NCBI GenBank assembly: GCA_045110495.1 | Contig: JBGCGE010000045.1 | Span: 10,462 to 74,461 of the forward strand | Length of the DNA: 64,000 nucleotides | Source of the DNA: Gammaproteobacteria bacterium | GTDB taxonomy: Bacteria > Pseudomonadota > Gammaproteobacteria > CAJXQU01 | Direction: 5' to 3' | Shown here: positions 1 through 64,000 of the stretch, piece by piece | How the letters are laid out: every line of letters starts with the position of its first letter | Position numbering within the stretch: position 1 is the stretch's first letter | Position numbers and translations under genes: made by a program | Notes under the pieces: model-generated | Databases searched by the model: none | What the model was told of the DNA's origin: nothing | The model's input: the letters and a program-made list of their open reading frames with translations, nothing else

Positions 1-1733
1 CGAACTACCTAAAAAATTCTTACCTTGTCGATTTTGATGTCCAATTTAACAATTCACTTTATGAGTTATACGATTCACTAGATGTCATCGATCACAGTCT
101 TGATACAATACCATTTGATCCAATATCGACCGTGCTAATCATGCTAGATGTCAAATATCTTGGCAAATCTCCTGAAGAGAATTTCAAAAATGTTAAGGCA
201 TTATTTCCAGATTGCCCAATCATTGCTATTGCGGAATTTTTCTCTGAAGAATTATCAGATCTAGCTGGGAGGATGGGAGCATATGGAATTCTTGAAAAAC
301 AGGATCTTACCCAAGAGAGGGTTATTAACTCTGTCTCACACTGTTTTTCACTTCAAAATAATTTAAAAGCAGTCTACGAAAAAGCTAATTATGATGCGTT
401 AACTGGCCTTGCAAATCGATCACTATTTTTTGATCGTGTTGAACATGCAATCTCACGTTCAGTTAGAACCAATACTTGTAATGCCTTGCTGATCATTGAC
501 ATGGATGATTTCAAAGGAATTAATGATCACTACGGACATGATATCGGTGATCTTTTTCTACAGGAAATAGCTGCTCGACAGCTAAATTGTGTGCGCAAGA
601 GTGACACAGTTTCCCGCTTGGGCGGAGATGAATTTGCGATCTTACTAGAAGGATTAGCTTCACCAGGCATTGCCAACCTGGTCGCTAAAAAAATTCTTGA
701 GAGTTGTTGTGAGGCGATGTTCTTGAAAGGAAACAAGATAGTACCTTCGATGAGTATCGGTATTTCTACGCTATCAAATGATAATAGTAATCGCTTCAGT
801 AGTGACTGGTTATTCAAATCAGCCGATACAGCACTTTATCGTGCAAAACATGCCGGCAAGAATACCTACGTCGTCTTTACTGATGCAGATGATCACCAGA
901 TGATTCGTACACTGGCCCTTGAAGATCAACTTATCCATGCGGTTAAAAATAATGAGTTCCTGCTTCACTATCAGCCTATCTTTCATTCTGATACAAAAGT
1001 GCTGGCAGGATTTGAAGCGTTATTGCGGTGGAGAAAATCGAAAGATGATCTTGTTCTACCTGATGAATTTATTGGTGTACTTGAACGTCTTGGCTTAATG
1101 AAAGAAGTTGGCGAGCGTGTCATGAAAGATACGCTTGAACAGTATGCAAAATGGCGAGAGGTTGGTATGGAAAGAGTGACGATGCATATCAATATCGCAC
1201 CTGGACAGTTTATCTCCGATAGCTTTTCTGAGAGCCTGAAGCAAAACTTGGAAAGTCTGCAAATTTCTCCAGAAGATGTCAGTCTTGAATTAACAGAGAG
1301 ACACTTGTTCTCAAGTTCAAAAAATCTTGATCGGGAACTTAACAAATTACACCTTCTTGGAGTCGGAGTAGCGATTGATGATTTTGGGACGGGCCACAGT
1401 TCATACGATTATCTTAAAAGATTTAATATAGAAACGATAAAGCTGGATAAGAGTTTTATCCACGCCATGTTTGAAAGTCCAATAGATATGGCGATTATTC
1501 ATTCTATTATTAAGTTATCTCAGGATCTTGGTATTAACATCGTTGCCGAGGGCATTGAAAGCACAGAGCAAATGGATTATCTCATCGGTCATGGTGTTGA
1601 TGAGATCCAGGGCTTCCTTTTGGGTCGGCCTCTTGAGGCGATCGATTGTCAAAAACGTTTTTGTTCTAAAAAGCCAGCAGTGGAGGATATAACTACCCTG
1701 GAAAAAACAAAACAAATATTAACTTCTGCATAA
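1..1733 (+). CDS. Receiver-GGDEF-EAL c-di-GMP signalling protein. The reading frame is open from base 3, so the 5' end lies outside the window.
   Basis: Translation has RLGGDEFAILLEG (GGDEF motif) and EALLRW plus downstream EAL-domain motifs (DDFGTG, EGIES). The N-terminal DTIPFDPISTVLIMLD resembles the C-terminal half of a receiver domain. Upstream of the listed ATG at 132 the frame has no stop. Confidence 0.85.
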   Translation, partial: NYLKNSYLVDFDVQFNNSLYELYDSLDVIDHSLDTIPFDPISTVLIMLDVKYLGKSPEENFKNVKALFPDCPIIAIAEFFSEELSDLAGRMGAYGILEKQDLTQERVINSVSHCFSLQNNLKAVYEKANYDALTGLANRSLFFDRVEHAISRSVRTNTCNALLIIDMDDFKGINDHYGHDIGDLFLQEIAARQLNCVRKSDTVSRLGGDEFAILLEGLASPGIANLVAKKILESCCEAMFLKGNKIVPSMSIGISTLSNDNSNRFSSDWLFKSADTALYRAKHAGKNTYVVFTDADDHQMIRTLALEDQLIHAVKNNEFLLHYQPIFHSDTKVLAGFEALLRWRKSKDDLVLPDEFIGVLERLGLMKEVGERVMKDTLEQYAKWREVGMERVTMHINIAPGQFISDSFSESLKQNLESLQISPEDVSLELTERHLFSSSKNLDRELNKLHLLGVGVAIDDFGTGHSSYDYLKRFNIETIKLDKSFIHAMFESPIDMAIIHSIIKLSQDLGINIVAEGIESTEQMDYLIGHGVDEIQGFLLGRPLEAIDCQKRFCSKKPAVEDITTLEKTKQILTSA

Positions 1734-1930
1734 CTCTGTTGTTTATCTATCGCTTTATGGCTCTATACATCAAATGCTAACGAATTGATCGTCCCAAGGT
1801 TACTGCTCGATGTTGGTAATGTGTTTGGTTATAAACAGGGTAAGTTAATGGCTGGTATTGAGTACCAATACTGGCATAATAAGTTTGGAATTAAAGGTGT
1901 CACAGAATCAGTCGTACAAGCTCAACTCAT

Positions 1931-3190
1931 GTGGAAGTTTTAATGATGAAAGGAATAGTATTATTTTCTCTCTTTTTAATAAACCTGGCAGTTTGTGCAG
2001 GAGAGTTGAATGACAATAAGGTTGAAAACAATGTAATACGCATTTATCAGGACGCCGATCTTACTAATCATCTTGAATCTTCCGAGGCTATCCAGAAAGG
2101 TATCGAAGTCGCGTTTGATGAAGTCGAAAACCGAGTTGCAGGATACAAAGTCGAGTTTAAATATCTGAACCATCGCGGTAATGTGGTACGTAGCAAGAAA
2201 AATTATGAATCTTTTCTGGCAGATCCAGAAGCGTTAGCCATTTTTTCAGGAATACACTCCCCGCCGTTGATCAAAAACCGTACTTTTATTAATGAGAATC
2301 AAGCACTGACATTAGTGCCGTGGGCTGCGGGTGGACCGATCACGCGCTATCCATCAACCGAGAATTGGGTGTTCCGTTTGTCTATAGATGATACCCAGGC
2401 TGGCCCGGTAATTGTAGATTTTGCACTGGAAGAGAAGCAGTGTCGGGCACCACACTTGTTACTCGAAGCAACGCCGTGGGGTGATTCAAATTTAGAGAGT
2501 ATGTTAAAAGCATTGAGCGTGCAGGGTATTTCAATTCCGGGAGTCACACGATTCGGTTGGAATATACGGGAGCAGGGAGCACGCTTTTTGTTACGGAAAA
2601 TTGCAGCTAGTAACTATGACTGCGTGATCCTGGTTGCTAATGCTATCGAGGGAGCTGTTATTACCCAGTCAATGATCGATCTACCAGAGGAGCAAAGATT
2701 ACCGATCATTAGCCACTGGGGCATAACCGGTGGAAATTTTCATGAGAAAATTACGGTGGAAAAACGAGAGGAAATTGATCTTTCTTTTATTCAAACATGT
2801 TTTGCATTCACCGATAAAAACAGGAGTGATTTTTCTGGCAATGTTTTTGATCGCTTGAAAAAGATATCAGGCGATTCAATAAAAGAAGCAAAAGATCTAA
2901 AATCTGCCGTCGGATTTATTCATGCTTATGATCTAACAAAACTGCTAATTCAGGCGATCAACCAAGCTGGTTTGACGGGAAATCGCCATGCTGATCGGAA
3001 TGCCATACGTCTTGCACTGGAAAACCTCAAGCAGCCGGTGCAGGGTTTGGTTAAGTTATATGAAAAACCCTTCGTAGAGTTTGATTTGGATAATAATGTG
3101 AATGGTCATGAAGCACTACATAGTGATCATTACTGTATGGCGCGTTACGGATCTCAGGATGAGATTGACATTATAGAACGCTCTCAATAG
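1931..3190 (+). CDS. Periplasmic solute-binding protein (type 1 periplasmic-binding fold, Leu/Ile/Val-binding-like), probably a sensor partner of the downstream kinase.
   Basis: N-terminal signal peptide, length 419 aa, composition typical of ABC-type substrate-binding proteins. Immediately precedes and overlaps the start of a CHASE-domain histidine kinase. Confidence 0.55.
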   Translation: MEVLMMKGIVLFSLFLINLAVCAGELNDNKVENNVIRIYQDADLTNHLESSEAIQKGIEVAFDEVENRVAGYKVEFKYLNHRGNVVRSKKNYESFLADPEALAIFSGIHSPPLIKNRTFINENQALTLVPWAAGGPITRYPSTENWVFRLSIDDTQAGPVIVDFALEEKQCRAPHLLLEATPWGDSNLESMLKALSVQGISIPGVTRFGWNIREQGARFLLRKIAASNYDCVILVANAIEGAVITQSMIDLPEEQRLPIISHWGITGGNFHEKITVEKREEIDLSFIQTCFAFTDKNRSDFSGNVFDRLKKISGDSIKEAKDLKSAVGFIHAYDLTKLLIQAINQAGLTGNRHADRNAIRLALENLKQPVQGLVKLYEKPFVEFDLDNNVNGHEALHSDHYCMARYGSQDEIDIIERSQ

Positions 3191-6100
3191 TGAGAGAAAA
3201 ACTCAAAAAATTTAAAAGCCTGGATAAATCCGTTTTGCGGGTTTTCGTTATATTTCTGACCGGATTTTTTTTACTTTCCACGTTACTAACTTCTTTTGTT
3301 TTACTTCCAAAAATCCATCAGGCATTTGAACAACAGCATGTTACTGTTACAAATGTAGCCGCCAAGATAGAAGTTGAATTGTTAAGGCGGTTTATTGAGA
3401 GCTACAGTAGAGTTTTGTCAGATCTGGGCGATTTTCCAGTAATTGTAAATGCGGCTTTACTGGCTTCAGCTAACAATCCTGATTTTATTGACCTGGTAGA
3501 TAATTTTTCAATATCCGGTCAAAAATCCCCACTTGTTTTGCAGGATATTTCCGGCGAGTTTATCTATCAAACAAACAAACAATTGAGAGGCTCATACAAT
3601 GCGAATGAGCCATGGGTAAAAGCGCTGCTGGCTGGTGATCTGCTTTATCATTTTGAGTTGTTAGAACAAAGGGGAAATCAATTTAGTTTTGTGATCTCTA
3701 TCCCTGTTAAGTATGGTCTGAGTATTGAAGGTATTTTAAGTACTGAAATAAGTGTGGATTCAAACACAATTTTCAGTCCGAATCTTAGTCAAGAAGGTGT
3801 TGCGATCAGGTTGACGCAAGGTTTGGTGTCGGTCCAAACAAGTAATGATCATATTCTCTTACCGCGTGAGTTTTCGATAGAACTAGCTGAGCATGATCTC
3901 ACCTTGACCTATATATCTGATCATTCGCCGGTAATAGCTGCGGAAGATAGACTTAAAGAAACTGTCCTCTATACCTTATTTGTGGGGCTGGTTATCTCAT
4001 TCCTGATTTTTGTTGTTTTTGCTTACCGGATACTCGCCGATAACGGCGATGTGAAAGTAGTTCATGAAAATAAGCGTCGCGTTTATGCCATACCTGCATT
4101 TATTGGGTTGTTGGGTATTATGACGGCTATCGCGGCATATATGGCTTTTAAGAATCACCAGGAGCAAGCAATAAAGCAAACAATACTTTCTGATACATCG
4201 GAGCAAATACGTGTTGTTAAAGAAGAAGTAGCTTCGAATCTTTATGATTTACAGTCATTAAAAGCATTTTACGATGCGTCAGAAACGATCGGTCGAAAAG
4301 AGTTCAGCACGTTTACAAGAGCGCTACTAGAGAATAATGCAGATATTAAAGCATTGGAATGGATCCCCAAAATACCTCACAACAAGCGTGAAGAGTATGA
4401 ATTAAAAGCTCGAACAGAAGGTTTGCCAGATTTTAATATTACTCAGCGTGAACGACAGGGTGTTATGGTTCCAGCATCGGTGCGAGATGTTTATTTCCCT
4501 GTTTATTATCTCGAACCACTCGAGGGCAACCAGGCTTCTGTAGGGTTTGATTTGTCATCAAATGCTAAACGATTGAGGGCTTTGCATCTGGCAAGAGACA
4601 GCGGGAAATGGATGGTGACTTCACCCGTAAAACTTGTGCAGGAAGGTGTTGAAGAGCAAGCTGGAGTACTGGTGTTTTATCCCATTTATGAGGGGGTCAA
4701 TTTTTACAACACCAGCACAGCTCGTGCAAAACATCTGAAAGGATTTGTAGTGATGGTTCTAGGCATTGGTGACATGGTTAATCGTGCGCTCAGAGGGAAG
4801 AATAATAAAGTAAACCTGCAGATTGAAGATATAACTGCTACGCCAGAGAATATTTTTGGTTCTAAGCAATCATCTGCGAATCAGGAGACATTTTCTACAA
4901 GTGTATTAGATATTGCAGGTCGCCAGTGGAAGTTTACCGCGACTTCAAATTTAGACGCATATGTTGATCAAAAAACTTTCCTGCCTTTGTTTGTCCTGAT
5001 TGGCGGGCTTATTTTTACTGCCTTTATCGTATATGCGCTAAGCTATCTTATTCGACGCCGACAGATAATTGAGGGCATTGTTGAGCAGCGAACTGAAGAG
5101 CTTGAGGATGTTAAGAGTTTCCAGGATTTGATTATGTCAAATATTCCTGATCTTCTTTTCGTCAAGGATGAAGATTTTAGAATAGTACAGGCAAACCCCG
5201 CATTTCTGGAAGTTTATCCCGAAGATAAAAGGGATGCGGTGATAGGTTATACAACCCTGGAAGAATATGATCCTGAAGATGCAGAAGAGTTTCTTAAGCA
5301 CGACACGCAAGCATTAGAAAGAGGTTATTCTGAAGTTGAAGAGAGTATTAATTTCCCCGACGGTAAAAGCAGAATATTGTTTACTAAAAAAGTGCGTTTT
5401 GAAGATAAACGGGGAAATAAGTTTGTACTTGGCCTTGGACGAGATATCACAGATATCAAGCTTGCTGAAGCAGCACTGATACAAAGTGAAGAGCGCTACG
5501 AATTAGCTGTCCGTGGTTCTGCCGTTGGATTGTGGGACTGGAATATTAAAGAGAATAAATTATTCTGGGCAGATCGATTCAAGCAAATTATTGGTATTAC
5601 AGATAAAAGCTTTATCCCCAAATTTGAGGATTTTTCAGAACGATTACACCCGGAAGATAAAGAAAAAACTCTTGATGCACTGATGAGTCATGTTGAGAAT
5701 AGAACGCCGTATGATGTTGATTATCGCTTAAAACATACTGATGGCACTTATGTCTGGATCCATTCTCGAGGGCAAGCACTCTGGGATGATGAGGGTAATG
5801 CAACAAGAGTCGCTGGATCCGTGGATGATATCTCTGACAAGAAGAAGGCAGAGATAGAACTTTTACGCACTAATATAGAACTCGAAAGGTTTGCCTATGT
5901 TGCGTCGCATGACTTACAAGAGCCTTTACGTATGGTGAGTAGCTTTACGGCATTACTTGAAAAACACTATGCAGATAAGTTGGATGATCAAGCAAAAGAA
6001 TACATCACTTATGCTAGCGATGGCGCTCGCAGAATGCAGGGTTTGGTTGAGGACTTATTGGAATATGCGCGCTCAGGACAGGACGCAGAGCATTATGAAA

Positions 6101-6558
6101 GTGTCGATGCAAACGATGTCTTGAACTTTATTCAGGAAAACCTTAAAGAGGCTATCGATAGCTCAAATGCGCGTATAACTCATGACGCATTGCCGGTAAT
6201 TTTTACTAATCCAATTCGTTTTATGCGTGTTTTACAAAATCTTGTTGGTAATGCGTTGAAGTACCGTACTGTTGGAGTACGGTCAGAGGTTCATATAAGT
6301 GCCGCTCGAGAGGGAGATGAATGGTTATTTTCCGTTAAAGACAATGGTATTGGTATGCGACAGGAATATGGAGAGAAAATATTTGAGCCATTCAAGCGTC
6401 TACATGGAAAAACTGAATATTCGGGTACAGGAATGGGGCTTGCTATTTGTCGGAAAATCATAGAAGGTTTCGGGGGTAAGATTTACGTTGAGTCAGAACT
6501 TGAAAAAGGCAGCACATTTTATTTCACGATACCCGTGGGGAAAGAAAATAAAATATAA
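3190..6558 (+). CDS. Sensor histidine kinase with two TM segments, a periplasmic CHASE-like domain, PAS domains, a HisKA domain and an HATPase_c domain.
   Basis: GTG start overlaps the preceding stop. Periplasmic region (YFPVYYLEPLEGNQASVGFD... KWMVTSPVKL) is CHASE-like. PAS repeats are present. H-box is FAYVASHDLQEPLRMV. G-boxes are DNGIGM and GTGMGLAICRKI. Confidence 0.85.
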   Translation: MREKLKKFKSLDKSVLRVFVIFLTGFFLLSTLLTSFVLLPKIHQAFEQQHVTVTNVAAKIEVELLRRFIESYSRVLSDLGDFPVIVNAALLASANNPDFIDLVDNFSISGQKSPLVLQDISGEFIYQTNKQLRGSYNANEPWVKALLAGDLLYHFELLEQRGNQFSFVISIPVKYGLSIEGILSTEISVDSNTIFSPNLSQEGVAIRLTQGLVSVQTSNDHILLPREFSIELAEHDLTLTYISDHSPVIAAEDRLKETVLYTLFVGLVISFLIFVVFAYRILADNGDVKVVHENKRRVYAIPAFIGLLGIMTAIAAYMAFKNHQEQAIKQTILSDTSEQIRVVKEEVASNLYDLQSLKAFYDASETIGRKEFSTFTRALLENNADIKALEWIPKIPHNKREEYELKARTEGLPDFNITQRERQGVMVPASVRDVYFPVYYLEPLEGNQASVGFDLSSNAKRLRALHLARDSGKWMVTSPVKLVQEGVEEQAGVLVFYPIYEGVNFYNTSTARAKHLKGFVVMVLGIGDMVNRALRGKNNKVNLQIEDITATPENIFGSKQSSANQETFSTSVLDIAGRQWKFTATSNLDAYVDQKTFLPLFVLIGGLIFTAFIVYALSYLIRRRQIIEGIVEQRTEELEDVKSFQDLIMSNIPDLLFVKDEDFRIVQANPAFLEVYPEDKRDAVIGYTTLEEYDPEDAEEFLKHDTQALERGYSEVEESINFPDGKSRILFTKKVRFEDKRGNKFVLGLGRDITDIKLAEAALIQSEERYELAVRGSAVGLWDWNIKENKLFWADRFKQIIGITDKSFIPKFEDFSERLHPEDKEKTLDALMSHVENRTPYDVDYRLKHTDGTYVWIHSRGQALWDDEGNATRVAGSVDDISDKKKAEIELLRTNIELERFAYVASHDLQEPLRMVSSFTALLEKHYADKLDDQAKEYITYASDGARRMQGLVEDLLEYARSGQDAEHYESVDANDVLNFIQENLKEAIDSSNARITHDALPVIFTNPIRFMRVLQNLVGNALKYRTVGVRSEVHISAAREGDEWLFSVKDNGIGMRQEYGEKIFEPFKRLHGKTEYSGTGMGLAICRKIIEGFGGKIYVESELEKGSTFYFTIPVGKENKI

Positions 6559-6575
6559 AAAATAGGGGAATTAAA

Positions 6576-7007
6576 TTGGAAAAATTTGCTGAGATACTTT
6601 TAGTAGAAGATAATCCTGGTGATGTACTTTTGACCAGGGAAGCTTTTTCCGAAGCTAAAATTAAGAATAACATCCATGTTGCGGCGGATGGAGAAGAAGC
6701 ACTGGCTTTCCTGAAAAGGCAAGAGGGTTATGAAAATGTAGCAACGCCAGATCTAATTCTGCTGGATCTTAATTTACCGAAACTGGATGGTCGTGAAGTA
6801 TTACAGGCAATTAAACGCGATGAAAATCTACGCCGTATACCTGTCGTTATTCTAACTAGTTCCAAAGCTGAACAAGATGTCCTGAAAACCTATGATCTAC
6901 ATGCAAATAGTTATCTCGTTAAACCTGTAGATTTGGAAAAGTTTGTAGAAGTGGTTAACGCGATTGAAAACTTCTGGTTTTCGGTTGTCGTATTGCCCGA
7001 AAAATAG
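6576..7007 (+). CDS. Single-domain response regulator (CheY-like receiver).
   Basis: ILLVEDNPGDV ... LILLDLNLPKLDG ... SYLVKP; 143 aa. Confidence 0.85.
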   Translation: MEKFAEILLVEDNPGDVLLTREAFSEAKIKNNIHVAADGEEALAFLKRQEGYENVATPDLILLDLNLPKLDGREVLQAIKRDENLRRIPVVILTSSKAEQDVLKTYDLHANSYLVKPVDLEKFVEVVNAIENFWFSVVVLPEK

Positions 7008-7112
7008 AAAAGCATAGGTGCAATGACTGGTCACTGAATATTTATTAAATAACGAAATCGGTAAAGATTATAGTAAGGAGTCCAGAGCCAGGTACATGAG
7101 TATTAATTTACG

Positions 7113-7143
7113 ATAAAAAGCGATTCACATATCGTTTTTAAAA
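7113..7143. terminator. Candidate bidirectional rho-independent terminator between two convergent genes.
   Basis: AAAAAGCGAT-tcacat-ATCGTTTTT: an imperfect hairpin flanked by an A-run on one side and a T-run on the other, between the response regulator (+) and the outer-membrane gene (-). Confidence 0.35.
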
Positions 7144-8508
7144 GTAAAAGGTGGTGTAAATTTCTATAATCTGAAAAGCCTCATTTCCACCTAAAGCAGT
7201 TTTAGCAGCTTCTTTTGGAATAGCTATTCCGTACAAAGCACCAACTTCCAGGTAATCATTTGGAGCCCAATCAACGTAAAGATTAATCTCATCAGCAAAA
7301 GTTCGATCACTAACAGGTTCACCGTAGTAATTCTTTTCATCAAGATCGAATTGAAAGTAGATCAAACCACCGCCCATTGATTCAGTTGGTTCAACAGAAA
7401 GTTGGAGCATGTGAGTTCTCTGATTACTATTGAAGAGAAGATATTCACCCACAATTTCGCCTTGAAACCAGCTTCCCCAGCCGCGACTGAATCCATAAAA
7501 TAATGGATCAAAACCTTCGTATTTATCGGTATCAGGATTGTCTCCAGAAAAATGGCTATAACGATAAGATAATGTTGGTGACCATGAAATATCTGAGAAC
7601 GTATAGGCCGCTTCAGCGTACCAACCATCTGCACTGATGTTGGTTTCATCACCGCCTGATTGCCGAACATATTCGCCAGCAAGAAATAAATCAGGTGTTT
7701 TTTCAAATGGATTACCTTGTGATCGTAAGCTCACAATAGACATGCCATCACGGACGTAATCACGTTCATCTGAATCAATTATCTGCATTAAGCTAAAACC
7801 TGTTGAGCCAGATTCTTCATTCGTTTTTTCAAGATTGAAACCGATTAATTCTGTATTGTCTTGATCTTTATCTGTGGTCAAATAGAAAATGTCTGCACGT
7901 AATGGTCCTGAATTAATTCGCAGGATAGCTGTGTTCTCAAAAGAATTACGCGGTGTAGTCCAATAGTTACCTTTTTCGAATTGATCAAGATTCCCATCCC
8001 AGATCAAAAAGCCATCACCAATTTGAAACTCCTGACGTCCAAAAGATAAATCGATCAAGTCTTCTGAAGAACCAGGTAACGAGCCAGAACGCCAGCCCGC
8101 AAAAAGGTATTCGGTAGATACATCCTCTTCATTACCAGTGACAAACCCACCTGGATCACCTTCACCTCTCGCGAGTCCAGCAACAATCCCAAGACCTGCA
8201 TAAAAAGTACCTGTGTTCTCTGATATGTATTGCGATTCAAGAACAGGTTTAATATATGCTTCGAAAGTTGTGATTGAGCTTGATCGTGTTTCTTCACTGA
8301 TAATATCAAACTGACCACTACCGAAATTTACATCATCAGCCTGAATGGCATAAACACTTGCTTCAAATGAAAAAGTAGTACTGAAACCATTTGAATTAAA
8401 CAGCTCAGTTTCTGCTAAAGCGAATGAAACTTTAAGTATCATAAAGGCACAAAATAACAACGTTTTTGTGAGGTAGTTGCGTTGAAAATTACAATAGCGA
8501 GATAACAT
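7138..8508 (-). CDS. Outer-membrane beta-barrel protein (porin-like; possibly alginate-export/AlgE-like family).
   Basis: Signal peptide, alternating amphipathic beta-strand pattern, aromatic-rich, C-terminal ...EIYTTFYF ending in Phe as is typical of OMPs. Confidence 0.55.
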   Translation of the reverse strand: MLSRYCNFQRNYLTKTLLFCAFMILKVSFALAETELFNSNGFSTTFSFEASVYAIQADDVNFGSGQFDIISEETRSSSITTFEAYIKPVLESQYISENTGTFYAGLGIVAGLARGEGDPGGFVTGNEEDVSTEYLFAGWRSGSLPGSSEDLIDLSFGRQEFQIGDGFLIWDGNLDQFEKGNYWTTPRNSFENTAILRINSGPLRADIFYLTTDKDQDNTELIGFNLEKTNEESGSTGFSLMQIIDSDERDYVRDGMSIVSLRSQGNPFEKTPDLFLAGEYVRQSGGDETNISADGWYAEAAYTFSDISWSPTLSYRYSHFSGDNPDTDKYEGFDPLFYGFSRGWGSWFQGEIVGEYLLFNSNQRTHMLQLSVEPTESMGGGLIYFQFDLDEKNYYGEPVSDRTFADEINLYVDWAPNDYLEVGALYGIAIPKEAAKTALGGNEAFQIIEIYTTFYF

Positions 8509-8603
8509 TATCTTCTCTCATCACTCTTTCTATTTGTGCTGGTCTAATTAGAATCTGATATTGGTTAGAAGTTGAATAAAAGAAGAGCTAAAACGTGCGC
8601 TAT

Positions 8604-8635
8604 ATACCAACGCAATAAACATTCCAGAAATTAAT
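8604..8635 (-). terminator. Rho-independent terminator downstream of the RR-PAS-GGDEF-EAL gene.
   Basis: Perfect 9-bp stem CATTCCAGA / TCTGGAATG with an 8-nt loop, followed on the minus strand by a U-rich tract (UUUAUUG). Confidence 0.5.
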
Positions 8636-8659
8636 ATCTGGAATGATTTATTTCAAATG

Positions 8660-10891
8660 TCAGGTTGTCTCGCTCTCTGTTACATCTAAAGTTTTTGCAG
8701 GATGACTATAAGAATTCTCTAGAAGCCAGGCAGTCATTTCACCAACGGTTACGGGTTTGTTTATGAAATAACCCTGGCCTATATCACAGCCAAAACTTTT
8801 CAATACTTCAATATGCTCAGCACTTTCAATGCCTTCAGCAACAACGCGGTAACCAAGGTTGTGCGCAAGATCGATAGTTGATTGAACGATAATTGGATCA
8901 CTTTCATTTTTAAGCATACTGACCACAAAAGATCGATCAATTTTAAGTTCATCTACAGGTAGTTTTTTCAGATAGGCTAATGATGAATATCCAGTTCCAA
9001 AATCATCAATGGAAAGATTAACTCCAAGCTTATCTAGCGAATGTAAAACGTTTAGCAGATTTTCTGAATCTTTCATAATGGCGCTTTCTGTAATCTCAAG
9101 CGTTAGAAAATGCGGTAAGATATCCCATTCTTTGAGTAAGCTATCCACAAGGATTGGCAAGCCTTTATCAGAAAGGTTTCTGGCAGAAAGGTTTACAGAT
9201 ATGTCTATTTCAACACCTTGTTTTTTCCACTCAGCTAATTGCTTAATAGCTGTACTCAGTGCCCATTTTGTAAGAGGTTGAATAAGACCGGAGCGTTCAG
9301 CGTGAATAATAAATTCATCTGGTGGAACGAAACCATATTCCTCATGCTCCCATCGCGCTAATGCTTCAACGCCACAAACTTGCTTCGTCTCCAAGTTGAT
9401 CTTTGGCTGGTAATGAAAAGTGAGCTGATCATTTTCGACAGCATTTCGTAACTCACCCGAAACGGCCAGACGGCGTAAACTATTATTATCTCTACTGCAA
9501 TCATAAAGTTGTACGCCCCCATGATTAGCTTTGGCCATGTACATCGCCACATCAGCACAGCGTAATAAAAGATCCGCTTGCTCTGCATGCTCCGGATAAA
9601 GAGCAATGCCTGCGCTCATTCCGACTTCCAGCATCATGCCCTCAATTTTGAAGTGTTCTTCCATGGCATTGAGCATACGATCTGATATTTCAATCGCGTT
9701 CTCAAGCGCACTGACAGCGGGTAACAAGACTGCAAATTCATCGCCGCCAAGTCGAGCGAGTGTATCTACTTCCCGGATCTGTTTTTTTAATCGAATGGCG
9801 ACTTGTTTTAATAACGTATCACCTGCTTGGTGTCCTAGTGTGTCATTGACTTCTTTGAAGTGATCAAGATCAATTAAAATCAAAGCAAAGGGTTCACCGC
9901 TGCGTTTCGCAACGTCAACCTCATGTTGCAATCGGTCATTTAGCAAAGAGCGATTAGGTAGATCAGTTAGTGTGTCATGTAACGCCAGATGCTGTACTAC
10001 TACCTGGTGTTCCTTTTCTGAGGTGAGATCTATCCAGGTACCGACATGCTCAAGTGGATAATTGTTATCATCATAAACTAGGGCAGACTCATCGTTGATC
10101 CATCGATATTCACCATCCTTATGCATGAAACGATATTCAACTCTGGATATTTCTGATGAAGAAAGCAGTGATATATGGTTTTTAAGTTGGTCTAGATCAT
10201 CTGGGTGAACCTTCGTTATCCAGAAATCTGGATCCTCGATAAATAACTTAGCTTCCCACCCCAATAGTCGGCGACTATTCTCGCTAACGTAATTGAATTC
10301 ACTAAATTTTGATGCGGAGCGACTGTAAATAACCGAAGGACTCGAAGACAACAGGTGTTGCATACGCTGCGAATTTGCCTGTAATGATCTGTCTGATACC
10401 CATTTCGCTGAAAGTGCATGCGCAAACTGAGTAAGCTCGTCTGGCTTAATGGGTTTCTGACAATACAATAATTTATCAACAGGTGGGACTTGCTGACCAA
10501 ATTCGCTGGGTTTGATATCCGAATAACCCGTTATAAAAACTATATTGAGATTAGCATCAATCTCACGGATCATTTTTGCCGTTTCGACTCCACTGATACC
10601 TGGCGGCATGCGCACATCCAGGAACGCGACTGAATAAGGTTGACCTTCATCAATTGCAGCACGTACTTTTTCTACAGCAATTTCTCCTTGTCGACAAAGA
10701 GTTACGTCGTAATTTGGTGAGGCATTGTTTTCAACAATTTCGGTATCCCCAAAAAGTTCGGCTTCTAGTGCTGATCGACTTTCTTTAGCTTGGATGACGC
10801 TTTCATTACCACCTAAGACAGAAGCATATTCATCCAGAATCGCTTGCTCATCATCAGCGATCAAAATTCGTGTTTGTAAATCTTTTGGCAT
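8660..10891 (-). CDS. Response regulator with receiver, PAS, GGDEF and EAL domains.
   Basis: N-terminal ILIADDEQAIL receiver with FLDVRMPPGISG. PAS region present. RLGGDEFAVLL (GGDEF motif). EALARW plus DDFGTGYSS (EAL domain). Confidence 0.85.
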   Translation of the reverse strand: MPKDLQTRILIADDEQAILDEYASVLGGNESVIQAKESRSALEAELFGDTEIVENNASPNYDVTLCRQGEIAVEKVRAAIDEGQPYSVAFLDVRMPPGISGVETAKMIREIDANLNIVFITGYSDIKPSEFGQQVPPVDKLLYCQKPIKPDELTQFAHALSAKWVSDRSLQANSQRMQHLLSSSPSVIYSRSASKFSEFNYVSENSRRLLGWEAKLFIEDPDFWITKVHPDDLDQLKNHISLLSSSEISRVEYRFMHKDGEYRWINDESALVYDDNNYPLEHVGTWIDLTSEKEHQVVVQHLALHDTLTDLPNRSLLNDRLQHEVDVAKRSGEPFALILIDLDHFKEVNDTLGHQAGDTLLKQVAIRLKKQIREVDTLARLGGDEFAVLLPAVSALENAIEISDRMLNAMEEHFKIEGMMLEVGMSAGIALYPEHAEQADLLLRCADVAMYMAKANHGGVQLYDCSRDNNSLRRLAVSGELRNAVENDQLTFHYQPKINLETKQVCGVEALARWEHEEYGFVPPDEFIIHAERSGLIQPLTKWALSTAIKQLAEWKKQGVEIDISVNLSARNLSDKGLPILVDSLLKEWDILPHFLTLEITESAIMKDSENLLNVLHSLDKLGVNLSIDDFGTGYSSLAYLKKLPVDELKIDRSFVVSMLKNESDPIIVQSTIDLAHNLGYRVVAEGIESAEHIEVLKSFGCDIGQGYFINKPVTVGEMTAWLLENSYSHPAKTLDVTESETT

Positions 10892-10901
10892 TTAGATTAT
10901 C

Positions 10902-12812
10902 TCAGGCTGTTGTTGCTTGTTGTATTTCTGCGACGGGTAGGCTGATAGTAAATATCGCCCCTTTATCTGGCCCATCACTTCGAGCATGGATATTTCCATC
11001 CATTTTAGACAAGGTGTTAGAACACCAGTGCAATCCCAGTCCACCTTTGGTTTTGTCTGTTTTAGTGGTGAAGCCACGCTGAAAGATTGAGTCTATGATT
11101 GAAGGATCTATACCTTTACCGTCATCTTCAAACTGTACTTCTACCATCGATTTATGATTAGGCTTCTCGATTAATTGTGCGCGGATTAATATCCGACCAT
11201 TATTTTTTATTGAGAGTTGTAACGATCGCATAGCATTTACCAGAATCTGATGAAAAACCTGAGTCAACATAAAATCATCAGTGAGAATGGGGGGAAGTTC
11301 ATCAATATTCGAATCAACTTTGATGACTGATTTATTACCAATGTCATCTGGTAAGAATCGAATCGCTTGCTCAATCACTCGAGAGAATTTTTCTGGTTTT
11401 AACTCTTGAGCAGTTCTGCTGAATTGTTCCTGTTCGGAAAGAATCTCTTCTACAAGACCCAATTGCACACCTAATACATCAACAGACGTTTTGATTTGAT
11501 CTTTCTTGGCTCTGGACTCTTCGAAACTGGCTTTTAAATATGACAGCATTTTACGGCCACGATCAGTTAGTTCAGTTTCTGTTGAGAGCTCACTAAAAGC
11601 CCTGTCAGTGTTGTTGTTTGATGATTCATCAAGTATTGCCCTCAGACTACCCAATCGCAGTACAAGAGGGCTTAGTTGATTACGCAAGTTGTGCATCACA
11701 CCTGCGGCCATTTCAGCAATGCCTGCTGAGTAAGATTGTTTTTGAAGATCATGTCTTGCTTCAGAAAGATGATCTAGCATATCGTCAAACTCCCGGCCAA
11801 GTATGCCGATTTCATCTCCCTGTTCTAAGTTGAGGCGTTGAGAGAGATCGCCCGAGTGACTAACACTCAAAGTATGTTCTGATAGTTTTTTTAACGGTGA
11901 GATTATGAAACGATGGAATAGCAGGCCCATCACAATAAGCATTAACACACTTGCGATTAACATACCCCAAAGAGCATACTTAATGGAATGTGTACCAAGT
12001 ACTGAAATACTGCGTTCCACATCTGCGCGTAAGAAAAGAATAGGGCTACCATTCTTATTTCGATACGTAGAATAAACTGATAACAGCTCATCGCTCACTT
12101 CATTTACGACAACACCGTTATCAATGAGATCTTCTGATTGGCTAATAAATATTGTTTGATCTTCTACTGTTAATTTGTTCGTATCCGCTGGCCATAGCTG
12201 GAAATTAACACGTGTCTTTTCATGTATTTTTTCTAATGCAACTTCATTGAGAAAACGTGCCATGATAAGTGTTCCATGGCCAGGCCCATTGGAATTATTA
12301 TCAAGAATAGAGCTAACCGCGATAAACATCGGGCCACTTTTGGTAAGTACAATTTGTGTCGTAATTTTAACTTCATCAGTCGCTTGTATATAAGGATGAT
12401 CAGGTTTGAGTTTTGATAGATAGAGATTGTCATTATGGATAACTTCTTCAGTTACAAAATCATACATCTTTGAGACGAGTAATTGTCCTGATCGATCATA
12501 GATACTGATGTAATTTACATTTAACGTTTCGAGTGAAGATAGCGCGAGGTTTTCTTCCAAAAAGTTATTGTCCTCACCCGCAGCGAAGATATATGTATCA
12601 TCCCAATGTGACCAATCACCGGTGGCATTCTCAAGTTCTTCCAGATTGGCATTTAATGCTTCATGGATTCGGGTCATATCTTTTTGTGCTTCTTGATGTT
12701 CCAGCTCGATAAAGCTTGAAAGAATGAGTCCACGCAAAATCCCATAGTTAGTCAATATTGACAATGCGACAATAAAGCAAAGGATGATTGAAATTTTAAT
12801 TGTTAATTTCAT
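10902..12812 (-). CDS. Membrane sensor histidine kinase, cognate to the downstream RR-GGDEF-EAL gene.
   Basis: N-terminal TM segment, periplasmic domain, second TM, HAMP-like linker, H-box region, C-terminal HATPase_c (DDGKGID ... GGLGLHWCSNTL). A 10-bp gap separates it from the response-regulator gene, suggesting an operon. Confidence 0.8.
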   Translation of the reverse strand: MKLTIKISIILCFIVALSILTNYGILRGLILSSFIELEHQEAQKDMTRIHEALNANLEELENATGDWSHWDDTYIFAAGEDNNFLEENLALSSLETLNVNYISIYDRSGQLLVSKMYDFVTEEVIHNDNLYLSKLKPDHPYIQATDEVKITTQIVLTKSGPMFIAVSSILDNNSNGPGHGTLIMARFLNEVALEKIHEKTRVNFQLWPADTNKLTVEDQTIFISQSEDLIDNGVVVNEVSDELLSVYSTYRNKNGSPILFLRADVERSISVLGTHSIKYALWGMLIASVLMLIVMGLLFHRFIISPLKKLSEHTLSVSHSGDLSQRLNLEQGDEIGILGREFDDMLDHLSEARHDLQKQSYSAGIAEMAAGVMHNLRNQLSPLVLRLGSLRAILDESSNNNTDRAFSELSTETELTDRGRKMLSYLKASFEESRAKKDQIKTSVDVLGVQLGLVEEILSEQEQFSRTAQELKPEKFSRVIEQAIRFLPDDIGNKSVIKVDSNIDELPPILTDDFMLTQVFHQILVNAMRSLQLSIKNNGRILIRAQLIEKPNHKSMVEVQFEDDGKGIDPSIIDSIFQRGFTTKTDKTKGGLGLHWCSNTLSKMDGNIHARSDGPDKGAIFTISLPVAEIQQATTA

Positions 12813-13199
12813 AGCTATGACTTCAAATAATTAACTTTTATTACTCTTAGTTAAAAGCTTGAAGCTCGCAATTGATCTTATTGATAATTTGATGGAATTG
12901 GACTGTGTGAACTATATCGTTCTAATGCCGAAAAACTGTAGATTTTTACAAGAATACTAGAAAAAAATAGAATCTGATTGTTGAGTAATATTTTTATTAA
13001 TGAGTGGAATCATTAAGATTATGGACTTAACTTGTGGATGATAATGGCGTCCTGTGAATGCTAGTGTTTAACAGGTTATTCTGGAAATTTATATTTTTAA
13101 GTGTGCTCGTTAAAGTAAATTAGTATGTAATACTAAAACAGAGATACCACATGCGTTAATAGCAATTGGCCAGTATCCAGGAATAGATTTTCAAGGTAT

Positions 13200-13804
13200 A
13201 TGCGTAAAAGTAGTTCTCGGACACATTTGATCAGGAAAAGGTTAATGAGAATAAATAGTTTTGAAAGAGGCCTTGCGCCAGAAATTGAAGCGATAGAATG
13301 GATAAATACATCTGAGCCACTAGCCTTGAATAATTTGCGAGGTAAAGTCGTTGTTATACATGCTTTTCAAATGCTTTGCCCTAGTTGTGTATTGTATGGT
13401 ACTCCACAAATTTGTGCGGTTCATGAAATGTATATACATGAAAGAATCTACAGGTTATTGGACTCCATTCAGTATTCGAGCATCACAGTGTTATGAATAT
13501 TGATGCACTTAAGGTATTTGCACATGAATACCAACTGAGGTTTCCGATAGCCGTTGATAGACCTTCTGAGTCACATGTGATTCCTGTCACTATGCAAAAG
13601 TTTTCGCTTGAAGGCACCCCATCACTGATAATCGTGGATAAAAAAGGACAAATGCGAGTTAACCATTTTGGGAGGATGAGTGATATGGAACTTGGATACC
13701 TGATTGGTCTGTTGCTTCATGAAGAAAGTGGAAACATCGTTAATAACAAAAATGGTAGCGATGGTCGTGCAAAGCTAACGGTACCATCTAGTGATAATGG
13801 TTGA
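13200..13804 (+). pseudogene. Thioredoxin-fold (TlpA/redoxin-like, CxxC) protein gene interrupted by a -1 frameshift in an A-run at 13441-13443.
   Basis: ORF 13200-13496 carries GKVVVIHAFQMLCPSC (CxxC motif). ORF 13493-13804 in another frame carries the redoxin C-terminal half. Reading the second frame upstream gives KNLQVIGLHSVFEHH back to 13442, so restoring one A (aaa to aaaa) yields a continuous redoxin-like protein of about 202 aa. Confidence 0.7.
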
Positions 13805-13873
13805 AATACATGATCACATTAAAATTAATAGGATATGCTTTGAATAAAGCAGTAATTGAAACGGTTGAAAAAA

Positions 13874-13950
13874 TGGCGCGCCCTGAAGGATTCGAACCTC
13901 CGACCACCTGGTTCGAAGCCAGGTACTCTATCCAGCTGAGCTAAGGGCGC
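13874..13950 (-). tRNA. tRNA-Arg with anticodon TCG as read by hand (77 nt, CCA encoded).
   Basis: Reverse complement is GCGCCCTTAGCTCAGCTGGATAGAGTACCTGGCTTCGAACCAGGTGGTCGGAGGTTCGAATCCTTCAGGGCGCGCCA. It folds as a cloverleaf: 7-bp acceptor stem, D-arm GCTC/GAGT, anticodon arm CCTGG-CTTCGAA-CCAGG, T-arm GGAGG-TTCGAAT-CCTTC. The backbone closely resembles enterobacterial tRNA-Arg(ACG). Confidence 0.8.
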
Positions 13951-14129
13951 TTTGTGGTATTAAGCGGGAAAATATACCTGACTAGAAGACTCTTGTCACG
14001 GTTATTCATAAGCCTTGTTCAGGAAAAAATCATATTCACTTGAGTCTATATTCCCTCCTGTTATAAAGCGGTATGAGCAATAATACCTCCAAAAATGTAC
14101 ACTGGTGACTATTAAAAGAATATGAGGTA

Positions 14130-14951
14130 TTGATTATGATCAGAAAACCGTTGTTGTTATGTTGTTTTTTTCTTACGTCATTGATAAGCAATGTTTTTGC
14201 GGCAGATAAGCTTGAAGTATCGTTAGCTTTTTGGGGAGATGTTTCTAGCATGGCCTCACTTGGTGTGGTTCAGGGAATTGATGAAGCTAACTTGCAAGGT
14301 GAGTTTTTGGGGCAGAGTTACAGGATCAAAAACCACGATGTGGCAAATTTAGCACATGTCTCAAATGTTGCCGCTATTTTTGCAGTCGCTGACGAGGCCG
14401 TTTTACGAAAACTGGCTAAGCTTAACCCGGATACGCCTATTTTTAATTTAAGTGATGAGAATAATTCTCTACGCGAGAACTGCATCGCTAATCTTTTTCA
14501 TACAATTCCAAGTCAAAAAATGCGCGATGATGCCGTCGCACAATGGATACAAAAGAATCCTGATTCAAAGGCAAGTGCTGCTGGATGGCATAAAGATTTC
14601 AAAAAATATGCAGCAAGCCAGGTAAATAAAAGGTTTTCTGATTTACATGAAAAAGCAATGGATGATTCGGGTTATGCAGGTTGGATTGCTATGAAAGCTG
14701 TTGCAGATGCAGTGGTCCGTACAAGTTCCACTGATGGAGTAAAGTTGATGACTTTTCTGAAAAATGATCTGGTTATCGATGGTGCAAAAGGCTTGAAAAT
14801 GAACTTTCGTTCTACAGGTCAATTACGTCAGATGTTGTTGCTGGTTGATAAAGGAGATATTGTCGGTGAAGCACCAGTTCGAGGTGTAGTCGATACGACG
14901 GATTTGGAGACATTAGGCATTTTGGAATGTACGCCTTGCCCTGAAAATTAA
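14130..14951 (+). CDS. Secreted protein, possibly a periplasmic solute-binding-like protein.
   Basis: Signal peptide (MIRKPLLLCCFFLTSLISNVFA), 273 aa, C-terminal CTPC motif. No catalytic motif recognised. Confidence 0.4.
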   Translation: MIMIRKPLLLCCFFLTSLISNVFAADKLEVSLAFWGDVSSMASLGVVQGIDEANLQGEFLGQSYRIKNHDVANLAHVSNVAAIFAVADEAVLRKLAKLNPDTPIFNLSDENNSLRENCIANLFHTIPSQKMRDDAVAQWIQKNPDSKASAAGWHKDFKKYAASQVNKRFSDLHEKAMDDSGYAGWIAMKAVADAVVRTSSTDGVKLMTFLKNDLVIDGAKGLKMNFRSTGQLRQMLLLVDKGDIVGEAPVRGVVDTTDLETLGILECTPCPEN

Positions 14952-14971
14952 ACTAATAAAGTCAGATAAAA

Positions 14972-15730
14972 ATGGAGTTAAGATTAAAAGATAAAACCGC
15001 TGTTGTGACTGGCGCGAGTACGGGTATTGGCCGAGAGGTTGCTTTGGTTTTAGCTCGGCACGGTGCGAAAGTGGTGGTTAATTACAATGCATCGAAAGAA
15101 AGTGCTGAGGAAGTCGTTAAAGAAATTAAGCAAGCGGGCGGGGTGGCTAAATCTATCCAGGGAAATGTCGCTGATAGCGATGGGGTTGATCGTCTAGTTG
15201 CTTCATCTACAGAATATTTAGGTGAGATCGATGTTTGGGCGAATATTGCCGGTGCTGATATTTTGACCGGCTCCGGATCAAAATTAAGCGATATTGAAAA
15301 ACTGGAAAAATTAATATCAATTGATTTGAAGGGAACGATGATGTGTAGCTGGCGGGTGTCTGAGCTAATGAAAAAAGCGGGATCCGGATCAATCATTAAT
15401 ATTTCCTGGGACTTGGCGTTACATGGGATGGAAGGTCGAAACCCAGAAATGTTTGCAGCAGTCAAAGGTGGTATTACAGGTTTCACGAAGTGTTTAGCGC
15501 GATCAAATGCACCTGATATACGTGTCAATGATGTAGCTCCCGGCTGGATAAAAACTTCGTTTGCTGATGATGTGATGCGTGAGGATTATTATAATATGGT
15601 AATCGAAAGCACGCCGCTACGTCGGTTTGGATTACCTGAAGATGTTGCAAATGCGGTACTTTATCTCGCTTCGGATGAAGCTGCGTTTATTACTGGTCAA
15701 ACAGTAAAAGTGAATGGCGGTGTGGTCTGA
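14972..15730 (+). CDS. Short-chain dehydrogenase/reductase (FabG-like 3-oxoacyl reductase family).
   Basis: TGASTGIGREVA Rossmann motif, catalytic S-Y-K region (NISW ... AAVKGG), 252 aa. Confidence 0.85.
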   Translation: MELRLKDKTAVVTGASTGIGREVALVLARHGAKVVVNYNASKESAEEVVKEIKQAGGVAKSIQGNVADSDGVDRLVASSTEYLGEIDVWANIAGADILTGSGSKLSDIEKLEKLISIDLKGTMMCSWRVSELMKKAGSGSIINISWDLALHGMEGRNPEMFAAVKGGITGFTKCLARSNAPDIRVNDVAPGWIKTSFADDVMREDYYNMVIESTPLRRFGLPEDVANAVLYLASDEAAFITGQTVKVNGGVV

Positions 15731-15760
15731 CTTCGGTATAAATGGATCAATCATTTTTGA

Positions 15761-16570
15761 TCAAAGCGTTGGGGAGTTTCGAGAATTTATCCTGTCTAGT
15801 AAAGAAATATATTTTTGTAAGCGACGCTCGGAGCTTTGATCCATGTTTATAAATCTGCCACCTAATCTTGGTTTAGCACTATAGCGTTTGTCTTCGCAGT
15901 AACGGATCTCAAGTTCGGATTCGACAGGTGGTTTCTGATCACCAAGATACAATATACATTTCGGGATCACATCTCCGTGCTTAACTTTATTAGAGGTTTC
16001 TCTACTAAGAACAGCGGCAAATCCGCCAGCTGATAAATCTACCAGCTCACCTGTTACAAGATCATCCGATTCTGTATGAATATGTACCGGCAAATACTTT
16101 CCGCGTGGTGTAGAAACACGTAAGTGTTTTCTTCTTAATTGGTGATCAAGGTTTTCAGGGAAGGGGACTTTATAGTAGTGAATACCGTTATGTTCTCCTA
16201 CAGCGGTGAGTTCACATTGAAACTTAATTTCCCGATCTTCCAGGCGTGTTTTAATCTCAAATTCTTTAATGTGGCAAATAGCTCGATGTCCAGATCCAGA
16301 GCTAAGTTCATCGATGACAATATAGCCTTCTTCATCATCAACTTCGAGTAATGCACTGAGATAGGATTCTTCCATTCCAGCAATACTAACTGTCAACATT
16401 GCGCGCGAATTTTTGATCCTGTGCATTAGCTTTGTGGTTTCTGGAGAAGGTGGAGGTTTTATTTCTTGCTCAGGTTCAATTGGTACGGGGCTGGTTCGTG
16501 ATATTAGCTTGTCACGAATAGAACCGATTTGATCGAGTATGGTTTCTAACAACCGTTCTTTATTTAGCAT
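15761..16570 (-). CDS. ycgR: PilZ-domain c-di-GMP-binding protein, YcgR-like flagellar brake.
   Basis: RRKHLR (RxxxR) and DLSAGG (DxSxxG) PilZ motifs in the C-terminal half. Located immediately downstream of flgN in a flagellar cluster. Confidence 0.7.
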   Translation of the reverse strand: MLNKERLLETILDQIGSIRDKLISRTSPVPIEPEQEIKPPPSPETTKLMHRIKNSRAMLTVSIAGMEESYLSALLEVDDEEGYIVIDELSSGSGHRAICHIKEFEIKTRLEDREIKFQCELTAVGEHNGIHYYKVPFPENLDHQLRRKHLRVSTPRGKYLPVHIHTESDDLVTGELVDLSAGGFAAVLSRETSNKVKHGDVIPKCILYLGDQKPPVESELEIRYCEDKRYSAKPRLGGRFINMDQSSERRLQKYISLLDRINSRNSPTL

Positions 16571-16578
16571 TTTCTTAA

Positions 16579-17067
16579 CTATGCTTCACCTAGTGGCGGG
16601 GTGTCATAATTGGCTTGCATCGTACCGGTACGTCCATAAACAGGTTTGTCGTTACCACGTAATAAATCAATGACGCGATCTGTACTTGTTTTTGTCATTT
16701 CAATTGCTTGGCCGTTGACAATATTTTTATCATTACATGCTTCCATTTTTTCACAGAAAGTAGTCCAGATATCGCCAAGTTCGAATGCCAGTGCACTATT
16801 TTTCAGTCCAACTTGCTGATCATGGTAGCCATGTTTTGACATAAGGGTAGTCAATGAATTACTCGAGATTTGCATAGATTGTAATAATGCAATTTTTGAA
16901 TCTGTGGAAGAAGTCAACATTTCACTATCGCGCTGGCGTATGGCCTGGTTTTCACGGTCAAGCTCTTCATCTAACGCAGTTAAAATAGTGCCGATTTGCT
17001 TAAGTTGCTGTGAAATTTCTTTAAGCTTCAATGATTGTTGTTTTTCCATGTTCTTGACTCTATTCAT
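16579..17067 (-). CDS. flgN: Flagellar synthesis chaperone FlgN.
   Basis: 162 aa coiled-coil protein with FlgN-like sequence, directly downstream of flgM. Confidence 0.65.
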   Translation of the reverse strand: MNRVKNMEKQQSLKLKEISQQLKQIGTILTALDEELDRENQAIRQRDSEMLTSSTDSKIALLQSMQISSNSLTTLMSKHGYHDQQVGLKNSALAFELGDIWTTFCEKMEACNDKNIVNGQAIEMTKTSTDRVIDLLRGNDKPVYGRTGTMQANYDTPPLGEA

Positions 17068-17085
17068 AACGATGTATTGACAGAC

Positions 17086-17415
17086 TTAACTTTTCTTCTG
17101 TGGTAATGCTGTATCAAAATCGATCAATTTTGACGCAATACGTTCAGCATCAACATTGTAAGATCCTTCATTAATCGTTTTTTTCACAGCTTCCACTTTG
17201 CTTTGATCAACTACAGGTGCGGCCGCGATCGATTTCTCAGCGGCTTGTAACTGACTTGCAGCCGATGTGAGATTGACGTTAGATGACGGCGGAGGCGCAG
17301 AGCTGGGTTGTGCTTTGCTCGCTTCATCGGCTTTTTTATTAACATTGATCTGGTTGCTTCGTTGTTCCGTACTTTGAACAATTCCTGAACTTGAACCTTG
17401 AATTTCCGATACCAT
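17086..17415 (-). CDS. flgM: Anti-sigma-28 factor FlgM.
   Basis: 109 aa. C-terminal VDQSKVEAVKKTINEGSYNVDAERIASKLIDFD matches the FlgM family. A sigma-28 promoter lies upstream. Confidence 0.8.
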   Translation of the reverse strand: MVSEIQGSSSGIVQSTEQRSNQINVNKKADEASKAQPSSAPPPSSNVNLTSAASQLQAAEKSIAAAPVVDQSKVEAVKKTINEGSYNVDAERIASKLIDFDTALPQKKS

Positions 17416-17443
17416 AATTATTTTCTCCTCTGGATTTTTATAT

Positions 17444-17472
17444 CTTAGCGGCCGAGATTTTAAATCCTTTAG
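17444..17472 (-). promoter_or_regulatory. Sigma-28 (FliA) promoter for flgM-flgN.
   Basis: Minus strand reads TAAAGGAT, then an 11-nt spacer, then GCCGCTAA, against the consensus TAAAGTTT-N11-GCCGATAA. An AGGAG ribosome-binding site lies before the flgM ATG. Confidence 0.75.
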
Positions 17473-17474
17473 GA

Positions 17475-18206
17475 CTAATTAACATTTGTTGTCACTAAGC
17501 CGTTGTTTGTGATGGTGCCTTCAATCACTTTATTTGAATTTATATTTTTAACTTTTATCCGTTCACCAACAATACCATTAGACATTGCTTTTCCAGCCAT
17601 TTTAACGGTAATACCGCCCGTTTGTGCGAGTAGTGTTACTTGCTGTCCTCGCTTGATCAGCATGGAAGATTCTACATAAGTTGGTGTTATAACCAGGCCA
17701 GCACCGAGGGATCTTTTCAGGGTTTTTCCAACAACATCATCTAAGTTTGAAAAATAACCTGAGTTTAGTCTATTGATATCATGCTGCTCAACGCGTAGAT
17801 CTGATTGGCTAAGAGAAGTATTTCTAGGCAACGAATTACTCAGCACAACGATATTTTTAAACTCTTTAACTTGTACAGGAACAAACAAGGCCCACGGTTT
17901 TACACCGCTGCATTTAATATTGACAGTATACCGTCCGCGGTTGCCTGAATTTGATGTTTTACTCGTTTCTAAAGGCTCCTTGCATCTTACTAAACGAAGG
18001 CGTGGATCTAATCTGCCTGGGATAATCTCAATTTTCTTTTCATTTGAGACATTTATATATTGACCCAATACGAATTCTTTAGCAGCAGATTTAAGACTAT
18101 CAAGGGACTGATACTCAGTTGAATTTGCTGTAGGCGAAGCAAGGGTAGGCATGAGTCCTGCAAGCAGAATTATAAAGGCTCGATTTAGATCTGTTTTTTT
18201 ATTCAT
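17475..18206 (-). CDS. flgA: Flagellar basal-body P-ring formation chaperone FlgA.
   Basis: Signal peptide starting at MNKKTDL (this internal start is preferred over the ORF-track start at 18278). C-terminal SAF-domain region GQQVTLLAQTGGITVKMAGKAMSNG. Confidence 0.75.
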   Translation of the reverse strand: MNKKTDLNRAFIILLAGLMPTLASPTANSTEYQSLDSLKSAAKEFVLGQYINVSNEKKIEIIPGRLDPRLRLVRCKEPLETSKTSNSGNRGRYTVNIKCSGVKPWALFVPVQVKEFKNIVVLSNSLPRNTSLSQSDLRVEQHDINRLNSGYFSNLDDVVGKTLKRSLGAGLVITPTYVESSMLIKRGQQVTLLAQTGGITVKMAGKAMSNGIVGERIKVKNINSNKVIEGTITNNGLVTTNVN

Positions 18207-18302
18207 AATAAATAAGTGTTTATATTTAAAAACATGCAAAAACAATGCCTGTTTGGAATGCTTAATAAAGACAAGCAAGGTTGCTTAGTTTTAATCGAGG
18301 CG

Positions 18303-18329
18303 TAAAGAGATTTTTATTTGTGCCGATAA
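18303..18329 (+). promoter_or_regulatory. Sigma-28 (FliA) promoter for cheV-cheR.
   Basis: TAAAGAGA, then an 11-nt spacer, then GCCGATAA: a perfect -10 element with consensus spacing, 45 nt upstream of the cheV ATG. Confidence 0.8.
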
Positions 18330-18373
18330 GTTGAGCAAGATTTAGAAATTTAGCATCAGGCTGGAGAAAATAG

Positions 18374-19315
18374 ATGGCAAGTATATTAGACACTGTTGAC
18401 GAGCGTACCCAACTCGTAGGACAAAATAGACTTGAATTACTCATGTTTCGTTTGAGATCTCAACAACGATTCGGGATTAACGTTTTTAAAGTCCGAGAAG
18501 TGATTCAATGCCCCCCTTTAACGGTTGTTCCTCAATCACATCATGTTGTACGTGGCGTTGCAAATATCCGCGGTCTGACAATTACGGTGATGGATATGGC
18601 TGCAGCAGTTGGATTACCTCCAATTGAGGATCCATCAACAAGTTGGGTTGTCGTTACGGAATATAACCGAGCGATACAAGGCTTCCTGGTTAGTGGTGTT
18701 GATCGCATTATTAATATCAATTGGAATGAGATCAAACCTCCCCCAAAAGGGATGGGGAGACATAACTACATGACTGCTGTTACAGAAATTGATGGTGAAT
18801 TAGTCGAAGTAATTGATGTAGAGCAAGTGATGGCTGACATTATGAACATCCATCTGGAAGTGTCTGAAGACTTTATTTCTTTTAGCTCTGAGAGTGATAT
18901 TCAATACCATGCCTTGGTGGTAGACGATTCTTCTGTTGCTCGCCATCAAGTCACAGGCGTGCTTGATCAATTAGGCGTAACTTATGATATTGGAGAAAAT
19001 GGTTCAGAAGGTCTTAATATTTTAAAAGAATCGATAAATAAAGGAGAGGTTCCAACTGAGAAATATTCAATGGTTATTAGCGATGTTGAAATGCCATCAA
19101 TGGATGGATACTCATTTACTAAAGCGATTAAAGATCATCCGGAATTGAGAGATCTATACGTCTGTTTACATACTTCTGTGAGTGGTAATTTTAACAATGC
19201 GATGGCTGAAAGAGTTGGTGCGAATAAATTAGTACCTAAGTTTAGTCCTGACGAATTGGCCTCAACCGTTGTTGAAAGATTGAAAGAATTGGAACAGGAG
19301 TTAGAGCAAGCGTAA
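18374..19315 (+). CDS. cheV: Chemotaxis protein CheV (CheW-like domain plus receiver).
   Basis: N-terminal CheW-like domain (LMFRLRSQQRFGINVFKVREV ... IRGLTI). C-terminal receiver (ALVVDDSSVARH ... ISDVEMPSMDG). Confidence 0.8.
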   Translation: MASILDTVDERTQLVGQNRLELLMFRLRSQQRFGINVFKVREVIQCPPLTVVPQSHHVVRGVANIRGLTITVMDMAAAVGLPPIEDPSTSWVVVTEYNRAIQGFLVSGVDRIININWNEIKPPPKGMGRHNYMTAVTEIDGELVEVIDVEQVMADIMNIHLEVSEDFISFSSESDIQYHALVVDDSSVARHQVTGVLDQLGVTYDIGENGSEGLNILKESINKGEVPTEKYSMVISDVEMPSMDGYSFTKAIKDHPELRDLYVCLHTSVSGNFNNAMAERVGANKLVPKFSPDELASTVVERLKELEQELEQA

Positions 19316-19349
19316 GAGCACTTTTAAGTGACTCGGCTCGGTAAATAGA

Positions 19350-20249
19350 ATGGCTTATCTGGACTCTTCCACAGAAAGCTGGGTTTTAGCGTCAACAAAA
19401 CCTGCAGATTCTGTTGATGTATTAAAAGGGAGTATTAGTTCTAGCGAGTACACTCATTTCTGCAGTTTTCTTGAGAAAAATTCTGGCATTGTATTAGGCC
19501 AGAACAAAGAGTACTTGGTAACGAATCGTTTACGTGTAATTCTCGAGGATGGGGGTTTTAAGTCTTTAGGTGAATTACTGGGAGTTATAGAGTCTAGAGG
19601 TAAGAGTACACTTTATACAAAAGTAATCGATGCAATGACAACCAACGAGACCCTCTGGTTTCGTGATAAACATCCTTTCGAAATATTACGTGATGTCATT
19701 TTGCCTGAACTTTCTTCTTCATCAGCGCATCAGCTTCGGATTTGGTCTGCTGCGAGTTCTACGGGCCAGGAAGCCTATTCAATTAGTATTACAATCAACG
19801 AGTTTTTACAAAAGAAGTCAGGCTCACTACCCAAAAATGTCGAGATTGTTGCGACGGACATATCTCAAAATGCGCTCCAGCACGCTAAAGAAGGCATTTA
19901 TGATCCGTATGAAGTTACTCGTGGGTTAAGCGAAAATCATCAACGCCAATATTTTGATCGCGAAGGTCAACAGCTTCGTCTCAAACCTGAAATAAAGCAA
20001 AGTGTTCGATTTCAGCAATTAAATCTTTTGGAAAGTTACTCAGGTTTAGGAAATTTTGATGTTATTTTTTGTCGCAATGTTTTGATCTATTTTTCAGATA
20101 AAATTAAGTCTGAGATTTTGTCACGCATGGCAAAAGCATTAAAACCGGGTGGGTATTTATTTCTTGGAGGTTCTGAGCCTATTGCAAATTATTCTGATCA
20201 ATTTGAAATGGTGCGCTGTAAACAAGGTGTTGTCTACCGTTCAAAATAA
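19350..20249 (+). CDS. cheR: Chemotaxis protein methyltransferase CheR.
   Basis: LRIWSAASSTGQEAYSISI SAM-binding motif with CheR N-terminal helical domain, 299 aa. Confidence 0.85.
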   Translation: MAYLDSSTESWVLASTKPADSVDVLKGSISSSEYTHFCSFLEKNSGIVLGQNKEYLVTNRLRVILEDGGFKSLGELLGVIESRGKSTLYTKVIDAMTTNETLWFRDKHPFEILRDVILPELSSSSAHQLRIWSAASSTGQEAYSISITINEFLQKKSGSLPKNVEIVATDISQNALQHAKEGIYDPYEVTRGLSENHQRQYFDREGQQLRLKPEIKQSVRFQQLNLLESYSGLGNFDVIFCRNVLIYFSDKIKSEILSRMAKALKPGGYLFLGGSEPIANYSDQFEMVRCKQGVVYRSK

Positions 20250-20268
20250 TAAATAATTTTACTAGTTG

Positions 20269-21387
20269 CTAAGTTAGGGGTTCTTGTTGCGTTGCGCAGT
20301 GAATACTGCCACCACCGCTAGCAATACCATTAATCGCTATTTGTTCTATTTTACGATCTGGAAACACGTTGGAAAGTTTTTCTTTTGCAATTCGATCAGC
20401 TTTTTTATCACCAAACTTCTGCATGATGATCGCATTCTTACAGACGTAATATCCAACATATCCAGCCGCAAAATCTTTGGTTCCATATTCAGTATTTATA
20501 TCCCAGGGAGTATCAAGAATAATTGTTTCAAGTGTGTTGTTGTTTGCATCGGTTGATGATTGAAGGATACTGATATTCTCCCGTGTTATTTTATAATCAT
20601 AAGAAGATTTGTCTGTGTCTCGGCTGACCATAACGACGCCCGGTTTTGCGAAGCGAGCATAAAAATCAGTATGCCCATCGGTAATATCTTTTCCCTTAAT
20701 TCCTTTTAGCCAGATAATTTTATCTAAGCCGAGTAACGCTTTTAGTTTATTCTCGACTTCTGTTTTTGTTTTTCCAGAATTACGATTGTCATTGAGTATG
20801 CAACTTTCAGTCATGATTGCAGTTCCATGACCGTCAACTTCGAAACAACCACCTTCCAAAATCAGATCGGTATTGATCGTTTTTACATTCGCTACTTGAG
20901 CAACAAAATCGGCAATTTTTGAATCAAGGTCATACTTCTGATCTTCACCCCAACCATTAAAGTTAAAATTGACAGCTGATTTTTGTCCTTGATCATTAAC
21001 GACAAAAGCAGGGCCTGTGTCACGCATCCAAAGATCATTCATATTGAATTCGATCAACTCAATCGAATAAGGATACTCATTTCCCCCTCCGATAAGATCT
21101 AATGCTATTTTGTAATCTTCTTCTCTGACTAACATAGAAACAGGTTCATATTTAGCGATTGTTGTTGCGATAGTTGCAAGGTTACGCTGCACTTCAGGAA
21201 TTTGTTTTTCTTCCCAAATATCATAACTGGCAATGAATGACATCCAGGTACGTTTATGGTGTTCACCTTCATCTGGCATATACCATCTATTTTTTATATA
21301 TGAGTTCGCTTTTGAGATAAATACAGGAAGTGACATAAGACCTCCAATAGCCATTATGGATTGAATAAAATGACGTCTTGATTGCAT
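20269..21387 (-). CDS. Agmatine deiminase / Porphyromonas-type peptidylarginine deiminase family enzyme with a twin-arginine signal peptide.
   Basis: C-terminal GGGSIHCATQQEP (catalytic Cys motif of the family). N-terminal SRRHFIQ followed by a hydrophobic h-region (TAT motif). Confidence 0.7.
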   Translation of the reverse strand: MQSRRHFIQSIMAIGGLMSLPVFISKANSYIKNRWYMPDEGEHHKRTWMSFIASYDIWEEKQIPEVQRNLATIATTIAKYEPVSMLVREEDYKIALDLIGGGNEYPYSIELIEFNMNDLWMRDTGPAFVVNDQGQKSAVNFNFNGWGEDQKYDLDSKIADFVAQVANVKTINTDLILEGGCFEVDGHGTAIMTESCILNDNRNSGKTKTEVENKLKALLGLDKIIWLKGIKGKDITDGHTDFYARFAKPGVVMVSRDTDKSSYDYKITRENISILQSSTDANNNTLETIILDTPWDINTEYGTKDFAAGYVGYYVCKNAIIMQKFGDKKADRIAKEKLSNVFPDRKIEQIAINGIASGGGSIHCATQQEPLT

Positions 21388-21444
21388 GACTGTTTTCCTT
21401 TCTCGTTAATATTCAATTTGAGAAAATAGTCCGTTCTAATAAAT

Positions 21445-22023
21445 TTAGTTAAGAACTTCTGATACTCGATCACGAAGCATAGGAAGTACTTCTTTTTCAA
21501 ACCAGGGATTGCGTTTTAACCACAAATTATTTCTTGGACTTGAGTGCGGAAGAGGAAGTAATTCTGGCCAGTAATCACGCCATGATTTCACGAGATCAGT
21601 AACCGATAAATTCCCTTTATCAAAGTGATAAGCTTGAGCATATTTTCCAAGCACTATGGTGAGTTCAATTGCTTCAAGTTGATCAAGAAGTTTATGTCGC
21701 CAGGCGGGTTCACATTCGGGACGCGGTGCTAGATCGCCAGACTTTCCTGTGCCCGGAAAACAAAAGCCCATTGGAAGCAGGGCAATTTTTTCTGGATCAT
21801 AAAATTCCTCATGCGTTAATCCCAACCATTCACGCAAACGATCTCCACTTGGATCGTTAAAGGGAATTCCTGTTTCGTGGACTTTTCTACCCGGAGCTTG
21901 TCCTGCGATCAAAATCTTTGCGCTCGGGTGTAATTGAACGACAGGACGAGGTCCAAGCGGCAAACTGTTTTGACAAAGTCTACAAGCTCGAACTTCAGAT
22001 AATAATGATGAAAATGATTTCAT
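21445..22023 (-). CDS. Uracil-DNA glycosylase superfamily protein (family-4-like, four Cys).
   Basis: Motif 1 GQAPG and motif 2 HSSPRN, with CRLC and further Cys consistent with an Fe-S UDG. Confidence 0.65.
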   Translation of the reverse strand: MKSFSSLLSEVRACRLCQNSLPLGPRPVVQLHPSAKILIAGQAPGRKVHETGIPFNDPSGDRLREWLGLTHEEFYDPEKIALLPMGFCFPGTGKSGDLAPRPECEPAWRHKLLDQLEAIELTIVLGKYAQAYHFDKGNLSVTDLVKSWRDYWPELLPLPHSSPRNNLWLKRNPWFEKEVLPMLRDRVSEVLN

Positions 22024-22104
22024 AGTAAGGATCTATTTTTAGCTAAAACTTAGATAACATATATTCCATAGAATAAATAAGATAGCATCAAGCTGAAAGA
22101 GTTT

Positions 22105-22815
22105 TTAGTATGACTGTTTGATTTTAGTTTTGAGACTTTTCTTACATTCAGCAAATTGTTTTTTACGATGACCGTTAGCACCTGAAGGATGCGGAAAACC
22201 ATTAAGGATACGTTTTTGATCTAGTCTGCCTTGTGATACTAAATAGTCTAGTACGTATTCAACAGACTTACCGAGCGGCAGTATCAGGCAATCTCCAATC
22301 TCATCAAGTTCATCACCCAATACTTCATCAATCATTTTTACTAAAACGGGATGAGATGTAGGTTTTGGAGAGTGTCCTGTGTAGTTTGCACCTTTTTTAA
22401 AAACGGGATATTTGAGAACTGATCCTGTTCTTAATATTTCTGAACCAAATAAATCTGTGGAAGTTGGGACATCAAAAATCTTGGCGAAATCAAGTTCATC
22501 AAGCATAGAGACTAAATTTTTGCGCATAGAACCAGCGAATGCAACATTGGGCTTTCGGACTTTAATGGCTTCTGATCGACTCAAGCCTTGTTGCATTGCA
22601 TTGCTCGCTTCCTCATAAGCAATACGCATTTGGTTCCACCCGGGCGTAATTCCAAGAATCCAAAGCTGAGGTTTTTCAGCGCAGACACCTCTTGGTGAAA
22701 ACCAGACTTCGAGAATTTTATCTTTATAGATACGAAGTTCTTCGGAAAGATCATTAAGAGATTCCGGAGCGACTTCAGGTAATAAAATTTCATATTTTTT
22801 TAGATCAGAAAACAA
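22105..22815 (-). CDS. Divergent uracil-DNA glycosylase-superfamily-like protein.
   Basis: Motif 1-like GITPGW and motif 2-like HPSGAN in the positions expected for a UDG fold. Otherwise no recognisable family. Confidence 0.4.
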   Translation of the reverse strand: MFSDLKKYEILLPEVAPESLNDLSEELRIYKDKILEVWFSPRGVCAEKPQLWILGITPGWNQMRIAYEEASNAMQQGLSRSEAIKVRKPNVAFAGSMRKNLVSMLDELDFAKIFDVPTSTDLFGSEILRTGSVLKYPVFKKGANYTGHSPKPTSHPVLVKMIDEVLGDELDEIGDCLILPLGKSVEYVLDYLVSQGRLDQKRILNGFPHPSGANGHRKKQFAECKKSLKTKIKQSY

Positions 22816-23162
22816 TCAAACTACCTTTATAAATATTTATAAAAAAGCAAAGCATTCGAGTTACTGTAAAAAATATTCATGTTGAATAATTACAAGTGAA
22901 AAAAATAAAAACAGAGAATAAAGTGTAAATATAATAATGAATCTAAGGTAGTTGGACTGACTAAATATTCTGGGAAAGTGTATCGACGTAAAATATGCCG
23001 ATCCAATAGTGATTAAGTAAATTGGTAAGTATTTAATAAATACTCCATTGGAAATAATGATAGCGACAATCGGAATAAGTATGATCACAAACCATTCTTT
23101 GAAACGAGGATTCAAACTTCACGTACTCGTATAATTAAAAATTTATTCCCCATCTTTATTGA

Positions 23163-23783
23163 TTAATTATTTTGAAGTGAAACAACTTCATTCACAATTT
23201 CATCGGCCAGATGAGATAATGCAGTTTGTTGAGCAATCACATAAGTCAAAAAATCATTATTAGTTAAAGTAATCGTGTGGCGACTTGTACGACTACTCAA
23301 AAGTTTTTTGCCTCTTTCTGTGAATAGATCCCAATGTGCTACAAGAACGACTTCTTTACCAAGCGTACCATCAAGTCGATCAATTCGAATGTGTGTTTCA
23401 TAGTCAGGCCAGTGATCTCTTGGCCATGGGTAATGCATAATTCGATCACTACCCGAAATATCCATCGCACGTTCGATCAACGTTTTCTGGATCTCTTCAC
23501 GCAGAGACCCTGCCCATTGATTATGTTCAGAGATTTTTATTTCATTATTGTTTTCTCGATAAACCAGTTGTGGTCGGTTGAGAATGCTGCTTATTTCTAC
23601 TGGTCCAATACCTAAGTTGAGTTGAGGATTTAGTCGTTCGTCTGAATAAATTTGCGATAAAGGTGTCAGTGAATAATATCGAGATTCATCAAGTCTTGAG
23701 CTAGAAACGCAGGCACTTATTCCAAAAAATATAATAAATATTACGAAAAATTTATAGGCGTAGAATAATTTTAGAGTAAACAT
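23163..23783 (-). CDS. pqiC: PqiC/YmbA-like ABC-type transport auxiliary lipoprotein.
   Basis: Lipoprotein signal (GISAC), about 200 aa, located immediately downstream of the MCE-domain pqiB. Confidence 0.65.
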   Translation of the reverse strand: MFTLKLFYAYKFFVIFIIFFGISACVSSSRLDESRYYSLTPLSQIYSDERLNPQLNLGIGPVEISSILNRPQLVYRENNNEIKISEHNQWAGSLREEIQKTLIERAMDISGSDRIMHYPWPRDHWPDYETHIRIDRLDGTLGKEVVLVAHWDLFTERGKKLLSSRTSRHTITLTNNDFLTYVIAQQTALSHLADEIVNEVVSLQNN

Positions 23784-23804
23784 GTTGGCGTCCTAAATGT
23801 TTTT

Positions 23805-25574
23805 TTATTTCCCGAAAATAAGTGCGTCAGGTTTTCGTTGTAAGGTATCGACTAATGCATCAAGACTGCGGGAAGCTTCGGTTAATTCATCCAACAACAC
23901 TCTTAGTTTATATTGAAAAGTTGAGTCTTCAGAAAAAGAATCTGTCGTTTCCGACAAAGTAATATCCATATTTGCTAATGTCGTGCTCACATCTTGCATG
24001 GTTTTGTCAGCTGAAATTAATACTTGATCGGCGCTAGATAATGTTTTGTTTATGCTCGGCGAAATACTATCCGCTAGATGGCCGAACTTGTGACTAGTTT
24101 GTTTAATGTCTACGAGTAAAGCTTCAAGATTTTTTATACTTTGCTTATTTTCTGGTGCAGCAACCAGTTCTTTAACTTGAAGCACGGTGTCGTTTAAATT
24201 ATTGACAAGTTTATCAATGGGTAATTTTTCATATTTATTCGCCAAGTCAGCCAGTCTACGCGTTAGCTCTCCAAACTGTCCAGGTGCAGTTGGGAACTTT
24301 AAATAATATCCAGTTTCTTCAATACGCTCTGGAGTATTTTCTTCATCAAATTCAAGTTCAACATACATTTGTCCGGTTAATAAATTGCCTGTTTTTAAAC
24401 GTGCTTTTAAACCGCGGGAAACAATGTTCTCGATAAATTCCGAAGGATCGATTGCATCATCTTGTAAAGATAAACGTTCAGGATAAATCTCCATCAAAAC
24501 CGGTAATTCAACATTTAAAGAGATTGGATCTATACGTGTTTCTTTATCAAGAATTTTACCCACTGTCGTACCACGAAAATCAACCGGTGCTCCGATATTT
24601 AATCCTTTTAAGTTCTCTTCAAAATATAAAACATACTCAAGTTTTAACGATGGAGTTTGATCATTAATGCTAGACGCATCTGGGTGTAGATAATATTCTT
24701 TACCTTCTGAAGCAGAATTATTATTCGATAAATTTCGAGGTGTATCAAAAACAATTCCGCCACTGATTAACGATGTCAACGATTCAACATGCGCTTTTAC
24801 ACCTTCTGATCCTAGACTTAGATCAAATCCACTGCTGTTCCAGAATCGACTATTTTTTTGTACCAGATGATCATAAGGTGTGCGAACAAAAATATTTATT
24901 TTTATATATTTACCGGATTCATCCAGTTTATATTTAACCACTTCGCCTACATCGATCTGTCGATAATAAATCGGTGAGCCGATATCGATTGAACCGAGTT
25001 CAGTAGATCTTAAGACAAACGATTTACCTTTTGTTGAAAACGGGATTTGTGGCGGTTCTTCTAAACCGATATAAACATCAGGGTTATCATTTTCTCCAGC
25101 CACACCAGGATCAACCGCGATATAAACACCTGAAATCAGCGTGCTTAAACCTGTAATACCTTTAGCACTGATACGCGGCCTTACCGCCCAGAAGCTGCTG
25201 TTTTCATTTAGATGCTTGCCCATTGTTTGTGATAGTTCAACGGTAACAACCACATTTTTAAGATCGCTATCCAGGCCTATCTTTTTTACTTTTCCTACAT
25301 CAACATCTTTATAGCGAACGCGGGTTTTTCCCACTTCAAACCCTGCCGCACTGGAAAAACTTATCTGAACTTCAGGACCTTTTTCACTAATCACTTTTAC
25401 TAATAACCATCCACCCGCAAGTAAAGCCACGAAAGGAATTAACCAGACCAAAGAAAGGCTCCGCGCACGCGTGACTTTAGCCATCGGCAAGTCTTTCAAG
25501 TCGAGTGATTTTTTGTCATTCGATGTATCTTGCTTATTTTCTTTTTGCTTATTCTCTTTTTGTTTCACAGGCAT
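23805..25574 (-). CDS. pqiB: Paraquat-inducible protein B (multi-MCE-domain membrane-contact protein).
   Basis: N-terminal TM segment, repeated MCE domains, long C-terminal coiled coil, 589 aa. Follows the pqiA genes. Confidence 0.8.
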   Translation of the reverse strand: MPVKQKENKQKENKQDTSNDKKSLDLKDLPMAKVTRARSLSLVWLIPFVALLAGGWLLVKVISEKGPEVQISFSSAAGFEVGKTRVRYKDVDVGKVKKIGLDSDLKNVVVTVELSQTMGKHLNENSSFWAVRPRISAKGITGLSTLISGVYIAVDPGVAGENDNPDVYIGLEEPPQIPFSTKGKSFVLRSTELGSIDIGSPIYYRQIDVGEVVKYKLDESGKYIKINIFVRTPYDHLVQKNSRFWNSSGFDLSLGSEGVKAHVESLTSLISGGIVFDTPRNLSNNNSASEGKEYYLHPDASSINDQTPSLKLEYVLYFEENLKGLNIGAPVDFRGTTVGKILDKETRIDPISLNVELPVLMEIYPERLSLQDDAIDPSEFIENIVSRGLKARLKTGNLLTGQMYVELEFDEENTPERIEETGYYLKFPTAPGQFGELTRRLADLANKYEKLPIDKLVNNLNDTVLQVKELVAAPENKQSIKNLEALLVDIKQTSHKFGHLADSISPSINKTLSSADQVLISADKTMQDVSTTLANMDITLSETTDSFSEDSTFQYKLRVLLDELTEASRSLDALVDTLQRKPDALIFGK

Positions 25575-26172
25575 CCCAAATTAAGCGTGGATCAAAACTA
25601 TGCGCGGCAAACATTGTCGCGATAACAACAATTGCAAAAGCAATCGAACCGGCACCCACTTCGATATAAGCCAACTCACCAAATTGTACTAAAGCCGCCA
25701 GTATAGCAATAACGAAAATATCAACCATCGACCAGCGACCCACAAATTCTGTAATCCGATAATAAAAAGTGCGATCTTCCGGACGCCAGTCAGATTTTTC
25801 ATGCACGCTGACTAACAACCAGAATAAAACGATCAACTTCATTAAAGGCACAAATATACTGGCAATAAAAACGATCAAAGCCAGCGGCCACATACCTTCA
25901 TGTAATAGGTAAATTACGCCAGATAGAATAGTATCAGGATTACTTTTGCCTAATTGCGCTGTCGTTATTACGGGTAAAAAATTTGCAGGTATATAGAAAA
26001 ACACCGCTGTTAATAACCACGCCCAGGTACGACTTAAACTACGCCTTATTCGTAGACTCACGCGGCTATCACAAGTCGGGCAGAACAATTCACCCGAACC
26101 ATCAACCTTAACAATCGAATGACAAAGATGACATTCTGCAAGATTAAAATCTGTTGCTCTTAGATAATTCAT
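25549..26172 (-). CDS. pqiA: PqiA-domain integral membrane protein (second half of a split pqiA).
   Basis: N-terminal Cys cluster CHLCHS ... CPTCDS followed by multiple TM segments, 207 aa. Confidence 0.7.
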   Translation of the reverse strand: MNYLRATDFNLAECHLCHSIVKVDGSGELFCPTCDSRVSLRIRRSLSRTWAWLLTAVFFYIPANFLPVITTAQLGKSNPDTILSGVIYLLHEGMWPLALIVFIASIFVPLMKLIVLFWLLVSVHEKSDWRPEDRTFYYRITEFVGRWSMVDIFVIAILAALVQFGELAYIEVGAGSIAFAIVVIATMFAAHSFDPRLIWDACETKRE

Positions 26173-26843
26173 GAATGTTGTCGGAGATGCATTTCATGGC
26201 GAACACGAGGCGGATCAAATAGATTATTAAGTAGTGTCATTAAAATGATCAAAAACACAAATGCGTATAACGAAGGGCCAGTAATGATCACCGCTTGCTC
26301 ACCTAGTTTAACCACTGCAACGAGAAAACCTAATAAGAAAATTTCGATCATATTCCAGGGTACGCTGTGATGACTAAGACGCAAAACTGAATCACTCATT
26401 GCAGGAATCTTACCGAATAAAGGCGGAAGTAATAACCACGCATACGCTAACAACTGCAATAACGGCGTCAAAAAAGTCGTCGTAAAAACAACGAAAGCCA
26501 GAAAACGTTGGTCAGCTTCCCAAAGTGTCGAAGATGAAGAAAGAATCGTCGCTTCGATAATCTGACCACTGGCACTTATAGATAATAACGGAAAAATATT
26601 TGCCAGAAAAAATAAAATAAAACCCGTGATCGTTAAAGGTAATAGTCGATTAAAAAGTGAATTATCTCCTTCGCGAAGTATTCCTTTGCAACGTGGGCAG
26701 TGAGCTCTTTCAGATCGACTCAAAGGAGGTACTAGCATCAATACATCGCATTCATGGCAAATTGCCAGGTTGTCATTTTGTGAACTATTGATTTGAGTAT
26801 TATCAGGCATAAATTTTTTAATATAAAAATTATGAGCCAACAT
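26169..26843 (-). CDS. pqiA: PqiA-domain integral membrane protein (first half of a split pqiA).
   Basis: CHECDV ... CPRCKG zinc-ribbon-like motif plus TM segments, 224 aa. Overlaps the next gene by 4 bp. Confidence 0.7.
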   Translation of the reverse strand: MLAHNFYIKKFMPDNTQINSSQNDNLAICHECDVLMLVPPLSRSERAHCPRCKGILREGDNSLFNRLLPLTITGFILFFLANIFPLLSISASGQIIEATILSSSSTLWEADQRFLAFVVFTTTFLTPLLQLLAYAWLLLPPLFGKIPAMSDSVLRLSHHSVPWNMIEIFLLGFLVAVVKLGEQAVIITGPSLYAFVFLIILMTLLNNLFDPPRVRHEMHLRQHS

Positions 26844-26870
26844 TATTTAGAAGCTGATCTATTTTCAAAA

Positions 26871-27662
26871 TCAGAAAGCACTTTTAACGACACCACCATC
26901 AACTCTTAACGCAGCACCAGTTGTTGCTGATGCAAGGGGACTCGCAATATAAGCAACTAAAGAAGCCACTTCGCTTGGTGCGGCAAAACGTTTAATTAAC
27001 GATGTTGGTCTGACATTTTGGAAAAACTCTTTCTCGAATTCATCAAAAGATTTACCTTCTTGCTGTGCAAGTTCCTCAACAAAGTCACCTACGCCTCGGG
27101 ATTTTGTCGGCCCAGGAAGGACACTGTTTATCGTAATGCCGGTTCCTGCGACAGATTCCGCCAGCCCTCGAGAAATAGCTAGCTGAGCAGTTTTAGTCAT
27201 CCCATAGTGGATCATTTCTTCTGGAATTTGAATGCCACTTTCACTAGAAATAAAAACAATACGTCCCCAGTTTGTTTTTTTCATAGCAGGAAGATATAAA
27301 CGACTAAGGCGTACTCCGCTTAATACATTAATTTCAAAAAAACGTCTCCAATCATCATCAGAAATGTTTTCGAAAGATGCAGGCTCAAATATCCCTAAGT
27401 TATTGATCAATATTTCTACATTTGGATATTCTTGCACAAGCTGCTCGGCGGCTTCTTGTGTAGAAAGATCGCCAGCAAAACCGATTAATTCACCTGCCAC
27501 GCCAGGTGATAGTTTTGCAATCGCATTATCTACGGATCCCTGAGAACGACCGTTAATTATAACTTTGGCTCCTTCAGCAGCTAAAGTTTCAGCAATCGCA
27601 TAACCAATACCTGCAGTACTTCCGGTAACGAGAGATAATTTGTTTTTTAATTGTAAATCCAT
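26871..27662 (-). CDS. Short-chain dehydrogenase/reductase family oxidoreductase.
   Basis: LVTGSTAGIGYAIAETLAAEGAKVIINGR Rossmann motif; 263 aa. Confidence 0.8.
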   Translation of the reverse strand: MDLQLKNKLSLVTGSTAGIGYAIAETLAAEGAKVIINGRSQGSVDNAIAKLSPGVAGELIGFAGDLSTQEAAEQLVQEYPNVEILINNLGIFEPASFENISDDDWRRFFEINVLSGVRLSRLYLPAMKKTNWGRIVFISSESGIQIPEEMIHYGMTKTAQLAISRGLAESVAGTGITINSVLPGPTKSRGVGDFVEELAQQEGKSFDEFEKEFFQNVRPTSLIKRFAAPSEVASLVAYIASPLASATTGAALRVDGGVVKSAF

Positions 27663-27761
27663 ATTGGCTCCTGGTTATTTGAATACTTGTGTGTAAGTCA
27701 TCAAAGACTTAACGGCAGTTTTAAGGGGTAGACTATTTTTGTATTCATCACGAACTAATAG

Positions 27762-28364
27762 TTAGGAATTATTTGTAATATTATTTCGTTTCATATTTTG
27801 ATAAGCCCTTCTTTGTTTGGTTGTTTCGTATAACACAATACCAGTTGAAGTAGCTAAGTTAAGGCTCTCGATAATGCCATGCATTGGAATGTTTACACAG
27901 ACATCAGTATTTTCGTAAATAAAATCACTGATACCCGTGGTTTCATTCCCAAACCAAAGGGCTAATTTTTTATGTTTCGTAAAATCACATGCTTCTAGAT
28001 TAAAATTCTTCCTTTCACTTTTATGTGGTGAGGTAACGTAGGATATAAACCCGTTTTTTTTAAGATGCTCAATGCAAGATTTTGAGTCATCGAAACGTTT
28101 TACGAAACTCCACTTCACGGCAGAGGCTGATATTTTAAATAGAGTTTTATGTACTCTCATATCCTGCCATTCTTCTGGCAATTTTCTTGCTTCATCAACT
28201 ACATATACTTTTTCAGCTCCTAGAGCATTAACATTTCGAATCACAGCACCAATATTCTTCCAGTCTGAAGGATTTTCTACAACAACAATTAAATTTTTGC
28301 AGGTGAAATTCTTTATCTCGTCTAATTTCTTTCTTAGATCACTCTTGCCGTTCTCTTCGTACAT
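27762..28364 (-). CDS. SpoU/TrmH-family RNA 2'-O-methyltransferase.
   Basis: VVVENPSDWKNIGAVIRNVNALG and C-terminal SpoU motifs (IPMHGIIESLNLATSTGIVLYE). Confidence 0.7.
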   Translation of the reverse strand: MYEENGKSDLRKKLDEIKNFTCKNLIVVVENPSDWKNIGAVIRNVNALGAEKVYVVDEARKLPEEWQDMRVHKTLFKISASAVKWSFVKRFDDSKSCIEHLKKNGFISYVTSPHKSERKNFNLEACDFTKHKKLALWFGNETTGISDFIYENTDVCVNIPMHGIIESLNLATSTGIVLYETTKQRRAYQNMKRNNITNNS

Positions 28365-28450
28365 TCTTAAAGGCTCTCATAACTATTGATTGATATCTAA
28401 CAACTATACACCTCGAAGATCCTTGTGATAATAGTAAAATTAAGGTGATT

Positions 28451-29161
28451 TTATGATGGCTCTGGCATTTTAGAACGAAGTAACTCTAGAAATATTTTGT
28501 CAGGTGTTCCTCCAGCTTTTCGTTGCTTTTCTACCATAGACCATGCATTGGCATATTCATCACGCCAGAAATATGCCGTTGACCATGAGCCATATACATA
28601 CTCTTTATTTGGTTCAATTTCTTCAGCCTTTTCATATAGCGATTCAGACTGTGAAATTAAATTTGATTTTTCCTCAATGGACAGTGTTTTGTTACTAAGA
28701 GCACATAGAACAGTAACTCGTGCTGCATCTGGATATATACCTTGAAATGCTGGTGGATTAAGCGACAGTGATTTTTACATCATTTTCATGGCTTCGCAGT
28801 ACTGCCCCTGGTCATGTAAAACGGAACCAAAACCAGCGAATGTTTCAGGATTTTTGGGATCAAGTAACCAAGCTTGGTTAAATCTACGCATAGCCATTCC
28901 CAAATCATCTTGTGAATAGAACTTGAAACCTTGTTCTACCCACACTTTACTTGCCTTTTCTCTAGAACCAAATCGTTCTGTAACATCAGAAATGAATTTC
29001 TCATCTCCTTTTTTTAATTCAGAATTCTTTGATCTATCCATTCCCCCATACATGGGCACTTCATCAATTCGTGTTTGATGGTTTGGTGAAGTAGCTAAAC
29101 ACCCAGTTAAAATAAGGGTAAAGAATAGTAGAACTATTTTCATAATATTTTTTCTCACCAT
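28451..29161 (-). pseudogene. TPR-repeat lipoprotein gene interrupted by an in-frame TAA at 28775-28777.
   Basis: ORF 28778-29161 (lipoprotein signal LTGC, TPR-like) ends at TAA. Another 107 stop-free codons follow in the same frame (KSLSLNPPAFQGIYPDAARVTVLCALSNK ... ELLRSKMPEPS). The stop falls inside a TPR consensus (YCEAMKMM*KSLSLNP), where Tyr, Gln, Lys or Glu is expected. Confidence 0.7.
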
Positions 29162-29487
29162 GCCGAAGAGTTAAAAAATCAGTAATATCTTTCCGTATTT
29201 GAGTCGGTACAATACTCGATAAAACTGCCAGGAGGAACTCTGTCAGGATTCTTGAAGCCATGTTGGAATAACCTTTTTTACCTTGACCACTTCATTTTGC
29301 TTTATACAGGATAAATAGGGTGTTAAATAAAGTAAATGTAAGTGGATCATACTGGTTAGCTTACTTTTTATAGAATTACAAATTGAATATACTTTCCCAG
29401 CAGGCAAATACCTGGTAAGTCTCTTGTGATAACACCTGACTGTCCAGTAAGGTAACAAACAAAACTCAACAAATTCAAAAGTAGAGA

Positions 29488-30417
29488 ATGAAAAAAACGA
29501 TCACCTGCATATTTATATGTTTACTATTTTCAACATCAATTGTTAAGGCAGAATACCTTGAAGTAACGTTGCTTGGGACGGGGACTCCGAGGCCAGATAT
29601 TGATCGTTTTGGTCCGGCTACTGTTGTTGAAGTGAAGGGGCGCTATTTTGTTTTTGATGCAGGGCGCGGTATTACGATTCGTTTGATGCAAGCCGGTATT
29701 CCTTTATCGCAAATCGAACATGTTTTCATAACGCATTTACATTCTGATCATATAACCGGTTTATCGGATTTATGGTTAACGGGTTGGATCTGGCAGCGGG
29801 GTTGGGAGTTAAATCTTTATGGGCCTTGCGGTTTAGCACATTATGCAAAAAATATTGAGTCGGCTTATGAGGCTGATATTGATTATCGCAGTAAAAATAC
29901 TCAGCTAGAAAGTAACGCTGCGAAACTGAATGTTAAGGAAATCTCTCAGGATGGAATTATTTATGATCATGAGGGTGTGAAAGTAACTGCTTTTTCCGTA
30001 GAACATGGTGTTGTCGATCCTGCTTATGGGTATCGTTTAGATGCTAACGGTCGTTCGGTTGTGATTTCGGGCGACACCACTTATTCAGAAAATTTGATCA
30101 AACACTCGCAAGATGTTGATCTATTAATTCATGAAATTGCGGCAGCGGATCAGTCTTTATTGAAACAAAATGATCGTCTAAAAAAGGTGATGAGTTATCA
30201 CACGACGCCAGCTCAATCTGCTGAAATTTTTAATCAGACAAAGCCACGCGCAGCCATTTTTACGCATGTGTTGTTGTTTGGTGTTGAAGAAGCGGCGGTT
30301 CTAAACGAGGTTGGGGAATTATATAAAGGGCCGGTTTATATGGGAGAGGATCTATTACAGATCGGTGTTGGAGATGAGATTTCTATTCGGCGTTTTGAGT
30401 CTTCTAATAGTCATTAA
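29488..30417 (+). CDS. Secreted metallo-beta-lactamase-fold hydrolase.
   Basis: Signal peptide. HxHxDH motif (ITHLHSDHITG) and downstream His/Asp ligands. Confidence 0.75.
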   Translation: MKKTITCIFICLLFSTSIVKAEYLEVTLLGTGTPRPDIDRFGPATVVEVKGRYFVFDAGRGITIRLMQAGIPLSQIEHVFITHLHSDHITGLSDLWLTGWIWQRGWELNLYGPCGLAHYAKNIESAYEADIDYRSKNTQLESNAAKLNVKEISQDGIIYDHEGVKVTAFSVEHGVVDPAYGYRLDANGRSVVISGDTTYSENLIKHSQDVDLLIHEIAAADQSLLKQNDRLKKVMSYHTTPAQSAEIFNQTKPRAAIFTHVLLFGVEEAAVLNEVGELYKGPVYMGEDLLQIGVGDEISIRRFESSNSH

Positions 30418-30543
30418 TCATTCTAAACTCGGGGGGATTTTTACTTCTATAAGTGTATGGAAACGAATAGTTTGAAGGCTCAGATCTGGAAGCTAATCAC
30501 TTGAATTAGTCGAATAAACTCTTTTTTATTAACCGTTTTCAAG

Positions 30544-30592
30544 TTAAAAGAAGAATGCTAAGCGCTATCAAATAGCACTTAGCATCTTGTCT
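30544..30592 (-). terminator. Rho-independent terminator for the minus-strand gene ending at 30620.
   Basis: 13-bp stem ATGCTAAGCGCTA / TAGCACTTAGCAT. The single mismatch becomes a G-U pair in the minus-strand RNA. Followed on the minus strand by UCUUCUUUU. Confidence 0.6.
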
Positions 30593-30619
30593 CTATCCGA
30601 CTTGTTTCTTTGGGTGAAA

Positions 30620-31036
30620 TTATCCCCAGCCTAGTTGTTGCAAACTGATTGTGTCATTCCAGACCTTGGTTAAGTGTTTGATTTTATTTCCATCAAAAAC
30701 CATCGCGTAGACATAATCTGCTGTAATTGATTTTCCCGTTGGTGGTACTGGCCCGCCTTCACCAGTTTGTGTGCCTTTGAATACTGCAAATGCTGTGACG
30801 GTATTGTTTGCTTCATCCGCAGAAAAAGACAGTAATTCATAATGTGCATCAGGAATGGGCGTGAATAGACCTTTCATCCATTCGGCATAGCCTTCTATGT
30901 TCGATATTTCTTCAAGCACCGTTGTTTGTGCAGAAAAGGTAGCATCTGGAAGGCAGTATTCCTTACAGCCTTCCCATCCTTTTCCAGTTTCGCATGCTTC
31001 AAAAAAAAGTTTTGCGGGTTCTAAAATGTTGCTCAT
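30620..31036 (-). CDS. SnoaL-like / NTF2-fold protein (ester-cyclase-like).
   Basis: 138 aa. Conserved NTF2-like pattern (FTPIPDAHYEL ... AFAVFKGTQTG ... KIKHLTKVWN). Confidence 0.5.
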   Translation of the reverse strand: MSNILEPAKLFFEACETGKGWEGCKEYCLPDATFSAQTTVLEEISNIEGYAEWMKGLFTPIPDAHYELLSFSADEANNTVTAFAVFKGTQTGEGGPVPPTGKSITADYVYAMVFDGNKIKHLTKVWNDTISLQQLGWG

Positions 31037-31409
31037 CGGTACTCCTCCACCATTAGTAGGATTAGTTAATTATAAAATTCTAAATTGTTTTTGTTAATGC
31101 TGCGCACCAGCTCAAGGTATCTTCCTGAAATCTAGTGGATAAATATATACCAATGTATAAATAGATCCAGCAATGTGAATGAAGGCTTTACAAGTGAGTT
31201 CATTCGCCTGGTTTGTGTTGCTTTGCTATAAGCGATTCCTTCAAAAAATCACCATATTCGCGTATCAGAAAAAGGGTTTGCTGAGCTCAAAAGAAGCCAG
31301 TAAACCGTACCGAGCTGTATAGGGTTTTAGATCTTGCCCGATCTTTGCTATGTTACGGTGCAGCCATTAAGGTAATATCAACGTAATTGGACTACTAAGG
31401 TGTATAACT

Positions 31410-31820
31410 ATGAAGAAAGCCCTCGTTTTACTAATGTCGATGATCGCATTCCATTCCCCGGTACTTCTCGCCGAGGAGAACATTGTAATAGAGCTAAATA
31501 AACTTGAAGACAAAGACGATAGTTGTCGTGCTTATCTGGTCTTCAAGAACAAAACCCCTTCACAATTTAACGAGTTCAAACTTGATCTGGTTATGTTTGG
31601 CGCTGATGGCATTATCAGTCGCCGTTTAGCGGTTGATTCTTCGCCATTAAGATCAAATAAAACCAGCGTAAAATTATTCGATATTGATGGGCTTTCCTGT
31701 GCAGGTATTAGTCTGATTTTGATCAATGATGTCTTGAGTTGTCGCGATGAATATGAACGCAATGATTGTGTCGATTTGATCGAAACGACTTCAAAAGGGA
31801 ATGTCTCTTTTACGAAATAA
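31410..31820 (+). CDS. Secreted hypothetical protein with four Cys, first gene before exbB.
   Basis: Signal peptide MKKALVLLMSMIAFHSPVLLA, 136 aa, no recognisable domain. Confidence 0.4.
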   Translation: MKKALVLLMSMIAFHSPVLLAEENIVIELNKLEDKDDSCRAYLVFKNKTPSQFNEFKLDLVMFGADGIISRRLAVDSSPLRSNKTSVKLFDIDGLSCAGISLILINDVLSCRDEYERNDCVDLIETTSKGNVSFTK

Positions 31821-31869
31821 CATAATATTATCCGTGAATAATGTCTAATAATAATTATAGGAAAGTAGT

Positions 31870-32526
31870 ATGAACGCGACACTGGAAAGAGCTTCATTTT
31901 TATTGGATGCGGGCGGCATTGTCCTCATCATACTATTGATTCTATCTGTCATTGCCTTGGCCATCATTTTGTTGAAATTCTGGCAGTTCAGACAACTACG
32001 ATTAAACGATCAAGGCTTTATTCAACATACGCTTGATTACTGGCGCGCCGGGCAAGCGAATGCGGCGATGGTTGAGTTGTATAGAACTTTCCATCCGGCA
32101 GCGCGGGTAATGGAAGTTGCAATCAGAAGTATCGCCGAGAGGCGTGTTGGCGAAAGTACAATCCGAGAAGAAGTGACGCGTGAAGGGGTAGAACAAGTCG
32201 AAGAATTACGATCACATTTACGCAGCCTCGAAGTGATCGCAAGCATAAGTCCACTGTTGGGTTTACTCGGTACGGTGATGGGAATGATCAATGCCTTCCA
32301 GCAAATGGAAATTGCCGGAACCCAGGTCAGTCCGTCGATTCTTTCAGGTGGTGTGTGGGAAGCCTTATTAACGACTGCGGTAGGATTAGCGATTGCGATT
32401 CCAGTCGTCGTGGTTTTGAACTGGTTTGAACGCCAGGTCGAGAAAGCAAAACATACAATGGAAGATACTGTCACTCGTATCTTCACAATCCAAATGACAG
32501 CGCTACCCGAAGAAGAGAAAGAGTGA
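31870..32526 (+). CDS. exbB: MotA/TolQ/ExbB proton-channel protein.
   Basis: Three TM segments with the ExbB signature region (SISPLLGLLGTVMGMINAF). Confidence 0.8.
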   Translation: MNATLERASFLLDAGGIVLIILLILSVIALAIILLKFWQFRQLRLNDQGFIQHTLDYWRAGQANAAMVELYRTFHPAARVMEVAIRSIAERRVGESTIREEVTREGVEQVEELRSHLRSLEVIASISPLLGLLGTVMGMINAFQQMEIAGTQVSPSILSGGVWEALLTTAVGLAIAIPVVVVLNWFERQVEKAKHTMEDTVTRIFTIQMTALPEEEKE

Positions 32527-32531
32527 TCTAA

Positions 32532-32936
32532 ATGCAGTTTGATTTTTCATCTAGTCAGGCACAGCAACCGCGAGCATTAATAAGTTTGACGCCACTAATC
32601 GACGTAGTTTTTATTTTATTACTTTTCTTCTTACTCGCTTCCAGTTTCCTTGAATGGCATACGATCAAATTATCAACACCTGCGACGCAAGGAATGGTGG
32701 CTAATTCTTCGGGAGGTGCGGTGTTGATCAGGCTAGGATCAAATGGCGTGCTCGATATAAATGGGCGTCCGGTGCTTATCAATGAACTGCCGAGTAAATT
32801 AACTCAATTTCTGGATAAAAAACCTGATCAAAAAATTCTTATTCGGCCAGCGAAAGGCGTTCCTTTGCAGCCGGTCGTTAGTGTCCTCGATGCGGTGAAA
32901 AAAGCCGGCGGACAAAATGTTTCTTTAACACGGTAA
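32532..32936 (+). CDS. exbD: ExbD/TolR biopolymer transport protein (copy 1).
   Basis: Single N-terminal TM segment (LTPLIDVVFILLLFF), ExbD fold, 134 aa. Confidence 0.75.
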   Translation: MQFDFSSSQAQQPRALISLTPLIDVVFILLLFFLLASSFLEWHTIKLSTPATQGMVANSSGGAVLIRLGSNGVLDINGRPVLINELPSKLTQFLDKKPDQKILIRPAKGVPLQPVVSVLDAVKKAGGQNVSLTR

Positions 32937-32956
32937 GAGACACGATAGATACGTCA

Positions 32957-33361
32957 ATGAGATTTCCTAAAACAGAAAAAAAACGACAATTAATTGATCC
33001 GATTCTTCCACTGATCAATGTTGTGTTTTTACTTTTGATCTTCGTCATGATGATGTCGCGCGTTGAAGGCACCGATGGTTATGACGTTAAACCGCCAGTC
33101 TCCACAAGTGAAGATCCTGCGGGCACTCAAGAACGAATTTTGATATTAACGGAAGAGGGCGACATCCAACTCAATGGCATGGACATAAATGAAAGTTCAT
33201 TATTAAAGTTTGCGCAAGATCAAAAACGCGATGCGCCTAATCAAATTGTAAAGATTAAAGCAGATGCGGATGTTGATGCGATGAAATTGATCTCACTGAT
33301 GGAAAAATTACGCATCGGTGGAATTGAAAATCTGGTCTTGTTAACCGAGAAAGGCAATTAA
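32957..33361 (+). CDS. exbD: ExbD/TolR biopolymer transport protein (copy 2).
   Basis: ILPLINVVFLLLIFVMM TM segment, 134 aa. Confidence 0.75.
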   Translation: MRFPKTEKKRQLIDPILPLINVVFLLLIFVMMMSRVEGTDGYDVKPPVSTSEDPAGTQERILILTEEGDIQLNGMDINESSLLKFAQDQKRDAPNQIVKIKADADVDAMKLISLMEKLRIGGIENLVLLTEKGN

Positions 33362-33370
33362 TAATCGGTA

Positions 33371-34600
33371 TTGGAAATGTTGACCGCGGGAAGCTCATCA
33401 AACGATTCTACAACCAACAATAACCGTTTTATTGAAAATAATAATTCTGCTCAAATTGTTGCGGTTACACTTCTTTCCGTTTTATTACATTCAGGAATTA
33501 TCTTCTGGTTTGCTTCTCAATCAGTAGAATTTCCAACGGTAGAATTCAGTGAGTTTAAAGTGGGCTTAGTTAGTTCTGAAGGACTAGGTGAAACCTTGCA
33601 AGCAAACTTACCGGATATTGTGGCTGTATCAGAAGTGGTGACAGAAGAGTCAGGCATTGTGGCGCTGCAAGATAAAAGTGCCAGCGATGTTATTCAGGAA
33701 CAAGTGATCGTTGAAGAAATAGAACAAGCATTGACTCCAGTACAAAGTGCGTTGACAGAAAATATAGAAGTCGCAACGGTAATCAGCTCAGAAGCCGCCA
33801 GTGTTGCTGATGTCTCTTTGCCTGAGATCAAAAATGTAGAACTAGCCCTGACGAATGAAATTGAAGAATCGCGTCCAATCGAAGTGGTCGAAACAATCGT
33901 TCCTTCCGCAAGCTCAAATGAAGAAGTGATCGAAACGGCAGGCATTTCTGCTGAAGTTGAAAATGTTGATCCGGTAAATGATTTTTTCAAACCGGCAGAA
34001 ATTTTATCAGAAGGTGATCCAATTGCATCTCTACCAATTGAATATGTAGTTACTTTGCCTGCACCAACCGCAATTCAACCCGATAATAATCCTGTCCTCG
34101 TTTCAAACGATGTTGAAATTCTGGAAATTAAAGCACGTGATGTAATTACCGTTAAGCCTAAACCAACGACCACACCCAAAAAAGTGGCGATTCTAACGCG
34201 GGGTGATGAGTCATCACGCCCAAGGCAAAGTCTTGCTGTAAACGTAGATTCAAATGATGCTGATCAAAAACCTTTAGTAAAAAAAGCTGAACCACCTAAA
34301 CCTGTGGTCATTCCTAAAACGTATGTTTTAGAATTAAAAAATTGGCTCAGTCAATATAAAAAATATCCGGCCAATGCGTATCGTTTAAAACAAGAAGGGG
34401 TTGCGATTGTCGGAATTGTGATCAACCGAAGTGGTGAAATTATTTCTTATGATATTAGAAGAAGTTCAGGTCATAAGGAATTAGATCTGGAAGTCGAAAA
34501 TATGATCAAACGTGCTGCAAAAATGCCCGCATTACCTGCCGATTTTCCGAGAGATCAATTGGAGTTGTTGATTCCGATTCGGTTTAAGGTTAAGGGTTGA
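33371..34600 (+). CDS. tonB: TonB-family energy transducer.
   Basis: N-terminal TM segment, long acidic and Pro/Lys-rich periplasmic spacer, C-terminal TonB domain (YPANAYRLKQEGVAIVGIVINRSGEI). Confidence 0.75.
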   Translation: MEMLTAGSSSNDSTTNNNRFIENNNSAQIVAVTLLSVLLHSGIIFWFASQSVEFPTVEFSEFKVGLVSSEGLGETLQANLPDIVAVSEVVTEESGIVALQDKSASDVIQEQVIVEEIEQALTPVQSALTENIEVATVISSEAASVADVSLPEIKNVELALTNEIEESRPIEVVETIVPSASSNEEVIETAGISAEVENVDPVNDFFKPAEILSEGDPIASLPIEYVVTLPAPTAIQPDNNPVLVSNDVEILEIKARDVITVKPKPTTTPKKVAILTRGDESSRPRQSLAVNVDSNDADQKPLVKKAEPPKPVVIPKTYVLELKNWLSQYKKYPANAYRLKQEGVAIVGIVINRSGEIISYDIRRSSGHKELDLEVENMIKRAAKMPALPADFPRDQLELLIPIRFKVKG

Positions 34601-34680
34601 TTATTTAAGATCATTGTTTCCGTTCAACAAAATATGAAAATAGTGACTGCTCAAATTAAAAAGGACTTCAATCCTTCGTT

Positions 34681-35016
34681 ATGAAAACTCCGGCCAGGCG
34701 TTTTTTTATGACGCATTTCATTATTTCTATAATGGCGGTTTTAGCAATTCCAGTATGTTTAATACTATATGGTTCTTGGGTTTATCAGTTTTATGAAAAG
34801 CCTGTTATAAATTTTTGTGATTCATTACAAGAAGGGGCTGAATACAAGAGTGTAATAACAAAATCTGAGAATGTTAAAAATGCTTCGATCAATAAATTTA
34901 CTCGAGCAAGTAATTTGGTTCAATTACGCAGTGACACTTTTTTTCTTGGCTATATTTGTTTTATGAAATTCAAAGATGGAAAGCTTGTAAAGGCTTATTC
35001 AAGAGAAGCAGATTAA
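34681..35016 (+). CDS. Small membrane-anchored hypothetical protein.
   Basis: One N-terminal TM segment, 111 aa, no motif. Confidence 0.3.
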   Translation: MKTPARRFFMTHFIISIMAVLAIPVCLILYGSWVYQFYEKPVINFCDSLQEGAEYKSVITKSENVKNASINKFTRASNLVQLRSDTFFLGYICFMKFKDGKLVKAYSREAD

Positions 35017-35073
35017 AATAAAAGAGCAAGTTATGATTGAGAAAAATGATAATCAATCTTAGAAAGCATCAAC

Positions 35074-35955
35074 TCAACGAATCTGTTCAACCCTCACAAA
35101 AATATGATTCTGTTCACTACCGTATCGTTTTGTTTGATACGTTCCATAAGTATTTTTATTACGATATTCCTCAGTTACACCACCAAGCTCAATCCATTGT
35201 CCTAATTTTCCTGTGATGGTTGTCTCGGCTTGTTGAGTCTCAACGCGACCATAACCTGAAGAATTATTTACTCGTGATCTTTCTGGTGAAATAAACAAAG
35301 TGACATTATCGCCTGACAGATTTGGTACAACGTAAAAACCAGAAGTAATGTCGCGGTAATTTACCGAGTCATATACATCACTTCCGTAAGGACGTAAAAC
35401 TACTGTTCTTTCATGTTCAGGTATTGATTTGCCCGTTTGTATCCAGGCTGACTGGCCTTCGACAGTACGGACAAAATAGACATCATCATCGTCAAATTGT
35501 GAGCGCGTACTGTTACTTCGATATCGGACTCCTCCGTTTTTATCGCGTGCTGAAACTACAACTCTATTGCGAGAATTGGATCTTCGATTGCGAGTTTCGA
35601 TACGAACATTTCCAGAATTATAATAACCATCAACTCCGTGTTCACGATTTTGATGAGTAGATTGAGTATCATAGCGAACGCTTATTTTTAACGAACGAAG
35701 TGGCTGATCAATAACCTCTAATGTTCTGATCAGATCACGCATATTTTGATCAGTTGTTCGAATAATTAATTGATCGTTCATACCTGAAACACTGCCGCCT
35801 TCAACAACCAGTGGTTGTAAAATTGGAACCACATCATTCACCAAACGATGTTTAAGCGGAATAATTTCTAATGACATTTGTTCTGCATTGACAGAAAAAA
35901 TAATCATTAGATTTATTATAAAAAATGCGGCAACTTTATTTAAACTGGTTTTCAT
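35074..35955 (-). CDS. Secreted protein with one secretin-N (NolW-like) domain followed by an Arg/Asn/Ser/Tyr-rich low-complexity region.
   Basis: Signal peptide. LEIIPLKHRLVNDVVPILQPLV ... DQLIIRTTDQNMRDLIRTLEVIDQP matches the secretin N-domain pattern. The C-terminal TITGKLGQWIELGG resembles the end of a secretin domain. 293 aa. Confidence 0.45.
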   Translation of the reverse strand: MKTSLNKVAAFFIINLMIIFSVNAEQMSLEIIPLKHRLVNDVVPILQPLVVEGGSVSGMNDQLIIRTTDQNMRDLIRTLEVIDQPLRSLKISVRYDTQSTHQNREHGVDGYYNSGNVRIETRNRRSNSRNRVVVSARDKNGGVRYRSNSTRSQFDDDDVYFVRTVEGQSAWIQTGKSIPEHERTVVLRPYGSDVYDSVNYRDITSGFYVVPNLSGDNVTLFISPERSRVNNSSGYGRVETQQAETTITGKLGQWIELGGVTEEYRNKNTYGTYQTKRYGSEQNHIFVRVEQIR

Positions 35956-36464
35956 AATGAGAGACGACGGAAGTTAGGATCTTGCTGACCATGTTCCCAG
36001 TTCTGGTTAAACTCACGCTGAATTTCCGAGACGGTTTTTTGATCGTCAAAGTTTGCGCGACCCTCAAACCGATCAGAATGTGGTCGGCGAATATAGCCGC
36101 TGTCATCGGCCAGAAACAAAGCTTTGTTATAACTGCCGTGTTCTCTTCCGGGTTTGCGAATTTCGATAAAGCTGCTTAACCGTCCTGCCAGATCTAGTAA
36201 ACGGTGATTGTTAGAGTGAAGGCTTCCAGGATGCAAAACAATAATGCGGATCTGAGACAGTCGTGATCTTAACGCCAACTTTTTGATCGCATCGACAACT
36301 TCCGAAGTGTCATAGATACAAGGATCTAAATCTCGGCTAACAATATCCAGATGTCGGCGACAGTTGTTGATCATTTGTACTGCAATAGCGCGATTTTGAT
36401 CACTGGTTTCCAGAATCAATTCTTCATCTGTTTCGCCGAGAATATAGTTTTCGTAGTTCTCCAT
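35952..36464 (-). CDS. Hypothetical cytoplasmic protein downstream of purB; start probably at the internal Met (MENYENY).
   Basis: The ORF track start at 36509 would overlap purB by 35 bp. The internal ATG at 36464 has an AAGGAAAA ribosome-binding site and leaves an 8-nt gap. Stop and start overlap (ATGA) with the downstream secretin-N-like gene. Nothing similar recognised. Confidence 0.4.
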   Translation of the reverse strand: MENYENYILGETDEELILETSDQNRAIAVQMINNCRRHLDIVSRDLDPCIYDTSEVVDAIKKLALRSRLSQIRIIVLHPGSLHSNNHRLLDLAGRLSSFIEIRKPGREHGSYNKALFLADDSGYIRRPHSDRFEGRANFDDQKTVSEIQREFNQNWEHGQQDPNFRRLSL

Positions 36465-36474
36465 AATCTGATAA

Positions 36475-37848
<1,374 letters not shown>

Positions 37849-37950
37849 TTATACCGTAGAGATTGATTTTATGATCAGTTGATCTTACATGAATTAGGTT
37901 GCTAGCTCTAAGTAAGAAGATATATTTAAAGCGGTATCGATTTTTTAAGT

Positions 37951-38589
37951 CTACTCAAGCAAAGATTTAAGTTTTTCCCAGACAGTCTCAAGAATAATCG
38001 GCTGAGCGTGAGAATTTGGATGTAATCTGTCTTGTTGCATCAACTCTGGATTTTCGGATACGCCATCAAGTAAAAAGTGAACGAGTGGGATCTGATTTTG
38101 TTCAGCCAGCCGGGAGTAGGTTTCGATAAATTGATCTGTGTAAGCTTTTCCATAATTGGGCGGCAATTTCATCCCGATCAAAACCACGTCGCCATGACAG
38201 CTGCAATCATCGATCATTTTTTGCAAATTAGATCGCATGATTGACAAAGACTGGCCGCGTAAACCATCATTTGCACCGAGTTCTATCAAGCACAGATCTG
38301 GTTTGTGTTTATCAAGTAAATTTTTCAGACGAGCCAATCCGCCGGCAGTGGTTTCTCCAGAGATTGAGGAATTAACAATTCTCCAGTGCGATTTCTCCGG
38401 AGATTTCTGTAAACGATCTTCTAATAATGCAGCCCAACCTTGTTCTAACGGAAGGCCGTGCGCTGCGCTGAGACTATCGCCGTGTATAAGTATTGTTTTT
38501 GCTGAAACTGTTGTTGAAAGAATAAGTCCCATAGCTATAAAATTTAAAATAGAAAATAATATAAAAAATAAATGCCTGACTACATACAT
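37951..38589 (-). CDS. tesA: GDSL-family arylesterase / acyl-CoA thioesterase I / lysophospholipase L1.
   Basis: ILIHGDSLSAAHGL (GDSL motif), conserved GANDGLRG, DxxHP at the C-terminus. Divergent from the ybbA-like ABC gene, as in Enterobacteria. Confidence 0.8.
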   Translation of the reverse strand: MYVVRHLFFILFSILNFIAMGLILSTTVSAKTILIHGDSLSAAHGLPLEQGWAALLEDRLQKSPEKSHWRIVNSSISGETTAGGLARLKNLLDKHKPDLCLIELGANDGLRGQSLSIMRSNLQKMIDDCSCHGDVVLIGMKLPPNYGKAYTDQFIETYSRLAEQNQIPLVHFLLDGVSENPELMQQDRLHPNSHAQPIILETVWEKLKSLLE

Positions 38590-38630
38590 ATCCGATTCTC
38601 GATTTTCAATGCCCCAACTGACAATACAAT

Positions 38631-39311
38631 ATGATCGAAGATAAAATTATTCAATGCGACAACGTTAGCAAAGTTGTCGCAACAGCGGAAGGTCAACTGA
38701 CTATTCTTAATGACATTTCATTTGCTATTTCAAAAGGTGAAACAGTTGCTATCGTTGGCCAGTCAGGTTCTGGTAAAACGACATTGCTCAGTTTGCTTGC
38801 TGGTCTGGATCTGCCGAGCATGGGAAGCGTTCAGTTATTTGATCAACAACTGGAAGCGCTGGATGAAGATGGTCGGTCTGAGTTACGTAATCGTTCTATT
38901 GGTTTTGTCTTTCAGGCATTTCACTTGCTGCCTGGTTTTACCGCGCTTGAAAATGTGATGGTGCCGATCGAAATTCAGGACGATGTAGATCCGCAACAGC
39001 GCGCAACGCAGCTATTAAAAGAAGTTGGCATGTCACATCGACTGGATCATTTTCCCGCAACCTTGTCTGGTGGTGAACAACAGCGGGTTGCGATTGCACG
39101 CGCTTTTGCAACACAGCCACCGATGCTACTGGCAGATGAGCCAACCGGAAATCTTGATGCGGAAACCGGACAGACGCTTATTGATCTATTGTTCAAATTG
39201 AATGCAGAGCAGGGCACGACATTGATCCTGGTGACGCATGATGAAGCGTTGGCCTCCCGATGTTCTCGACGTTTTAGATTGGACAAAGGTCAGTTGCAGG
39301 TTATCGAATGA
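38631..39311 (+). CDS. ybbA: ABC transporter ATP-binding protein (YbbA/LolD-like).
   Basis: Walker A GQSGSGKTT, ABC signature LSGGEQQRVAIARA, Walker B LLADEPTGNLD. Confidence 0.85.
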   Translation: MIEDKIIQCDNVSKVVATAEGQLTILNDISFAISKGETVAIVGQSGSGKTTLLSLLAGLDLPSMGSVQLFDQQLEALDEDGRSELRNRSIGFVFQAFHLLPGFTALENVMVPIEIQDDVDPQQRATQLLKEVGMSHRLDHFPATLSGGEQQRVAIARAFATQPPMLLADEPTGNLDAETGQTLIDLLFKLNAEQGTTLILVTHDEALASRCSRRFRLDKGQLQVIE

Positions 39312-41803
39312 TCTCGACATTCTATTTGCGTTTGATCAAACGTCAGTGGCGTCTGGGAGCCGTACGCTTATTTTGTCTGGCTGTCGCGATTGCTGTCGCA
39401 GTAACGTTCAGTATTAATTTATTAAGTGATCGACTGGAACAATTATTTAATCAGCAAGCAAAAGAAGTGCTGGCGGCAGATCAGGTTTTAGAATCAACAT
39501 CCGCATTATCAATTAACCAAAAATCAGTTTTAGATTCTTCAACAATAGAAAAGGCCGAAACGGTTGTTTTTCCTACTATGGCAAGCGCTGAAGAAGAATT
39601 TTTACTGGTGAATTTGAAAGCCGTTTCAGAACAATATCCTTTACGCGGACAGTTACGAATCGCCGACGCTTTGTTTGAAGATCCGGTTCCGATCAGAACT
39701 GGACCCGCGATCGGAAAAGTCTGGGTAGAAGATCGCGTACTCAATGCATTGAATATTACGATAGGAGATCAACTTACTATCGGCGATCAAAAATTTGATG
39801 TAGAAAAAGTACTGGTTTATGAACCTGATCGCGGTGGTAGTTTTTATAGCTTCACACCGCGCGTAATGATGCATTTAGATGACCTTGCAGCGACAGGTGT
39901 TATCCAGGCTGGTAGCCGAGTCAAATACTATTATTTAATGGCAGGCGAGTCTGAAAGCCTTCAACAAATGCGTGATCAACTTAGCTCCGACTTGCAAGCA
40001 AACCAACGTTTTCTGACGGTCGAAGATACCAATGCTACTTTAGCCACAACATTGGAACGCGCATTTAGATTTTTATCGATTACCGCATTAATCGCTGTCT
40101 TGCTGGGAGCGGTCGGCGTGGCTTTAGTTAGTTATCAATATGCGCGAGAAATGACACAACCTTATGCCATTCTGCGATGCTTAGGTTTACATGGAAAACG
40201 TTTAAAAATATCTGTGATTTTACCACTATTTGTTTTCTCATTAGCTGCGATCTTGATCGGTTTATTGATCGGTTATGGCGCACATTTATTATTGCTCAAT
40301 AGTCTCGGAGGTTTATTACCCGATAACTTGCCTGGCGCGACAATTAAACCACTATTTATTTCTTGTTTGATGGCTTTGATCGTTGTGGTCAGTTTTGCTT
40401 GGCCGTTTATCTCACAATTGCTAACAACATTGCCGAAGCAGTTATTACATGCGACTGAGGTGCAAGCTTTTCCTATTGTGCGAGCCTCAATAGGCATGAT
40501 GATCGGGATTTTGATTCTGGTGCAAATTGCGACGCAAGAATGGCGTTTAAGCTTTGGTGTCATCGGTGGAGTGGCAGTTTTCGTTGCTCTGGCTTATGGC
40601 TTAACTCAATGGATCATTAACCTGTTAGTTAAGCATCGACAACGAAAGGGTAATGCTTATGCAAAACTGGGAGCAAGAATGCTCAGCGCAAATCGGCGGA
40701 TGGCGAGCATGCAGATTATTGCGATTGGGATCACCTTTTTCGCGTTAGCATTAATCCAAACACTACGTGATGATTTGCTTTCAACATGGCAATCAAAAGT
40801 CCCAGAAGATGCACCGAATGTCTTTGCGATGAATTTATTTGAAAGTGATAAAGCACTTTTTCAGTCGTTGCTAGAAAGAGAACAAATTACGCATAGTCCT
40901 TTTTACCCCGTCGTGCGAGGTCGGCTGACGGAGATCAATCAACAAGCTGTACAACGACGAGTAAGCAAAGAAGAAAAAGGTAATCGGGCAACAGAACGCG
41001 ATCTGGCTTTAACCTTTAGCCAGGAATTACCCAAAGATAATTTGATCACAAATGGAGCATGGCATGCAGCCGTTCCAGAAAAAGAGTCAAGCTCCGTTCC
41101 TGTTTCCGTCGAAGCAGAATTAGCCGAGCGTTTAGAAATTAAGTTGGGCGACAGATTGGATTTCACCATCGCAACGCAACGATTGTCAGCTATCGTAACC
41201 AGTCTCCGATCAGTCGAATGGGAATCTTTTACGCCCAACTTTTATATGATGTTTCCCCCCGGTGCGTTGGATGATTTACCGATCACATATCTAGGCAGTG
41301 TGCACTTAGAAAAAGAAAGAAGATCATTAATGGCTGACTGGATAAAACAATTTCCTAACGTCGCGTTTTTCGATGTCGATTATTTATTAAAAAGAATACA
41401 AGGGATTACACAGCAGCTGAGTTTGGCCTTACAAACGATTCTTTATTTTTCGTTAATTGCGAGTCTGGTTATTTTTATTTCCATTGAATTGATCCTTTAT
41501 CATTACCGAAGCTATAGCACCGCGATCTATAAAGCCCTGGGCGCAAAGACCAGTCTGATCCAGAAAATGTTTCGATCACAATTTATTCTGATCGGATTGA
41601 TCGCAGGCGGAATTGCATATGGTCTAAATCTGTTAACCAGTTTTCTTCTGAGCAAATATTTTATAGAAGGCGAAACTCAGATCAATATAAGCACGATTAT
41701 TCTTTGTTTAGTGATCACACCATTGTTAGTTTTGATCGCCGGTATGATTTCTATTCAAAGAACTAAATCAGTATCTGCCAAGGAATTGTTGGTTTCAGAG
41801 TGA
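39308..41803 (+). CDS. ybbP: FtsX-family ABC transporter permease (YbbP-like, duplicated FtsX module).
   Basis: 831 aa with two permease modules and large periplasmic loops. Start overlaps the ATPase stop. Confidence 0.75.
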   Translation: MISTFYLRLIKRQWRLGAVRLFCLAVAIAVAVTFSINLLSDRLEQLFNQQAKEVLAADQVLESTSALSINQKSVLDSSTIEKAETVVFPTMASAEEEFLLVNLKAVSEQYPLRGQLRIADALFEDPVPIRTGPAIGKVWVEDRVLNALNITIGDQLTIGDQKFDVEKVLVYEPDRGGSFYSFTPRVMMHLDDLAATGVIQAGSRVKYYYLMAGESESLQQMRDQLSSDLQANQRFLTVEDTNATLATTLERAFRFLSITALIAVLLGAVGVALVSYQYAREMTQPYAILRCLGLHGKRLKISVILPLFVFSLAAILIGLLIGYGAHLLLLNSLGGLLPDNLPGATIKPLFISCLMALIVVVSFAWPFISQLLTTLPKQLLHATEVQAFPIVRASIGMMIGILILVQIATQEWRLSFGVIGGVAVFVALAYGLTQWIINLLVKHRQRKGNAYAKLGARMLSANRRMASMQIIAIGITFFALALIQTLRDDLLSTWQSKVPEDAPNVFAMNLFESDKALFQSLLEREQITHSPFYPVVRGRLTEINQQAVQRRVSKEEKGNRATERDLALTFSQELPKDNLITNGAWHAAVPEKESSSVPVSVEAELAERLEIKLGDRLDFTIATQRLSAIVTSLRSVEWESFTPNFYMMFPPGALDDLPITYLGSVHLEKERRSLMADWIKQFPNVAFFDVDYLLKRIQGITQQLSLALQTILYFSLIASLVIFISIELILYHYRSYSTAIYKALGAKTSLIQKMFRSQFILIGLIAGGIAYGLNLLTSFLLSKYFIEGETQINISTIILCLVITPLLVLIAGMISIQRTKSVSAKELLVSE

Positions 41804-41825
41804 CCGCTATTAAGTGGAAAAAGCC

Positions 41826-42284
41826 TGTCATCCTGAACGATAGTGAAGGATCTCTGACCGGAACCACGTGATTACTTGGCAAGTTATGGATTTAAAAATG
41901 AGAATGAAATTCGTTATTTTGAGTTGAATTTGCTGTGGAAGTAACCTTCCCATGTGTCTTCAGAATGCACAAAGGGACTTCATCCTGGTATTGATAAGGA
42001 GGACATTGGGTTTAGACATAAAGGTATATTCTGCCTGAAAAGTTCGTTGCTCCGATGATAAGATCCTTCGCTATGCTCAGGATGACGCTGAAGTTTTGAA
42101 TTGGTTTTTTCTTGTTTAAAAGGAAAGTGTTCCAATCTGAGATCCTTCGCTATGCTCAGGATGACGGTCAGGTTTTGCTTCTGGTCGTTTCTTGTTTAAA
42201 ACAGATATGGCATTGAAGAGGAGATGTTTTTGTTATTTTCAGAACGATAATATTTATGTCATCCTGAACGATAGTGAAGGATCT
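41826..42284. repeat. Intergenic repeat cluster.
   Basis: TGTCATCCTGAACGATAGTGAAGGATCT occurs exactly at 41826-41853 and 42257-42284 (identical 28-bp direct repeats). AGATCCTTCGCTATGCTCAGGATGACG occurs at 42070-42096 and 42149-42175 (inverted variants), each starting a tandem unit of about 79 bp (about 42062-42219) that ends in TTCTTGTTTAAAA. Confidence 0.8.
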
Positions 42285-42332
42285 AAAAAACGGAGCCACA
42301 TAACTTCTAATTAAGTTCAGAAACCGAAGGTC

Positions 42333-42629
42333 TTAGATATCTTCAAACCAATCCCCAGCAAGATCATTCCATTGAGGATTTAAGCTTTCGACTAAATTGT
42401 TTTTCTTAATTCTCTTCCAACCCTTGATCTGTTTCTCTCGAGTAATAGCATCAATCATATTTCCGCACACTTCGAAATAAACTAATTTTGTGCAGTTGTA
42501 TTTTTTAGTGAAGCCTTCAAGTTGTTTAGTTTTGTGTTCATAAACTCTGCGTTCAAGATTATTTGTAACACCGGTGTATAGAACTTTATTATTTGGGTTG
42601 GACATCATGTAGATGTAGCAGGTGTTCAT
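42333..42629 (-). CDS. Small GIY-YIG nuclease-family protein.
   Basis: CYIYMMSNPNNKVLYTGVTNNLERRVYEH: GIY-YIG motif with conserved Arg and Glu; 98 aa. Confidence 0.75.
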   Translation of the reverse strand: MNTCYIYMMSNPNNKVLYTGVTNNLERRVYEHKTKQLEGFTKKYNCTKLVYFEVCGNMIDAITREKQIKGWKRIKKNNLVESLNPQWNDLAGDWFEDI

Positions 42630-42653
42630 GGTGTAAGTTGATTGTAAGCTGAA

Positions 42654-43046
42654 TTACTCGCTGTCTCGAACTCCGAAAAACCATAAGAAGAAACCAGCTA
42701 AAGCACCTACTGATACTGAGAACTTTAATGCATCAAAAATGATGGTACTTAATTTTTTGCCTCCATGAAAATGTGGTCCGAGTAGATACGTTATACAAAC
42801 GTTAACCAATAAGGAAAAAAACATACCTAAGAGGACAAGAGTGAAAAGGTTAATCTGATTTATTTTGTGTAATAGAAAATAGGCTGGAAGACTGAGTATC
42901 AGGCCTATAATGGTTCCAAGGCATTTCATTAAAGCTAGTGACACTGAGTAGAGAAAATTTTCACTCAAAATCGCAAGTGAAAATAAACCCACTGCGACAC
43001 CAGTAGCGAAAGGTGTAATACAAAAACCGGATGTGATTTTATTCAT
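42654..43046 (-). CDS. Small four-TM membrane protein, hypothetical.
   Basis: 130 aa, four predicted TM helices, no motif. Confidence 0.35.
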   Translation of the reverse strand: MNKITSGFCITPFATGVAVGLFSLAILSENFLYSVSLALMKCLGTIIGLILSLPAYFLLHKINQINLFTLVLLGMFFSLLVNVCITYLLGPHFHGGKKLSTIIFDALKFSVSVGALAGFFLWFFGVRDSE

Positions 43047-43070
43047 GACAATTACTTAACGATTTTCACT

Positions 43071-44261
<1,191 letters not shown>

Positions 44262-45083
44262 TCAGGTTTTCCTGGCTTTGAATACAGCAAGTACTTCCTG
44301 AGCTTTATTTCTATTGTTAGCATCCTGGCTTATAAAACGAGGAACGTCGAAAGGAATGATCTTTGCGCCTTTGTAGAGTTGACGGATTTCTTTAGTGTCG
44401 TGATTGGAGATGACGACTTTTATGCCGTTTGCAGAAAGCTGATTCGCCATGTCAGCTAATTCTTGTTGTTTGTCGATTCCAAAACCTTCCGCACTATAGT
44501 TGGTAAAATTCGCGGTTCGACTCAATGGAACGTAGGGTGGATCACAATAAATAACATCACCTTTTTCAGCTTGTTGCATTGTTTCTTTAAAGCTAGATAT
44601 TTGAAAAGTGGCGTGTTCTGATTTTTGATCAAAAGCGCGCATTGCTTCTTCCGGAAAGTTTGGTTTTTTATAACGCCCAAAAGGGGAGTTAAAGCCGCCG
44701 GATTTATTGTAGCGACACAAACCGTTGTAGCAATGTCGATTTAAATAGATGAATAGCGCTGCTTTGTGGCGGACGTCTTCTGAATTGTTAAAGTCTTCAC
44801 GAATTTCATAATAAGTTTCGGCATTATTTGTTTCGGGTTTGAAAAGAGGACGAACTGAATCTATAAAATTTTCACCTTCTTTATTAAGAATTTTATAGAG
44901 GTTGATCAGATCAGGGTTATTGTCCGCAAGCAAATATTGATCGAAATTGCTATTCATAAACACGGCGGCGGAACCGACAAACGGTTCGATCAGGCGTTTT
45001 CCTTTTCCGAGTTCATTATTGATCCGTTCGACCAGACGAAATTTACCACCCGGCCATTTTAGAAAAGGTCTGGACGAGATCAA
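44262..45083 (-). CDS. dam: DNA adenine methyltransferase (GATC-specific Dam family).
   Basis: FLKWPGGKFRLV ... EPFVGSAAVF (SAM-binding motif) and DPPY catalytic motif. Collinear with E. coli Dam throughout. Confidence 0.85.
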   Translation of the reverse strand: MISSRPFLKWPGGKFRLVERINNELGKGKRLIEPFVGSAAVFMNSNFDQYLLADNNPDLINLYKILNKEGENFIDSVRPLFKPETNNAETYYEIREDFNNSEDVRHKAALFIYLNRHCYNGLCRYNKSGGFNSPFGRYKKPNFPEEAMRAFDQKSEHATFQISSFKETMQQAEKGDVIYCDPPYVPLSRTANFTNYSAEGFGIDKQQELADMANQLSANGIKVVISNHDTKEIRQLYKGAKIIPFDVPRFISQDANNRNKAQEVLAVFKARKT

Positions 45084-45352
45084 CTCAATTCTTCTGGGGT
45101 TTTAGCCTTGATGCTGAGTGCGTGGATGTCTGACTGCATAAGATCGGCGACGGCTTCGTAGATCATTTTATGCCTTTTGATCAATGATTGACCGGAGAAC
45201 TGATCAGAAACGATCAGTAGATTAAAATGACCTTTGCCATCCTTTGCACCTGCGTGGCCAGCGTGAAGATGACTTTCGTCAACGATCTCTAGTTGATCCG
45301 GAGTGAAAGCTGATTGCAACTTTTCCCGGATCATTTCCACCCGTTCACTCAT
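45080..45352 (-). CDS. BolA-family protein.
   Basis: 90 aa. The SERVEMIREKL ... HLHAGHAGA region is typical of BolA/IbaG. Confidence 0.65.
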   Translation of the reverse strand: MSERVEMIREKLQSAFTPDQLEIVDESHLHAGHAGAKDGKGHFNLLIVSDQFSGQSLIKRHKMIYEAVADLMQSDIHALSIKAKTPEELS

Positions 45353-45651
45353 TATAGGTCTACTTTTTTAAACGGTTTAACTGTGACTTTTTTATAGACG
45401 CCAGCTTCAACAAAAGGATCTGCATCAGCCCATGTTTGTGCGTCGGCAAGTGAATCGAATTGCGCGACGATTAAGCTACCGGTAAAACCGGCTTCGCCGG
45501 GATCTTCACTATCAATTGCAGGATGAGGGCCGACCAATATGACACCGTTATCTTCATTGAGTTTTTTTAATCGTTCGATATGCGCAGGCCGTGTTTTCAG
45601 GCGAAGCTCCAGGCTGTTTTCGACATCTTCACTAATAATTGCGTAATACAT
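45352..45651 (-). CDS. yciI: YciI-family protein.
   Basis: 99 aa, dimeric alpha+beta barrel family pattern (MYYAII ... GPHPAIDSE ... GSLIVAQFDSLADAQ). Confidence 0.6.
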   Translation of the reverse strand: MYYAIISEDVENSLELRLKTRPAHIERLKKLNEDNGVILVGPHPAIDSEDPGEAGFTGSLIVAQFDSLADAQTWADADPFVEAGVYKKVTVKPFKKVDL

Positions 45652-45655
45652 TTTT

Positions 45656-46237
45656 CTATTCCTCGTTAGATTCTTCGCTTGCTACTGTTTCAGGTTCTTC
45701 CTGAATATAACGTGATAAATACACCGCTTGAGCAATTACAAAAGCGATAGTCAGGCCAAGCAGCCCAAATAGTTTGAAATTGACCCAGGTTTCTGTCTCG
45801 TAATTGAATGCGACGTAAAGGTTCGCGCAACCGGACAGGAAGAAGAATATTACCCATGCAAAGTTTAGTTTTCCCCAAACGTGTTCGGGCAGTTCAACTT
45901 GCTCACTCATCATCCTTTTGATAATCGATTTTTCTCCAAAAAATTGACTACCTAGAAAAACCGCCGCGAAAAGCCAGTTAACGACAGTCGGTTTCCATTT
46001 AATAAATCTTTCATCTTGAAAAATCAGTGTTGCCCCGCCCAAAACGACAATTAAACCCATTGTGATCAAATGCATTTTTTCGACCTTGCGATGCTTGAGC
46101 CATGAGTAGCTGACCTGTGCAATAGAAGCTACGATTGCGACAACGGTGGCCAGCATAATGCCGTCTTGTGGATCTTCGGGGATCTTAAAGGCGATAAAAA
46201 ATAAAAGGATTGGTAAAAAGTCGAAAAGGAATTTCAT
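45656..46237 (-). CDS. yciB: Intracellular septation protein A (YciB/IspZ).
   Basis: MKFLFDFLPILLFFIAFKI N-terminus and five TM segments, 193 aa. Confidence 0.75.
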   Translation of the reverse strand: MKFLFDFLPILLFFIAFKIPEDPQDGIMLATVVAIVASIAQVSYSWLKHRKVEKMHLITMGLIVVLGGATLIFQDERFIKWKPTVVNWLFAAVFLGSQFFGEKSIIKRMMSEQVELPEHVWGKLNFAWVIFFFLSGCANLYVAFNYETETWVNFKLFGLLGLTIAFVIAQAVYLSRYIQEEPETVASEESNEE

Positions 46238-46347
46238 TGAGTTTTTAAAGGCCAGAAGTTAGAAATTAGTAATTGCGTTTTATTGTTAAGGTGATTTTAG
46301 CGGAAATTCATTCGATACACACCTCATTCGGGATATAATGGTTTGTT

Positions 46348-46974
46348 ATGGCTAAATACCTTCAAATTCACCCAGTAGATCCGCAAGCACGATTGATTAG
46401 TCAAGTGGTAGCTTCATTGCGTAAGAGTGGTGTTGTGATATATCCAACGGATTCTTGTTACGCGGTGGGATGCCAGATTGGAGATAAGGCGGCGCAGGAC
46501 AAAATTCGTCAACTACGCCAGTTAGATGATAATCATGATTTTACTCTTGTATGTCGAGATCTTTCCGAAATTTCTTTATATGCAAAAATCGATAATAGTG
46601 CATATAAACTGATCAAATCTTTAACACCCGGGCCATATACGTTTATCCTGAAAGCGACGCGTGAAGTCCCACGACGATTACAGAACCCCAAGCGTAAAAC
46701 GATCGGTTTGCGTATTCCAAACAATCCCATCGCGCTTGCTCTTTTGGAAGAGTTAGGTGAGCCGATTATGAGTTCGACTTTGCAAATGCCGGGAGATGAT
46801 TTGCCGATGAGTGATCCGGATGAAATCAACGAAAGACTCGATAAAAGGGTCGATATGATCATCAATGGTGGGCCTTGCGAACTGGAACCAACTTCGGTGA
46901 TTGAATTGATGGATGGTGTACCCGTTATTCGCCGACGTGGTCGCGGTGATGTTTCGCAATTCGAGGAAGTTTGA
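46348..46974 (+). CDS. YrdC/YciO-family threonylcarbamoyl-AMP synthase-like protein.
   Basis: VIYPTDSCYAVGCQIGDKAAQDKIRQLRQ and the conserved basic pocket KRKTIGLRIP; 208 aa. Confidence 0.7.
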   Translation: MAKYLQIHPVDPQARLISQVVASLRKSGVVIYPTDSCYAVGCQIGDKAAQDKIRQLRQLDDNHDFTLVCRDLSEISLYAKIDNSAYKLIKSLTPGPYTFILKATREVPRRLQNPKRKTIGLRIPNNPIALALLEELGEPIMSSTLQMPGDDLPMSDPDEINERLDKRVDMIINGGPCELEPTSVIELMDGVPVIRRRGRGDVSQFEEV

Positions 46975-47009
46975 AGACTGAAATTTCACAATGTCTCTGA
47001 TATGATCGA

Positions 47010-47705
47010 TTGATGATAGAACTATCCCTTGTCCAGAAAATTATCGTTTGTGTTCCTCCCATTTTATTAGCCGTAACTCTCCACGAAGTCGCTCATGGTT
47101 GGGTGGCTAAAATAAACGGTGACCGAACCGCAGAACTGATGGGTAGACTCAGCGTTAATCCGATCAAGCATGTTGATCCTGTTGGGACAATACTTTTGCC
47201 TGCGTTTTTAGCATTCACTACAGGCTTTATTTTTGGTTGGGCAAAACCGGTTCCTGTTTCATTCAACGATCTAAATAGTCCGAAGACAGACATGGCTAAA
47301 GTGGCTATTGCTGGCCCAGCTTCAAATATGGTCATGATGATTATCTGGGCGGTTGTTCTTAAGATGTCTATAATCGCACCGAATTCATCTCAGTGGATTA
47401 CTGTCCCACTAATTTATATGGCATCGGTAGGTGTCTATATTAATTGTATTATGATGGTATTAAATTTACTGCCTTTACCACCACTAGATGGCAGCCGCAT
47501 ATTAGCAGCGTATTTACCTGGCCCACTTGATTTTAAGTATATGAAATTAGAACGTTATGGGATATTTATTTTGCTTGCCTTATTGGTTTTTACTCCTCTA
47601 GGCGGATTAATGCTATCTTCCGTACAAAGTGTAGTGAAGTTGTTCTCTGAATTTACCGGGACTGATATAAATGGTGTTGTACAATTGCTATTCAGTAAAA
47701 AATAA
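47010..47705 (+). CDS. Site-2 protease (peptidase M50) family membrane metalloprotease.
   Basis: HEVAHGWVA (HExxH) in TM1, multiple TM segments, LNLLPLPPLDG motif. Confidence 0.7.
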   Translation: MMIELSLVQKIIVCVPPILLAVTLHEVAHGWVAKINGDRTAELMGRLSVNPIKHVDPVGTILLPAFLAFTTGFIFGWAKPVPVSFNDLNSPKTDMAKVAIAGPASNMVMMIIWAVVLKMSIIAPNSSQWITVPLIYMASVGVYINCIMMVLNLLPLPPLDGSRILAAYLPGPLDFKYMKLERYGIFILLALLVFTPLGGLMLSSVQSVVKLFSEFTGTDINGVVQLLFSKK

Positions 47706-47724
47706 TAACATGGAGAATCCTTAA

Positions 47725-48936
47725 TTGAGTCCAACCCAAAACCCACGTGTTCTATCAGGAATGCGTCCCACCGGCCGTTTGCATCTGGGTCATTATCACG
47801 GTGTATTAAAAAACTGGATAGAGCTTCAAACACAGTATGAATGTTTCTTTTTTGTCGCTGACTGGCATGCGTTGACGACTGCTTACGATAATACTGGAAT
47901 TATTGCCGACAGTGTTTGGGATATGGTAATCGATTGGCTGGCAGCCGGTGTCAACCCTAGTCAATCAACAATGTTTATTCAATCACGTGTACCAGAGCAC
48001 GCTGAGCTACATTTATTACTTTCTATGCACACACCTTTAGGTTGGTTGGAACGTGTTCCAACGTATAAAGATCAACAAGAGAAATTGAAAGAGAAAGATC
48101 TGGCAACCTATGGATTTTTAGGTTATCCATTGTTGCAATCAGCTGATATTTTAATGTATCGAGCAGGCAAAGTTCCTGTCGGTGAAGATCAAGTTGTGCA
48201 TGTAGAACTGACCCGCGAAGTTGCTCGACGATTTAATCATCTTTACGGTAAAGAAGCAGGATTTGAAGAAAAAGCCGAAGCCGCTGCAAAGAAAATGGGT
48301 AAGAAAAATGCGCGACTTTATTTTGATCTGCGTAAACAATTTCTGGAAAAAGGTGATACCGAATGTCTGGAAGAGGCGCGAGCTTTATTGGTGGCGCAAC
48401 AAAATATAAGCATCGGTGATCAGGAACGTTTGTCTGGTTACTTAGAGGGAGGTGGTAAGGTGATTTTACCAGAACCAGAAGCCTTGTTGACGCCTCAATC
48501 TAAAATGCCAGGCTTAGATGGCCAGAAAATGTCCAAGTCGTATGGTAATACGATTGGTTTACGAGAAAGCCCAGAATCTGTCACTCAAAAATTACGTACA
48601 ATGCCGACAGATCCCGCTCGAGTGAAATTGACCGATCCGGGTGATCCGGCTAAATGTCCCGTCTGGCAATTACATGAAGTATATTCCAATGATGAAGTTA
48701 AAACCTGGGCAAGCGACGGTTGTCGAAAAGCCGCAATGGGTTGTCTTGATTGCAAACAGCCCTTAATAGATGCGGTCATAAAGGAACAAGAACCAATCCA
48801 TGCTCGCGCTGAAGAATATACTTCTGATCCTGAGTTAGTTAGAAATGTAATTAGTGAAGGTTGCGAAAAAGCCCGTGATGCTGCGCGGGATACGATGGAA
48901 GAAGTTAGACAATCTATGGGATTGATCTATAAGTGA
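47725..48936 (+). CDS. trpS: Tryptophan--tRNA ligase (long form).
   Basis: HIGH-type motif TGRLHLGHY and KMSKS, with an insertion of about 65 aa before KMSKS as in Pseudomonas-type TrpRS. Confidence 0.85.
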   Translation: MSPTQNPRVLSGMRPTGRLHLGHYHGVLKNWIELQTQYECFFFVADWHALTTAYDNTGIIADSVWDMVIDWLAAGVNPSQSTMFIQSRVPEHAELHLLLSMHTPLGWLERVPTYKDQQEKLKEKDLATYGFLGYPLLQSADILMYRAGKVPVGEDQVVHVELTREVARRFNHLYGKEAGFEEKAEAAAKKMGKKNARLYFDLRKQFLEKGDTECLEEARALLVAQQNISIGDQERLSGYLEGGGKVILPEPEALLTPQSKMPGLDGQKMSKSYGNTIGLRESPESVTQKLRTMPTDPARVKLTDPGDPAKCPVWQLHEVYSNDEVKTWASDGCRKAAMGCLDCKQPLIDAVIKEQEPIHARAEEYTSDPELVRNVISEGCEKARDAARDTMEEVRQSMGLIYK

Positions 48937-48946
48937 GTCGAGACAA

Positions 48947-49816
48947 GTGACTAATAACCAGGATCAAAAACCACTCGAAGATCAAGGCTCAACGGATCAG
49001 CCAGATCAAAAAGGACAAGCTCAAAACCGGAATCCTGCGCAGGCTGAAATGCCATTCGCGATCGTTCAAGGTCAAGCAGTCACCATTCCACCTAAAGACT
49101 TATATATTCCGCCAGAAGCACTTGAGGTTTTTCTTGAAGCTTTTGAGGGACCGTTAGACTTATTGTTGTATTTGATCAAAAAACAAAATCTGGACATTCT
49201 CGATATACCCATCGCAAAGATTACTAAGCAATACATGAGTTACATCGAAGCGATGACCGATTTGAAGCTTGAATTAGCTGCGGAATATCTGGTAATGGCG
49301 GCAATGTTGGCCGAGATCAAATCTCGCATGCTATTACCGCGACCAAACGAAGATGAACAAGAAGAAGACGATCCGCGAGCTGAATTAGTCCGTCGCTTAC
49401 AAGAATATGAGCGCTATAAACAAGCGGCTGAAGAAATTGATCAATTACCACGGTTGGAAAGAGAGATCCGAACAGCGGTTATTTCTTTTCCTTATAAGAA
49501 TCAAGACAGACCACTACCGGATGTAACATTAGATGCCGTTTTGAAAGCCTTTGGTGAAGTGATGTCCAGGGCTGAAATGTTCTCTAGCCATCAAATTGAG
49601 CGCGAACCCCTTTCGGTTAGAGAAAGAATGAGTATTGTTTTGGAAGTGGTTAAAAGTGATGAATTTATTGAATTTGCCCAATTATTTGAACCGGAAGAAG
49701 GACGCGCGGGTGTCGTGGTTTCTTTGTTGGCAATTTTAGAATTATTAAAGGAAGCGTTGATCGAAATGGTACAAAACGATTCGGAAGGTGTGATTTATCT
49801 GAGAGCGGCAGCATGA
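48947..49816 (+). CDS. scpA: Segregation and condensation protein A.
   Basis: FEGPLDLLLYLIKKQNLDILDIPIAKITKQY kleisin N-terminal motif. Confidence 0.8.
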   Translation: MTNNQDQKPLEDQGSTDQPDQKGQAQNRNPAQAEMPFAIVQGQAVTIPPKDLYIPPEALEVFLEAFEGPLDLLLYLIKKQNLDILDIPIAKITKQYMSYIEAMTDLKLELAAEYLVMAAMLAEIKSRMLLPRPNEDEQEEDDPRAELVRRLQEYERYKQAAEEIDQLPRLEREIRTAVISFPYKNQDRPLPDVTLDAVLKAFGEVMSRAEMFSSHQIEREPLSVRERMSIVLEVVKSDEFIEFAQLFEPEEGRAGVVVSLLAILELLKEALIEMVQNDSEGVIYLRAAA

Positions 49817-50463
49817 GTGAAGAAAATAATTTACAGATAAAAAATATACTTGAAGCTGCAATAATGGTGGCTGATGAGCCGCTTAGTATTGATCGCATGT
49901 TGTCTTTATTTAGCGAGGATGGAGGTGATCCACCCGAACGCCGGCAAATAAAAGACGCATTAGAAAGTCTGGATCAAGATTATGCAGACAGAGGAATAGA
50001 ACTAAAGCAGGTCGCAAGTGGTTATCGTCTCCAGGCAAAAAGCGATGTTGCAAAGTGGGTAAATCGGCTATGGATTGAACGTCCAGCAAAATACACCCGA
50101 GCACTATTAGAAACCTTGGCAATTATTGCCTATCGACAGCCGATTACACGCGGCGAAATTGAAGCGATCAGAGGTGTTAGTGTCAGTAGTAATGTTGTTA
50201 AAACTTTGCTTGAAAGAGAGTGGATAAAAGTTGCCGGGCATAGAGATGTTCCCGGACGTCCTGCTGTTTTCGCAACAACCCGCCACTTTCTCGACTATTT
50301 TAATCTCAAAAGTTTATCTGAACTGCCGAGCTTGGCTGAATTAAGAGATCTGGATGAAATTGCGACTGATCTTTTTCAAGAGCCGTTTGATTCGGTAGTT
50401 AAACCAGATTTGGAAGAAGAAAGAAAACCTGATGAGCCTGACGATCAACCAGTGTCTTCCTGA
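49813..50463 (+). CDS. scpB: Segregation and condensation protein B.
   Basis: Tandem winged-helix ScpB pattern; overlaps the scpA stop. Confidence 0.75.
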   Translation: MSEENNLQIKNILEAAIMVADEPLSIDRMLSLFSEDGGDPPERRQIKDALESLDQDYADRGIELKQVASGYRLQAKSDVAKWVNRLWIERPAKYTRALLETLAIIAYRQPITRGEIEAIRGVSVSSNVVKTLLEREWIKVAGHRDVPGRPAVFATTRHFLDYFNLKSLSELPSLAELRDLDEIATDLFQEPFDSVVKPDLEEERKPDEPDDQPVSS

Positions 50464-50558
50464 CTGAAAACGATGACATTATCTTGTTTTAATTTGTGCA
50501 GATAGAGTTGTCCAAACGATAACCGTCAAATCAATAAAAATTTTAATTTCAGGCCACC

Positions 50559-52862
50559 TTATAATTTCGCCTCTGACAGTTTTTTCTTATACTCCTTAAC
50601 AGACAGTGCAGACTCATAAGATTTAGTTGCTTCTTTTCTGTTTAAAGGGATGGAGCCTTCTTGATTTGAGGGTGGAACTAGATCGACAGGGTAGCAGGCA
50701 AGTTTTTGTTTTTTTGCGGATAGCGATGGCCGAAAGACCAACTCTCGTATATTTGTTTTCTTCGCTTGTACGACATGGCCTTGCTCGTCTGTATCGAGAT
50801 CCCACCACCATTTTTTTACTGGGTTGATTCGACCATTTCCAACCCAATCATCTAGCTTGGAAATCCATTTGTGCGTAAACGGTAAATGCATTGCTGACCA
50901 TAAAAAAGGGCGTTCAGCCATAACGCCTTCAATATTATAAGGGCAGGTTTTCATACATCGACCGCACATAGATCCAGCAGCATTTGTGATCCGATAACGT
51001 GCACATTTTTCAACATCCTGTTTCCAGATTTCATAAGCGTTGAACATGATCTTTTTACCAAATGAAATTGCAGAACAAGGGCATTCACGAGCGCATTTTT
51101 CACATTCGCCACAGAAATTCTGTAAACCAAAGTCTATTGGTGTATCAACAGCAAGTGGCATGTCTGTAGTAATGACACCGGATTTAAAACGTGGCCCAAC
51201 AAATGGATTGAGAACAAGTTCACCTATACGTGATAATTCACCTAAGCCTGAATTTAGAATAAGTGGAATGTGTAAGACATCTTGATCCATCACACTGTGT
51301 CCGCGAGCGGAATGACCTAAATTACGAATGTGCTGACAAACAATTCCTCCAAGTAATTGCGCGCGCATGTAGGCACGCATACTTTGTGCACCGGAGATCC
51401 AGTCATCTCCACTCGCACCTTCCATCGTTTCATAACCTTGATCAATTAGTATTGAAATAGCATATTTATGATAGGGCTTGATTTCGCTTCCGTCGGTGTC
51501 ATGCGAATACCAGGCATATTCAGGTATCTCACAAATGCCGACCATGTCAGCTCCCAGATAATGTAAAGCTGCCTTAACAGCTTGAGCATTCTTGACTGGA
51601 TCTTCAGTGTCTGGATGGACTGTTTCAGCCTCTTTTCCATATTGAAGCGGAACCATGCTACCGAGTCCTGGGATCATGGCATGCCCAAAAGGTGATTTTG
51701 TGATCATACGAAACCCATCAAGCTCCTTCTTCGCCTTGTCGCCCAAATCACCAATTGCTGCACGAATAAACATGTCATGCCTTTTGGGAATGCGTGGAAC
51801 GTTTGGTGTATCAATAAACGTGGTGGGTTCATCGACATGCTTCACAGTTTCCATTGGGTATGGGCCTAAATGATATGGGCGCTTTTTGAATGGTTCTCCA
51901 GCATAACCGGGACGTGTACCTCCGATGCCAGCCCACCACTTAAAATCACGTGCCTGTTTTGCTGTATTTGGCTTGATAGCGTCGTCAGATGCGAATGACA
52001 TATTTGTAGTTACAACAACAACGCCATATCGATCACTAATGAAAGGATTTTCAGGCTTGTCTGACTTCGAATTTTGTTCAGCGAGGCCACTTGCGACTGA
52101 TAGCATAGTTAAGTCAACATCACTTGCAGTCGGTGTATGTAAAGTCGCGGAATAACCCAGCATTCGTAGATAATTAGCCATTGTACCGCCGATTTCTGCG
52201 CCTCGAATTGCAGCACGCTGTGGCTGACAATCCATAATCCAGTTTGCGCCTGGTTCTTTTTGATCGGGATCGCGAGGGTATTCGATCAAAATCACCAATG
52301 CGTTTTGATGATCATTTTTTACTTGTTGATCATGTTTACGACTCCAGTTTTCGCGTCCTTCATCAACAACACTTTTGGCCATCGCATTTTCAGCAGCACC
52401 GGCTGCAAATTCCTGCTCTTGAGCCTCTTGTAAAGTCTCATTAATGATTGGCGATTCTAACCAGGCCTGATGAGGAATTGAACAGGTCGCGACCATACTG
52501 GCATCAAGATAATAACAAGCCGCTTTTAAGTGATCAGATCGCTCAGACAAACTATCAGGAATGGGAGCTAAATGAGGAGAGGTTTCCCCCAGGCGCATAC
52601 GATCCATTACATTAACGAAATCGCGCATCGCGTTACGAATAGAGAGTGGCGAATCGGGTGATTCAATCTGTAATGCCTCTAATGGCGTATTTGGTAAATT
52701 TCGGGCTTCAAGAGGAATTCTTTTTAAACGTTCAAGCGGAAAAGGGCCGGAAGATACAGGGCGGTTTTTGTGTGAAAACATTCGCATCATTAGATTTTCC
52801 CCTTGCAGTAGTTCCGAAACTGGCAACAGTATTCGTATCATTAATGACGATTTTATTAGCAA
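50559..52862 (-). CDS. Large cytoplasmic reductive-dehalogenase-family (RdhA-like, NpRdhA-type) corrinoid/iron-sulfur protein. True start probably at MMRMF (about 52790).
   Basis: C-terminal FCGECEKCARECP followed by C-x12-CGRCMKTCP, the two [4Fe-4S] motifs characteristic of RdhA and QueG-type enzymes. Internal duplication (LKAACYYLDASMVATCSIPHQAW and VKAALHYLGADMVGICEIPEYAW) as in long catabolic RdhAs. No TAT signal and no adjacent rdhB anchor gene. Confidence 0.55.
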   Translation of the reverse strand: MLIKSSLMIRILLPVSELLQGENLMMRMFSHKNRPVSSGPFPLERLKRIPLEARNLPNTPLEALQIESPDSPLSIRNAMRDFVNVMDRMRLGETSPHLAPIPDSLSERSDHLKAACYYLDASMVATCSIPHQAWLESPIINETLQEAQEQEFAAGAAENAMAKSVVDEGRENWSRKHDQQVKNDHQNALVILIEYPRDPDQKEPGANWIMDCQPQRAAIRGAEIGGTMANYLRMLGYSATLHTPTASDVDLTMLSVASGLAEQNSKSDKPENPFISDRYGVVVVTTNMSFASDDAIKPNTAKQARDFKWWAGIGGTRPGYAGEPFKKRPYHLGPYPMETVKHVDEPTTFIDTPNVPRIPKRHDMFIRAAIGDLGDKAKKELDGFRMITKSPFGHAMIPGLGSMVPLQYGKEAETVHPDTEDPVKNAQAVKAALHYLGADMVGICEIPEYAWYSHDTDGSEIKPYHKYAISILIDQGYETMEGASGDDWISGAQSMRAYMRAQLLGGIVCQHIRNLGHSARGHSVMDQDVLHIPLILNSGLGELSRIGELVLNPFVGPRFKSGVITTDMPLAVDTPIDFGLQNFCGECEKCARECPCSAISFGKKIMFNAYEIWKQDVEKCARYRITNAAGSMCGRCMKTCPYNIEGVMAERPFLWSAMHLPFTHKWISKLDDWVGNGRINPVKKWWWDLDTDEQGHVVQAKKTNIRELVFRPSLSAKKQKLACYPVDLVPPSNQEGSIPLNRKEATKSYESALSVKEYKKKLSEAKL

Positions 52863-52906
52863 GGCAACAGAGAAATGCTTTCCTGCCTGCGATGCCTTAA
52901 AAGCTA

Positions 52907-52951
52907 TATCGACGTTAACATAATATTTCGATTATGTTAATAATATCGATA
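52907..52951. promoter_or_regulatory. Palindromic operator candidate in the divergent promoter region.
   Basis: Perfect inverted repeat TTAACATAAT-atttcg-ATTATGTTAA (52915-52940) nested inside an outer TATCGA ... TCGATA repeat. Confidence 0.5.
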
Positions 52952-53013
52952 TTATGCGGTAATACATTTTGGAATAATTTTTCGTTTCGGGCATCAATGT
53001 TATTAAATGAAGG

Positions 53014-54030
53014 TTGATTTATTCTGGTGATCATTTTCTATATTATGAATCTATGAACATAGTCATTCTTGGTTGTGGTGGCATTGGTTGCTATTTTGGA
53101 GCTCGGCTTTTACAAGCTAGACATCAGGTTACTTTTATAGGGAGGGGTGACCATCTAGCGGCGATAAAAAAACACGGACTCAAAGTAGATCATCCTGATT
53201 TTTCATTTAATCAAGGGGTTGATGCCGTCTCGATTGATCAATGGGTTTCAGAATTTGATCCGGAAATTGTCGATGTCGTTTTATTATCTGTTAAAGCTAT
53301 GGTAACGACAGAAGTTGCTGAGCTATGTGCAAGGTGGATTAACTCATCCAGGAAAAAACCTTTCTTTGTTTCATTGCAAAATGGTGTAGATAATGAGATC
53401 AATTTAGTAAAAAATCTTGGTGAAGATAAAGTGATTGGAGGATTAACTCGACGCATCGGAGCAAACATTGAATTACCAGGAATGATTTCGGCAACGGGCC
53501 CAGCAGAGACGATTATAGGTTTTTGGCCTAATTCCGATCATCTAGATAATTCTGACAGTGTTAATGATTCTGATCGAGGAAAAGTTTTTGTTACAAAACT
53601 TCAAGCAGTTTTTAACGAGGCTGGTATTCCCACCGAGCAATCAGAAGACATTCGTTTGCAGCTATGGAAAAAATTGGTGATCAATAATGGGGTTAATGCA
53701 CTTGCCGCATTGTTGCAGAAAAAAACTGGAGCAATATTAAAAGATAAAGCATTAGCGGATCTTGTGATGAAGATGATGCAAGAGACGGCGATTGCGGCAA
53801 AATGTGATGACGTAATTTTAAGCTCAGAAGACATTCAGGAAATGTATGATCTGATCTGTACTTTTGATTCGATTAAACCTTCAATGTTGATTGATCGGGA
53901 AAGAGGTCGACCTCTGGAAATAAATGAGATTTGTGGCGCTGTTATAGAACGCAGTGAAAAGCTCGGAGTCGATGCACCTTATACAAGATCAATAAGTACA
54001 TTACTTCAGTTTGAAATAGATCAGAAATGA
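53014..54030 (+). CDS. Ketopantoate-reductase (PanE/ApbA) family NAD(P)H-dependent oxidoreductase.
   Basis: N-terminal Rossmann motif IVILGCGGIGCYFGARL and the ApbA C-terminal domain; 338 aa. Confidence 0.7.
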   Translation: MIYSGDHFLYYESMNIVILGCGGIGCYFGARLLQARHQVTFIGRGDHLAAIKKHGLKVDHPDFSFNQGVDAVSIDQWVSEFDPEIVDVVLLSVKAMVTTEVAELCARWINSSRKKPFFVSLQNGVDNEINLVKNLGEDKVIGGLTRRIGANIELPGMISATGPAETIIGFWPNSDHLDNSDSVNDSDRGKVFVTKLQAVFNEAGIPTEQSEDIRLQLWKKLVINNGVNALAALLQKKTGAILKDKALADLVMKMMQETAIAAKCDDVILSSEDIQEMYDLICTFDSIKPSMLIDRERGRPLEINEICGAVIERSEKLGVDAPYTRSISTLLQFEIDQK

Positions 54031-54070
54031 AAAATCAGAATTCAATAACTAATGAAAATAAATTATTCGT

Positions 54071-54676
54071 ATGAGTGAATATGCGCTTGCAGCATTTGTT
54101 TTTGGACTGGCTGCAGGTTTTACGCCTGGACCGTTATCGATAATAGTGATCCAGCAAACACTTGATCATGGTTTAAAAAATGGTATCAAAGCAGCTATTG
54201 CTCCGATTATTTCTGATGGACCAATTATTTTTTTTGTTTATATTCTTTTTAACAAGTTTCAGGATATAGATTTATTTATCGGGGTCATAAGTTTACTAGG
54301 AGCATTATTTTTATTTTGGATAGCAATAAAAATGTCTGCAGTTAATGATGTTAATATTTCGACGCGTTCAGAAAAAGCAAACTCGCTTTCTACAGCGGTT
54401 AAAGTTAATTTATTAAATCCACACGCTTATATATTCTGGTTTACTGTTGGCGGAGCATATATCGCTTCAGGTACAAAATTAGAAGCGATAACGTTTGTCT
54501 TTATCATGATTAGTACGTTGATTTTATCAAAAATATTTCTTGCCAGTTTAATATCAAAATTCAGAAAGTTTCTTAATAGTAATTCCTATTTATGGATGAT
54601 GCGTACTCTTGGATTATTATTAGGCATGTTCAGTTTTTTATTGCTTTATAGAAGTTATAATATTTTATTTGTATAA
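54071..54676 (+). CDS. LysE/RhtB-family amino-acid efflux protein.
   Basis: Six TM segments; N-terminal FGLAAGFTPGPLSIIVI motif typical of LysE translocators. Confidence 0.7.
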   Translation: MSEYALAAFVFGLAAGFTPGPLSIIVIQQTLDHGLKNGIKAAIAPIISDGPIIFFVYILFNKFQDIDLFIGVISLLGALFLFWIAIKMSAVNDVNISTRSEKANSLSTAVKVNLLNPHAYIFWFTVGGAYIASGTKLEAITFVFIMISTLILSKIFLASLISKFRKFLNSNSYLWMMRTLGLLLGMFSFLLLYRSYNILFV

Positions 54677-54773
54677 ATAATATTAATTATTTTTTTAGAA
54701 ATAAACTCGTATGCACAAAGTTGTGATTGAAAATAGTTTTATAGATTAATGCAACAATCCTGGATCAGAAATT

Positions 54774-55328
54774 ATGGAAAAAGTAGAGCCTGTTACGGTT
54801 GTTATCGCTCGCCGAGTTAAACCTGGAAAGGAAAGCGAATATGAAGATTGGGTGCGACATATAATATCCGTCGGTTCAACATTTCCTGGTCATTCCGGTG
54901 TCGATGTTTTAAAACCTTCATCTGGGACTGGTGGTGAATATATTTTAATTACACGTTTTGATAATTATGAAAACCAACGCGTCTGGGAAGAGTCGAATGA
55001 AAGAACCGAACTTCTGAAAGAACTTGATCCTATAACCGAAGGCGATGCACAGATAACAAAAGCTACAGGTTTAGAATCCTGGTTTTCTTTACCAGAAGTT
55101 CCAAAACAAGCCGTAGCAAACAGACATAAAATGACAGTTGTAATAGCAGTGTCGATCTTTTTCTTAGTCCTATTAGTTAACTTTCTATTTAAACCAATAC
55201 TGGATCAACTTCCGTATATTCTTAAAGTCGCGGTACTTTCTGTCATTCAGGTTGCCATGCTGTCTTACGTTGTTTTGCCAAGAGTTACGGCATTGTTAAA
55301 AAACTGGTTATATCCATCTCTTAAATAA
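54774..55328 (+). CDS. ABM (antibiotic-biosynthesis-monooxygenase-like) domain fused to a C-terminal two-TM segment.
   Basis: N-terminal ferredoxin-like ABM fold pattern (VTVVIARRVKPGKESEYEDW ... ILITRFDNYENQRVWEES) followed by hydrophobic helices. Confidence 0.45.
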   Translation: MEKVEPVTVVIARRVKPGKESEYEDWVRHIISVGSTFPGHSGVDVLKPSSGTGGEYILITRFDNYENQRVWEESNERTELLKELDPITEGDAQITKATGLESWFSLPEVPKQAVANRHKMTVVIAVSIFFLVLLVNFLFKPILDQLPYILKVAVLSVIQVAMLSYVVLPRVTALLKNWLYPSLK

Positions 55329-55496
55329 TCAGACTAATTCCTGAATGTAGTGAAATGGTATTGATAACAGCTTTTCAGTAAACTGTTGAGACGACGAAGA
55401 TTTTTTGCCGGTAAATTCGTGAAAGTGGATCCATTCAATTTTGTCAGCGATTCCTAAAGTATTTCGCGCAATAATAAAGATAAAACAGGAGATGGC

Positions 55497-56108
55497 ATGA
55501 AACTTAAAGTAATAGGTGCAGGCCTCGGTCGAACAGGATCAACGTCCTTAAAAAAAGCGTTAGAAATTTTGGATATTGCTCCTTGTTATCACATGACTGA
55601 ATTATTTGGAAATCATCCGGAACATATTTCAGCATGGGAAGATGTGCTTAAAGGTAAGCCGGATTGGGAGCATATCTATGCAGAATATAATGCCGCGGTT
55701 GATTGGCCTACAGCGAATTATTGGCGCGAACTTGCAACTTTTTATCCAGAGGCAAAAGTCGTGTTGACTGTGCGCGATCCTGATACCTGGTATGAAAGTG
55801 TGATGGCGACGATCTATCCTAAAACACTAGAATTCTTACAAGATGAAGATCCAGATGTTCGAGCAAGAGGCGACTGGATCAATCGGCTTATCTGGGAAGG
55901 GGTTTTTTCTGGCAGAATTGAAGATAGAGCGCACGCCATCGACGTTTATCAGCAACATGCAAAAGCGGTAAAACAAGATTGTCCAGCTGAGCGATTACTG
56001 GTCATGGATAGAAATTTTGAGTGGAAGCCATTATGTGATTTTCTTGAAACTTCAGTCCCTGATGTGCCTTACCCGAGAGCTAATTCACGCGCTGATTTCA
56101 CACAGTAA
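55497..56108 (+). CDS. PAPS-dependent sulfotransferase-family protein.
   Basis: 5'-PSB loop GLGRTGSTS at the N-terminus and the 3'-PB region (VLTVRDPDTWYES); 203 aa. Confidence 0.65.
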   Translation: MKLKVIGAGLGRTGSTSLKKALEILDIAPCYHMTELFGNHPEHISAWEDVLKGKPDWEHIYAEYNAAVDWPTANYWRELATFYPEAKVVLTVRDPDTWYESVMATIYPKTLEFLQDEDPDVRARGDWINRLIWEGVFSGRIEDRAHAIDVYQQHAKAVKQDCPAERLLVMDRNFEWKPLCDFLETSVPDVPYPRANSRADFTQ

Positions 56109-56144
56109 TACTGAGTAACAGTTTAGATTTCTAATATATCGAAA

Positions 56145-57440
56145 ATGTGCCTGGATCATAATTTAAGCTCATCATTCAGCTCTAAATATAGTTCGCTCTT
56201 GGTATTTAACTTACTAGTTGTCGTTATCTTCTTATTTATTCTGATAAGTGCAGCCTTAGCCGCTGACGATTTGCCTTCTGAAAAGATCATTAATAGTGAA
56301 AATATTTCTGAATACGAGAATTACCTTGATGAAACATTGATCGATTTGATCAAAAAAAACTACTTTACATTAGAAATAATTCCTACAGAGTCGTTTCCTG
56401 TACATCCTGAGTATGCTGCTGCAACTGAAAAAAACAGAGGTAAAACAAAACTAGGTACACTACCTGGCGAGATAAATGGTTATATCGCGGGCAGGCCTTT
56501 TCCTGAAACACCATCAACTGATGATCAACTTGCGGGAGATAAAATCGCATGGAATATGAGATATGCATTTGTTGGTGATGGAGGACGAATTGCTCCATTT
56601 TATTGGCAATATCGAAATATGCGAACCGATAAAATAGAGCGAGAATTATCTTTTGAAGCTAATAGTTTACGCTTTAAGCATCGGACAGTAACTTCTCCAA
56701 TACCTGACTTACCAAATAATCCTTCTGCAATTTTTAATGCACTTTATTTACGTGCGTTGGCACCACCAGATATTCGAAATACTCAGCTTTTAATTCACCG
56801 ACTGGAAGATGATACAAGCTCAGAAAGAGGTTGGATGTATATAGGCACCCAACGTCGTGTTCGTCGTATCCCAACTGGACAGAATACAGATTCATTCCTT
56901 GGTAGCGATATTATGATCGAAGATTTTATGGGTTATAACGGCCGAATAATGGATATGCAATGGACGTATCTCGGAACAAAAAAAGTGCTTATGCCATTCT
57001 ACAGGCATAACGAATTAGAATTTGAAAAACAAGAAAGTGATGGTTTTAACTTTATCGAATATGAAGGAAAAGGTGGTTGCTTTCCAAGGGTGAAGTGGCA
57101 GTTTCGTACTGCGTATGTTTTAGAAGTATCACCAAGATGGTCACAGCATCCACTTTCTAAGCGAGTTTATTATGTTGATGCGGAAACATTTATGCCAGCA
57201 TATGGCCGTTTATATGATCGCAGTAAAAAACTATGGAAATTAGCTATTGTGAGTTACTCGCATCCTGATCATCATTTGCCGATCAATAAAGACAGCTATG
57301 TTCCAATCTTTGATGGCGTGACGATGATTGATCTGCAAGCAAATCATTGCACAACGCTACAGGCAAGATCAGAAGCATCATCTAAAAAACTAACGGGCTT
57401 GGATTTCTCAGTTCAAACGTTACGTAGAAAAGGACGTTGA
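56145..57440 (+). CDS. DUF1329-family (LolA-like) secreted protein, orphan (no adjacent DUF1302 partner).
   Basis: N-terminal signal/anchor, then a pattern recalled from DUF1329 proteins (KKNYFTLEIIPTESFPVHPEYAAATEKNRGKTKL ... GYIAGRPFP); 431 aa. The family assignment is from memory of the domain pattern. Confidence 0.45.
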   Translation: MCLDHNLSSSFSSKYSSLLVFNLLVVVIFLFILISAALAADDLPSEKIINSENISEYENYLDETLIDLIKKNYFTLEIIPTESFPVHPEYAAATEKNRGKTKLGTLPGEINGYIAGRPFPETPSTDDQLAGDKIAWNMRYAFVGDGGRIAPFYWQYRNMRTDKIERELSFEANSLRFKHRTVTSPIPDLPNNPSAIFNALYLRALAPPDIRNTQLLIHRLEDDTSSERGWMYIGTQRRVRRIPTGQNTDSFLGSDIMIEDFMGYNGRIMDMQWTYLGTKKVLMPFYRHNELEFEKQESDGFNFIEYEGKGGCFPRVKWQFRTAYVLEVSPRWSQHPLSKRVYYVDAETFMPAYGRLYDRSKKLWKLAIVSYSHPDHHLPINKDSYVPIFDGVTMIDLQANHCTTLQARSEASSKKLTGLDFSVQTLRRKGR

Positions 57441-57497
57441 GATAAATGAAAAGACGAACAGTTCTGACTTTCTTTATCTGTAAAATATGATCGAACT

Positions 57498-58790
57498 ATG
57501 TCCTCTTCGTTATTAATTATTTCTGGTTGGTTTTTATTAATCTCTACGTTTTTTTCTATTTTTAATGGTTTTTTTCCTTCAATTCTTCTTTCTATTTCCG
57601 GAATATTAAGTGCTATAGCGGCCATGATTTTGTTTCAGAAATTGAGCGGAATTCAACGTTTACAAGTATTCCTCTTAACAACAACAGGATTTTTATTGAT
57701 CCTGACAAGTGATGAAAATATTCCCTTTTTGATCAACAAAGCACTGACAGCAAACAGCGCTTTAATTGCACTTTTGATCAGTGTTGGGTTTCTGAAACTG
57801 ATCATAAAAGCCGGTGATGAAAAAGAGGCTTTGCCGACCGGTAATAAAGCCTTATGGAAAACAATGTTCGGATTACAATACTTTGCTGCGGTGATCAATC
57901 TTTCAGCTATTGTGTTATTTGGTGATCGCATAAAGCACAAAAACACATTGCATAAAGAGCAATTTATAATTCTGTCACGTAATTTTAGTGCTGCAAGTTA
58001 TTGGTCTCCTTTTTTTGCTGCAATGGGAGTGGCCTTGCTTTATTCCGGCGGAGCAGATTTTAATATTTTATTTTCTATCGGTGTGTGCGTATCTGCATGT
58101 GGATTATTGATCACGGGATTGCAATGTTCGCAGATCGTTAAAAAAGAGCAGAGAGAATTTAAAGGCTATCCGATGCACATCAATAGCCTTTTTTTGCCGA
58201 TTATTTTAAGTGCGCAGGTTTTGATCGGTCATAAAATATTTCCAGAAGTTTCCACATTGATCTTAGTTGCATGTATCGTGCTAATTACTGTAGTTGTAAA
58301 ACTTATTTTTGAACATTCAATACCCAAAGCATTTTCTACTATTAAAAAACATGTTGAGAATGGAATAACAAATTCAGCAAGTGAGTTATTATTATTTTTA
58401 TCAGCCGGTATTCTGGCGGTAGGAATCAATGCACTAATTTCATCAATGGATTATAAATTACCAATAGATCAATTTACTGGTGTTTATGCTTCACTCACCA
58501 TGATTGGAACTGTTTTGCTCGCTTTGATTGGCATCCACCCGGTGATCAGTATTAGTATCATTGGAAGCCTCCTCGTACCCCTACTTACAGATCCAAACCT
58601 GTTGGGTATGATGTTTTTATTCAGCTGGGGTGCCGGCGTGATTGCGAATCCCTTGTCTGGAATAAGTCTGGTTTTACAGTCACGTTATAACATCACCGGT
58701 TTTAATCTGATCAGAATCAATGCAACTTATATAATGGTCATGTTAATGTTATGTAGTGGCGTTTTAATCCTATATGATTACTTACATTGA
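57498..58790 (+). CDS. Polytopic inner-membrane transporter-like protein (about 12 TM segments), family unknown.
   Basis: 430 aa, hydrophobic throughout with an inverted-repeat-like arrangement. Located directly upstream of the XylR-family regulator. Confidence 0.4.
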   Translation: MSSSLLIISGWFLLISTFFSIFNGFFPSILLSISGILSAIAAMILFQKLSGIQRLQVFLLTTTGFLLILTSDENIPFLINKALTANSALIALLISVGFLKLIIKAGDEKEALPTGNKALWKTMFGLQYFAAVINLSAIVLFGDRIKHKNTLHKEQFIILSRNFSAASYWSPFFAAMGVALLYSGGADFNILFSIGVCVSACGLLITGLQCSQIVKKEQREFKGYPMHINSLFLPIILSAQVLIGHKIFPEVSTLILVACIVLITVVVKLIFEHSIPKAFSTIKKHVENGITNSASELLLFLSAGILAVGINALISSMDYKLPIDQFTGVYASLTMIGTVLLALIGIHPVISISIIGSLLVPLLTDPNLLGMMFLFSWGAGVIANPLSGISLVLQSRYNITGFNLIRINATYIMVMLMLCSGVLILYDYLH

Positions 58791-58866
58791 TACACATCAA
58801 TAGCGGATAAATATGAATAAACAAACATTTCTGCCTTGGCATTTTATTTAGCAAAAAATATTGCTT

Positions 58867-60537
58867 ATGAAAAAGAACGAATCCGCACCTTTTCCAAACC
58901 TTAATGATCTGAAAGAAGCTTTTCAGTTTGATGACGCCTCTGGTTGTGTCTGGCTTGAAGGTCAGCGAATGTTGTTGTTTCATGCCGCTGCTCTGGATGC
59001 GCTTCGCAATGAACTAATTGAGTCATTGGGTCTGGATCGTGCAAAAGGCGTTTTAATGCGAATGGGTTATCAATCTGGAAAACAAGATGCCCAATTAGCC
59101 AGAAAGCTTCGTCCAGGAGCTACTGATTGCGAACTTTTCGCAGTAGGACCACAACTTCATACTTTGGAAGGTATTGTTCGTGTAGAACCGATCAAACTTA
59201 CACTCGACATTGAAGCCGGAGAACATTATGGCGAGTTCAACTGGATCAATTCTTTTGAGGCCGAGCAACATTTGAATCGATATGGGATTCACTCCGAACC
59301 TGTCTGCTGGAATCAAATCGGTTACGCCTGTGGTTATTCCAGTGAGTTAATGGGGAAGCCGATCATTTATAAAGAAGTTGAATGTGTGGGTTGTGGCCAG
59401 GAAACTTGTCGGATCATCGGAAAGCCCGCAGAAGAGTGGGAAGATGCAGAACAACTCGCCGCCTATTTTTCACAAGGCTCACTGGCGGAAACACTGTTTA
59501 ATTTAAAAGACGAAGTTCAAAACTTGCGTAATGCGATCAAAAAAGAGGTTGAGCCACAAGATATTATTGGTCAGTCCCCGGCAATACGCGAAACACTTCA
59601 TATGCTGGAAAAAGCATCAAACACGAATGTCACCGTCTTAATGTTGGGTGAAACAGGGGTTGGTAAAGATACTTATGCTCGTCTGCTTCACAGAATGAAT
59701 GAAAATTCAGACAAACCTTTTGTGCAGGTTAATTGTTCTGCTTTGCCTGCGGATCTTGTCGAAGCTGAATTATTTGGTGTTGAAAAAGGTGCATATACGG
59801 GAGCTGAAAAATCACGCCCGGGACGTTTTGAAAGAGCGCATGGAGGTACTTTATTTCTGGACGAAATTGGGGAAATGAATATTGCTGTTCAGGCAAAATT
59901 ATTACGTGTTTTACAAACGGGTGAATTTGAACGTGTTGGAGATACACGCACACGAAAGGTAAAAGTCAGGTTAATTACGGCAACCAATCAACCATTAGAA
60001 GAGCGTGTAAATCAAGGTTTATTTAGAGCCGATCTTTTTTACAGGATAAATGTTTTCCCTATAAATATTCCGCCATTGAGAGAACGAAAAGAAGATATCC
60101 AGGGCCTGGTTGACAGGTTTGTTGGAATGTTTAATGCCGAATATGGAAAGAATGTAATGGGTATTGACGAGTCTCTTTTTGCGCAATTTCAGCAATATGA
60201 TTGGCCAGGAAATATTCGCGAGCTTGAAAACATAATCGAACGTGGGGTAATCCTGACTGACAATGGCAAATTAATTGATACCTCGTATATCAATCTTGAT
60301 CCAATAGTTTCTTCACCAGACGCTTCAACTTCAATAGAAAAAAATACCACATCATTTACAACTGCAACTCAAATATTAGCAGCAATGCAAGAGAATGAAG
60401 TTGGGCTGGAAGAAATAGAACAACAGTTGCTAGATACAGCCCTGGAACAGGCAGAAGGGAATATCTCGGCTGCCTCACGTGCACTAAATATTAGTTCTGC
60501 AAAGTACCGTTACAGAATACAAAAAAACAAAGAATAG
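58867..60537 (+). CDS. Sigma-54-dependent transcriptional activator of the XylR/DmpR family.
   Basis: N-terminal XylR-N/V4R-type effector-sensing domain ([28 protein letters not shown] ... ACGYSSE). AAA+ sigma-54 interaction domain ([36 protein letters not shown]-like). C-terminal helix-turn-helix domain. Confidence 0.85.
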
Positions 60538-60624
60538 ATTCTTTAGTAAGAAATTTATTCTGGCCAGATTCTTTTTATTAGCACCTCTTTTCTATAATTC
60601 AGGATAAGGCCAATTACAAATTAC

Positions 60625-60648
60625 CAATGTGATCATATGATCACATTG
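60625..60648. promoter_or_regulatory. Perfect 24-bp palindrome, candidate upstream activating sequence for the XylR/DmpR-like activator.
   Basis: CAATGTGATCATATGATCACATTG (perfect dyad), followed by a partial second copy TGATCATATGAT at 60652-60663. Lies about 85 bp upstream of the candidate -24/-12 promoter. Confidence 0.6.
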
Positions 60649-60728
60649 ATTTGATCATATGATTAATATTTAACTAACTATTTTTCCAATTTGCAAAAAA
60701 TACCCATAAATATCAATCAGATATGTTA

Positions 60729-60745
60729 TTGGCTTGGTTTGTGCT
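60729..60745 (+). promoter_or_regulatory. Candidate sigma-54 (-24/-12) promoter for the phenol hydroxylase operon.
   Basis: TTGGCTTGGTTTGTGCT: GG and GC separated by 10 nt as in the TGGCAC-N5-TTGC consensus. The match to the flanking bases is imperfect. Confidence 0.4.
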
Positions 60746-60774
60746 ATGTCTGATAGATAAATACACTTTTAAAA

Positions 60775-61053
60775 GTGAAGACAATAATAATAAACATGGC
60801 CGGCCCAGATCATAAATTTGTAAGAATCACGAACGTACGTGATGATAAATATATCGAATTCGATTTTTCATTCGAAGATCCTGAGATATTTGTTGAACTC
60901 ATTCTCCCTGTGGAAATGTTTCAAACATTCTGCGAAAAAAATAAAGTGCAATTCCTGGAAGTAGATAAAAATGTTTCTGAAGAGTATGAAAAACAGATCT
61001 GGCGACTGGGACAAGCTGGAAAAAAGTTTTTGAAAAATAAAAGAACACTATAG
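60775..61053 (+). CDS. dmpK: Phenol hydroxylase assembly component (DmpK-like). Start may be the GTG at 60775 or the ATG at 60796.
   Basis: Protein of about 90 aa (VRITNVRDDKYIEFDFSFEDPEIFVELILP) at the head of an SDIMO operon in dmpKLMNOP order. Confidence 0.6.
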   Translation: MKTIIINMAGPDHKFVRITNVRDDKYIEFDFSFEDPEIFVELILPVEMFQTFCEKNKVQFLEVDKNVSEEYEKQIWRLGQAGKKFLKNKRTL

Positions 61054-61064
61054 GTGAGAAGAAG

Positions 61065-62057
61065 ATGCATATAGATATAAAAAGCAAAAATGTAGAAACG
61101 ATCAGGAATACTTTTGATCATATAAAAGAACGTTTTGGTGACAAACCTGCGAGTCGCTATCAAGAAGCAACTTTCGATCTTCAACCAACCGCAAATTTTC
61201 ACTATCGCCCAACGTGGCAGCCACAATTTGAACTGTACGATGTAAGACGTACGGCTGTTGTGATGGAGGATTGGTACAAACTGACTGACCCTCGTCAATT
61301 TTATTACGCCTCTTACGTAATGAATCGTGCACGTTTACAAGAATCTGCAGATCAAAATTTCACGCTTATAGAAAAGCGGGGACTGCTTGATTTAATGCCT
61401 GATACTGTTAAGCAAAAAATATTGAATTACGTTCTACCACTGCGCCATTACTCGTGGGGTGGAAACATGAACAATACTCAAATTTGTGCAATGGGTTACG
61501 GAACAGCGATCACGGCGCCTGCGATGTTTCATGCGGCGGATCATTTAGGTATCGCACAATACATAACGCGCATTGGACTTTTGATCGGTGAAAACGAAGT
61601 CGAAATATTAGATCAATCAAAAAAAGATTGGGTTGAAAAACAACAATGGCAAGGGTTAAGAAAAGCAGTTGAAGATAGTTTTGTGCTAGAAGATTGGTTT
61701 GAATTATTTGTTGTTCAAAATTTTGTAATGGATGGATTAATACATCCATTATTTTTTAATCATTTTGAAGCACAAATTAATAAAGAAGGTGGAACCGCCG
61801 AATCCATGATGACTGGTTTTATGGCGGACTGGTATAAGGAAACAACTCGTTGGGTTGATGCTCAGCTCAAAGTGGCAGCATCCGAGTCGGAACAGAATAA
61901 TAAATTGATAACGGGTTGGATCAATAAATGGTTGAGTGTTTTGGAAGATGCACTTTTACCGCTTGCGACAGGTGCGCTCGATGATGGTGACGCCATTATG
62001 GCAGAAATTAAATCTGCATTGGTTAAACGTGCTGAAAAAATAAATATAAAACTTTAA
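61065..62057 (+). CDS. dmpL: Phenol hydroxylase beta subunit (DmpL-like).
   Basis: 330 aa non-catalytic hydroxylase subunit; operon position and size match group-1 SDIMO. Confidence 0.7.
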   Translation: MHIDIKSKNVETIRNTFDHIKERFGDKPASRYQEATFDLQPTANFHYRPTWQPQFELYDVRRTAVVMEDWYKLTDPRQFYYASYVMNRARLQESADQNFTLIEKRGLLDLMPDTVKQKILNYVLPLRHYSWGGNMNNTQICAMGYGTAITAPAMFHAADHLGIAQYITRIGLLIGENEVEILDQSKKDWVEKQQWQGLRKAVEDSFVLEDWFELFVVQNFVMDGLIHPLFFNHFEAQINKEGGTAESMMTGFMADWYKETTRWVDAQLKVAASESEQNNKLITGWINKWLSVLEDALLPLATGALDDGDAIMAEIKSALVKRAEKINIKL

Positions 62058-62071
62058 TTGAGAGAGACAAC

Positions 62072-62344
62072 ATGACCGAAAACGTATTTTTAGCACTACA
62101 AGCAAATGACGATGCCAGGCCTATTGTTGAAGCGATCGAGAAAGATAATCCTGATGTTGATGTTAGCTATCAACCTGCAATGATTCGTATGACAGCACCA
62201 GGAAAGTTAACCGTTTTACGTGAGACAGTTTCTGAACTGATCGGGCGAGACTGGGATCCGCAAGAACTTCACCTGGTACTTATTTCTTTTGGTGGAAATG
62301 TCGAAGAAGATGAAGACCAATTTACTATTTCATGGGCAAGCTAA
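62072..62344 (+). CDS. dmpM: Phenol hydroxylase regulatory/effector protein (MmoB/DmpM family).
   Basis: 90 aa; ALQANDDARPIVEAIEKDNPDVDVSYQPAMIRMTA ... ISFGGNVEEDEDQFTISW matches the DmpM pattern. Confidence 0.8.
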   Translation: MTENVFLALQANDDARPIVEAIEKDNPDVDVSYQPAMIRMTAPGKLTVLRETVSELIGRDWDPQELHLVLISFGGNVEEDEDQFTISWAS

Positions 62345-62389
62345 AGAATTAATTAATTTAAAAATGATCAATAGTTTGAGGAAAATATA

Positions 62390-63910
62390 ATGGCTAAAAG
62401 ATTAAACATGAGAGACCGTTACGACTACATGACGCGTCTTGGTTGGGACACAACATACCAACCAAAAGAAAAAGTTTTTCCTTATGATAAATATGAAGGA
62501 ATAAAGATTAAAGATTGGTCAGGTTGGGAAGATCCTTTTCGAATGACGATGGATAGCTATTGGAAATATCAGGGCGAAAAAGAAAAAAAGCTTTATGCAA
62601 TTTTAGATGCTTTTGCACAAAATAATGGACATGAAAATATTACGGATGCGAGTTATCTGAACGCGATAAAACTTTTCATACAAGGAATTACACCTGCTGA
62701 ATATTCGGCTCATCGCGGTTTTGCATTTACCGGAAGACATTTTGCTGGTGATGGTGCACGTGTAGCTTGCCAGATGCAGGCAATAGATGAACTGCGTCAT
62801 GCACAAACTCAAATTCATACTATCAGTCACTACAATAAACATTTTAGTGGGATGCACGATTTCACACATTGGGGTGATCGTATCTGGTACTTATCTGTTC
62901 CCAAATCATTTTTTGATGATGCGCGAACCGCGGGGCCATTTGAATTTATGGTGGCGATTGGGTTTTCATTTGAATATGTTTTAACCAATCTGTTGTTTGT
63001 TCCGTTTATGTCGGGAGCTGCGTATAACGGTGACATGGCAACAGTCACATTTGGCTTTTCTGCCCAATCTGATGAAGCCCGTCATATGACGCTAGGTTTA
63101 CAAGTTATCAAATTTATTTTGGAACAACACGAAGATAATTTGCCTATTGTTCAAAAATGGATCGATAAATGGGTGTGGCGCGGTTATAAAGTGTTAGGCC
63201 TTGTTTCAATGATGATGGATTACATGCTGCCAGAAAGTCCAATGTCATGGAAAGAATCGTGGGAGCTTTATTTTGAGGAGAACGCAGGCGCCTTATTTAA
63301 AGACCTTGAACGGTATGGAATAAAACAACCTTCTTACGTGGATATTTGTTCGAAAGAAAAAGAACATTTAAGCCATCAAGTATGGAGTATTTTTTACAAC
63401 CACACTGCTGCCGCCGCATTTCATACCACGCTACCAGATGAGAAAAAAATGGATTGGCTGTCAGAAAAATATCCAGATACGTTTGATAAATTTTACCGTC
63501 CAAGATATGACCTGTGGCGTGAACGAGAAGAAGCGGGCGAGCGGTATTACAGTAAAACGTTACCCATGCTGTGCCAGACTTGTCAGATACCGATGGGCTA
63601 CACAGAGAAAGATGATTTCACCCAGATTGCTTATCGCCATTCTGACTTTGGTGGTGATAGATACAATTTTTGTTCTGATCCTTGCAAAGCTATTTTTGAT
63701 GATGAACCCGAAAAATATGTTCAGGCCTGGATGCCAGTACAACAAATCTTCCAGGGTAATTGTGGCGGTGCTGATATCAAGGATGTATTGAAGTGGTACA
63801 AGCTTGAAGATGGTGTCGACAACATGGATTATCACGGATCATTAGATGAAAAGCGTTGGAAAGAAATGAAAGGTTTTGCAGATAATTCAAGTGATAAAAC
63901 GGGTACATAA
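62390..63910 (+). CDS. dmpN: Phenol hydroxylase alpha (diiron catalytic) subunit (DmpN-like).
   Basis: Diiron ligand motifs DELRHAQTQ and SDEARHMT. Collinear with DmpN throughout (YWKYQGEKEKKLYAILDAFAQNNGH ... FVPFMSGAAYNGDMATVTFGFSAQ). Confidence 0.9.
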   Translation: MAKRLNMRDRYDYMTRLGWDTTYQPKEKVFPYDKYEGIKIKDWSGWEDPFRMTMDSYWKYQGEKEKKLYAILDAFAQNNGHENITDASYLNAIKLFIQGITPAEYSAHRGFAFTGRHFAGDGARVACQMQAIDELRHAQTQIHTISHYNKHFSGMHDFTHWGDRIWYLSVPKSFFDDARTAGPFEFMVAIGFSFEYVLTNLLFVPFMSGAAYNGDMATVTFGFSAQSDEARHMTLGLQVIKFILEQHEDNLPIVQKWIDKWVWRGYKVLGLVSMMMDYMLPESPMSWKESWELYFEENAGALFKDLERYGIKQPSYVDICSKEKEHLSHQVWSIFYNHTAAAAFHTTLPDEKKMDWLSEKYPDTFDKFYRPRYDLWREREEAGERYYSKTLPMLCQTCQIPMGYTEKDDFTQIAYRHSDFGGDRYNFCSDPCKAIFDDEPEKYVQAWMPVQQIFQGNCGGADIKDVLKWYKLEDGVDNMDYHGSLDEKRWKEMKGFADNSSDKTGT

Positions 63911-63951
63911 TTCTTATACTTATGATCAAAAAAATAACAAGAGGAAATAAT

Positions 63952-64000
63952 TATGCCTGTTAAATCTATTGGAGAATATTCATTTCCAGCCATGGATAGT
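63952..64000 (+). CDS. Start of the next operon gene (probably a DmpO-like gamma subunit); 3' end outside the window.
   Basis: ATG with a GAGGAA ribosome-binding site. MPVKSIGEYSFPAMDS runs off the end of the window, at the position of dmpO in dmpKLMNOP. Confidence 0.3.

Follow-up and report, generated by a model that had tools for sequence, protein, structure and literature searches.

A probable nonsense mutation interrupts a tetratricopeptide-repeat lipoprotein gene in a gammaproteobacterial genome

A gene for a small tetratricopeptide-repeat (TPR) lipoprotein is interrupted by an in-frame TAA codon in the window, the whole 64-kb stretch of DNA that was analysed. Judging from the sequence of the gene and its homologues, this is probably a young pseudogene or truncated allele, in which the TPR lipoprotein gene was cut by one nonsense point change. 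A stand-alone gene for a TPR-type lipoprotein of about 230 amino acids would have been hit by a G>T transversion that turned a glutamate codon, GAA, into TAA, and translation would now stop inside helix B of the second TPR. The product left would be a 122-aa lipoprotein stump with some 1.8 TPRs, which retains the signal peptide, the lipobox and the motifs conserved at the N-terminus. The final 107 codons, corresponding to five helices and one of the two invariant cysteines, would be lost from the product; these codons should remain untranslated, since they have neither a start codon nor a signal peptide of their own. We infer that the organism itself carries this mutation, which would then not stem from an erroneous consensus, and that it no longer has the function of the full-length protein. 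The kind of event is already familiar, namely accessory-gene loss by point mutation, and it involves no new mechanism.

Reading frame and protein architecture

The longest minus-strand open reading frame (ORF) of the locus, 29161..28775, encodes 128 aa and ends in ...GQYCEAMKMM*. Its stop codon, TAA at 28777..28775 on the minus strand (TTA on the plus strand), is codon 129 of this ORF and codon 123 when counted from the start at 29143. Beyond it, the frame stays open for 107 codons (KSLSLNPPAFQGIYPDAAR...LLRSKMPEPS, starting with KSLSLNPP), up to a TAA at 28453..28451. Given the local base composition, the probability of 107 open codons arising by chance is about 5e-4 analytically and 6.5e-4 in a Markov-1 simulation. 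The original prediction had placed an in-frame TAA at 28775-28777 within a TPR repeat of a lipoprotein gene and had judged the following open frame unlikely by chance. All of its coordinates proved correct to the base, and the chance estimates agree with its judgement, for which homology is decisive.

Translation probably begins at ATG 29143 (M7) and not at 29161, as both the closest homologue (P0001) and the GenBank protein MFK8068494.1 begin there. The upstream six-codon extension of the longest ORF, MVRKNI (29144..29161, minus strand), has no equivalent in P0001, and its translation is probably to be discounted. Neither the 128-aa nor a 127-aa version of the stump occurred in the protein collection. 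Counted from M7, the whole interrupted gene occupies 28451..29143 on the minus strand, that is, 230 codons including the internal stop, plus the original stop; by comparison with its homologues, this interval is the ancestral single ORF of a family of TPR lipoproteins of about 235 aa. The part that can still be made is the N-terminal fragment (28778..29143, minus strand), whose 122 aa are identical to MFK8068494.1. It is followed by the untranslated C-terminal remnant (28454..28774, minus strand), whose 107 codons correspond to five helices and hold the invariant Cys153, and by the original stop, TAA (28451..28453, minus strand), directly 3' of the conserved C-terminal family motif KMPEP.

Opposite the remnant, on the plus strand, lies an ORF of 82 aa with a TTG start (28497..28745). 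It had been regarded from the outset as a mere shadow of the coding strand, reasonably so: it runs antisense to a conserved coding frame, its product was absent from a collection of 15 billion proteins, and it is not a gene. Scanning for promoters and terminators was uninformative, with three promoter-like sites against 4.5 expected and no terminators.

The N-terminus carries a lipoprotein signal peptide, MKIVLLFFTLILTGC (29099..29143, minus strand), in which the lipobox L-T-G-C, read from the sequence, conforms to the pattern [LVI][ASTVI][GAS]C. The lipobox cysteine is nearly invariant in the family alignment (at least 90% conserved), and the product is predicted from the lipobox to be a bacterial lipoprotein. 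The residue at position +2 after this cysteine is leucine, not aspartate; by analogy with the E. coli +2 rule, the lipoprotein would be sorted to the outer membrane.

Two canonical TPRs follow (28754..28957, minus strand; residues ~69-136 of the 236-aa reading), and the premature stop falls at position 27 of 34 in the second, in helix B. The family profile matched consensus TPR proteins in the PDB over positions 68-140, with E values from 1e-53 to 1e-15. Matches to Pfam TPR_8 and TPR_2 (residues 111/112-136) run across the stop, bearing out the early suggestion that the downstream frame continues the TPR consensus; the single-sequence Pfam matches lie slightly under the gathering scores (TPR_11: 23.5 vs 26.8 bits). 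The gene product belongs to the TPR repeat proteins. An AlphaFold2 model of P0001, built from a 36-sequence alignment, is all-helical with a pLDDT of 90.6. It places the stop within helix B of TPR2, at residues 115-127 in P0001 numbering, and five of the ten helices counted after the signal peptide lie beyond it. The best Foldseek matches of the model were CTPR and OGT TPR domains, all of them generic TPR superhelices, and this fold search gave no functional lead.

Two cysteines that are invariant in the family flank the stop, C122 (28796-28798) and C153 (28703-28705), both on the minus strand, and both are kept in distant gammaproteobacterial members. Their conservation suggests that they may form a periplasmic disulfide.

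The homologous family and the age of the lesion

A search with the fused 236-aa sequence recovered 626 proteins at E <= 0.001, the best with an E value of 2e-120. We aligned 20 and 120 homologues with the fused reading. The best 120 of the 626 measure 198-316 aa, with 230-251 aa as the usual size; they align to 83-100% of the query and are 51-79% identical to it. Every one of these 120 proteins has a sense residue at the stop column: glutamate in 69, aspartate in 39, asparagine in seven, glutamine and lysine in two each, and isoleucine in one. Orthologues ending at this position, followed by a frame unlike TPR proteins, had been named beforehand as the outcome that would speak against an interrupted gene; instead, the column is translated throughout the sample and the downstream frame is homologous to the family.

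The members of this ~235-aa TPR lipoprotein family include proteins of Parvibium lacunae, Rhodoferax sediminis and Achromobacter spp., which their sources label ‘tetratricopeptide repeat protein’ or ‘Tfp pilus assembly protein PilF’; the named homologues are mostly from Betaproteobacteria. The window gene is 54-79% identical to them across the entire fused reading and has in common with them the lipobox, both invariant cysteines and the motifs IDxVPMYGGxDR, FGSREKAS, AMRRFNQAWLL, QGIYPDAAR and KMPEP, and it differs from them in having TAA where they have E, D, N, Q or K (in one case I). Three of these motifs, IDxVPMYGGxDR, FGSREKAS and AMRRFNQAWLL, sit in the 122-aa N-terminal fragment. The remnant in turn keeps the family-invariant residues PP, QGI, D145, C153, Y176, E183, K186, W199, R200, W207 and G217 and the terminal KMPEP. 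The fused reading is homologous to the family from end to end, with 97-100% coverage of full-length homologues, but the TAA interrupts the single ORF of ~230-250 aa that characterizes the members.

The closest homologue, P0001 (locus L003), is 81% identical to the window gene at the nucleotide level. Around the stop column it reads ATG ATG GAA AAA TCA CTA TCG CTT AAT, where the window reads ATG ATG TAA AAA TCA CTG TCG CTT AAT, so the flanking codons are identical save for one synonymous difference (CTA/CTG). Since P0001 has GAA where the window has TAA, the interruption can be read as a single G>T change in a glutamate codon. Two further homologues, P0005 and P0013, have GAG at this column. 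The ancestral codon, judged from these alignments, was most likely GAA, and an intact allele would show C, not A, at plus-strand position 28777. Asking which residue replaces the stop in orthologues, as the original prediction had proposed, was thus answered by mostly E or D, with GAA in the closest homologue.

The stop therefore lies one base away from the sense codon of an orthologue and has a homologous remnant downstream, the sequence pattern expected of a nonsense pseudogene. Ordinary nonsense pseudogenes share with the window gene the single-base distance from a sense codon, the homologous remnant in the same frame and the location in a variable accessory block. We found no substantive difference from them; the one oddity is that Marinicella meishanensis also has a stop at this column, as discussed below.

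How long ago the gene was broken can be gauged from the remnant, which contains no secondary stops and no frameshifts. Relative to P0001, dN/dS is 0.08 upstream of the stop and 0.18 downstream, both far below 1. At columns at least 90% conserved among the 120 homologues, the window gene deviates at none of 38 upstream and at two of 30 downstream. The two downstream deviations, A194S and Y198F, are conservative, and 36% of the intact homologues deviate equally or more. A relative-rate count of lineage-specific substitutions in the window versus its sister P0001 gave 4:5 for the N-terminal part and 14:5 for the C-terminal part. The C-terminal excess was not significant in a binomial test (p=0.064), nor was the contrast between the two parts in Fisher’s test (p=0.21). 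Relaxed constraint downstream of the stop is at most faintly indicated by these substitutions, a weak hint; the acceleration, if genuine, would favour a real mutation over an error. As the remnant is essentially undegraded, the event must be young on an evolutionary scale. The lesion is either recent or not real.

Consensus error, truncated relatives and recoding

The main rival to a nonsense mutation is an error: the T at the stop would stem from base-calling, polishing or mixed strains, either as a mistake in the reads or their consensus or as a minority allele that became fixed in the consensus of a metagenome-assembled genome, and the organism’s own gene would be intact with GAA. We consider this unlikely, though it deserves to be taken seriously. 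The window does come from a metagenome-assembled genome (GenBank ‘Gammaproteobacteria bacterium’, on a contig of 127,792 bp), the changed base adjoins an A5 run, and decay downstream is not significant, as one would expect of an unbroken gene. However, the change is a substitution and not the homopolymer indel typical of long-read errors, and the rest of the 64 kb holds no frameshifted or split gene. The excess of lineage-specific changes in the C-terminal part (14 against five in the sister), next to a balanced N-terminal part, likewise points away from an error. So does the only Logan contig from the same sample (SRR29999185), which is independent and matches the window at 100% identity along 1,712 bp, but ends at 29210, 49 nt before the ORF.

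We looked for further copies of the site. No second identical or near-identical copy was found in any of the searched collections, and the JGI metagenomes yielded no match to a 38-nt pattern spanning the stop in which the mutated base was set to N. The search with the 128-aa stump returned no near-identical fragment besides the GenBank protein MFK8068494.1, hence that collection holds no independent assembly of the site. Exact look-ups of the 128-aa product, the 122-aa product and TrmH among gene positions found none of them, and the 90% clusters of the neighbouring proteins are singletons. In the literature, we found no paper that mentions the run, assembly or protein accessions.

Other broken members of the family bear on the same point. 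Among the best 80 JGI metagenome loci, 79 are intact and one is broken (L071, 161-769), with an in-frame stop near the N-terminus, in the IDQVPMYGG motif. Locus L096 (1501-2250) has an in-frame TAA about 40 codons beyond the window’s stop column, where homologues have leucine, and in L095 (1501-2230) a GAAAAAGC run three codons after that column contains a frameshift. In both, the continuation is recognisable, and their contig names suggest long-read assembly, at 4.15x coverage for L096. That family members are broken at other places too agrees with an ordinary nonsense mutation in the window. That these low-coverage long-read assemblies carry a stop and a frameshift that are perhaps erroneous counts in favour of a consensus error in the window as well.

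The family also contains natural short forms. The most prominent, P0176 (L012-L014, 2501-2929), has 142 aa and occurs on more than 80 contigs; its next gene begins 98 nt downstream, so P0176 is not itself a remnant. Further short forms (P0147, P0154 and P0164) measure 157-183 aa. All of these keep just the N-terminal module and two TPRs.

A different kind of shortened member, distant from the window gene, was found in Marinicella meishanensis (GCA_019931145.1, JAIOUV010000003.1; L011, 2501-3220). Here, a 122-aa protein ending in CPAQDML is terminated by a TAG (2867-2869) at exactly the window’s stop column, and the same frame stays open for 116 codons with a recognisable C-terminal half. GenBank calls two ORFs at this locus, of 122 aa and 96 aa. 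The C-terminal half in Marinicella is 36% similar to an intact gammaproteobacterial member, versus 35% for the window remnant. The shared column is probably coincidental, for several reasons: the query with the stump favoured proteins that end at that column, a single step would turn 99 of the 236 codons into a stop, a family of this size could contain perhaps 10-20 nonsense-broken members, and truncated members otherwise end at scattered places. Even so, this stop is the sole element of the case that is not fully ordinary; it would be unexpected if hits fell purely at random.

These relatives raise the question of whether truncation is tolerated or even useful, in which case the 122-aa stump would serve as a lipoprotein of the short form, truncations at this boundary between modules would persist, and the Marinicella stop would find an explanation. 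Natural short members exist and are widespread, the strongest family motifs all precede the stop, and the Marinicella TAG occupies exactly this column, followed by a remnant that is open and recognisable. Against this, helix B is complete in the natural short forms and is followed by a capping segment, whereas the window’s helix is cut five residues early, and the stump keeps one of the two invariant cysteines without its likely partner. Moreover, truncated members end at scattered positions and show no build-up at the stop column. A single coincidence would be no great surprise, given the biased stump query, the 99 codons that one step could turn into a stop and the perhaps 10-20 broken members in the database. 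On balance we regard a functional short form as improbable, although the stump may retain some function by analogy with P0176, since there the N-terminal module can exist alone. Slighter still is the chance that truncation recurs, tolerated or selected, at the helix B column of TPR2 that follows ‘...C-x6’, of which the window’s TAA and the Marinicella TAG would be two instances. Were it real, it would mean either convergence on a short-form lipoprotein or low-level readthrough that yields two isoforms from one gene.

Readthrough was among the three explanations first put forward for the stop, alongside a recent nonsense mutation and a sequencing error. It gained no support, and the recent nonsense mutation emerged as the best supported, given the single G>T change and the undegraded remnant. 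Under programmed readthrough, or with a suppressor tRNA, the full-length protein would be produced, perhaps beside the short one. As in known readthrough systems, an in-frame stop is followed by an open and conserved coding frame, and Marinicella supplies a second genome with an in-frame stop at the same column. Established cases of readthrough and recoding include the A1 protein of Qbeta at UGA, selenocysteine at UGA and pyrrolysine at UAG; UAA is read by both release factors, and we know of no established bacterial recoding of UAA. Unlike in those systems, the stop here is UAA, homologues lack it, and in a search that took in a tRNA scan of the window we found no leaky context, stimulatory structure or suppressor tRNA at the UAA-A stop.

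Several further results make readthrough very unlikely. The stop is absent from this column in 120 of 120 protein homologues and in 80 of 80 sampled metagenome loci, with Marinicella as the single exception, so that the conservation expected of a recoded stop is missing. The two genomes use different stops in different contexts (TAA-A in the window vs TAG-C in Marinicella). Neither stop is followed by a stable RNA structure: the 90 nt 3' of the window’s stop fold no better than shuffled sequences (z -0.25), and the corresponding value in Marinicella is +1.07. The only tRNA in the window is Arg-TCG. The window has a coding density of 92% and 67 long intact ORFs, of which 34 end in TAA, 24 in TGA and nine in TAG. 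With 67 intact ORFs, no other split gene and TAA the commonest stop, the contig is clean and uses the standard code. Reassignment of the genetic code was ruled out as well, TAA being the commonest true stop.

It could also be imagined that the gene is deliberately split, with halves that are made separately and then assemble, and in Marinicella the remnant is indeed called as a separate 96-aa ORF. Yet the window’s downstream frame contains no ATG, GTG or TTG that would give at least 30 aa, and the second half has no signal peptide and could therefore not reach the periplasm. A split gene with re-initiation is effectively refuted by the missing in-frame start codon, and deliberate splitting in any form is barely credible.

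Genomic setting and the PilW label

The interrupted gene is part of a variable block of four genes and 3.7 kb (26773..30511), which encodes an SDR oxidoreductase (MFK8068492), a TrmH methyltransferase (MFK8068493), the broken TPR lipoprotein and an MBL-fold hydrolase (MFK8068495). In a relative, represented by a 3.33-Mb contig (ENA ERZ25767047, locus L010), the flanks are collinear with those of the window at 82-84% nucleotide identity, and about 196 bp (L010, 10515-10710) stand in place of the block. At the block junctions, we found no flanking direct or inverted repeats and no integrase or mobility genes. Elsewhere on the same contig, an IS110-family transposase (L010, 16004-17062) lies between UDG and CheR/CheW, and the window lacks it at the corresponding place (~20442-21441).

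Among family members, too, the gene neighbourhood is not conserved, and intact homologues stand beside unrelated genes. The flanks of the P0001 gene (L003, 1-135 and 829-962) are GC-rich and unlike those of the window, and both hold the motif GCGTTATGTG. As these flanks are unrelated to the window’s, the genomic context of P0001 is different again. A single-sequence search of genome contigs recovered only a 41%-identical locus. When the 107-aa remnant served as the sole query, one candidate and no matches were returned, which seemingly reflects a limit of word-based retrieval and is no proof of absence. From this comparison of loci, the TPR gene appears to be a stand-alone accessory gene in a variable spot. 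Variable accessory blocks are a usual place for gene loss.

In GenBank, the 122-aa stump (MFK8068494.1, 28778-29143) is labelled ‘type IV pilus biogenesis/stability protein PilW’. The window gene resembles the PilW/PilF pilotin (PDB 2ho1, 2fi7) in being a small TPR lipoprotein of similar size, and TIGR02521, the NCBIfam model for PilW, is its best NCBIfam match. However, the stump scores 25.1 bits against this model, the fused reading 30.6 and intact homologues 26.8-37.2, compared with a curated cut-off of 154. With all scores far under the cut-off, those of the intact homologues included, the model does not support the name. In Foldseek comparisons, the query-normalised TM-score was 0.32-0.34 for PilF and 0.45-0.51 for most designed consensus TPR chains. 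No pilus genes adjoin the window’s TPR gene: its neighbours are TrmH, the SDR oxidoreductase and the MBL-fold hydrolase, and the nearest gene with a secretin domain is about 6 kb away, in a part shared with the relative that lacks the TPR gene. The stump is not PilW but the first half of an interrupted gene that belongs to an uncharacterised family of TPR lipoproteins.

The main value of the finding lies in annotation, as the public ‘PilW’ record should be a pseudogene of an uncharacterised TPR lipoprotein family. Were the Marinicella match more than chance, this widespread family would have an N-terminal module that is autonomous. For the biology of the organism, the interruption represents another accessory gene lost through point mutation.

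Follow-up and report, generated by a model that had tools for sequence, protein, structure and literature searches.

A predicted minimal secretin family, linked in Gammaproteobacteria to purB and to a PLD-fold DUF7931 protein

Secretins and their described short relatives

To our knowledge, every secretin studied so far serves as the outer-membrane port of a large envelope-spanning machine: of type II or type III secretion, of type IV or Tad pili, or of filamentous phage. Three parts underlie the models of their assembly: the N0 domain, which docks; the amphipathic helical loop (AHL), which inserts into the membrane; and the S domain, which together with its pilotin ensures targeting. The assembled secretin is a stable 12-17-mer in the outer membrane, and its closed gate is usually forced open by a pilus, pseudopilus or needle. 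The classical GspD/XcpQ and PilQ/HofQ proteins have 550-750 aa, with N0-N3 domains (and AMIN in PilQ) and the AHL; often they also possess an S domain and a pilotin partner. They are encoded or work with inner-membrane platforms. The N0 and N3 domains are described as common to all secretins (PMC8563730), and the AHL as a signature of all structurally characterised ones and essential for membrane insertion (PMC8134430, PMC6532946).

Three shorter secretins provide the closest points of comparison. The f1 phage pIV (405 aa in its mature form) has an N0 domain (residues 1-88), which is proposed to touch the inner-membrane pI/pXI proteins, an AHL motif, GVPFLSKIPLIGLLF, and a Gate 1 hinged at G267/G297 (PMC8563730). 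KilC, from the Kil Tad-like system of Myxococcus xanthus, works as a secretin and has been called ‘uniquely short’ and devoid of a canonical N0 (PMC8460266); it is encoded in a Tad-like cluster (ATPase, platform proteins, CpaB homologue, pilins) and is required there. The truncated mitochondrial GspD of jakobids and heteroloboseans has neither N0 nor S domain and still oligomerises and inserts into membranes (PMC8134430), working with GspE/F/G. Our literature searches for orphan, mini, short or minimal secretins returned unrelated papers or classical secretins only. The Acidithiobacillus secretin structures belong to a nanopore study of a normal T2SS-type secretin.

The purB-linked locus and its DUF7931 protein

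The locus reported here lies in a 64,000-nucleotide stretch of DNA from a Gammaproteobacteria bacterium (the window), where three genes run in the same direction on the minus strand. The first is purB (36475-37842), a 455-aa ORF for adenylosuccinate lyase, whose orthologues possess the Lyase_1 and ASL_C domains. Its stop is followed after 10 nt by the ATG of ORF-A (35952-36464, minus strand), which encodes a cytoplasmic single-domain protein of the DUF7931 family (PF25559) with 170 aa, the length of nearly all its homologues; an alternative TTG start upstream, at 36509, would extend it to 185 aa and into purB. The last gene of the run is ORF-B (35074-35955, minus strand; 293 aa plus stop), the mini-secretin (PF00263). 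On the minus strand the junction of the two reads ...CTC TCA TTATGAAAACC: the ORF-A stop TGA (35952-35954) and the ORF-B start ATG (35953-35955) have the four bases ATGA (35952-35955) in common, which can be read directly and points to translational coupling. ORF-B has no Shine-Dalgarno sequence of its own. A promoter and terminator scan of the locus did no better than on shuffled sequence and yielded no operon boundary.

Both ORF-A and ORF-B are real genes. A protein identical to ORF-B (P0001), from a Gammaproteobacteria MAG, is on deposit, and one identical to ORF-A (P0070) is likewise present in the searched collection; the first searches recovered 69 homologues of ORF-B and 31 of ORF-A. 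Against the closest relative the dN/dS values are 0.14 for ORF-B, 0.09 for ORF-A and 0.04 for purB.

The original prediction, made from this DNA alone, had described a purB-linked, ATGA-coupled pair, and both features are borne out across genomes. In locus sets that were built from narrower alignments of each family, and that both hence lean to closer relatives, DUF7931 immediately precedes the secretin in 71 of 80 species genomes, and a secretin is present in 57 (84%) of the 68 metagenome DUF7931 loci having room downstream. An NTGA overlap is kept in 59 of the 71 species-level loci with the pair, the start codon being ATG in 29, GTG in 16 and TTG in 14. In 63 of the same 71 loci purB lies upstream on the same strand, either immediately before DUF7931 or with roxA and/or a GNAT gene in between. 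The recurrent neighbours of the secretin loci are AKR, purB, roxA and purL, as tallied from targeted searches, the crude stop-to-stop clustering of ORFs being noisy in high-GC loci. An SD-like motif precedes the secretin start in 24 of the 59 overlapping loci; hence, reinitiation is not the sole possible route to its translation.

Each gene also occurs without the other. Outside Gammaproteobacteria, in Betaproteobacteria, Nitrospinae and others, the secretin is found without DUF7931, while it is missing from GNAT-DUF7931 fusions and from loci of the form purB>DUF7931>purL. Among distant mini-secretin members, one adjoins purT and some adjoin genes for outer-membrane lipoproteins of the Slp family. 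DUF4197 was considered as a general partner and rejected, since a single-sequence phmmer query, which may overlook diverged copies, detected it only in Methyloversatilis loci. Genes of type II, type IV or Tad systems were found in none of the 11 neighbourhoods with gene calls; likewise, type III and filamentous-phage assembly genes were found in none of the annotated flanks (~5-8 kb of the inspected loci). The neighbourhoods examined contain no pilus, pseudopilus or needle component that could open a gate.

ORF-A matches DUF7931 over nearly the whole profile (151.5 bits against a cut-off of 27; positions 2-149 of 149). As had been expected of it, it falls outside characterised families, DUF7931 being its only Pfam assignment, and a literature search for ‘DUF7931’ found nothing. 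Its AlphaFold2 model (pLDDT 90.3) retrieves with Foldseek NucT (1.2e-6), Nuc (2.3e-6), FAM83, Zucchini, PssA and the C-terminal domain of TrmBL2/TrmB, the PLD-fold matches having probability 1.0 and TM-scores of about 0.6-0.67. Thus, DUF7931 is predicted to adopt the α/β PLD fold that it would share with Nuc, NucT, Zucchini, the TrmB/TrmBL2 C-terminal domain and the DUF1669 domain of FAM83, although PLDc_2 scores only 13.1 bits against its cut-off of 27. Where the enzymes have the His, Lys and Asp of the HKD motif (HxKxxxxD), the copy in the window instead has N113-x-A115...D120 (NxAxxxxD), a register set by motif spacing on the family alignment rather than by structural superposition; the family as a whole keeps the Asn and Asp and varies at the Lys position. 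From the model and the alignment, ORF-A has the PLD fold without the catalytic His and Lys, and is hence most likely a binding or sensor module rather than a hydrolase. Non-catalytic PLD-like relatives, such as the TrmB/TrmBL2 C-terminal domain and the FAM83 DUF1669 domain, act as binding modules. ORF-A has no signal peptide.

Kept and missing parts of the mini-secretin

Judged by profile matches and its predicted structure, ORF-B is a true secretin. The Secretin domain PF00263, which most of its homologues also carry, covers residues 162-270 (profile positions 16-132 of 169) and, with 34.1 bits, clears its gathering score of 27.5. The similarity to Secretin_N (PF03958) noticed at the outset is real, though below threshold in ORF-B itself (23.7 against 28.2 bits, residues 30-86), and the domain is among the precomputed Pfam domains of most homologues. 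A single-sequence search of PDB chains gave no match at E<=1 and a family profile was needed, which recovered XcpQ (5.7e-14) and pIV (2.2e-8). With pIV (PDB 7OFH), the profile alignment pairs query residues 52-263 with chain residues 145-375; it begins late in N3 and covers most of the secretin domain, with the barrel and both gates. The AlphaFold2 monomer (mean pLDDT 82.2) has an N-domain followed by an all-β core, and its top 40 Foldseek matches in the PDB are all secretins (E 1e-16 to 1e-8), including PilQ (1.5e-16), GspD, InvG, pIV, RcpA and BfpB; the TM-score of this monomer to solved secretins is ~0.45-0.5, with a large rmsd.

GspD/XcpQ and PilQ/HofQ are the best sequence and structure matches, with T2SS GspD/XcpQ closest in sequence, and they have in common with the mini-secretin the Secretin and Secretin_N domains and a double-barrel core with gates. 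However, ORF-B does not reach the NCBIfam cut-off of GspD (TIGR02517; 34.8 vs 351.35 bits), PilQ (TIGR02515; 28.8 vs 284.35) or HofQ (NF010083; 15.8 vs 554), its scores being about one tenth of the curated GspD and PilQ cut-offs. The original prediction, which assignment to a well-characterised family would have refuted, is challenged only by half: the profile searches put ORF-B within the secretin superfamily, yet far below every curated subfamily cut-off. The family itself is large and so far uncharacterised: it comprises 1292 clusters at 50% identity (E<=1e-30), of which the best 150 are all of 242-372 aa and matched end to end, and the median length across 219 ORF-B relatives is 287 aa.

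The best viral match is the PHROG pIV family (5.3e-13; profile positions 105-365 of 403). A tblastn search with the mini-secretin through 50,697 phage and 72,556 plasmid records came back empty, and a structure search of BFVD matched full-size phage secretins only, which together dismiss a phage or plasmid origin. Unlike pIV, the mini-secretin is chromosomal and sits in a housekeeping context, no phage relatives having been found. A role in anti-phage defence was likewise set aside: PADLOC did not flag the secretin, and for DUF7931 it gave no more than a BrxB match of 13.7 bits.

The original prediction that ORF-B is secreted, belongs to the secretin family, is unusually small for it and has just one N domain is supported. 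A predicted Sec signal peptide (residues 1-24, 35884-35955, minus strand, as for all features below) has a typical sequence, MKTSLNKVAAFFIINLMIIFSVNA, a predicted helix at residues 5-22, no lipobox Cys and a cleavage site after VNA, ahead of EQ. It is followed by a single N3-type (Secretin_N) domain of the ring-building kind (residues 27-86, 35698-35877), confidently predicted (pLDDT about 95) to fold as β-α-β-β-α; it aligns with the end of the pIV N3, from chain residue 145 on, and with residues 112-170 of XcpQ. Where a short C-terminal segment of a secretin had first been suspected, the model instead shows the secretin core to be compact and complete, both gate loops included (residues 88-293); what it lacks is the conserved AHL motif near the end.

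The variable Arg/Asn/Ser-rich segment (residues 95-160, 35476-35673) had been read as a long low-complexity spacer. Its composition is as described; in the model, however, it is no spacer and forms the upper outer-barrel strands and the β-lip hairpin. The modelled strands span residues 88-114, 117-120, 131-138 and 141-165, so that residues 88-165 correspond to two outer-barrel strands of ~25 residues plus the lip hairpin. This is the least conserved region of ORF-B (residues 95-160, majority fraction 0.37), and the lip is very polar and Arg-rich, with short alternating V/I/Y runs between Arg and Tyr which, by their sequence, could form a thin belt. The Gate 1 loop (residues 175-206, 35338-35433), aligned to the pIV/XcpQ segment ‘VGQNVPF...ERxxxG’, has 31 residues between its predicted hinge glycines, G175, conserved in at least 90%, and G206, which is invariant. 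The Gate 2 loop (residues 226-241, 35233-35280) aligns with pIV D321-N335 and, as in other secretins, is poorly conserved and of low pLDDT (227-241). With pIV the mini-secretin has in common these Gate 1 hinge glycines, a short junction between N-domain and barrel, and the lack of N1/N2.

The missing parts are the ones that models of secretin assembly build on. Only two residues (E25, Q26) separate the predicted cleavage after A24 from the N3-type domain, and the PHROG pIV alignment begins only at profile position 105; the N0 domain is hence absent, and N1-N2 are absent as well. There is no S domain, since ORF-B ends 10 residues past the start of the last barrel strand. A lipobox-like motif occurs in 4 of the 219 relatives, and 208 of them have no Cys. 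The AHL motif VPxLxxIPxxGxLF, which we confirmed in the reference secretins pIV, GspD, PilQ and InvG, was found in none of the 219; at its site ORF-B has a short, polar, Pro-free turn (residues 261-283, 35107-35175), just before which the Pfam and PHROG alignments end. The tail after the GG motif is polar and constant in these relatives (median 34 aa), and the ORF-B model has no helix beyond residue 82. With the AHL called essential for insertion (PMC8134430, PMC6532946), the family may fail to insert into the membrane in the usual way, or at all.

The size of ORF-B had been put at roughly 200 aa below any secretin. This overstated the gap, which is about 110 aa with respect to f1 pIV, and short N0-less secretins are already known in KilC (PMC8460266) and mitochondrial GspD (PMC8134430). 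The likeness to KilC is drawn from its published description, and, in contrast to KilC, the mini-secretin has no Tad-like cluster around it. It is the reverse of the mitochondrial GspD, having kept N3 and the whole core and lost the AHL. Unlike pIV it lacks both N0 and the AHL motif, and unlike the GspD/PilQ-type secretins it has neither their extra parts nor inner-membrane platform genes as neighbours.

Possible roles of the mini-secretin and its coupling to DUF7931

The explanation that we prefer, and to which we give roughly even credence, is that ORF-B encodes a minimal, free-standing, gated outer-membrane secretin channel whose synthesis is tied to the translation of DUF7931. Export by Sec and removal of the signal peptide would leave a mature protein of ~269 aa, with one N3-type ring-building domain and a compact core, in which four long strands build the outer barrel, a hairpin forms the lip, and the inner barrel holds Gate 1 and Gate 2. 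Most likely, as with other secretins, its copies would assemble at the outer membrane into a double-walled barrel that is normally closed. The lack of N0, together with the lack of type II, type IV, Tad or type III genes in the neighbourhoods examined, suggests that it probably acts as a free-standing channel and not as the exit port of an envelope-spanning machine. As the start of ORF-B overlaps the stop of DUF7931 and lacks its own Shine-Dalgarno sequence, the secretin is probably made by termination-reinitiation. DUF7931 would most likely be a non-catalytic cytoplasmic binder or sensor, whose own role, linked to purB, roxA and GNAT, would be older than the secretin.

Of the two options in the original prediction, a minimal secretin-like protein or a periplasmic scaffold, the former is the better one. 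The latter, which we hold unlikely, would make the mini-secretin a periplasmic or membrane-peripheral gated ring or scaffold: an AHL-less multimer that would not span the outer membrane as a pore but lie beneath or alongside it, perhaps with another protein holding it in place, and act as a cage, a plug or a platform. The want of an AHL motif in all 219 relatives argues for it, this loop being called essential for insertion and present in all structurally characterised secretins (PMC8134430, PMC6532946), as do the very polar, Arg-rich lip and the Slp-family lipoprotein genes beside some distant members. However, the lip hairpin and long outer strands are kept at full secretin length in the model, the V/I/Y runs of the lip could make a thin belt, and no conserved partner recurs across the family neighbourhoods inspected. 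We consider it decidedly unlikely that the mini-secretin would instead be an orphan outer-membrane port acting in trans for a machine whose genes lie elsewhere in the genome, whether for type II secretion, type IV pili or Tad pili. KilC is a precedent for a short, N0-less functional secretin (PMC8460266), and the closest sequence relatives are T2SS GspD/XcpQ; but KilC lies inside the cluster of its own machine, while no such genes were seen within ~5-8 kb in any mini-secretin locus inspected. Furthermore, the mini-secretin has no N0 domain for binding GspC or PilP, it scores far under the GspD and PilQ cut-offs, and its place between housekeeping genes is fixed across very divergent genomes. 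That ORF-B is merely the functionless remnant of a decayed gene, either for a full-length secretin or for the pIV of a filamentous prophage, might be supposed from its being about 110 aa or more shorter than characterised secretins and from its best viral match, PHROG pIV. This reading is effectively refuted by the conservation data: the signal peptide is intact, the length is uniform over 219 relatives (median 287 aa) and 1292 clusters, dN/dS is 0.14, no phage or plasmid record was hit by tblastn, and the viral structure matches are full-size only.

A further reading, rather unlikely in our estimate, has DUF7931 and the mini-secretin as one device, with DUF7931 as a cytoplasmic sensor, chaperone or cargo that would act directly on the channel or make use of it, e.g. 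in a nucleotide-sensing control linked to the purine economy. It draws on the adjacency of the pair in 71 of 80 species genomes, on the persistence of NTGA in 59 loci despite the varying start codon, on the secretin accompanying 84% of stand-alone DUF7931 loci, on purB and purL flanking the pair and purT beside a distant member, and on the PLD fold that DUF7931 would share with the nucleases Nuc and NucT. Against this, each gene is widely present without the other, DUF7931 has no signal peptide and so belongs to a different compartment, its catalytic motif is lost, and the purine synteny of the pair may simply be inherited. Nevertheless, so tight and conserved a coupling may mean that DUF7931 is functionally nearer to the secretin than the free-standing channel explanation supposes. 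Bolder still, and with little credence from us, the mini-secretins could constitute an unrecognised class of autonomous outer-membrane channel, which would assemble without AHL, pilotin or N0 docking and open with neither a pilus nor a pseudopilus as piston; in Gammaproteobacteria its control would be cytoplasmic, by obligatory co-translation with a nucleotide- or ligand-sensing pseudo-PLD, possibly for the uptake or release of nucleic-acid-derived purines, given its purB, purL and purT neighbours.

The free-standing channel explanation thus concerns a family of >1000 clusters (at 50% identity) that is predicted to keep the gated barrel without N0, AHL or S domain, and that is encoded amid housekeeping genes. 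For DUF7931, a purB-linked pseudo-PLD domain, the association provides a first contextual handle. If the mini-secretins do form pores, they would offer a test of which secretin parts assembly and gating really need and, with about 270 residues, a compact scaffold for structural work and nanopore engineering; they would also point to a route of transport across the outer membrane that needs no type IV filament machine.

The purB-linked gene pair and its conservation

The gene for a 293-aa secretin-family protein, here termed the mini-secretin (35074-35955), follows directly upon a 170-aa DUF7931 gene, which itself follows purB (36475-37842); all three are on the minus strand. The DUF7931 ORF begins with the ATG at 36464, 10 nt past the TAA stop of purB, and ends at 35952. 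An alternative upstream TTG at 36509 would yield a 185-aa ORF overlapping purB; it is an unlikely start, because nearly all DUF7931 homologues are ~170 aa. The junction of the two genes reads ...CGT CGT CTC TCA TTATGAAAACC, so that the TGA of the DUF7931 ORF and the ATG of the mini-secretin overlap as ATGA. The ORF coordinates and this junction thus confirm the overlapping, purB-linked pair of the original prediction. Upstream of the mini-secretin ATG in the window copy there is no Shine-Dalgarno-like sequence.

The pair is also conserved downstream of purB: across 80 species-level genome loci with a mini-secretin, DUF7931 is immediately upstream on the same strand in 71, and the commonest order (33 loci) is AKR, purB, DUF7931, secretin, purL, with a roxA and/or GNAT gene sometimes inserted after purB in the species loci. 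A 4-base NTGA overlap is kept in 59 of the 71 pair loci, with ATG (29), GTG (16) or TTG (14) as the mini-secretin start; in the remainder the two genes either overlap further or are separated by no more than about 55 nt. Counted from the DUF7931 side on metagenome contigs with at least 700 nt downstream, a mini-secretin follows in 57 of 68 loci; several of the other 11 run purB, DUF7931, purL. Further loci have a mini-secretin with other neighbours and no DUF7931. In Methyloversatilis (L001, 5305-6870) it lies 12 nt after a DUF4197 gene, adjoining pqqD/radical-SAM and PEP-CTERM genes; the neighbourhood search detected DUF4197 in the Methyloversatilis loci only. On a Nitrospinae contig (L171, 4463-5849) an Slp-family outer-membrane lipoprotein gene (PF03843) is 10 nt upstream; in this lineage its product may serve as a pilotin-like partner. 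As each gene occurs without the other, the two are separable modules that are tightly coupled across a wide span of Gammaproteobacteria.

Several other loci of the window drew our attention. Directly upstream of exbB-exbD-exbD-tonB (region 31410-34600), a gene (31410-31820, plus strand) encodes a 136-aa protein that has a signal peptide and no Pfam match; in two related genomes (L004, L005) this cluster likewise follows an unannotated gene of that size, suggesting an unrecognised conserved partner of the Ton system. At 58861-63910 (plus strand), a XylR/DmpR-type sigma-54 activator (XylR_N, V4R, Sigma54_activat) is followed by phenol/toluene-type multicomponent monooxygenase subunits, including two Phenol_Hydrox proteins, of which one has a YHS domain; the arrangement suggests a cluster for the oxidation of aromatics or alkenes that continues past the window end. 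A large 767-aa ORF (50559-52862, minus strand) has no recognisable family, its sole match being a sub-threshold 4Fe-4S domain (Fer4_16). A dense signalling block (3190-12812) includes a CHASE-PAS histidine kinase (1122 aa), a response regulator-PAS-GGDEF-EAL protein and a CHASE4-HAMP kinase, with an alginate-export-like outer-membrane protein (7138-8508) in its midst.

A minimal secretin with an unusual set of losses

The Pfam Secretin profile (PF00263) matches mini-secretin residues 162-270 at 34.1 bits, against a gathering score of 27.5, and Secretin_N matches residues 30-86 slightly under threshold (23.7 bits); the NCBIfam models GspD, PilQ and HofQ match weakly, at about one tenth of their curated cut-offs. 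A monomer model predicted from a 41-homologue alignment (mean pLDDT 82.2) has a signal-peptide helix followed by a β-α-β-β-α N domain (residues 28-82, pLDDT about 95). The rest is all-β, with four long strands (88-114, 141-165, 254-270 and 273-292), a hairpin (117-138) and two shorter hairpins (177-202 and 206-225). All of the top 40 PDB matches by Foldseek are secretins (PilQ, GspD, InvG, pIV, BfpB, RcpA; E-values 1e-16 to 1e-8), which supports membership of this group.

[quoted passage not shown] With gate positions assigned via the residue numbers of the pIV structure paper, the counterparts of the Gate 1 hinge glycines are G175, conserved at 90% or more, and G206, which is invariant; Gate 2 corresponds to residues 226-241, the sole low-confidence stretch of the model. 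The least conserved parts of the family alignment are residues ~95-160, the Gate 2 loop and the last turn. Given the predicted strands and the alignments, residues ~95-160 probably form the upper outer barrel and lip rather than the low-complexity spacer that had been proposed. The mini-secretin is minimal yet complete as a secretin; the original idea of it is broadly right, with a corrected anatomy.

The amphipathic helical loop (AHL) is described as a feature of all structurally characterised secretins and as essential for membrane insertion (PMC8134430, PMC6532946); in published work it is the most conserved region of EpsD. Its motif, VPxLxxIPxxGxLF, comes in pIV immediately after the region aligning to our family, and is also present in GspD, PilQ, DR_0774 and InvG. 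It occurs in none of 219 mini-secretin relatives drawn from two independent searches; past their conserved GG comes a polar stretch, with a median length of 34 residues, that almost never contains proline. According to the pIV structure paper (PMC8563730), N0 and N3 are common to all secretins; the mini-secretin has no room for an N0 between its signal peptide and the N3-type domain. A pilotin-binding S domain is absent because the protein stops at the last barrel strand, and there is no lipobox. N0, AHL and S domain are all lost in this family, while N3 and both gates are kept. Myxococcus KilC (PMC8460266) is likewise short and N0-less, but sits within a Tad-like cluster; the truncated mitochondrial GspD (PMC8134430), also short and without N0, retains the AHL.

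DUF7931 as a PLD-like module

The 170-aa protein lacks a signal peptide and is assigned to Pfam DUF7931 with 151.5 bits. Its AF2 model (pLDDT 90.3) resembles PLD-fold proteins: the TrmBL2/TrmB C-terminal domain, NucT, Nuc, FAM83 DUF1669, Zucchini and PssA. With the register set by motif spacing, the HxKxxxxD position is N113-x-A115...D120 in the window copy; across the family Asn and Asp are conserved and the Lys position is variable. Given this replacement and a PLDc_2 score of only 13.1 bits, we read DUF7931 as a putatively non-catalytic PLD-like module. Other conserved residues (R44, D47, Y51, H87, R127, R132 and a C-terminal RRLSL tail) could, speculatively, form a binding site.

Many organisms have DUF7931 fused to a GNAT acetyltransferase, as the C-terminal half of the protein (fusions of about 306-318 aa, e.g. 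in Ca. Thiodiazotropha). The two fusion loci examined (L089, 2961-6957; L090, 3466-6921) run purB, roxA-like JmjC oxygenase, GNAT-DUF7931, and neither has a mini-secretin. The link of DUF7931 to purB/roxA therefore precedes the mini-secretin and stands apart from it.

Possible function and spread of the family

We favour, at about even odds, the proposal that the mini-secretin is a free-standing gated outer-membrane channel whose synthesis is tied to DUF7931 translation. It would be built like any secretin core without docking to an inner-membrane machine; termination-reinitiation would couple it to DUF7931 and could keep the level of a pore-former that may be toxic low and fixed. DUF7931 would probably be a binding module with its own cytoplasmic, purB/roxA/GNAT-linked role.

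The alternatives are not mutually exclusive with this channel. A periplasmic ring without membrane insertion, to be set beside both the missing AHL and the retained barrel, is unlikely. We see a smaller chance that DUF7931 and the secretin are a true two-part device, possibly tied to purine economy: the pair is tightly coupled and yet separable, and a distant mini-secretin with no DUF7931 (P0069, 30% identity; L172, 3687-5888) is divergent from purT, 130 nt apart, a third purine-biosynthesis neighbour after purB and purL, either by chance or through a genuine link. Doubtful too, and less probable again, is an orphan port serving a machine encoded elsewhere; no type II, type IV, Tad or type III components occur in any annotated mini-secretin flank. 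That the gene is a decayed remnant is highly improbable: dN/dS against the closest relative is 0.14 for the mini-secretin, 0.09 for DUF7931 and 0.04 for purB.

A full HMMER search over 1.84 billion representative proteins (E<=1e-30) recovered 1292 clusters, the best 150 of which are all 242-372 aa and matched end to end. Taking one genome per species, 258 have a relative, nearly all uncultured Gammaproteobacteria with some Betaproteobacteria; the family is also represented in Nitrospinae and on unassigned metagenome contigs. Phage and plasmid collections gave no matches, and a viral structure library only full-size phage secretins. On this wholly computational evidence, the mini-secretins are a large uncharacterised secretin subfamily of minimal architecture, outside a secretion-system context, whose family-wide loss of AHL and N0 would surprise specialists.

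Follow-up and report, generated by a model that had tools for sequence, protein, structure and literature searches.

The repeat cluster and the small GIY-YIG gene beside it, located in the 64-kb stretch of DNA analysed here (the window), very probably form an Ssn/SRM locus, in which the four repeats would be the cognate recognition motifs of a 98-aa Ssn protein and the counterpart of the NTS repeats of Neisseria. The cluster is a real and non-random feature, of a type already explained by the Ssn family, which was described in 2025. A preliminary description of the window had listed, as possible explanations for the repeats, a MITE/REP-type family, tandem small-RNA genes, or sites linked to the adjacent GIY-YIG gene. 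We favour the last of these readings, since SsnA and the encoded protein are homologous and the repeats are built like the published SsnA recognition motif.

Ssn proteins are single-domain GIY-YIG proteins of ~94 amino acids (CDD cd10448), and their genes are flanked by hairpin repeats, which are known as NTS (CGTCATTCCCGCGMAVGCGGGAATCYRG) in Neisseria and more generally as 'Ssn-related motifs', or SRM (Chenal et al. 2025, Nat Commun 16:2388, PMC11893778). SsnA from N. meningitidis binds its motif solely as single-stranded DNA, on one of the strands, and cuts it a few nucleotides upstream. Cutting depends most on the nucleotides just 5' of the palindrome and binding depends most on the C just after it; double-stranded DNA and RNA are not substrates of the enzyme (PMC11893778). 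The residues mutated in SsnA were Y6, Y17 and E64, and the meningococcal protein reduces transformation by NTS-containing DNA (PMC11893778). The authors of that work also remark on the likeness of the system to REP/RAYT and to insertion sequences (PMC11893778).

The small GIY-YIG gene that the preliminary description had placed next to the cluster was recovered by Pfam (Table 1), whose GIY-YIG domain spans residues 4-76 of the 98-aa protein and is the only domain found in it. A tblastn search of 7.3 Gb detected a homologue at one place per chromosome in two N. gonorrhoeae chromosomes, taken from PLSDB, where they are filed as plasmids (44% identity, 97% coverage, E 2e-19). The gonococcal ORF, read from an in-frame ATT, encodes 94 amino acids with Tyr6, Tyr17 and Glu64, and it sits amid seven exact NTS matches and further dRS3 palindromes, which alternate in orientation and form tandem units of ~252 bp. 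We name it the SsnA orthologue because of its length of 94 aa, its Y6/Y17/E64 residues and its flanking NTS arrays, and our comparison is with this gonococcal sequence: in BLASTP, the orthologue is 44% identical to the window protein over 95 residues (E 2e-29), with Y6, Y17 and E64 aligned to Y7, Y18 and E65. This E value lies below the E < 1e-10 used as family criterion by Chenal et al. (PMC11893778). In a set of 58 homologues, residues Y7, R28, H32, R64, E65 and K66 are invariant, Y18 is kept in at least 90% and R27 and E31 are nearly invariant. Judged by its sequence, the 98-aa protein is very probably a member of the Ssn family.

The AlphaFold model of the protein (pLDDT 94.2) is compact, with a beta-beta-alpha-alpha-beta-alpha-alpha topology that matches the GIY-YIG fold, and among solved structures the closest in fold are UPF0213 BH0048, the GIY-YIG domain of UvrC, and Slx1. 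There is no Ssn structure among the PDB entries; a PDB sequence search with the single protein gave no matches and a profile search gave UPF0213 and UvrC only. UPF0213 proteins (the E. coli YhbQ type; B. halodurans BH0048, PDB 1zg2) resemble the window protein in being stand-alone GIY-YIG domains of ~100 aa and provide the nearest solved structures, but they are distant from it (profile E 8.6e-7, 26% identity, TM 0.54), and the SsnA orthologue is far closer (E 2e-29). With homing endonucleases of the I-TevI type the protein has the GIY-YIG catalytic domain in common, and a weak PHROG/TIGR01453 match covers its first ~35 residues; however, this match reaches 17.9 bits against a cut-off of 56, and the protein has neither a DNA-binding domain nor an intron or intein context. 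No specific model for the nuclease was found in NCBIfam, and no specific family in PADLOC or PHROGs. For a reading of the locus as a defence system, PADLOC gave no match.

The cluster consists of four copies of the repeat, two direct (A and D) and two reversed (U1 and U2), and lies between ssn and a convergent gene for an FtsX/MacB-type permease, which ends at position 41803 (Table 1). Copies A and D carry the 28-mer TGTCATCCTGAACGATAGTGAAGGATCT with 100% identity, at a start-to-start distance of 431 bp. Copy A starts 22 nt past the stop codon of the permease gene, and copy D lies 48 nt past the stop codon of the GIY-YIG gene and in the orientation opposite to it. Between A and D there are two tandem units. 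On the + strand, each starts with AGATCCTTCGCTATGCTCAGGATGAC, the reverse complement of the diverged copy GTCATCCTGAGCATAGCGAAGGATC, and has TTCTTGTTTAAAA at its end (42109-42121 and 42189-42201); on the - strand, each reads as a leader of 34-35 nt beginning TTTTAAACAAGAAA, followed by the hairpin motif. The two identical direct repeats, the two units of ~79 bp between them, the inverted and slightly diverged copy that opens each unit and the common sequence that closes it were all as the preliminary description had reported. Its view that the arrangement is too ordered for random DNA was borne out as well, with none of 100 shuffled sequences containing a match to the 28-mer repeat and the motif family being widespread, and it was right to consider the cluster not CRISPR-like: a CRISPR array was rejected because the copies are mixed in orientation, are separated by irregular gaps (207, 53 and 91 bp) and have no CRISPR-type Rfam match.

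Table 1. Features of the repeat cluster and its surroundings in the window, and contexts of homologous genes at other loci. R1, covariance model of the motif.
Feature	Position	Strand	Details
Hairpin repeat copy A	41826-41853	+	TGTCAT-CCTGAAC-GATA-GTGAAGG-ATCT; exact 28-mer; R1 match 41824-41857, 39.5 bits, E 2e-9
Hairpin repeat copy U1	42062-42086	-	GTCATCCTGAGCATAGCGAAGGATC, reversed; R1 match 42057-42089, 45.5 bits; inner stem G-C/G-C, vs A-T/C-G in direct copies
Hairpin repeat copy U2	42141-42165	-	reversed, core same as U1; R1 match 42136-42168, 47.4 bits
Hairpin repeat copy D	42257-42284	+	identical to A, exact 28-mer; R1 match 42255-42288, 37.3 bits
Two tandem units	42061-42121 and 42140-42201	-	spacing 79/80 bp; 87% identity over 62 bp
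ssn-family gene	42333-42629	-	98-aa single-domain GIY-YIG nuclease homologue; Tyr7, Tyr18, Arg27/28, Glu65; Pfam PF01541, E 1.5e-17; homology to gonococcal SsnA orthologue
130-aa predicted membrane ORF	42654-43046	-	no family match; missing in L129
Variable segment (130-aa ORF, ssn, four hairpins)	41804-43070	.	1,267 bp; blastn boundaries vs L129; GC 34-38% vs 42-48% in flanking genes
L001/L002 and L003/L004			homologue between pilR and pilin gene
L005/L006			homologue in Alkaliphilus metalliredigens
L007/L008			homologue between anmK and tyrS

The covariance model found exactly four copies of the motif in the 64 kb, all of them at the cluster (37-47 bits, E 1e-8 to 1e-11), and the next-best match in the window scored 12 bits (E 0.27). 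All four copies are located within 510 bp downstream of the GIY-YIG gene, on this side only. Two decayed copies suspected by eye (41943-41967 and 41979-42004) were dropped, as they had no support from the covariance model. The 3' flanks of the copies are mosaic: by their cores, A pairs with D and U1 with U2, and in the 12-16 nt past the core A pairs with U2 and D with U1, which accounts for the longer inverted repeats obtained in the repeat search. The leader of the 79-bp unit had no match elsewhere in the 137 fetched loci, so that the tandem duplication is local.

Taken singly, every copy makes up a small hairpin whose flanks give it an orientation, composed of (T/C)GTC, ATCCT, GA, a 2-bp inner stem with a loop of 3-4 nt, GA, AGGAT and C-T. 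The (T/C)GTCAT flank and the C-T after the stem are present in the four copies of the cluster. The inner pairs are A-T and C-G in the direct copies and G-C and C-G in the reversed ones, where the loop is 1 nt shorter, and the difference between them is a compensated change (A-T to G-C). An alignment of 150 copies shows no variation (150/150) in GTC, in either GA dinucleotide or in the C that follows the stem, and the same holds for the 20 copies that lie outside the selection imposed by the search pattern (20/20). Stem positions are paired in 98.5% of the cells of the 150 model-aligned copies, compared with 32-52% in slid controls, six of the seven stem pairs show double changes, and none of 500 shuffles attained these values of pairing and covariation, in an alignment fitted to the covariance model and hence favouring structure. 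The 20 pattern-independent copies are the more telling evidence for the predicted hairpin. In these, changes in the outer stem are compensated in 12 copies (ATTCT/AGAAT in nine, and ATCTT/AAGAT, ACCCT/AGGGT and ATCCC/GGGAT in one each) and uncompensated in five. Folded as single-stranded DNA, individual hairpins have a low stability (-2.0 to -2.7 kcal/mol) that does not exceed that of shuffled sequences, in an energy model that treats the G.A pairs merely as an internal loop; the structural case therefore rests on covariation, not on energy, and the hairpin, if formed, probably needs protein or non-canonical G.A pairs.

The invariant GTC of the 5' flank and the C after the stem correspond to the positions that are critical for cutting and binding by SsnA (PMC11893778). 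The likeness between the window locus and the SsnA/NTS system extends to the protein, which in both cases is a single-domain GIY-YIG protein of ~94-98 aa whose catalytic residues (Tyr, Tyr and Glu) align, to the motif, an oriented hairpin with 5' (C/T)GTCAT and a C directly after the stem, and to the arrangement, in which the repeats next to the gene alternate in orientation and form tandem units. There are also differences. The window stem consists of ATCCT, G.A/A.G and a 2-bp inner stem, whereas that of the NTS is a 9-bp G+C-rich stem of the TTCCCGCG type, and the window hairpin is much weaker; the window copies, unlike those of the SsnA/NTS system, all lie on one side of the gene, and there are four of them in 64 kb versus hundreds per Neisseria genome. 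The dRS3/NIME arrays of Neisseria, built of units of ~50-250 bp that are delimited by short palindromic repeats in alternating orientation, an organisation seen in the flank of the gonococcal ssnA, also resemble the cluster, and the 79-bp units look like a small version of them, but the repeat sequence and the organism are other ones and there are two units only. dRS3 is a target of phage integration; no integrase or phage was seen at the window locus.

The string published for SRM searches (PMC11893778), HGTCWYN(0-2)YYVSBRHN(0-5)WNVSBRGN(0-2)RNCYNB, is a search heuristic of its authors and not a definition. Its matches include the three consensus variants of NTS and, in the gonococcal locus, eight sites. 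It misses all four copies of the cluster, which depart from it in the T of CCT and in the G.A/A.G positions, and it also misses every copy in L001-L008. The R1 model does not detect NTS, and a model built on the published SRM pattern misses the motif of the cluster.

The cluster sits between convergent genes, a position that would suit hairpins acting as RNA, either as terminators or 3'-end stabilisers of the convergent units or as small-RNA genes, with the GIY-YIG gene a bystander. Both strands of the complete 529-nt region give well-folded RNA (z -6 to -7), and one terminator-like site is found on the + strand inside unit 2 (42163-42189), followed by TCTTGTTT. However, the strong folding of the region arises because the inverted copies pair with each other, the single hairpins are thermodynamically weak, and terminator-like sites are at background level (3, versus 1.3 +/- 1.0 in shuffles). 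With permissive thresholds, Rfam returned no family with a meaningful score between 41000 and 43500, only sub-threshold chance matches. Further, the conserved GTC and C flanks track the orientation of the motif and not the direction of transcription, with both orientations occurring within one intergenic space, motif and ssn gene are closely associated in different phyla, and SsnA does not bind RNA (PMC11893778). We consider a role at the RNA level very unlikely, and the tandem small-RNA genes of the preliminary description find no support, on the same grounds: the lack of an Rfam match, the weakness of the single hairpins, the flanks, and the inability of SsnA to bind RNA.

The association of nuclease and motif, one of the supports of the Ssn/SRM reading, recurs in other genomes. 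In four of four independent contexts of homologues (proteins 64-69% identical to that of the window; Table 1), GTCATCCTGA...GAAGGATCT hairpins are located within 100 bp of the gene. Three of these contexts are metagenome contigs with proteobacterial-looking flanking genes and the fourth is the Firmicute Alkaliphilus metalliredigens. The window 28-mer is also found, identical, in L001 and L002, which are unrelated metagenome contigs. The usual bracket of ssn is formed by a copy in the same orientation just upstream and a copy in the opposite orientation just past the stop codon. Copy D obeys the downstream rule; the window gene has no upstream copy, with 24 bp to the preceding ORF, and the other six loci have a motif copy within ~110 bp upstream of the ssn gene.

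A motif scan over one genome per species, with the pattern GTCATCCTGA-N(4-16)-GAAGGATC, matched at least 120 stretches. Among the matches listed, the motif is present in at least 12 phyla, which include Chloroflexota, Acidobacteriota, Bacteroidota, Firmicutes, Patescibacteria, Planctomycetota, Nitrospirota, Gemmatimonadota, Bdellovibrionota, Omnitrophota and Proteobacteria. In three of the 120 stretches among the matches listed there is an ssn-like ORF, at 19, 21 and 59 bp from the motif, and in the other 117 there is no ssn gene nearby. Adjacent copies, again among the matches listed, are mostly inverted pairs (35 convergent and 15 divergent, versus 8 direct). We read the low count on the motif side (3/120 among the matches listed) as dispersal and not as evidence against linkage. 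By its distribution, the motif behaves like a REP-like family whose many copies are dispersed, the nuclease gene being located at one of them, in agreement with the published account (PMC11893778).

This distribution also bears on whether the cluster could be what is left of a local duplication, or have arisen by chance, and belong to no wider family. Within the 64-kb window the copies are confined to the cluster and the leader of the 79-bp unit is unique to it, so the repeats are unique to the locus in a literal sense, the outcome that the preliminary description had named as pointing to a mere remnant. That uniqueness holds inside the 64 kb only. The motif is very widespread elsewhere, with the same 28-mer in L001 and L002 and the core in at least 120 stretches from at least 12 phyla, and shuffled sequences gave no matches. 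The reading as remnant or chance is already refuted and keeps practically no probability.

The ssn gene and the hairpins are part of a variable segment of lower GC content (Table 1). In the closest relative found (L129, a 3.3-Mb contig), whose DapE is 95% identical to that of the window (88% for the DNA sequence), the permease gene still adjoins dapE. Nucleotide homology ends exactly at the dapE stop codon (43071) and restarts, just as exactly, at the permease stop codon (41803), and in place of the 1,267 bp of the window L129 carries 1,136 bp with a methyltransferase gene and a 195-bp duplicate of the 3' end of the permease gene. Three further relatives have other genes, and no ssn, after dapE, and the covariance model found no motif copies in 60.5 kb of the four relatives. 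The ssn/hairpin cassette is lineage-specific, at a variable spot. The 130-aa ORF of the segment had no match in Pfam, NCBIfam, PADLOC or PHROGs; only 24 nt separate it from dapE, which precedes it, and another 24 nt from ssn, which follows it, and with such gaps it is probably co-transcribed with both.

A segment with sharp boundaries that is missing in the closest relative is what would be expected if the repeats were REP/MITE-like selfish elements and motif-ssn-motif a mobile unit, with Ssn as the mobilising nuclease, as in REP/RAYT or IS200/IS605. The cluster would then be the footprint of insertion and local amplification and not a host function. This is compatible with the Ssn/SRM explanation, with which it overlaps, and differs from it solely in the purpose of the system. 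The dispersal of the motif over at least 12 phyla, mostly far from ssn and mainly as inverted pairs among the matches listed, the usual bracketing of ssn at related loci, the lower GC of the segment and the analogy offered by the authors of the Ssn paper (PMC11893778) all speak for it. The REP/BIME sequences associated with RAYT (REP-associated tyrosine transposases, of the IS200/IS605 superfamily) are likewise short hairpin repeats that are scattered outside genes and frequently form inverted pairs, and RAYT, like Ssn, is a small nuclease that recognises single-stranded hairpins and whose gene is flanked by copies of them.

On the other hand, Ssn is a GIY-YIG and not a HUH/Y1 nuclease, its motif is unrelated in sequence to REP, and to our knowledge neither a strand-transfer activity of GIY-YIG nucleases nor a transposition chemistry of Ssn is known. 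No HUH/Y1 transposase match was found in the segment, where the sole adjacent nuclease is the GIY-YIG one. A clean empty site was not found either: since L129 holds other DNA (the methyltransferase gene and the duplicated permease end), a dedicated insertion mechanism is a conjecture. The upstream copy of the bracket is missing at the window gene. Finally, the ssn homologues reside on chromosomes or on large replicons that are non-mobilisable, and viral contigs contain them very rarely, with four relatives of the nuclease among 2.9 million contigs, beside none of which the covariance model gave a match. Of the MITE/REP-type family put forward in the preliminary description, the distribution stands (dispersed copies, mostly away from GIY-YIG genes and often in inverted pairs), and mobility would be a further assumption. 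Altogether, we regard the selfish-element reading as possible but doubtful. We give still less weight to its stronger form, an unlikely one, in which motif and ssn would be an autonomous or recently mobile element inserted between dapE and the permease gene, a GIY-YIG counterpart of REP/RAYT that would spread or maintain its own hairpins via single-stranded DNA intermediates, rather than, or besides, restricting transforming DNA for the host.

For the Ssn/SRM locus that we favour, we infer single-stranded-DNA cleavage, the position of the cut, the biological role and any mobility from sequence and homology. By homology with N. meningitidis SsnA, the protein would bind the motif solely when the strand bearing GTCAT is single-stranded, a state that could occur in transforming DNA, in replication or repair intermediates and possibly in an extruded hairpin. 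It would then cut the GTCAT strand a few nucleotides 5' of the motif; for A and D this is the + strand, for U1 and U2 it is the - strand. The motif may be defined as 5' YGTCAT, a hairpin in which an outer stem (ATCCT/AGGAT) leads via tandem G.A/A.G mismatches to a short inner stem and loop that vary, and an invariant C, after which T is the usual base. The order of the copies in the array (direct, reversed, reversed, direct), with the local 79-bp duplication, would represent the usual accumulation of motifs beside ssn, and the gonococcal ssnA locus has a similar appearance. One possible role of the protein is the restriction of incoming single-stranded DNA; as the 64 kb hold no more than four copies, every one of them next to ssn, a role throughout the genome, as in Neisseria with its hundreds of copies, is not to be assumed.

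The analysis adds three points to the published work, which leave the picture of what the Ssn/SRM system is unchanged. First, beyond what was reported in PMC11893778, the enzyme is paired here with a hairpin that bears conserved tandem G.A mismatches and is missed by the published SRM string. Second, since this hairpin variant is present in at least 12 phyla and escapes the string, surveys that use the string probably undercount Ssn-associated repeats. Third, one lineage has the cassette, and a relative whose DapE is 95% identical has other DNA in its place, a pattern that fits a horizontal transfer of the module without being proof of it. The locus thus adds a clean example to a family of nucleases that is of interest as a tool for site-specific cutting of single-stranded DNA.

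The protein in NCBI that is identical to the product of the GIY-YIG ORF (P0001), the Ssn-family nuclease gene of the window, is annotated as 91 aa, beginning at the second in-frame Met. As annotated, it is devoid of the first beta-strand and of the invariant Tyr7 of the GIY-YIG protein. Alignment with 57 homologues supports a true start at window position 42629, which would give a protein of 98 aa. Complete N. gonorrhoeae chromosomes (2.17 Mb) are filed as plasmids in PLSDB, and the PLSDB table carries no annotation for the ssnA orthologue of locus L133. No ATG, GTG or TTG start was found ahead of its conserved N-terminus, and it likely starts at an in-frame ATT.

Between dapE and ssn lies a 130-aa ORF, separated from each of them by 24 nt, for which Pfam, NCBIfam, PADLOC and PHROGs all gave no hit and which is missing from the closest relative found (L129). 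In L129, a methyltransferase gene stands in for the ssn cassette, and upstream of it is a 195-bp duplication (84% identity) of the permease gene's 3' end, suggesting an integration event that regenerated the end of that gene. In L129, whose DapE is 95% identical to that of the window, genes of the PDDEXK_11 and TIR_2-domain types lie in the interval from dam to dapE, whereas in the window this interval is only a short intergenic gap. The dam-dapE gap is a second variable spot, possibly defence-related, directly adjoining the first one, the ssn cassette.

In two related metagenome contigs (L001 and L003), an ssn homologue and its hairpin arrays have pilR on one side and a gene for a type IV pilin on the other. 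Between the two contigs, the arrays differ by one tandem unit of ~166 bp. In Neisseria, clusters of the hairpin repeat NTS reportedly occur close to genes for surface proteins.

Downstream of tyrS, the metagenome locus L007 has two more GTCAT-hairpins, whose stems are different and fully paired, with a form between the window motif and the Neisseria NTS. Since these hairpins of another stem type occur in the same locus, one genome can hold several motif variants together.

Coordinates of the features discussed
Feature	Sequence	Positions	Stems
Start region of GIY-YIG ORF	window	42609-42629	
130-aa predicted membrane protein	window	42654-43046	
dam-dapE gap	window	44199-44261	
PDDEXK_11 and TIR_2-domain genes	L129	5542-6928	
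Permease 3'-end duplicate	L129	8221-8415	
ssn homologue and hairpin arrays	L001	4865-5616	
ssn homologue and hairpin arrays	L003	4867-5534	
Extra GTCAT-hairpins	L007	6654-6728	CGTCATTACAAGGGC...CCCGTGTAAT and CGTCATCACACGG...CCGTGTGAT
Locus holding N. gonorrhoeae ssnA orthologue	L133 (NZ_CP119142.1)	1878713-1884988

Follow-up and report, generated by a model that had tools for sequence, protein, structure and literature searches.

The 64,000-nucleotide stretch of DNA analysed here (the window) contains rdhA, a gene whose product, judged on its sequence, belongs to the RDH family and is of the catabolic (oxygen-tolerant) type. RdhA is probably a soluble halophenol dehalogenase that feeds a linked, DmpR-controlled phenol hydroxylase, with the divergent KPR-family gene as an unrelated neighbour. 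The family of the product is already known, and its NCBI name is "reductive dehalogenase domain-containing protein". The features of the region are listed in Table 1.

Table 1. Features of the rdhA region, with positions counted from the first nucleotide of the window.
Feature	Position	Strand	Basis or remark
rdhA, 743-aa cytoplasmic catabolic reductive dehalogenase (vestigial N-terminal corrinoid-binding core copy, functional core, two [4Fe-4S] motifs)	50559..52790	-	TIGR02486, NpRdhA structure matches, duplication, Cys motifs
In-frame extension 5' of rdhA, from the TTG start of the mechanical ORF	52791..52862	-	Homologue alignments, deposited length
Operator site P1, CATAATATTTCGATTATG	52919..52936		Core of the 10-bp inverted repeat
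Operator site P2, perfect 16-bp palindrome ATAATATCGATATTAT	52940..52955		Conserved in relatives
KPR-family (PanE/ApbA) NAD(P)H oxidoreductase, 325 aa	53053..54030	+	PF02558, PF08546, TIGR00745
ABM-domain protein, hydrophobic C-terminal region	54774..55328	+	
DUF1329 (LolA-like) outer-membrane-associated protein	56145..57440	+	
430-aa polytopic membrane protein	57498..58790	+	No Pfam family
DmpR/XylR-type sigma-54 activator	58861..60537	+	XylR_N, V4R, Sigma54_activat, HTH_8
Nested perfect palindromes CAATGTGATCATATGATCACATTG, ATCATATGAT...ATCATATGAT	60625..60663		dmpR-dmpK spacer
Multicomponent phenol hydroxylase genes dmpKLMN	60775..63910	+	Operon continues past window end
dmpK	60775-61053	+	
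dmpL	61065-62057	+	
dmpM	62072-62344	+	
dmpN	62390-63910	+	

The reductive dehalogenase

The original prediction was of a 767-aa cytoplasmic reductive dehalogenase resembling NpRdhA. The ORF is present at 50559..52862 (-). Its likely true start is the ATG at 52790 (MMRMFSH...), which has a GGGGA Shine-Dalgarno sequence 7 nucleotides upstream (52798-52802, inside the in-frame extension) and gives a protein of 743 aa. The start was placed here because the deposited protein and the homologues show the same one. The deposited protein, MFK8068521.1, is 743 aa long and identical to the window RdhA, and the alignments with homologues and NpRdhA begin at MRMFSH/MRLYSN. The extension is probably the untranslated 5' leader of rdhA.

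RdhA scores 217.2 bits against the reductive dehalogenase profile TIGR02486 (cutoff 160.35) and 26.6 bits against the QueG model TIGR00276 (cutoff 200). Pfam recognises only an Fe-S ferredoxin-like segment, below gathering thresholds. The match to the NpRdhA structures (PDB 4RAS/6ZXU) is near full-length (E about 1e-171) and spans both domains, with 46.5% identity over 565 residues and the active-site residues kept. F291, F310, S422, M423, Y426, K488, and R552 (NpRdhA numbering; roles from PMC7565698 and PMC10463259) are all conserved. The catalytic Tyr-Lys dyad and the hydroxyl-binding residues correspond to Y474, K536, R600, and S470 in 743-aa numbering, and the Y, K, and R do not vary across an alignment of 27 homologues. 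The pocket differs from that of NpRdhA by F290M, P311R, A419G, and N452V, so the substrate range could differ. P311R places an Arg near the pocket and is conserved across the window clade.

The two Cys motifs are found at residues 560-571 (CGECEKCARECP) and 596-617 (C-x12-CGRCMKTCP) in 743-aa numbering, and their cysteines are invariant in the 27 homologues. The internal duplication is also real, the N-terminal half aligning with the C-terminal core by BLASTP with E=3e-22 and 29% identity. The predicted lack of a TAT signal and of an rdhB anchor was confirmed: the first 60 residues contain no RR motif, and no small membrane-protein gene flanks rdhA, which has scpB on one side and the KPR gene on the other. 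No transmembrane helix was detected in RdhA: hydropathy over 19-residue windows peaks at 1.07. Profile, structure match, duplication, Cys motifs, and active-site residues thus agree on a cytoplasmic catabolic RdhA with the NpRdhA architecture. Corrinoid binding and dehalogenation are suggested by the 46.5% identity to corrinoid-bound NpRdhA across the core.

Most catabolic RdhAs are fusions to a phthalate-dioxygenase-reductase-like (PDOR) module (PMC10463259), and a C-terminal extension of about 330 residues is present in 58 of 72 RdhA homologues. In the window RdhA this extension has a length of 0 residues, and the tail contains no Fer2 motif. Lacking the PDOR module, it needs a donor in trans. 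A neighbour-joining tree of 506 shared columns, which is rough and without support values, joins the window clade to the fused clade as its sister group and puts NpRdhA in another unfused group. The window RdhA therefore has the NpRdhA architecture but apparently belongs to a different lineage. The window clade is gammaproteobacterial and mostly unfused, whereas the distant clade is mostly reductase-fused. Fused members inside the window clade are P0064, P0081, P0096, and L099, and a Fer2/NAD-binding module was identified in two of them (P0064 and L099).

Linkage of rdhA to phenol-hydroxylating enzymes

A phenol hydroxylase cluster near rdhA had been predicted and is real. The DmpR-like regulator is followed by dmpK, L, M, and N, about 8 kb from rdhA, with five unrelated-looking genes between. 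The dmp operon had been called complete, but the window ends inside it, at base 64000, and shows K to N; dmpO and dmpP would lie beyond that point, as would any genes for the ferredoxin and the dioxygenase. In the two closest relatives (L081 and L082, 73-74% identity), the orthologous operons do extend to dmpO, dmpP, and the genes for a Fer2 ferredoxin and catechol 2,3-dioxygenase. Presumably the palindromes in the dmpR-dmpK spacer serve the DmpR-type regulator as upstream activator sites; this regulator shares 74% identity with its counterpart near rdhA in L081. Of the intervening genes, the one for the 430-aa membrane protein is conserved beside DmpR in L081 and lies directly after KPR homologues in L167/L169. 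The ABM-domain protein recurs near rdhA and phenol hydroxylase in L082 and beside a KPR homologue in L167. The DUF1329 family is found near rdhA in 9/24 near-clade loci versus 0/89 distant loci.

Linkage was surveyed in 166 related rdhA loci with a reach of 10 kb, and the loci were de-duplicated to 24 near-clade and 89 distant-clade loci. A multicomponent phenol hydroxylase or an HpaB-type monooxygenase lies within 10 kb in 12/24 near versus 0/89 distant loci (Fisher p=5e-10, a value that overstates independence because the loci are phylogenetically related). These counts, together with the divergent operons in the closest relatives, strongly support the predicted link to a phenol hydroxylase pathway, and the linkage is specific to the clade. 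In L081 and L082, rdhA and a complete dmpKLMNOP-ferredoxin-catechol 2,3-dioxygenase operon are immediate neighbours transcribed divergently. Elsewhere dmpR and phenol hydroxylase come after rdhA, in that order (L006, L088, L092, and L117), rdhA itself comes after phenol hydroxylase, dmpP, and ferredoxin (L098, L101, and L102), or the gene after rdhA encodes a non-homologous HpaB-type phenol monooxygenase (L001, L004, and L008). The other 12 of the 24 near-clade loci have no phenol-hydroxylating enzyme within 10 kb, and the clade is thus not tied to one pathway. Other near-clade contexts include a TPP enzyme with Zn-ADH and RidA (L083, L086, and L005) and an FMO-like gene (L084).

The tandem operator, the KPR-family neighbour, and other readings

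The region between rdhA and the KPR gene contains a perfect 10-bp inverted repeat, TTAACATAAT-N6-ATTATGTTAA, at 52915-52940, as originally described. It is unique in the window, and perfect inverted repeats with arms of at least 10 bp and a spacer of at most 12 nucleotides occur at two places in the 64 kb, this being one of them. The operator claim stands in that the palindrome is real. It does not stand in that the palindrome is one of a tandem pair, not a lone site, and goes with rdhA and the DUF1302/DUF1329 genes rather than with KPR. Sites P1 and P2 are both ATAATATCGATATTAT-like and are 20 bp apart, centre to centre. P1 overlaps the -10-like TATTAT (52925-52920, - strand) of a promoter-like element directed at rdhA, and the TCGATA core of P2 (52949-52944, - strand) forms its -35-like hexamer. 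The resulting arrangement is TCGATA-18-TATTAT, and such hexamers are no commoner here than in shuffled sequence. The P2 motif recurs with 1 mismatch about 135 nucleotides upstream of rdhA in L082, and tandem pairs lie upstream of DUF1302 genes in L081 and L082. No further sites were found in 2.66 Mb of related loci. The conserved tandem operator overlaps a sigma-70-like promoter element directed at rdhA. A putative repressor-type regulator would act on it and may also control the DUF1302/DUF1329 outer-membrane genes.

The divergent gene, first read as a 338-aa ORF, is present at 53014..54030 (+). Translation probably begins at the ATG at 53053, which makes the protein 325 aa long, as in MFK8068522.1. 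Its place in the KPR family is upheld by PF02558 (99.3 bits), PF08546 (93.9 bits), and TIGR00745 (215.9 bits, cutoff 141). None of the equivalog-level models scored above cutoff against this protein, and the substrate may be 2-dehydropantoate or another ketone. The closest KPR homologues follow TmoABCDE-type (toluene-monooxygenase-type) operons with no rdhA in view. Their surroundings include an abutting 433-aa membrane-protein gene, and an ABM protein is also found in the group.

The original prediction joined rdhA and KPR in a two-gene system, in which the KPR protein supplies electrons and the shared palindromic operator co-regulates both genes. The two genes do diverge over a 262-bp spacer with real palindromes, the window RdhA is unfused, and no obvious reductase gene is present in the visible window. 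Sigma-70-like hexamers on the KPR strand (TTAACA-18-AATAAT, 52915-52944) also overlap the operator, so KPR may be co-regulated in the window genome. The two-gene system is nevertheless very improbable. Within 10 kb of rdhA, a KPR homologue is present in 0/166 related loci, the closest relatives included, and after de-duplication in 1/24 near-clade loci (the window alone) and 0/89 distant-clade loci. In L082 the operator lies in front of an rdhA whose divergent neighbour is a Dabb-family gene, and the KPR homologues of L167-L170 have no such site upstream. Both are at odds with the two-gene system, as is the embedding of the closest KPR homologues after TmoABCDE-type operons. PanE/ApbA enzymes contain neither a flavin nor an Fe-S centre and work by hydride transfer from NADPH to a carbonyl group, which makes them poor candidates for one-electron delivery to [4Fe-4S]. 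RdhAs require one-electron donors, as in the Fer2-containing PDOR fusion of most relatives (PMC10463259). Since it is not conserved beside rdhA, a finding that the original prediction itself had named as refuting, KPR was rejected as the reductase partner, and its gene is judged to be a chance neighbour unrelated to the dehalogenase system. The claim that the partner is still missing for this enzyme class holds in part: most catabolic RdhAs are self-sufficient PDOR fusions, and a confirmed physiological donor is missing only for the naturally truncated ones (PMC10463259).

Two further readings concern RdhA itself. It is unlikely that the link to phenol hydroxylase is incidental and that RdhA handles para-substituted halophenols (3,5-dibromo-4-hydroxybenzoate or halogenated hydroxyphenyl-2-oxoacids) via other routes, or is a general detoxifier running on housekeeping ferredoxin/FNR. 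NpRdhA and BhbA do prefer 3,5-dibromo-4-hydroxybenzoate (PMC10463259, PMC7565698), non-cognate ferredoxin and flavodoxin reductase serve NpRdhA (PMC10463259), the conserved Arg of P311R lies near the pocket, and some near-clade rdhA genes are paired with TPP-dependent decarboxylase-like, Zn-ADH, and RidA genes or an FMO-like gene, not with phenol hydroxylase. An incidental link is opposed by the adjacency of rdhA to phenol hydroxylase or HpaB, which takes four arrangements, involves two non-homologous hydroxylase families, and is seen in 12/24 near-clade but 0/89 distant loci. It is also opposed by the two closest relatives, L081 and L082, where the linkage is tightest, by divergent promoters. 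That RdhA is not a dehalogenase at all, but another class-III corrinoid/Fe-S reductase with QueG-like or other reductive chemistry, is hardly credible. The sub-threshold Pfam segment and the weak QueG match of 27 bits would fit such a protein. The TIGR02486 score of 217 bits is above the cutoff of 160, however, and the QueG score is far below its own cutoff of 200. The near full-length identity to NpRdhA with every catalytic and hydroxyl-binding residue kept, and the vestigial duplication, which is specific to catabolic RdhAs, also oppose it.

Proposed pathway and comparison with known systems

The preferred reading is a halophenol dehalogenase feeding the phenol hydroxylase. All characterised catabolic RdhAs have ortho-halogenated phenols as substrates (PMC10463259), and halogenated phenols are, by analogy, the likely substrate class of the window RdhA. 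Electrons would come in trans from an FNR-type reductase or a plant-type [2Fe-2S] ferredoxin; a plant-type ferredoxin and flavodoxin reductase donate electrons to NpRdhA (PMC10463259). The nearest donor candidates would be DmpP and the DmpQ-like ferredoxin of the phenol hydroxylase. These cannot be general donors, because the HpaB-linked loci and the loci without phenol hydroxylase lack DmpP/DmpQ.

In the cytoplasm, the corrinoid- and [4Fe-4S]-dependent RdhA would strip halogenated phenols of the halogens that stand ortho to the hydroxyl group. The linked multicomponent phenol hydroxylase, under DmpR control, would next hydroxylate the resulting phenol, and catechol 2,3-dioxygenase, as seen in relatives, would cleave the ring. 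We infer this order of steps, from dehalogenation to hydroxylation to cleavage. Acting on a 2-halophenol, the phenol hydroxylase would produce a 3-halocatechol. 3-Halocatechols inactivate catechol 2,3-dioxygenase. If the proposed order is true, dehalogenation first would shield the meta pathway, which is a plausible selective rationale.

The window shares with the dmp operon of Pseudomonas sp. CF600 (dmpR, dmpKLMNOP, dmpQ, dmpB) a DmpR/XylR-type regulator, palindromes in the spacer, and the K-L-M-N gene order. It differs in its association with a reductive dehalogenase, DUF1302/DUF1329 genes, and the 430-aa membrane protein, none of which is known from the classical dmp operon. Among the respiratory enzymes, PceA of Sulfurospirillum multivorans (PDB 4UQU) has a homologous corrinoid/Fe-S core (E=1.5e-25 over residues 492-686). 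Unlike the respiratory RdhA/RdhB systems, the window RdhA has no TAT signal and no rdhB, contains an extra vestigial domain, and lies in an aerobic catabolic context.

BhbA (Comamonas sp. 7D-2) and JtRdhA (Jhaorihella thermophila) have the RdhA module and catalytic residues in common with the window protein and follow the same logic of reductive dehalogenation into an aerobic aromatic pathway. Both are PDOR-fused and carry a Fer2/FMN/NAD extension of roughly 330 aa, whereas the window RdhA ends after the RdhA module. NpRdhA (Nitratireductor pacificus pht-3B; PDB 4RAS, 6ZXU, 6ZY0, 6ZY1) shares the cytoplasmic build without TAT signal, RdhB, or fused reductase, and both proteins consist of a vestigial N-terminal core copy, a functional core, and two [4Fe-4S] motifs. 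Their contexts differ: NpRdhA is reported to have a ferredoxin reductase and two ferredoxins alongside (PMC10463259), whereas the window clade has phenol hydroxylase or HpaB and DUF1302/1329 genes.

Identity of the RdhA protein

The original prediction described a 767-aa reductive-dehalogenase-like protein. The ORF stands, but the length does not: the start was placed at ATG 52790 because MRMFSH is where the alignments with homologues and with NpRdhA set in, a GGGGA sequence lies 7 nt 5' of this ATG, and the identical deposited protein, MFK8068521.1 ([quoted passage not shown]), is 743 aa in length. Its gene lies on a contig of 127,792 bp.

RdhA scores 217 bits against the NCBIfam model TIGR02486 (RDH, cutoff 160) and 27 bits against the QueG profile (cutoff 200). 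Pfam matches only the Fe-S segment, below threshold. The best matches among solved structures are the three NpRdhA sequences 4RAS, 6ZXU, and 6ZY0 (E about 1e-171, near full-length), and the next are respiratory PceA (1.5e-25) and QueG (0.004). RdhA is 46.5% identical to NpRdhA over 565 residues. With NpRdhA numbering validated against the K488Q variant 6ZY0, the window protein keeps F291, F310, S422, M423, Y426, K488, and R552, and carries the substitutions F290M, P311R, A419G, and N452V. The roles of the NpRdhA active-site residues have been described (PMC7565698, PMC10463259). The Y, K, and R are invariant across 27 homologues, and the Arg in place of P311 is kept in at least 90% of them.

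Both Cys motifs are present exactly as predicted. The N-terminal half aligns with the C-terminal core at E=3e-22; such a vestigial duplication is a hallmark of catabolic RdhAs (PMC10463259). A sequence scan of RdhA found no twin-arginine motif and no hydrophobic helix, and no rdhB-like gene adjoins rdhA in the window. The predicted motifs, duplication, and lack of a TAT signal and of rdhB are thus all borne out. The profile search and NpRdhA alignment that had been proposed as checks also favor the prediction, with the dehalogenase model above its cutoff, QueG far below, and Y426, K488, and R552 conserved. As far as sequence can show, the protein is a reductive dehalogenase, and its gene is a genuine, already annotated catabolic rdhA of a mostly unfused gammaproteobacterial clade.

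Features of the rdhA region and related loci (plain coordinates are those of the window; L numbers denote related loci with rdhA or KPR homologues)
Feature	Location	Strand	Length	Remarks
rdhA, mechanical ORF	50559..52862	-	767 aa	
rdhA, start placed at ATG 52790	50559..52790	-	743 aa	start from homologue alignments, Shine-Dalgarno, deposited protein
P1, CATAATATTTCGATTATG	core of the 10-bp inverted repeat at 52915-52940			outer arms identical to P2
P2, ATAATATCGATATTAT	52940-52955		16 bp	perfect palindrome; adjoins 10-bp inverted repeat
KPR, mechanical ORF	53014..54030	+	338 aa	
KPR, start most likely 53053	53053..54030	+	325 aa	MFK8068522.1, "ketopantoate reductase family protein"
LysE-family exporter, ABM protein, Sulfotransfer_4-family sulfotransferase	54071-56108			between KPR and DUF1329
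Gene order 3' of KPR				LysE, ABM, sulfotransferase; DUF1329, 430-aa membrane protein; DmpR/XylR-type activator; dmpK, dmpL, dmpM, dmpN
KPR/membrane/ABM trio	53053-54030, 57498-58790, 54774-55328; L167:4326-10856; L169:2393-10268			

Gene neighborhoods of rdhA and KPR

The multicomponent phenol hydroxylase (PH) operon of the window runs off the window end (base 64000) after dmpN, so that of the operon originally described as complete, dmpK to dmpN are visible here. The two closest relatives, L081 (73%) and L082 (74%), have rdhA directly back to back with divergent genes for dmpKLMNOP, a Fer2 ferredoxin, catechol 2,3-dioxygenase (C23O), DUF1302, and DUF1329; immediately 3' of rdhA, L081 also encodes a DmpR-type regulator and a 427-aa membrane protein. 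The order rdhA, dmpR, PH is found in L006, L088, L092, and L117, and the order PH, dmpP, ferredoxin, rdhA in L098, L101, and L102. L001, L004, and L008 have the order DUF1302, DUF1329, DSBA-like, rdhA, HpaB, DUF1329. HpaB belongs to the flavin-dependent phenol monooxygenase family and is unrelated to the diiron enzyme.

Linkage was counted over de-duplicated loci whose flanks total 8 kb or more. The near clade (gammaproteobacterial, mostly unfused RdhAs including the window protein) has PH at 9, HpaB at 3, and DUF1329/1302 at 9 of its 24 loci. All three counts are 0 in the 89 loci of the distant clade, whose RdhAs are mostly reductase-fused. PH or HpaB thus lies beside rdhA in 12/24 against 0/89 loci (Fisher p=5e-10, for loci that are phylogenetically non-independent), which supports the phenol pathway first suggested from the window alone. 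Despite the kinship among loci, the occurrence of four arrangements, with hydroxylases of two non-homologous kinds, speaks for a functional linkage of rdhA to phenol-hydroxylating enzymes. The linkage is frequent but not universal, since the other 12 near-clade loci have a TPP enzyme with Zn-ADH and RidA, an FMO-like gene, or no recognizable context. A literature search found no paper combining catabolic RdhAs with phenol hydroxylase. In a cold-seep survey, cytosolic RdhAs of Gammaproteobacteria come up solely in the context of alkane degradation (PMC12219181).

The HpaB-linked order (L001:5776-15158; also L004, L008, and L003) belongs to a sister subclade of 60-62% identity, in which the DSBA-like protein has a thioredoxin fold. 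This DSBA-like family recurs near rdhA in L083, L086, and L005. These three relatives (66-71%; L083:7219-12633, L086:7256-12696, L005:3322-7594) carry a Zn-ADH/quinone-oxidoreductase-like gene, a TPP-dependent (benzoylformate-decarboxylase-like) enzyme, rdhA, and RidA; some 8-9 kb upstream, L086 also encodes nitrile hydratase subunits. The context may point to another class of halogenated substrate. A 48%-identical Zn-ADH abuts rdhA in L081.

The LysE-to-sulfotransferase segment of the window has a lower GC content (0.36 against about 0.41), and no counterpart of its LysE or sulfotransferase gene was found in any related rdhA locus. It may be an insertion that split rdhA from the PH cluster. 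Far from rdhA, positions 132-12812 hold a dense c-di-GMP/two-component cluster (GGDEF-EAL, CHASE-PAS histidine kinase, REC-PAS-GGDEF-EAL, CHASE4-HAMP kinase) followed by PilZ/YcgR-like, FlgA, CheW-REC (CheV-like), and CheR genes. Such genes are usual on a chromosome and have no bearing on the rdhA finding.

KPR, a KPR-family (PanE/ApbA) NAD(P)H oxidoreductase gene divergent from rdhA across a 262-bp spacer, had been proposed as the reductase partner. By tblastn, rdhA has no KPR homologue within 10 kb in any of 80 genome, six closest-relative, and 80 metagenome loci; the search over these 166 loci matched the window itself alone. After de-duplication, KPR is near rdhA in 1/24 near-clade loci (the window itself) and 0/89 distant-clade loci. 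The reverse look-up of the loci of KPR homologues also showed no rdhA nearby. KPR homologues are widespread and usually named 2-dehydropantoate 2-reductase. The nearest two, at 67% and 51% identity, stand directly 3' of TmoA-B-C(Rieske)-D-E-type diiron monooxygenase operons. In both cases the next gene encodes a polytopic membrane protein of 433 aa, and its start codon abuts or overlaps the stop codon of the KPR homologue. L167/L168 additionally have an ABM-Y2318_C protein near the KPR homologue. Both companion families are homologous to the membrane and ABM proteins of the window. What KPR consistently accompanies is therefore not RdhA but this membrane protein and ABM protein, at aromatic monooxygenase clusters. 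Members of the PanE/ApbA family are ketoreductases that transfer hydride and have no flavin or Fe-S center, whereas the module naturally fused to RdhA is of the Fer2-containing, phthalate-dioxygenase-reductase-like (PDOR) type. On these grounds (no conservation beside rdhA, company elsewhere, and chemistry), the two-gene system of rdhA and KPR was rejected; the co-occurrence count of 0/166 related rdhA loci refutes the proposed partnership and removes a false lead to the missing reductase.

KPR, the ~430-aa polytopic membrane protein (no Pfam family), and the ABM+Y2318_C protein form a recurring trio at aromatic diiron monooxygenase clusters. In L167-L169, KPR comes directly after TmoABCDE, and the membrane-protein gene that follows starts flush with the end of KPR or overlaps it. 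The slot after TmoABCDE normally holds a TmoF-type reductase; no Fer2/FAD/NAD reductase was seen within 8 kb of KPR in L167-L169. In P0185, a 505-aa Sulfurimonas protein, the Y2318_C domain is fused to KPR.

Operator sites upstream of rdhA

The predicted palindromic operator in the rdhA-KPR spacer contains a real 10-bp perfect inverted repeat, unique in the window, but it appears not to be that of KPR: in relatives the motif lies upstream of rdhA and DUF1302, and it is absent upstream of KPR homologues. The centers of P1 and P2 are 20 bp apart. With at most one mismatch, P2 occurs three times in 2.66 Mb of related loci. One occurrence, in L082, is about 135 nt upstream of rdhA, where the divergent neighbor is a Dabb-family gene, not KPR. 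The other two are upstream of a DUF1302 gene in L081 and in L082, and both have a second motif copy 18-19 bp away.

On the rdhA strand of the window, the hexamers TCGATA-18-TATTAT lie in the center of P2 and in P1. The DUF1302 promoters have TCGATA-17-TATAAT (L081) and TCGACA-16-TATAAT (L082) in the same register. Because a sigma-70 scan found 7 promoter-like sites against 10.7 in shuffles, fewer than in shuffled sequence, the promoter call is based on where the hexamers lie within the operators, a position that is conserved. We infer that the paired sites are a tandem operator of repressor type, and that rdhA and DUF1302/DUF1329 make up a small regulon under it. No function has been established for DUF1302/DUF1329 (10.1101/2020.07.04.188060), which an earlier paper already depicted within a phenol hydroxylase cluster (PMC7012976). 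The defined motif is a possible bait for the regulator.

Elsewhere in the 64 kb, perfect inverted repeats with arms of at least 10 bp and a spacer of up to 12 nt occur in the dmpR-dmpK intergenic stretch alone (60625-60663). There, CAATGTGATCATATGATCACATTG is a perfect palindrome of 24 bp and overlaps another perfect inverted repeat, ATCATATGAT-N12-ATCATATGAT; both are presumably binding sites of the DmpR-type activator. A simple scan for sigma-54 promoters (TGGCAC-N5-TTGCA, at least 8/11 matches, GG/GC fixed) found none in the rdhA-KPR or dmpR-dmpK spacer, and is uninformative as it was blank even where one is expected.

Proposed pathway and electron donors

Oxygen-tolerant catabolic RdhAs matter for bioremediation and the marine bromine cycle. 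All characterized members are specific for ortho-halophenols (PMC10463259), and the catalytic residues are conserved in the window RdhA, which would therefore be expected to act in the cytoplasm and strip halophenols of their ortho halogens. Phenol formed in this way would be oxidized by the linked hydroxylase and enter meta cleavage. Direct hydroxylation of a 2-halophenol would instead yield 3-halocatechol. Since 3-halocatechols inactivate C23O, dehalogenation first would make biochemical sense. Together, the window locus and related loci delimit a clade of mostly unfused gammaproteobacterial RdhAs, whose linkage to PH/HpaB, catechol meta-cleavage, and DUF1302/DUF1329 genes supports a testable pathway from halophenol through phenol and catechol to ring cleavage.

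Whether these unfused RdhAs form the entry step of a dedicated halophenol-utilization regulon, with all of its parts holding jointly, is doubtful. In such a regulon, a repressor on tandem ATAATATCGATATTAT operators would co-control rdhA and the DUF1302/DUF1329 outer-membrane genes, which would serve as a halophenol uptake device. Electrons would come from the FNR-type reductase of PH itself, DmpP, and/or a DmpQ/XylT-like plant-type ferredoxin, and prior dehalogenation would shield the meta-cleavage dioxygenase from 3-halocatechols. If true, a truncated catabolic RdhA would gain an identified physiological donor, and DUF1302/DUF1329 a first function.

More than 4,450 RdhA homologues were found at E<=1e-20. 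Among 80 reference-genome loci, 58/72 RdhA ORFs have a ~330-aa C-terminal extension with a 2Fe-2S motif, which is absent from the window RdhA and every protein of this set at 57% identity or more. Fused forms also occur inside the near clade (homologues P0064, P0081, and P0096, and the 1,103-aa protein of L099). Most catabolic RdhAs are self-sufficient PDOR fusions (PMC10463259). The view that the class still lacks a reductase partner therefore holds for the truncated (unfused) forms but not for the fused majority. The unfused enzymes are still without a confirmed physiological donor, and few catabolic RdhAs are characterized (PMC10463259).

Electrons for the window RdhA would have to be supplied in trans. 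Two PDOR modules and a DmpQ-like ferredoxin as tblastn queries gave no match in the window, and in unfused relatives matched only PH-associated DmpP and ferredoxin. The linkage thus yields a shortlist, with DmpP and the DmpQ-like plant-type ferredoxin as the nearest donor candidates in relatives. Because DmpP and the DmpQ-like ferredoxin are absent at HpaB-linked and PH-less loci, the donor is no less likely to be a housekeeping ferredoxin/FNR pair.

In N. pacificus pht-3B, L064 (NZ_AMRM01000001.1:154522-176573) encodes a second, PDOR-fused RdhA paralogue (ORF about 1,070-1,111 aa), distinct from unfused NpRdhA. Lacking the 4RAS sequence, it was rejected as the crystallized enzyme.

Truncated RdhAs such as NpRdhA adjoin a ferredoxin reductase and two ferredoxins, which failed to reconstitute activity, while spinach ferredoxin with E. 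coli flavodoxin reductase does work with NpRdhA (PMC10463259). A rough NJ tree, read for groupings only as midpoint rooting is unreliable, and with the spurious long branch of L097 (wrong coordinates) disregarded, has three groups: the gammaproteobacterial clade of the window, a fused clade, and a separate unfused clade with NpRdhA. NpRdhA is thus unfused like the window RdhA, but falls in a different unfused clade.
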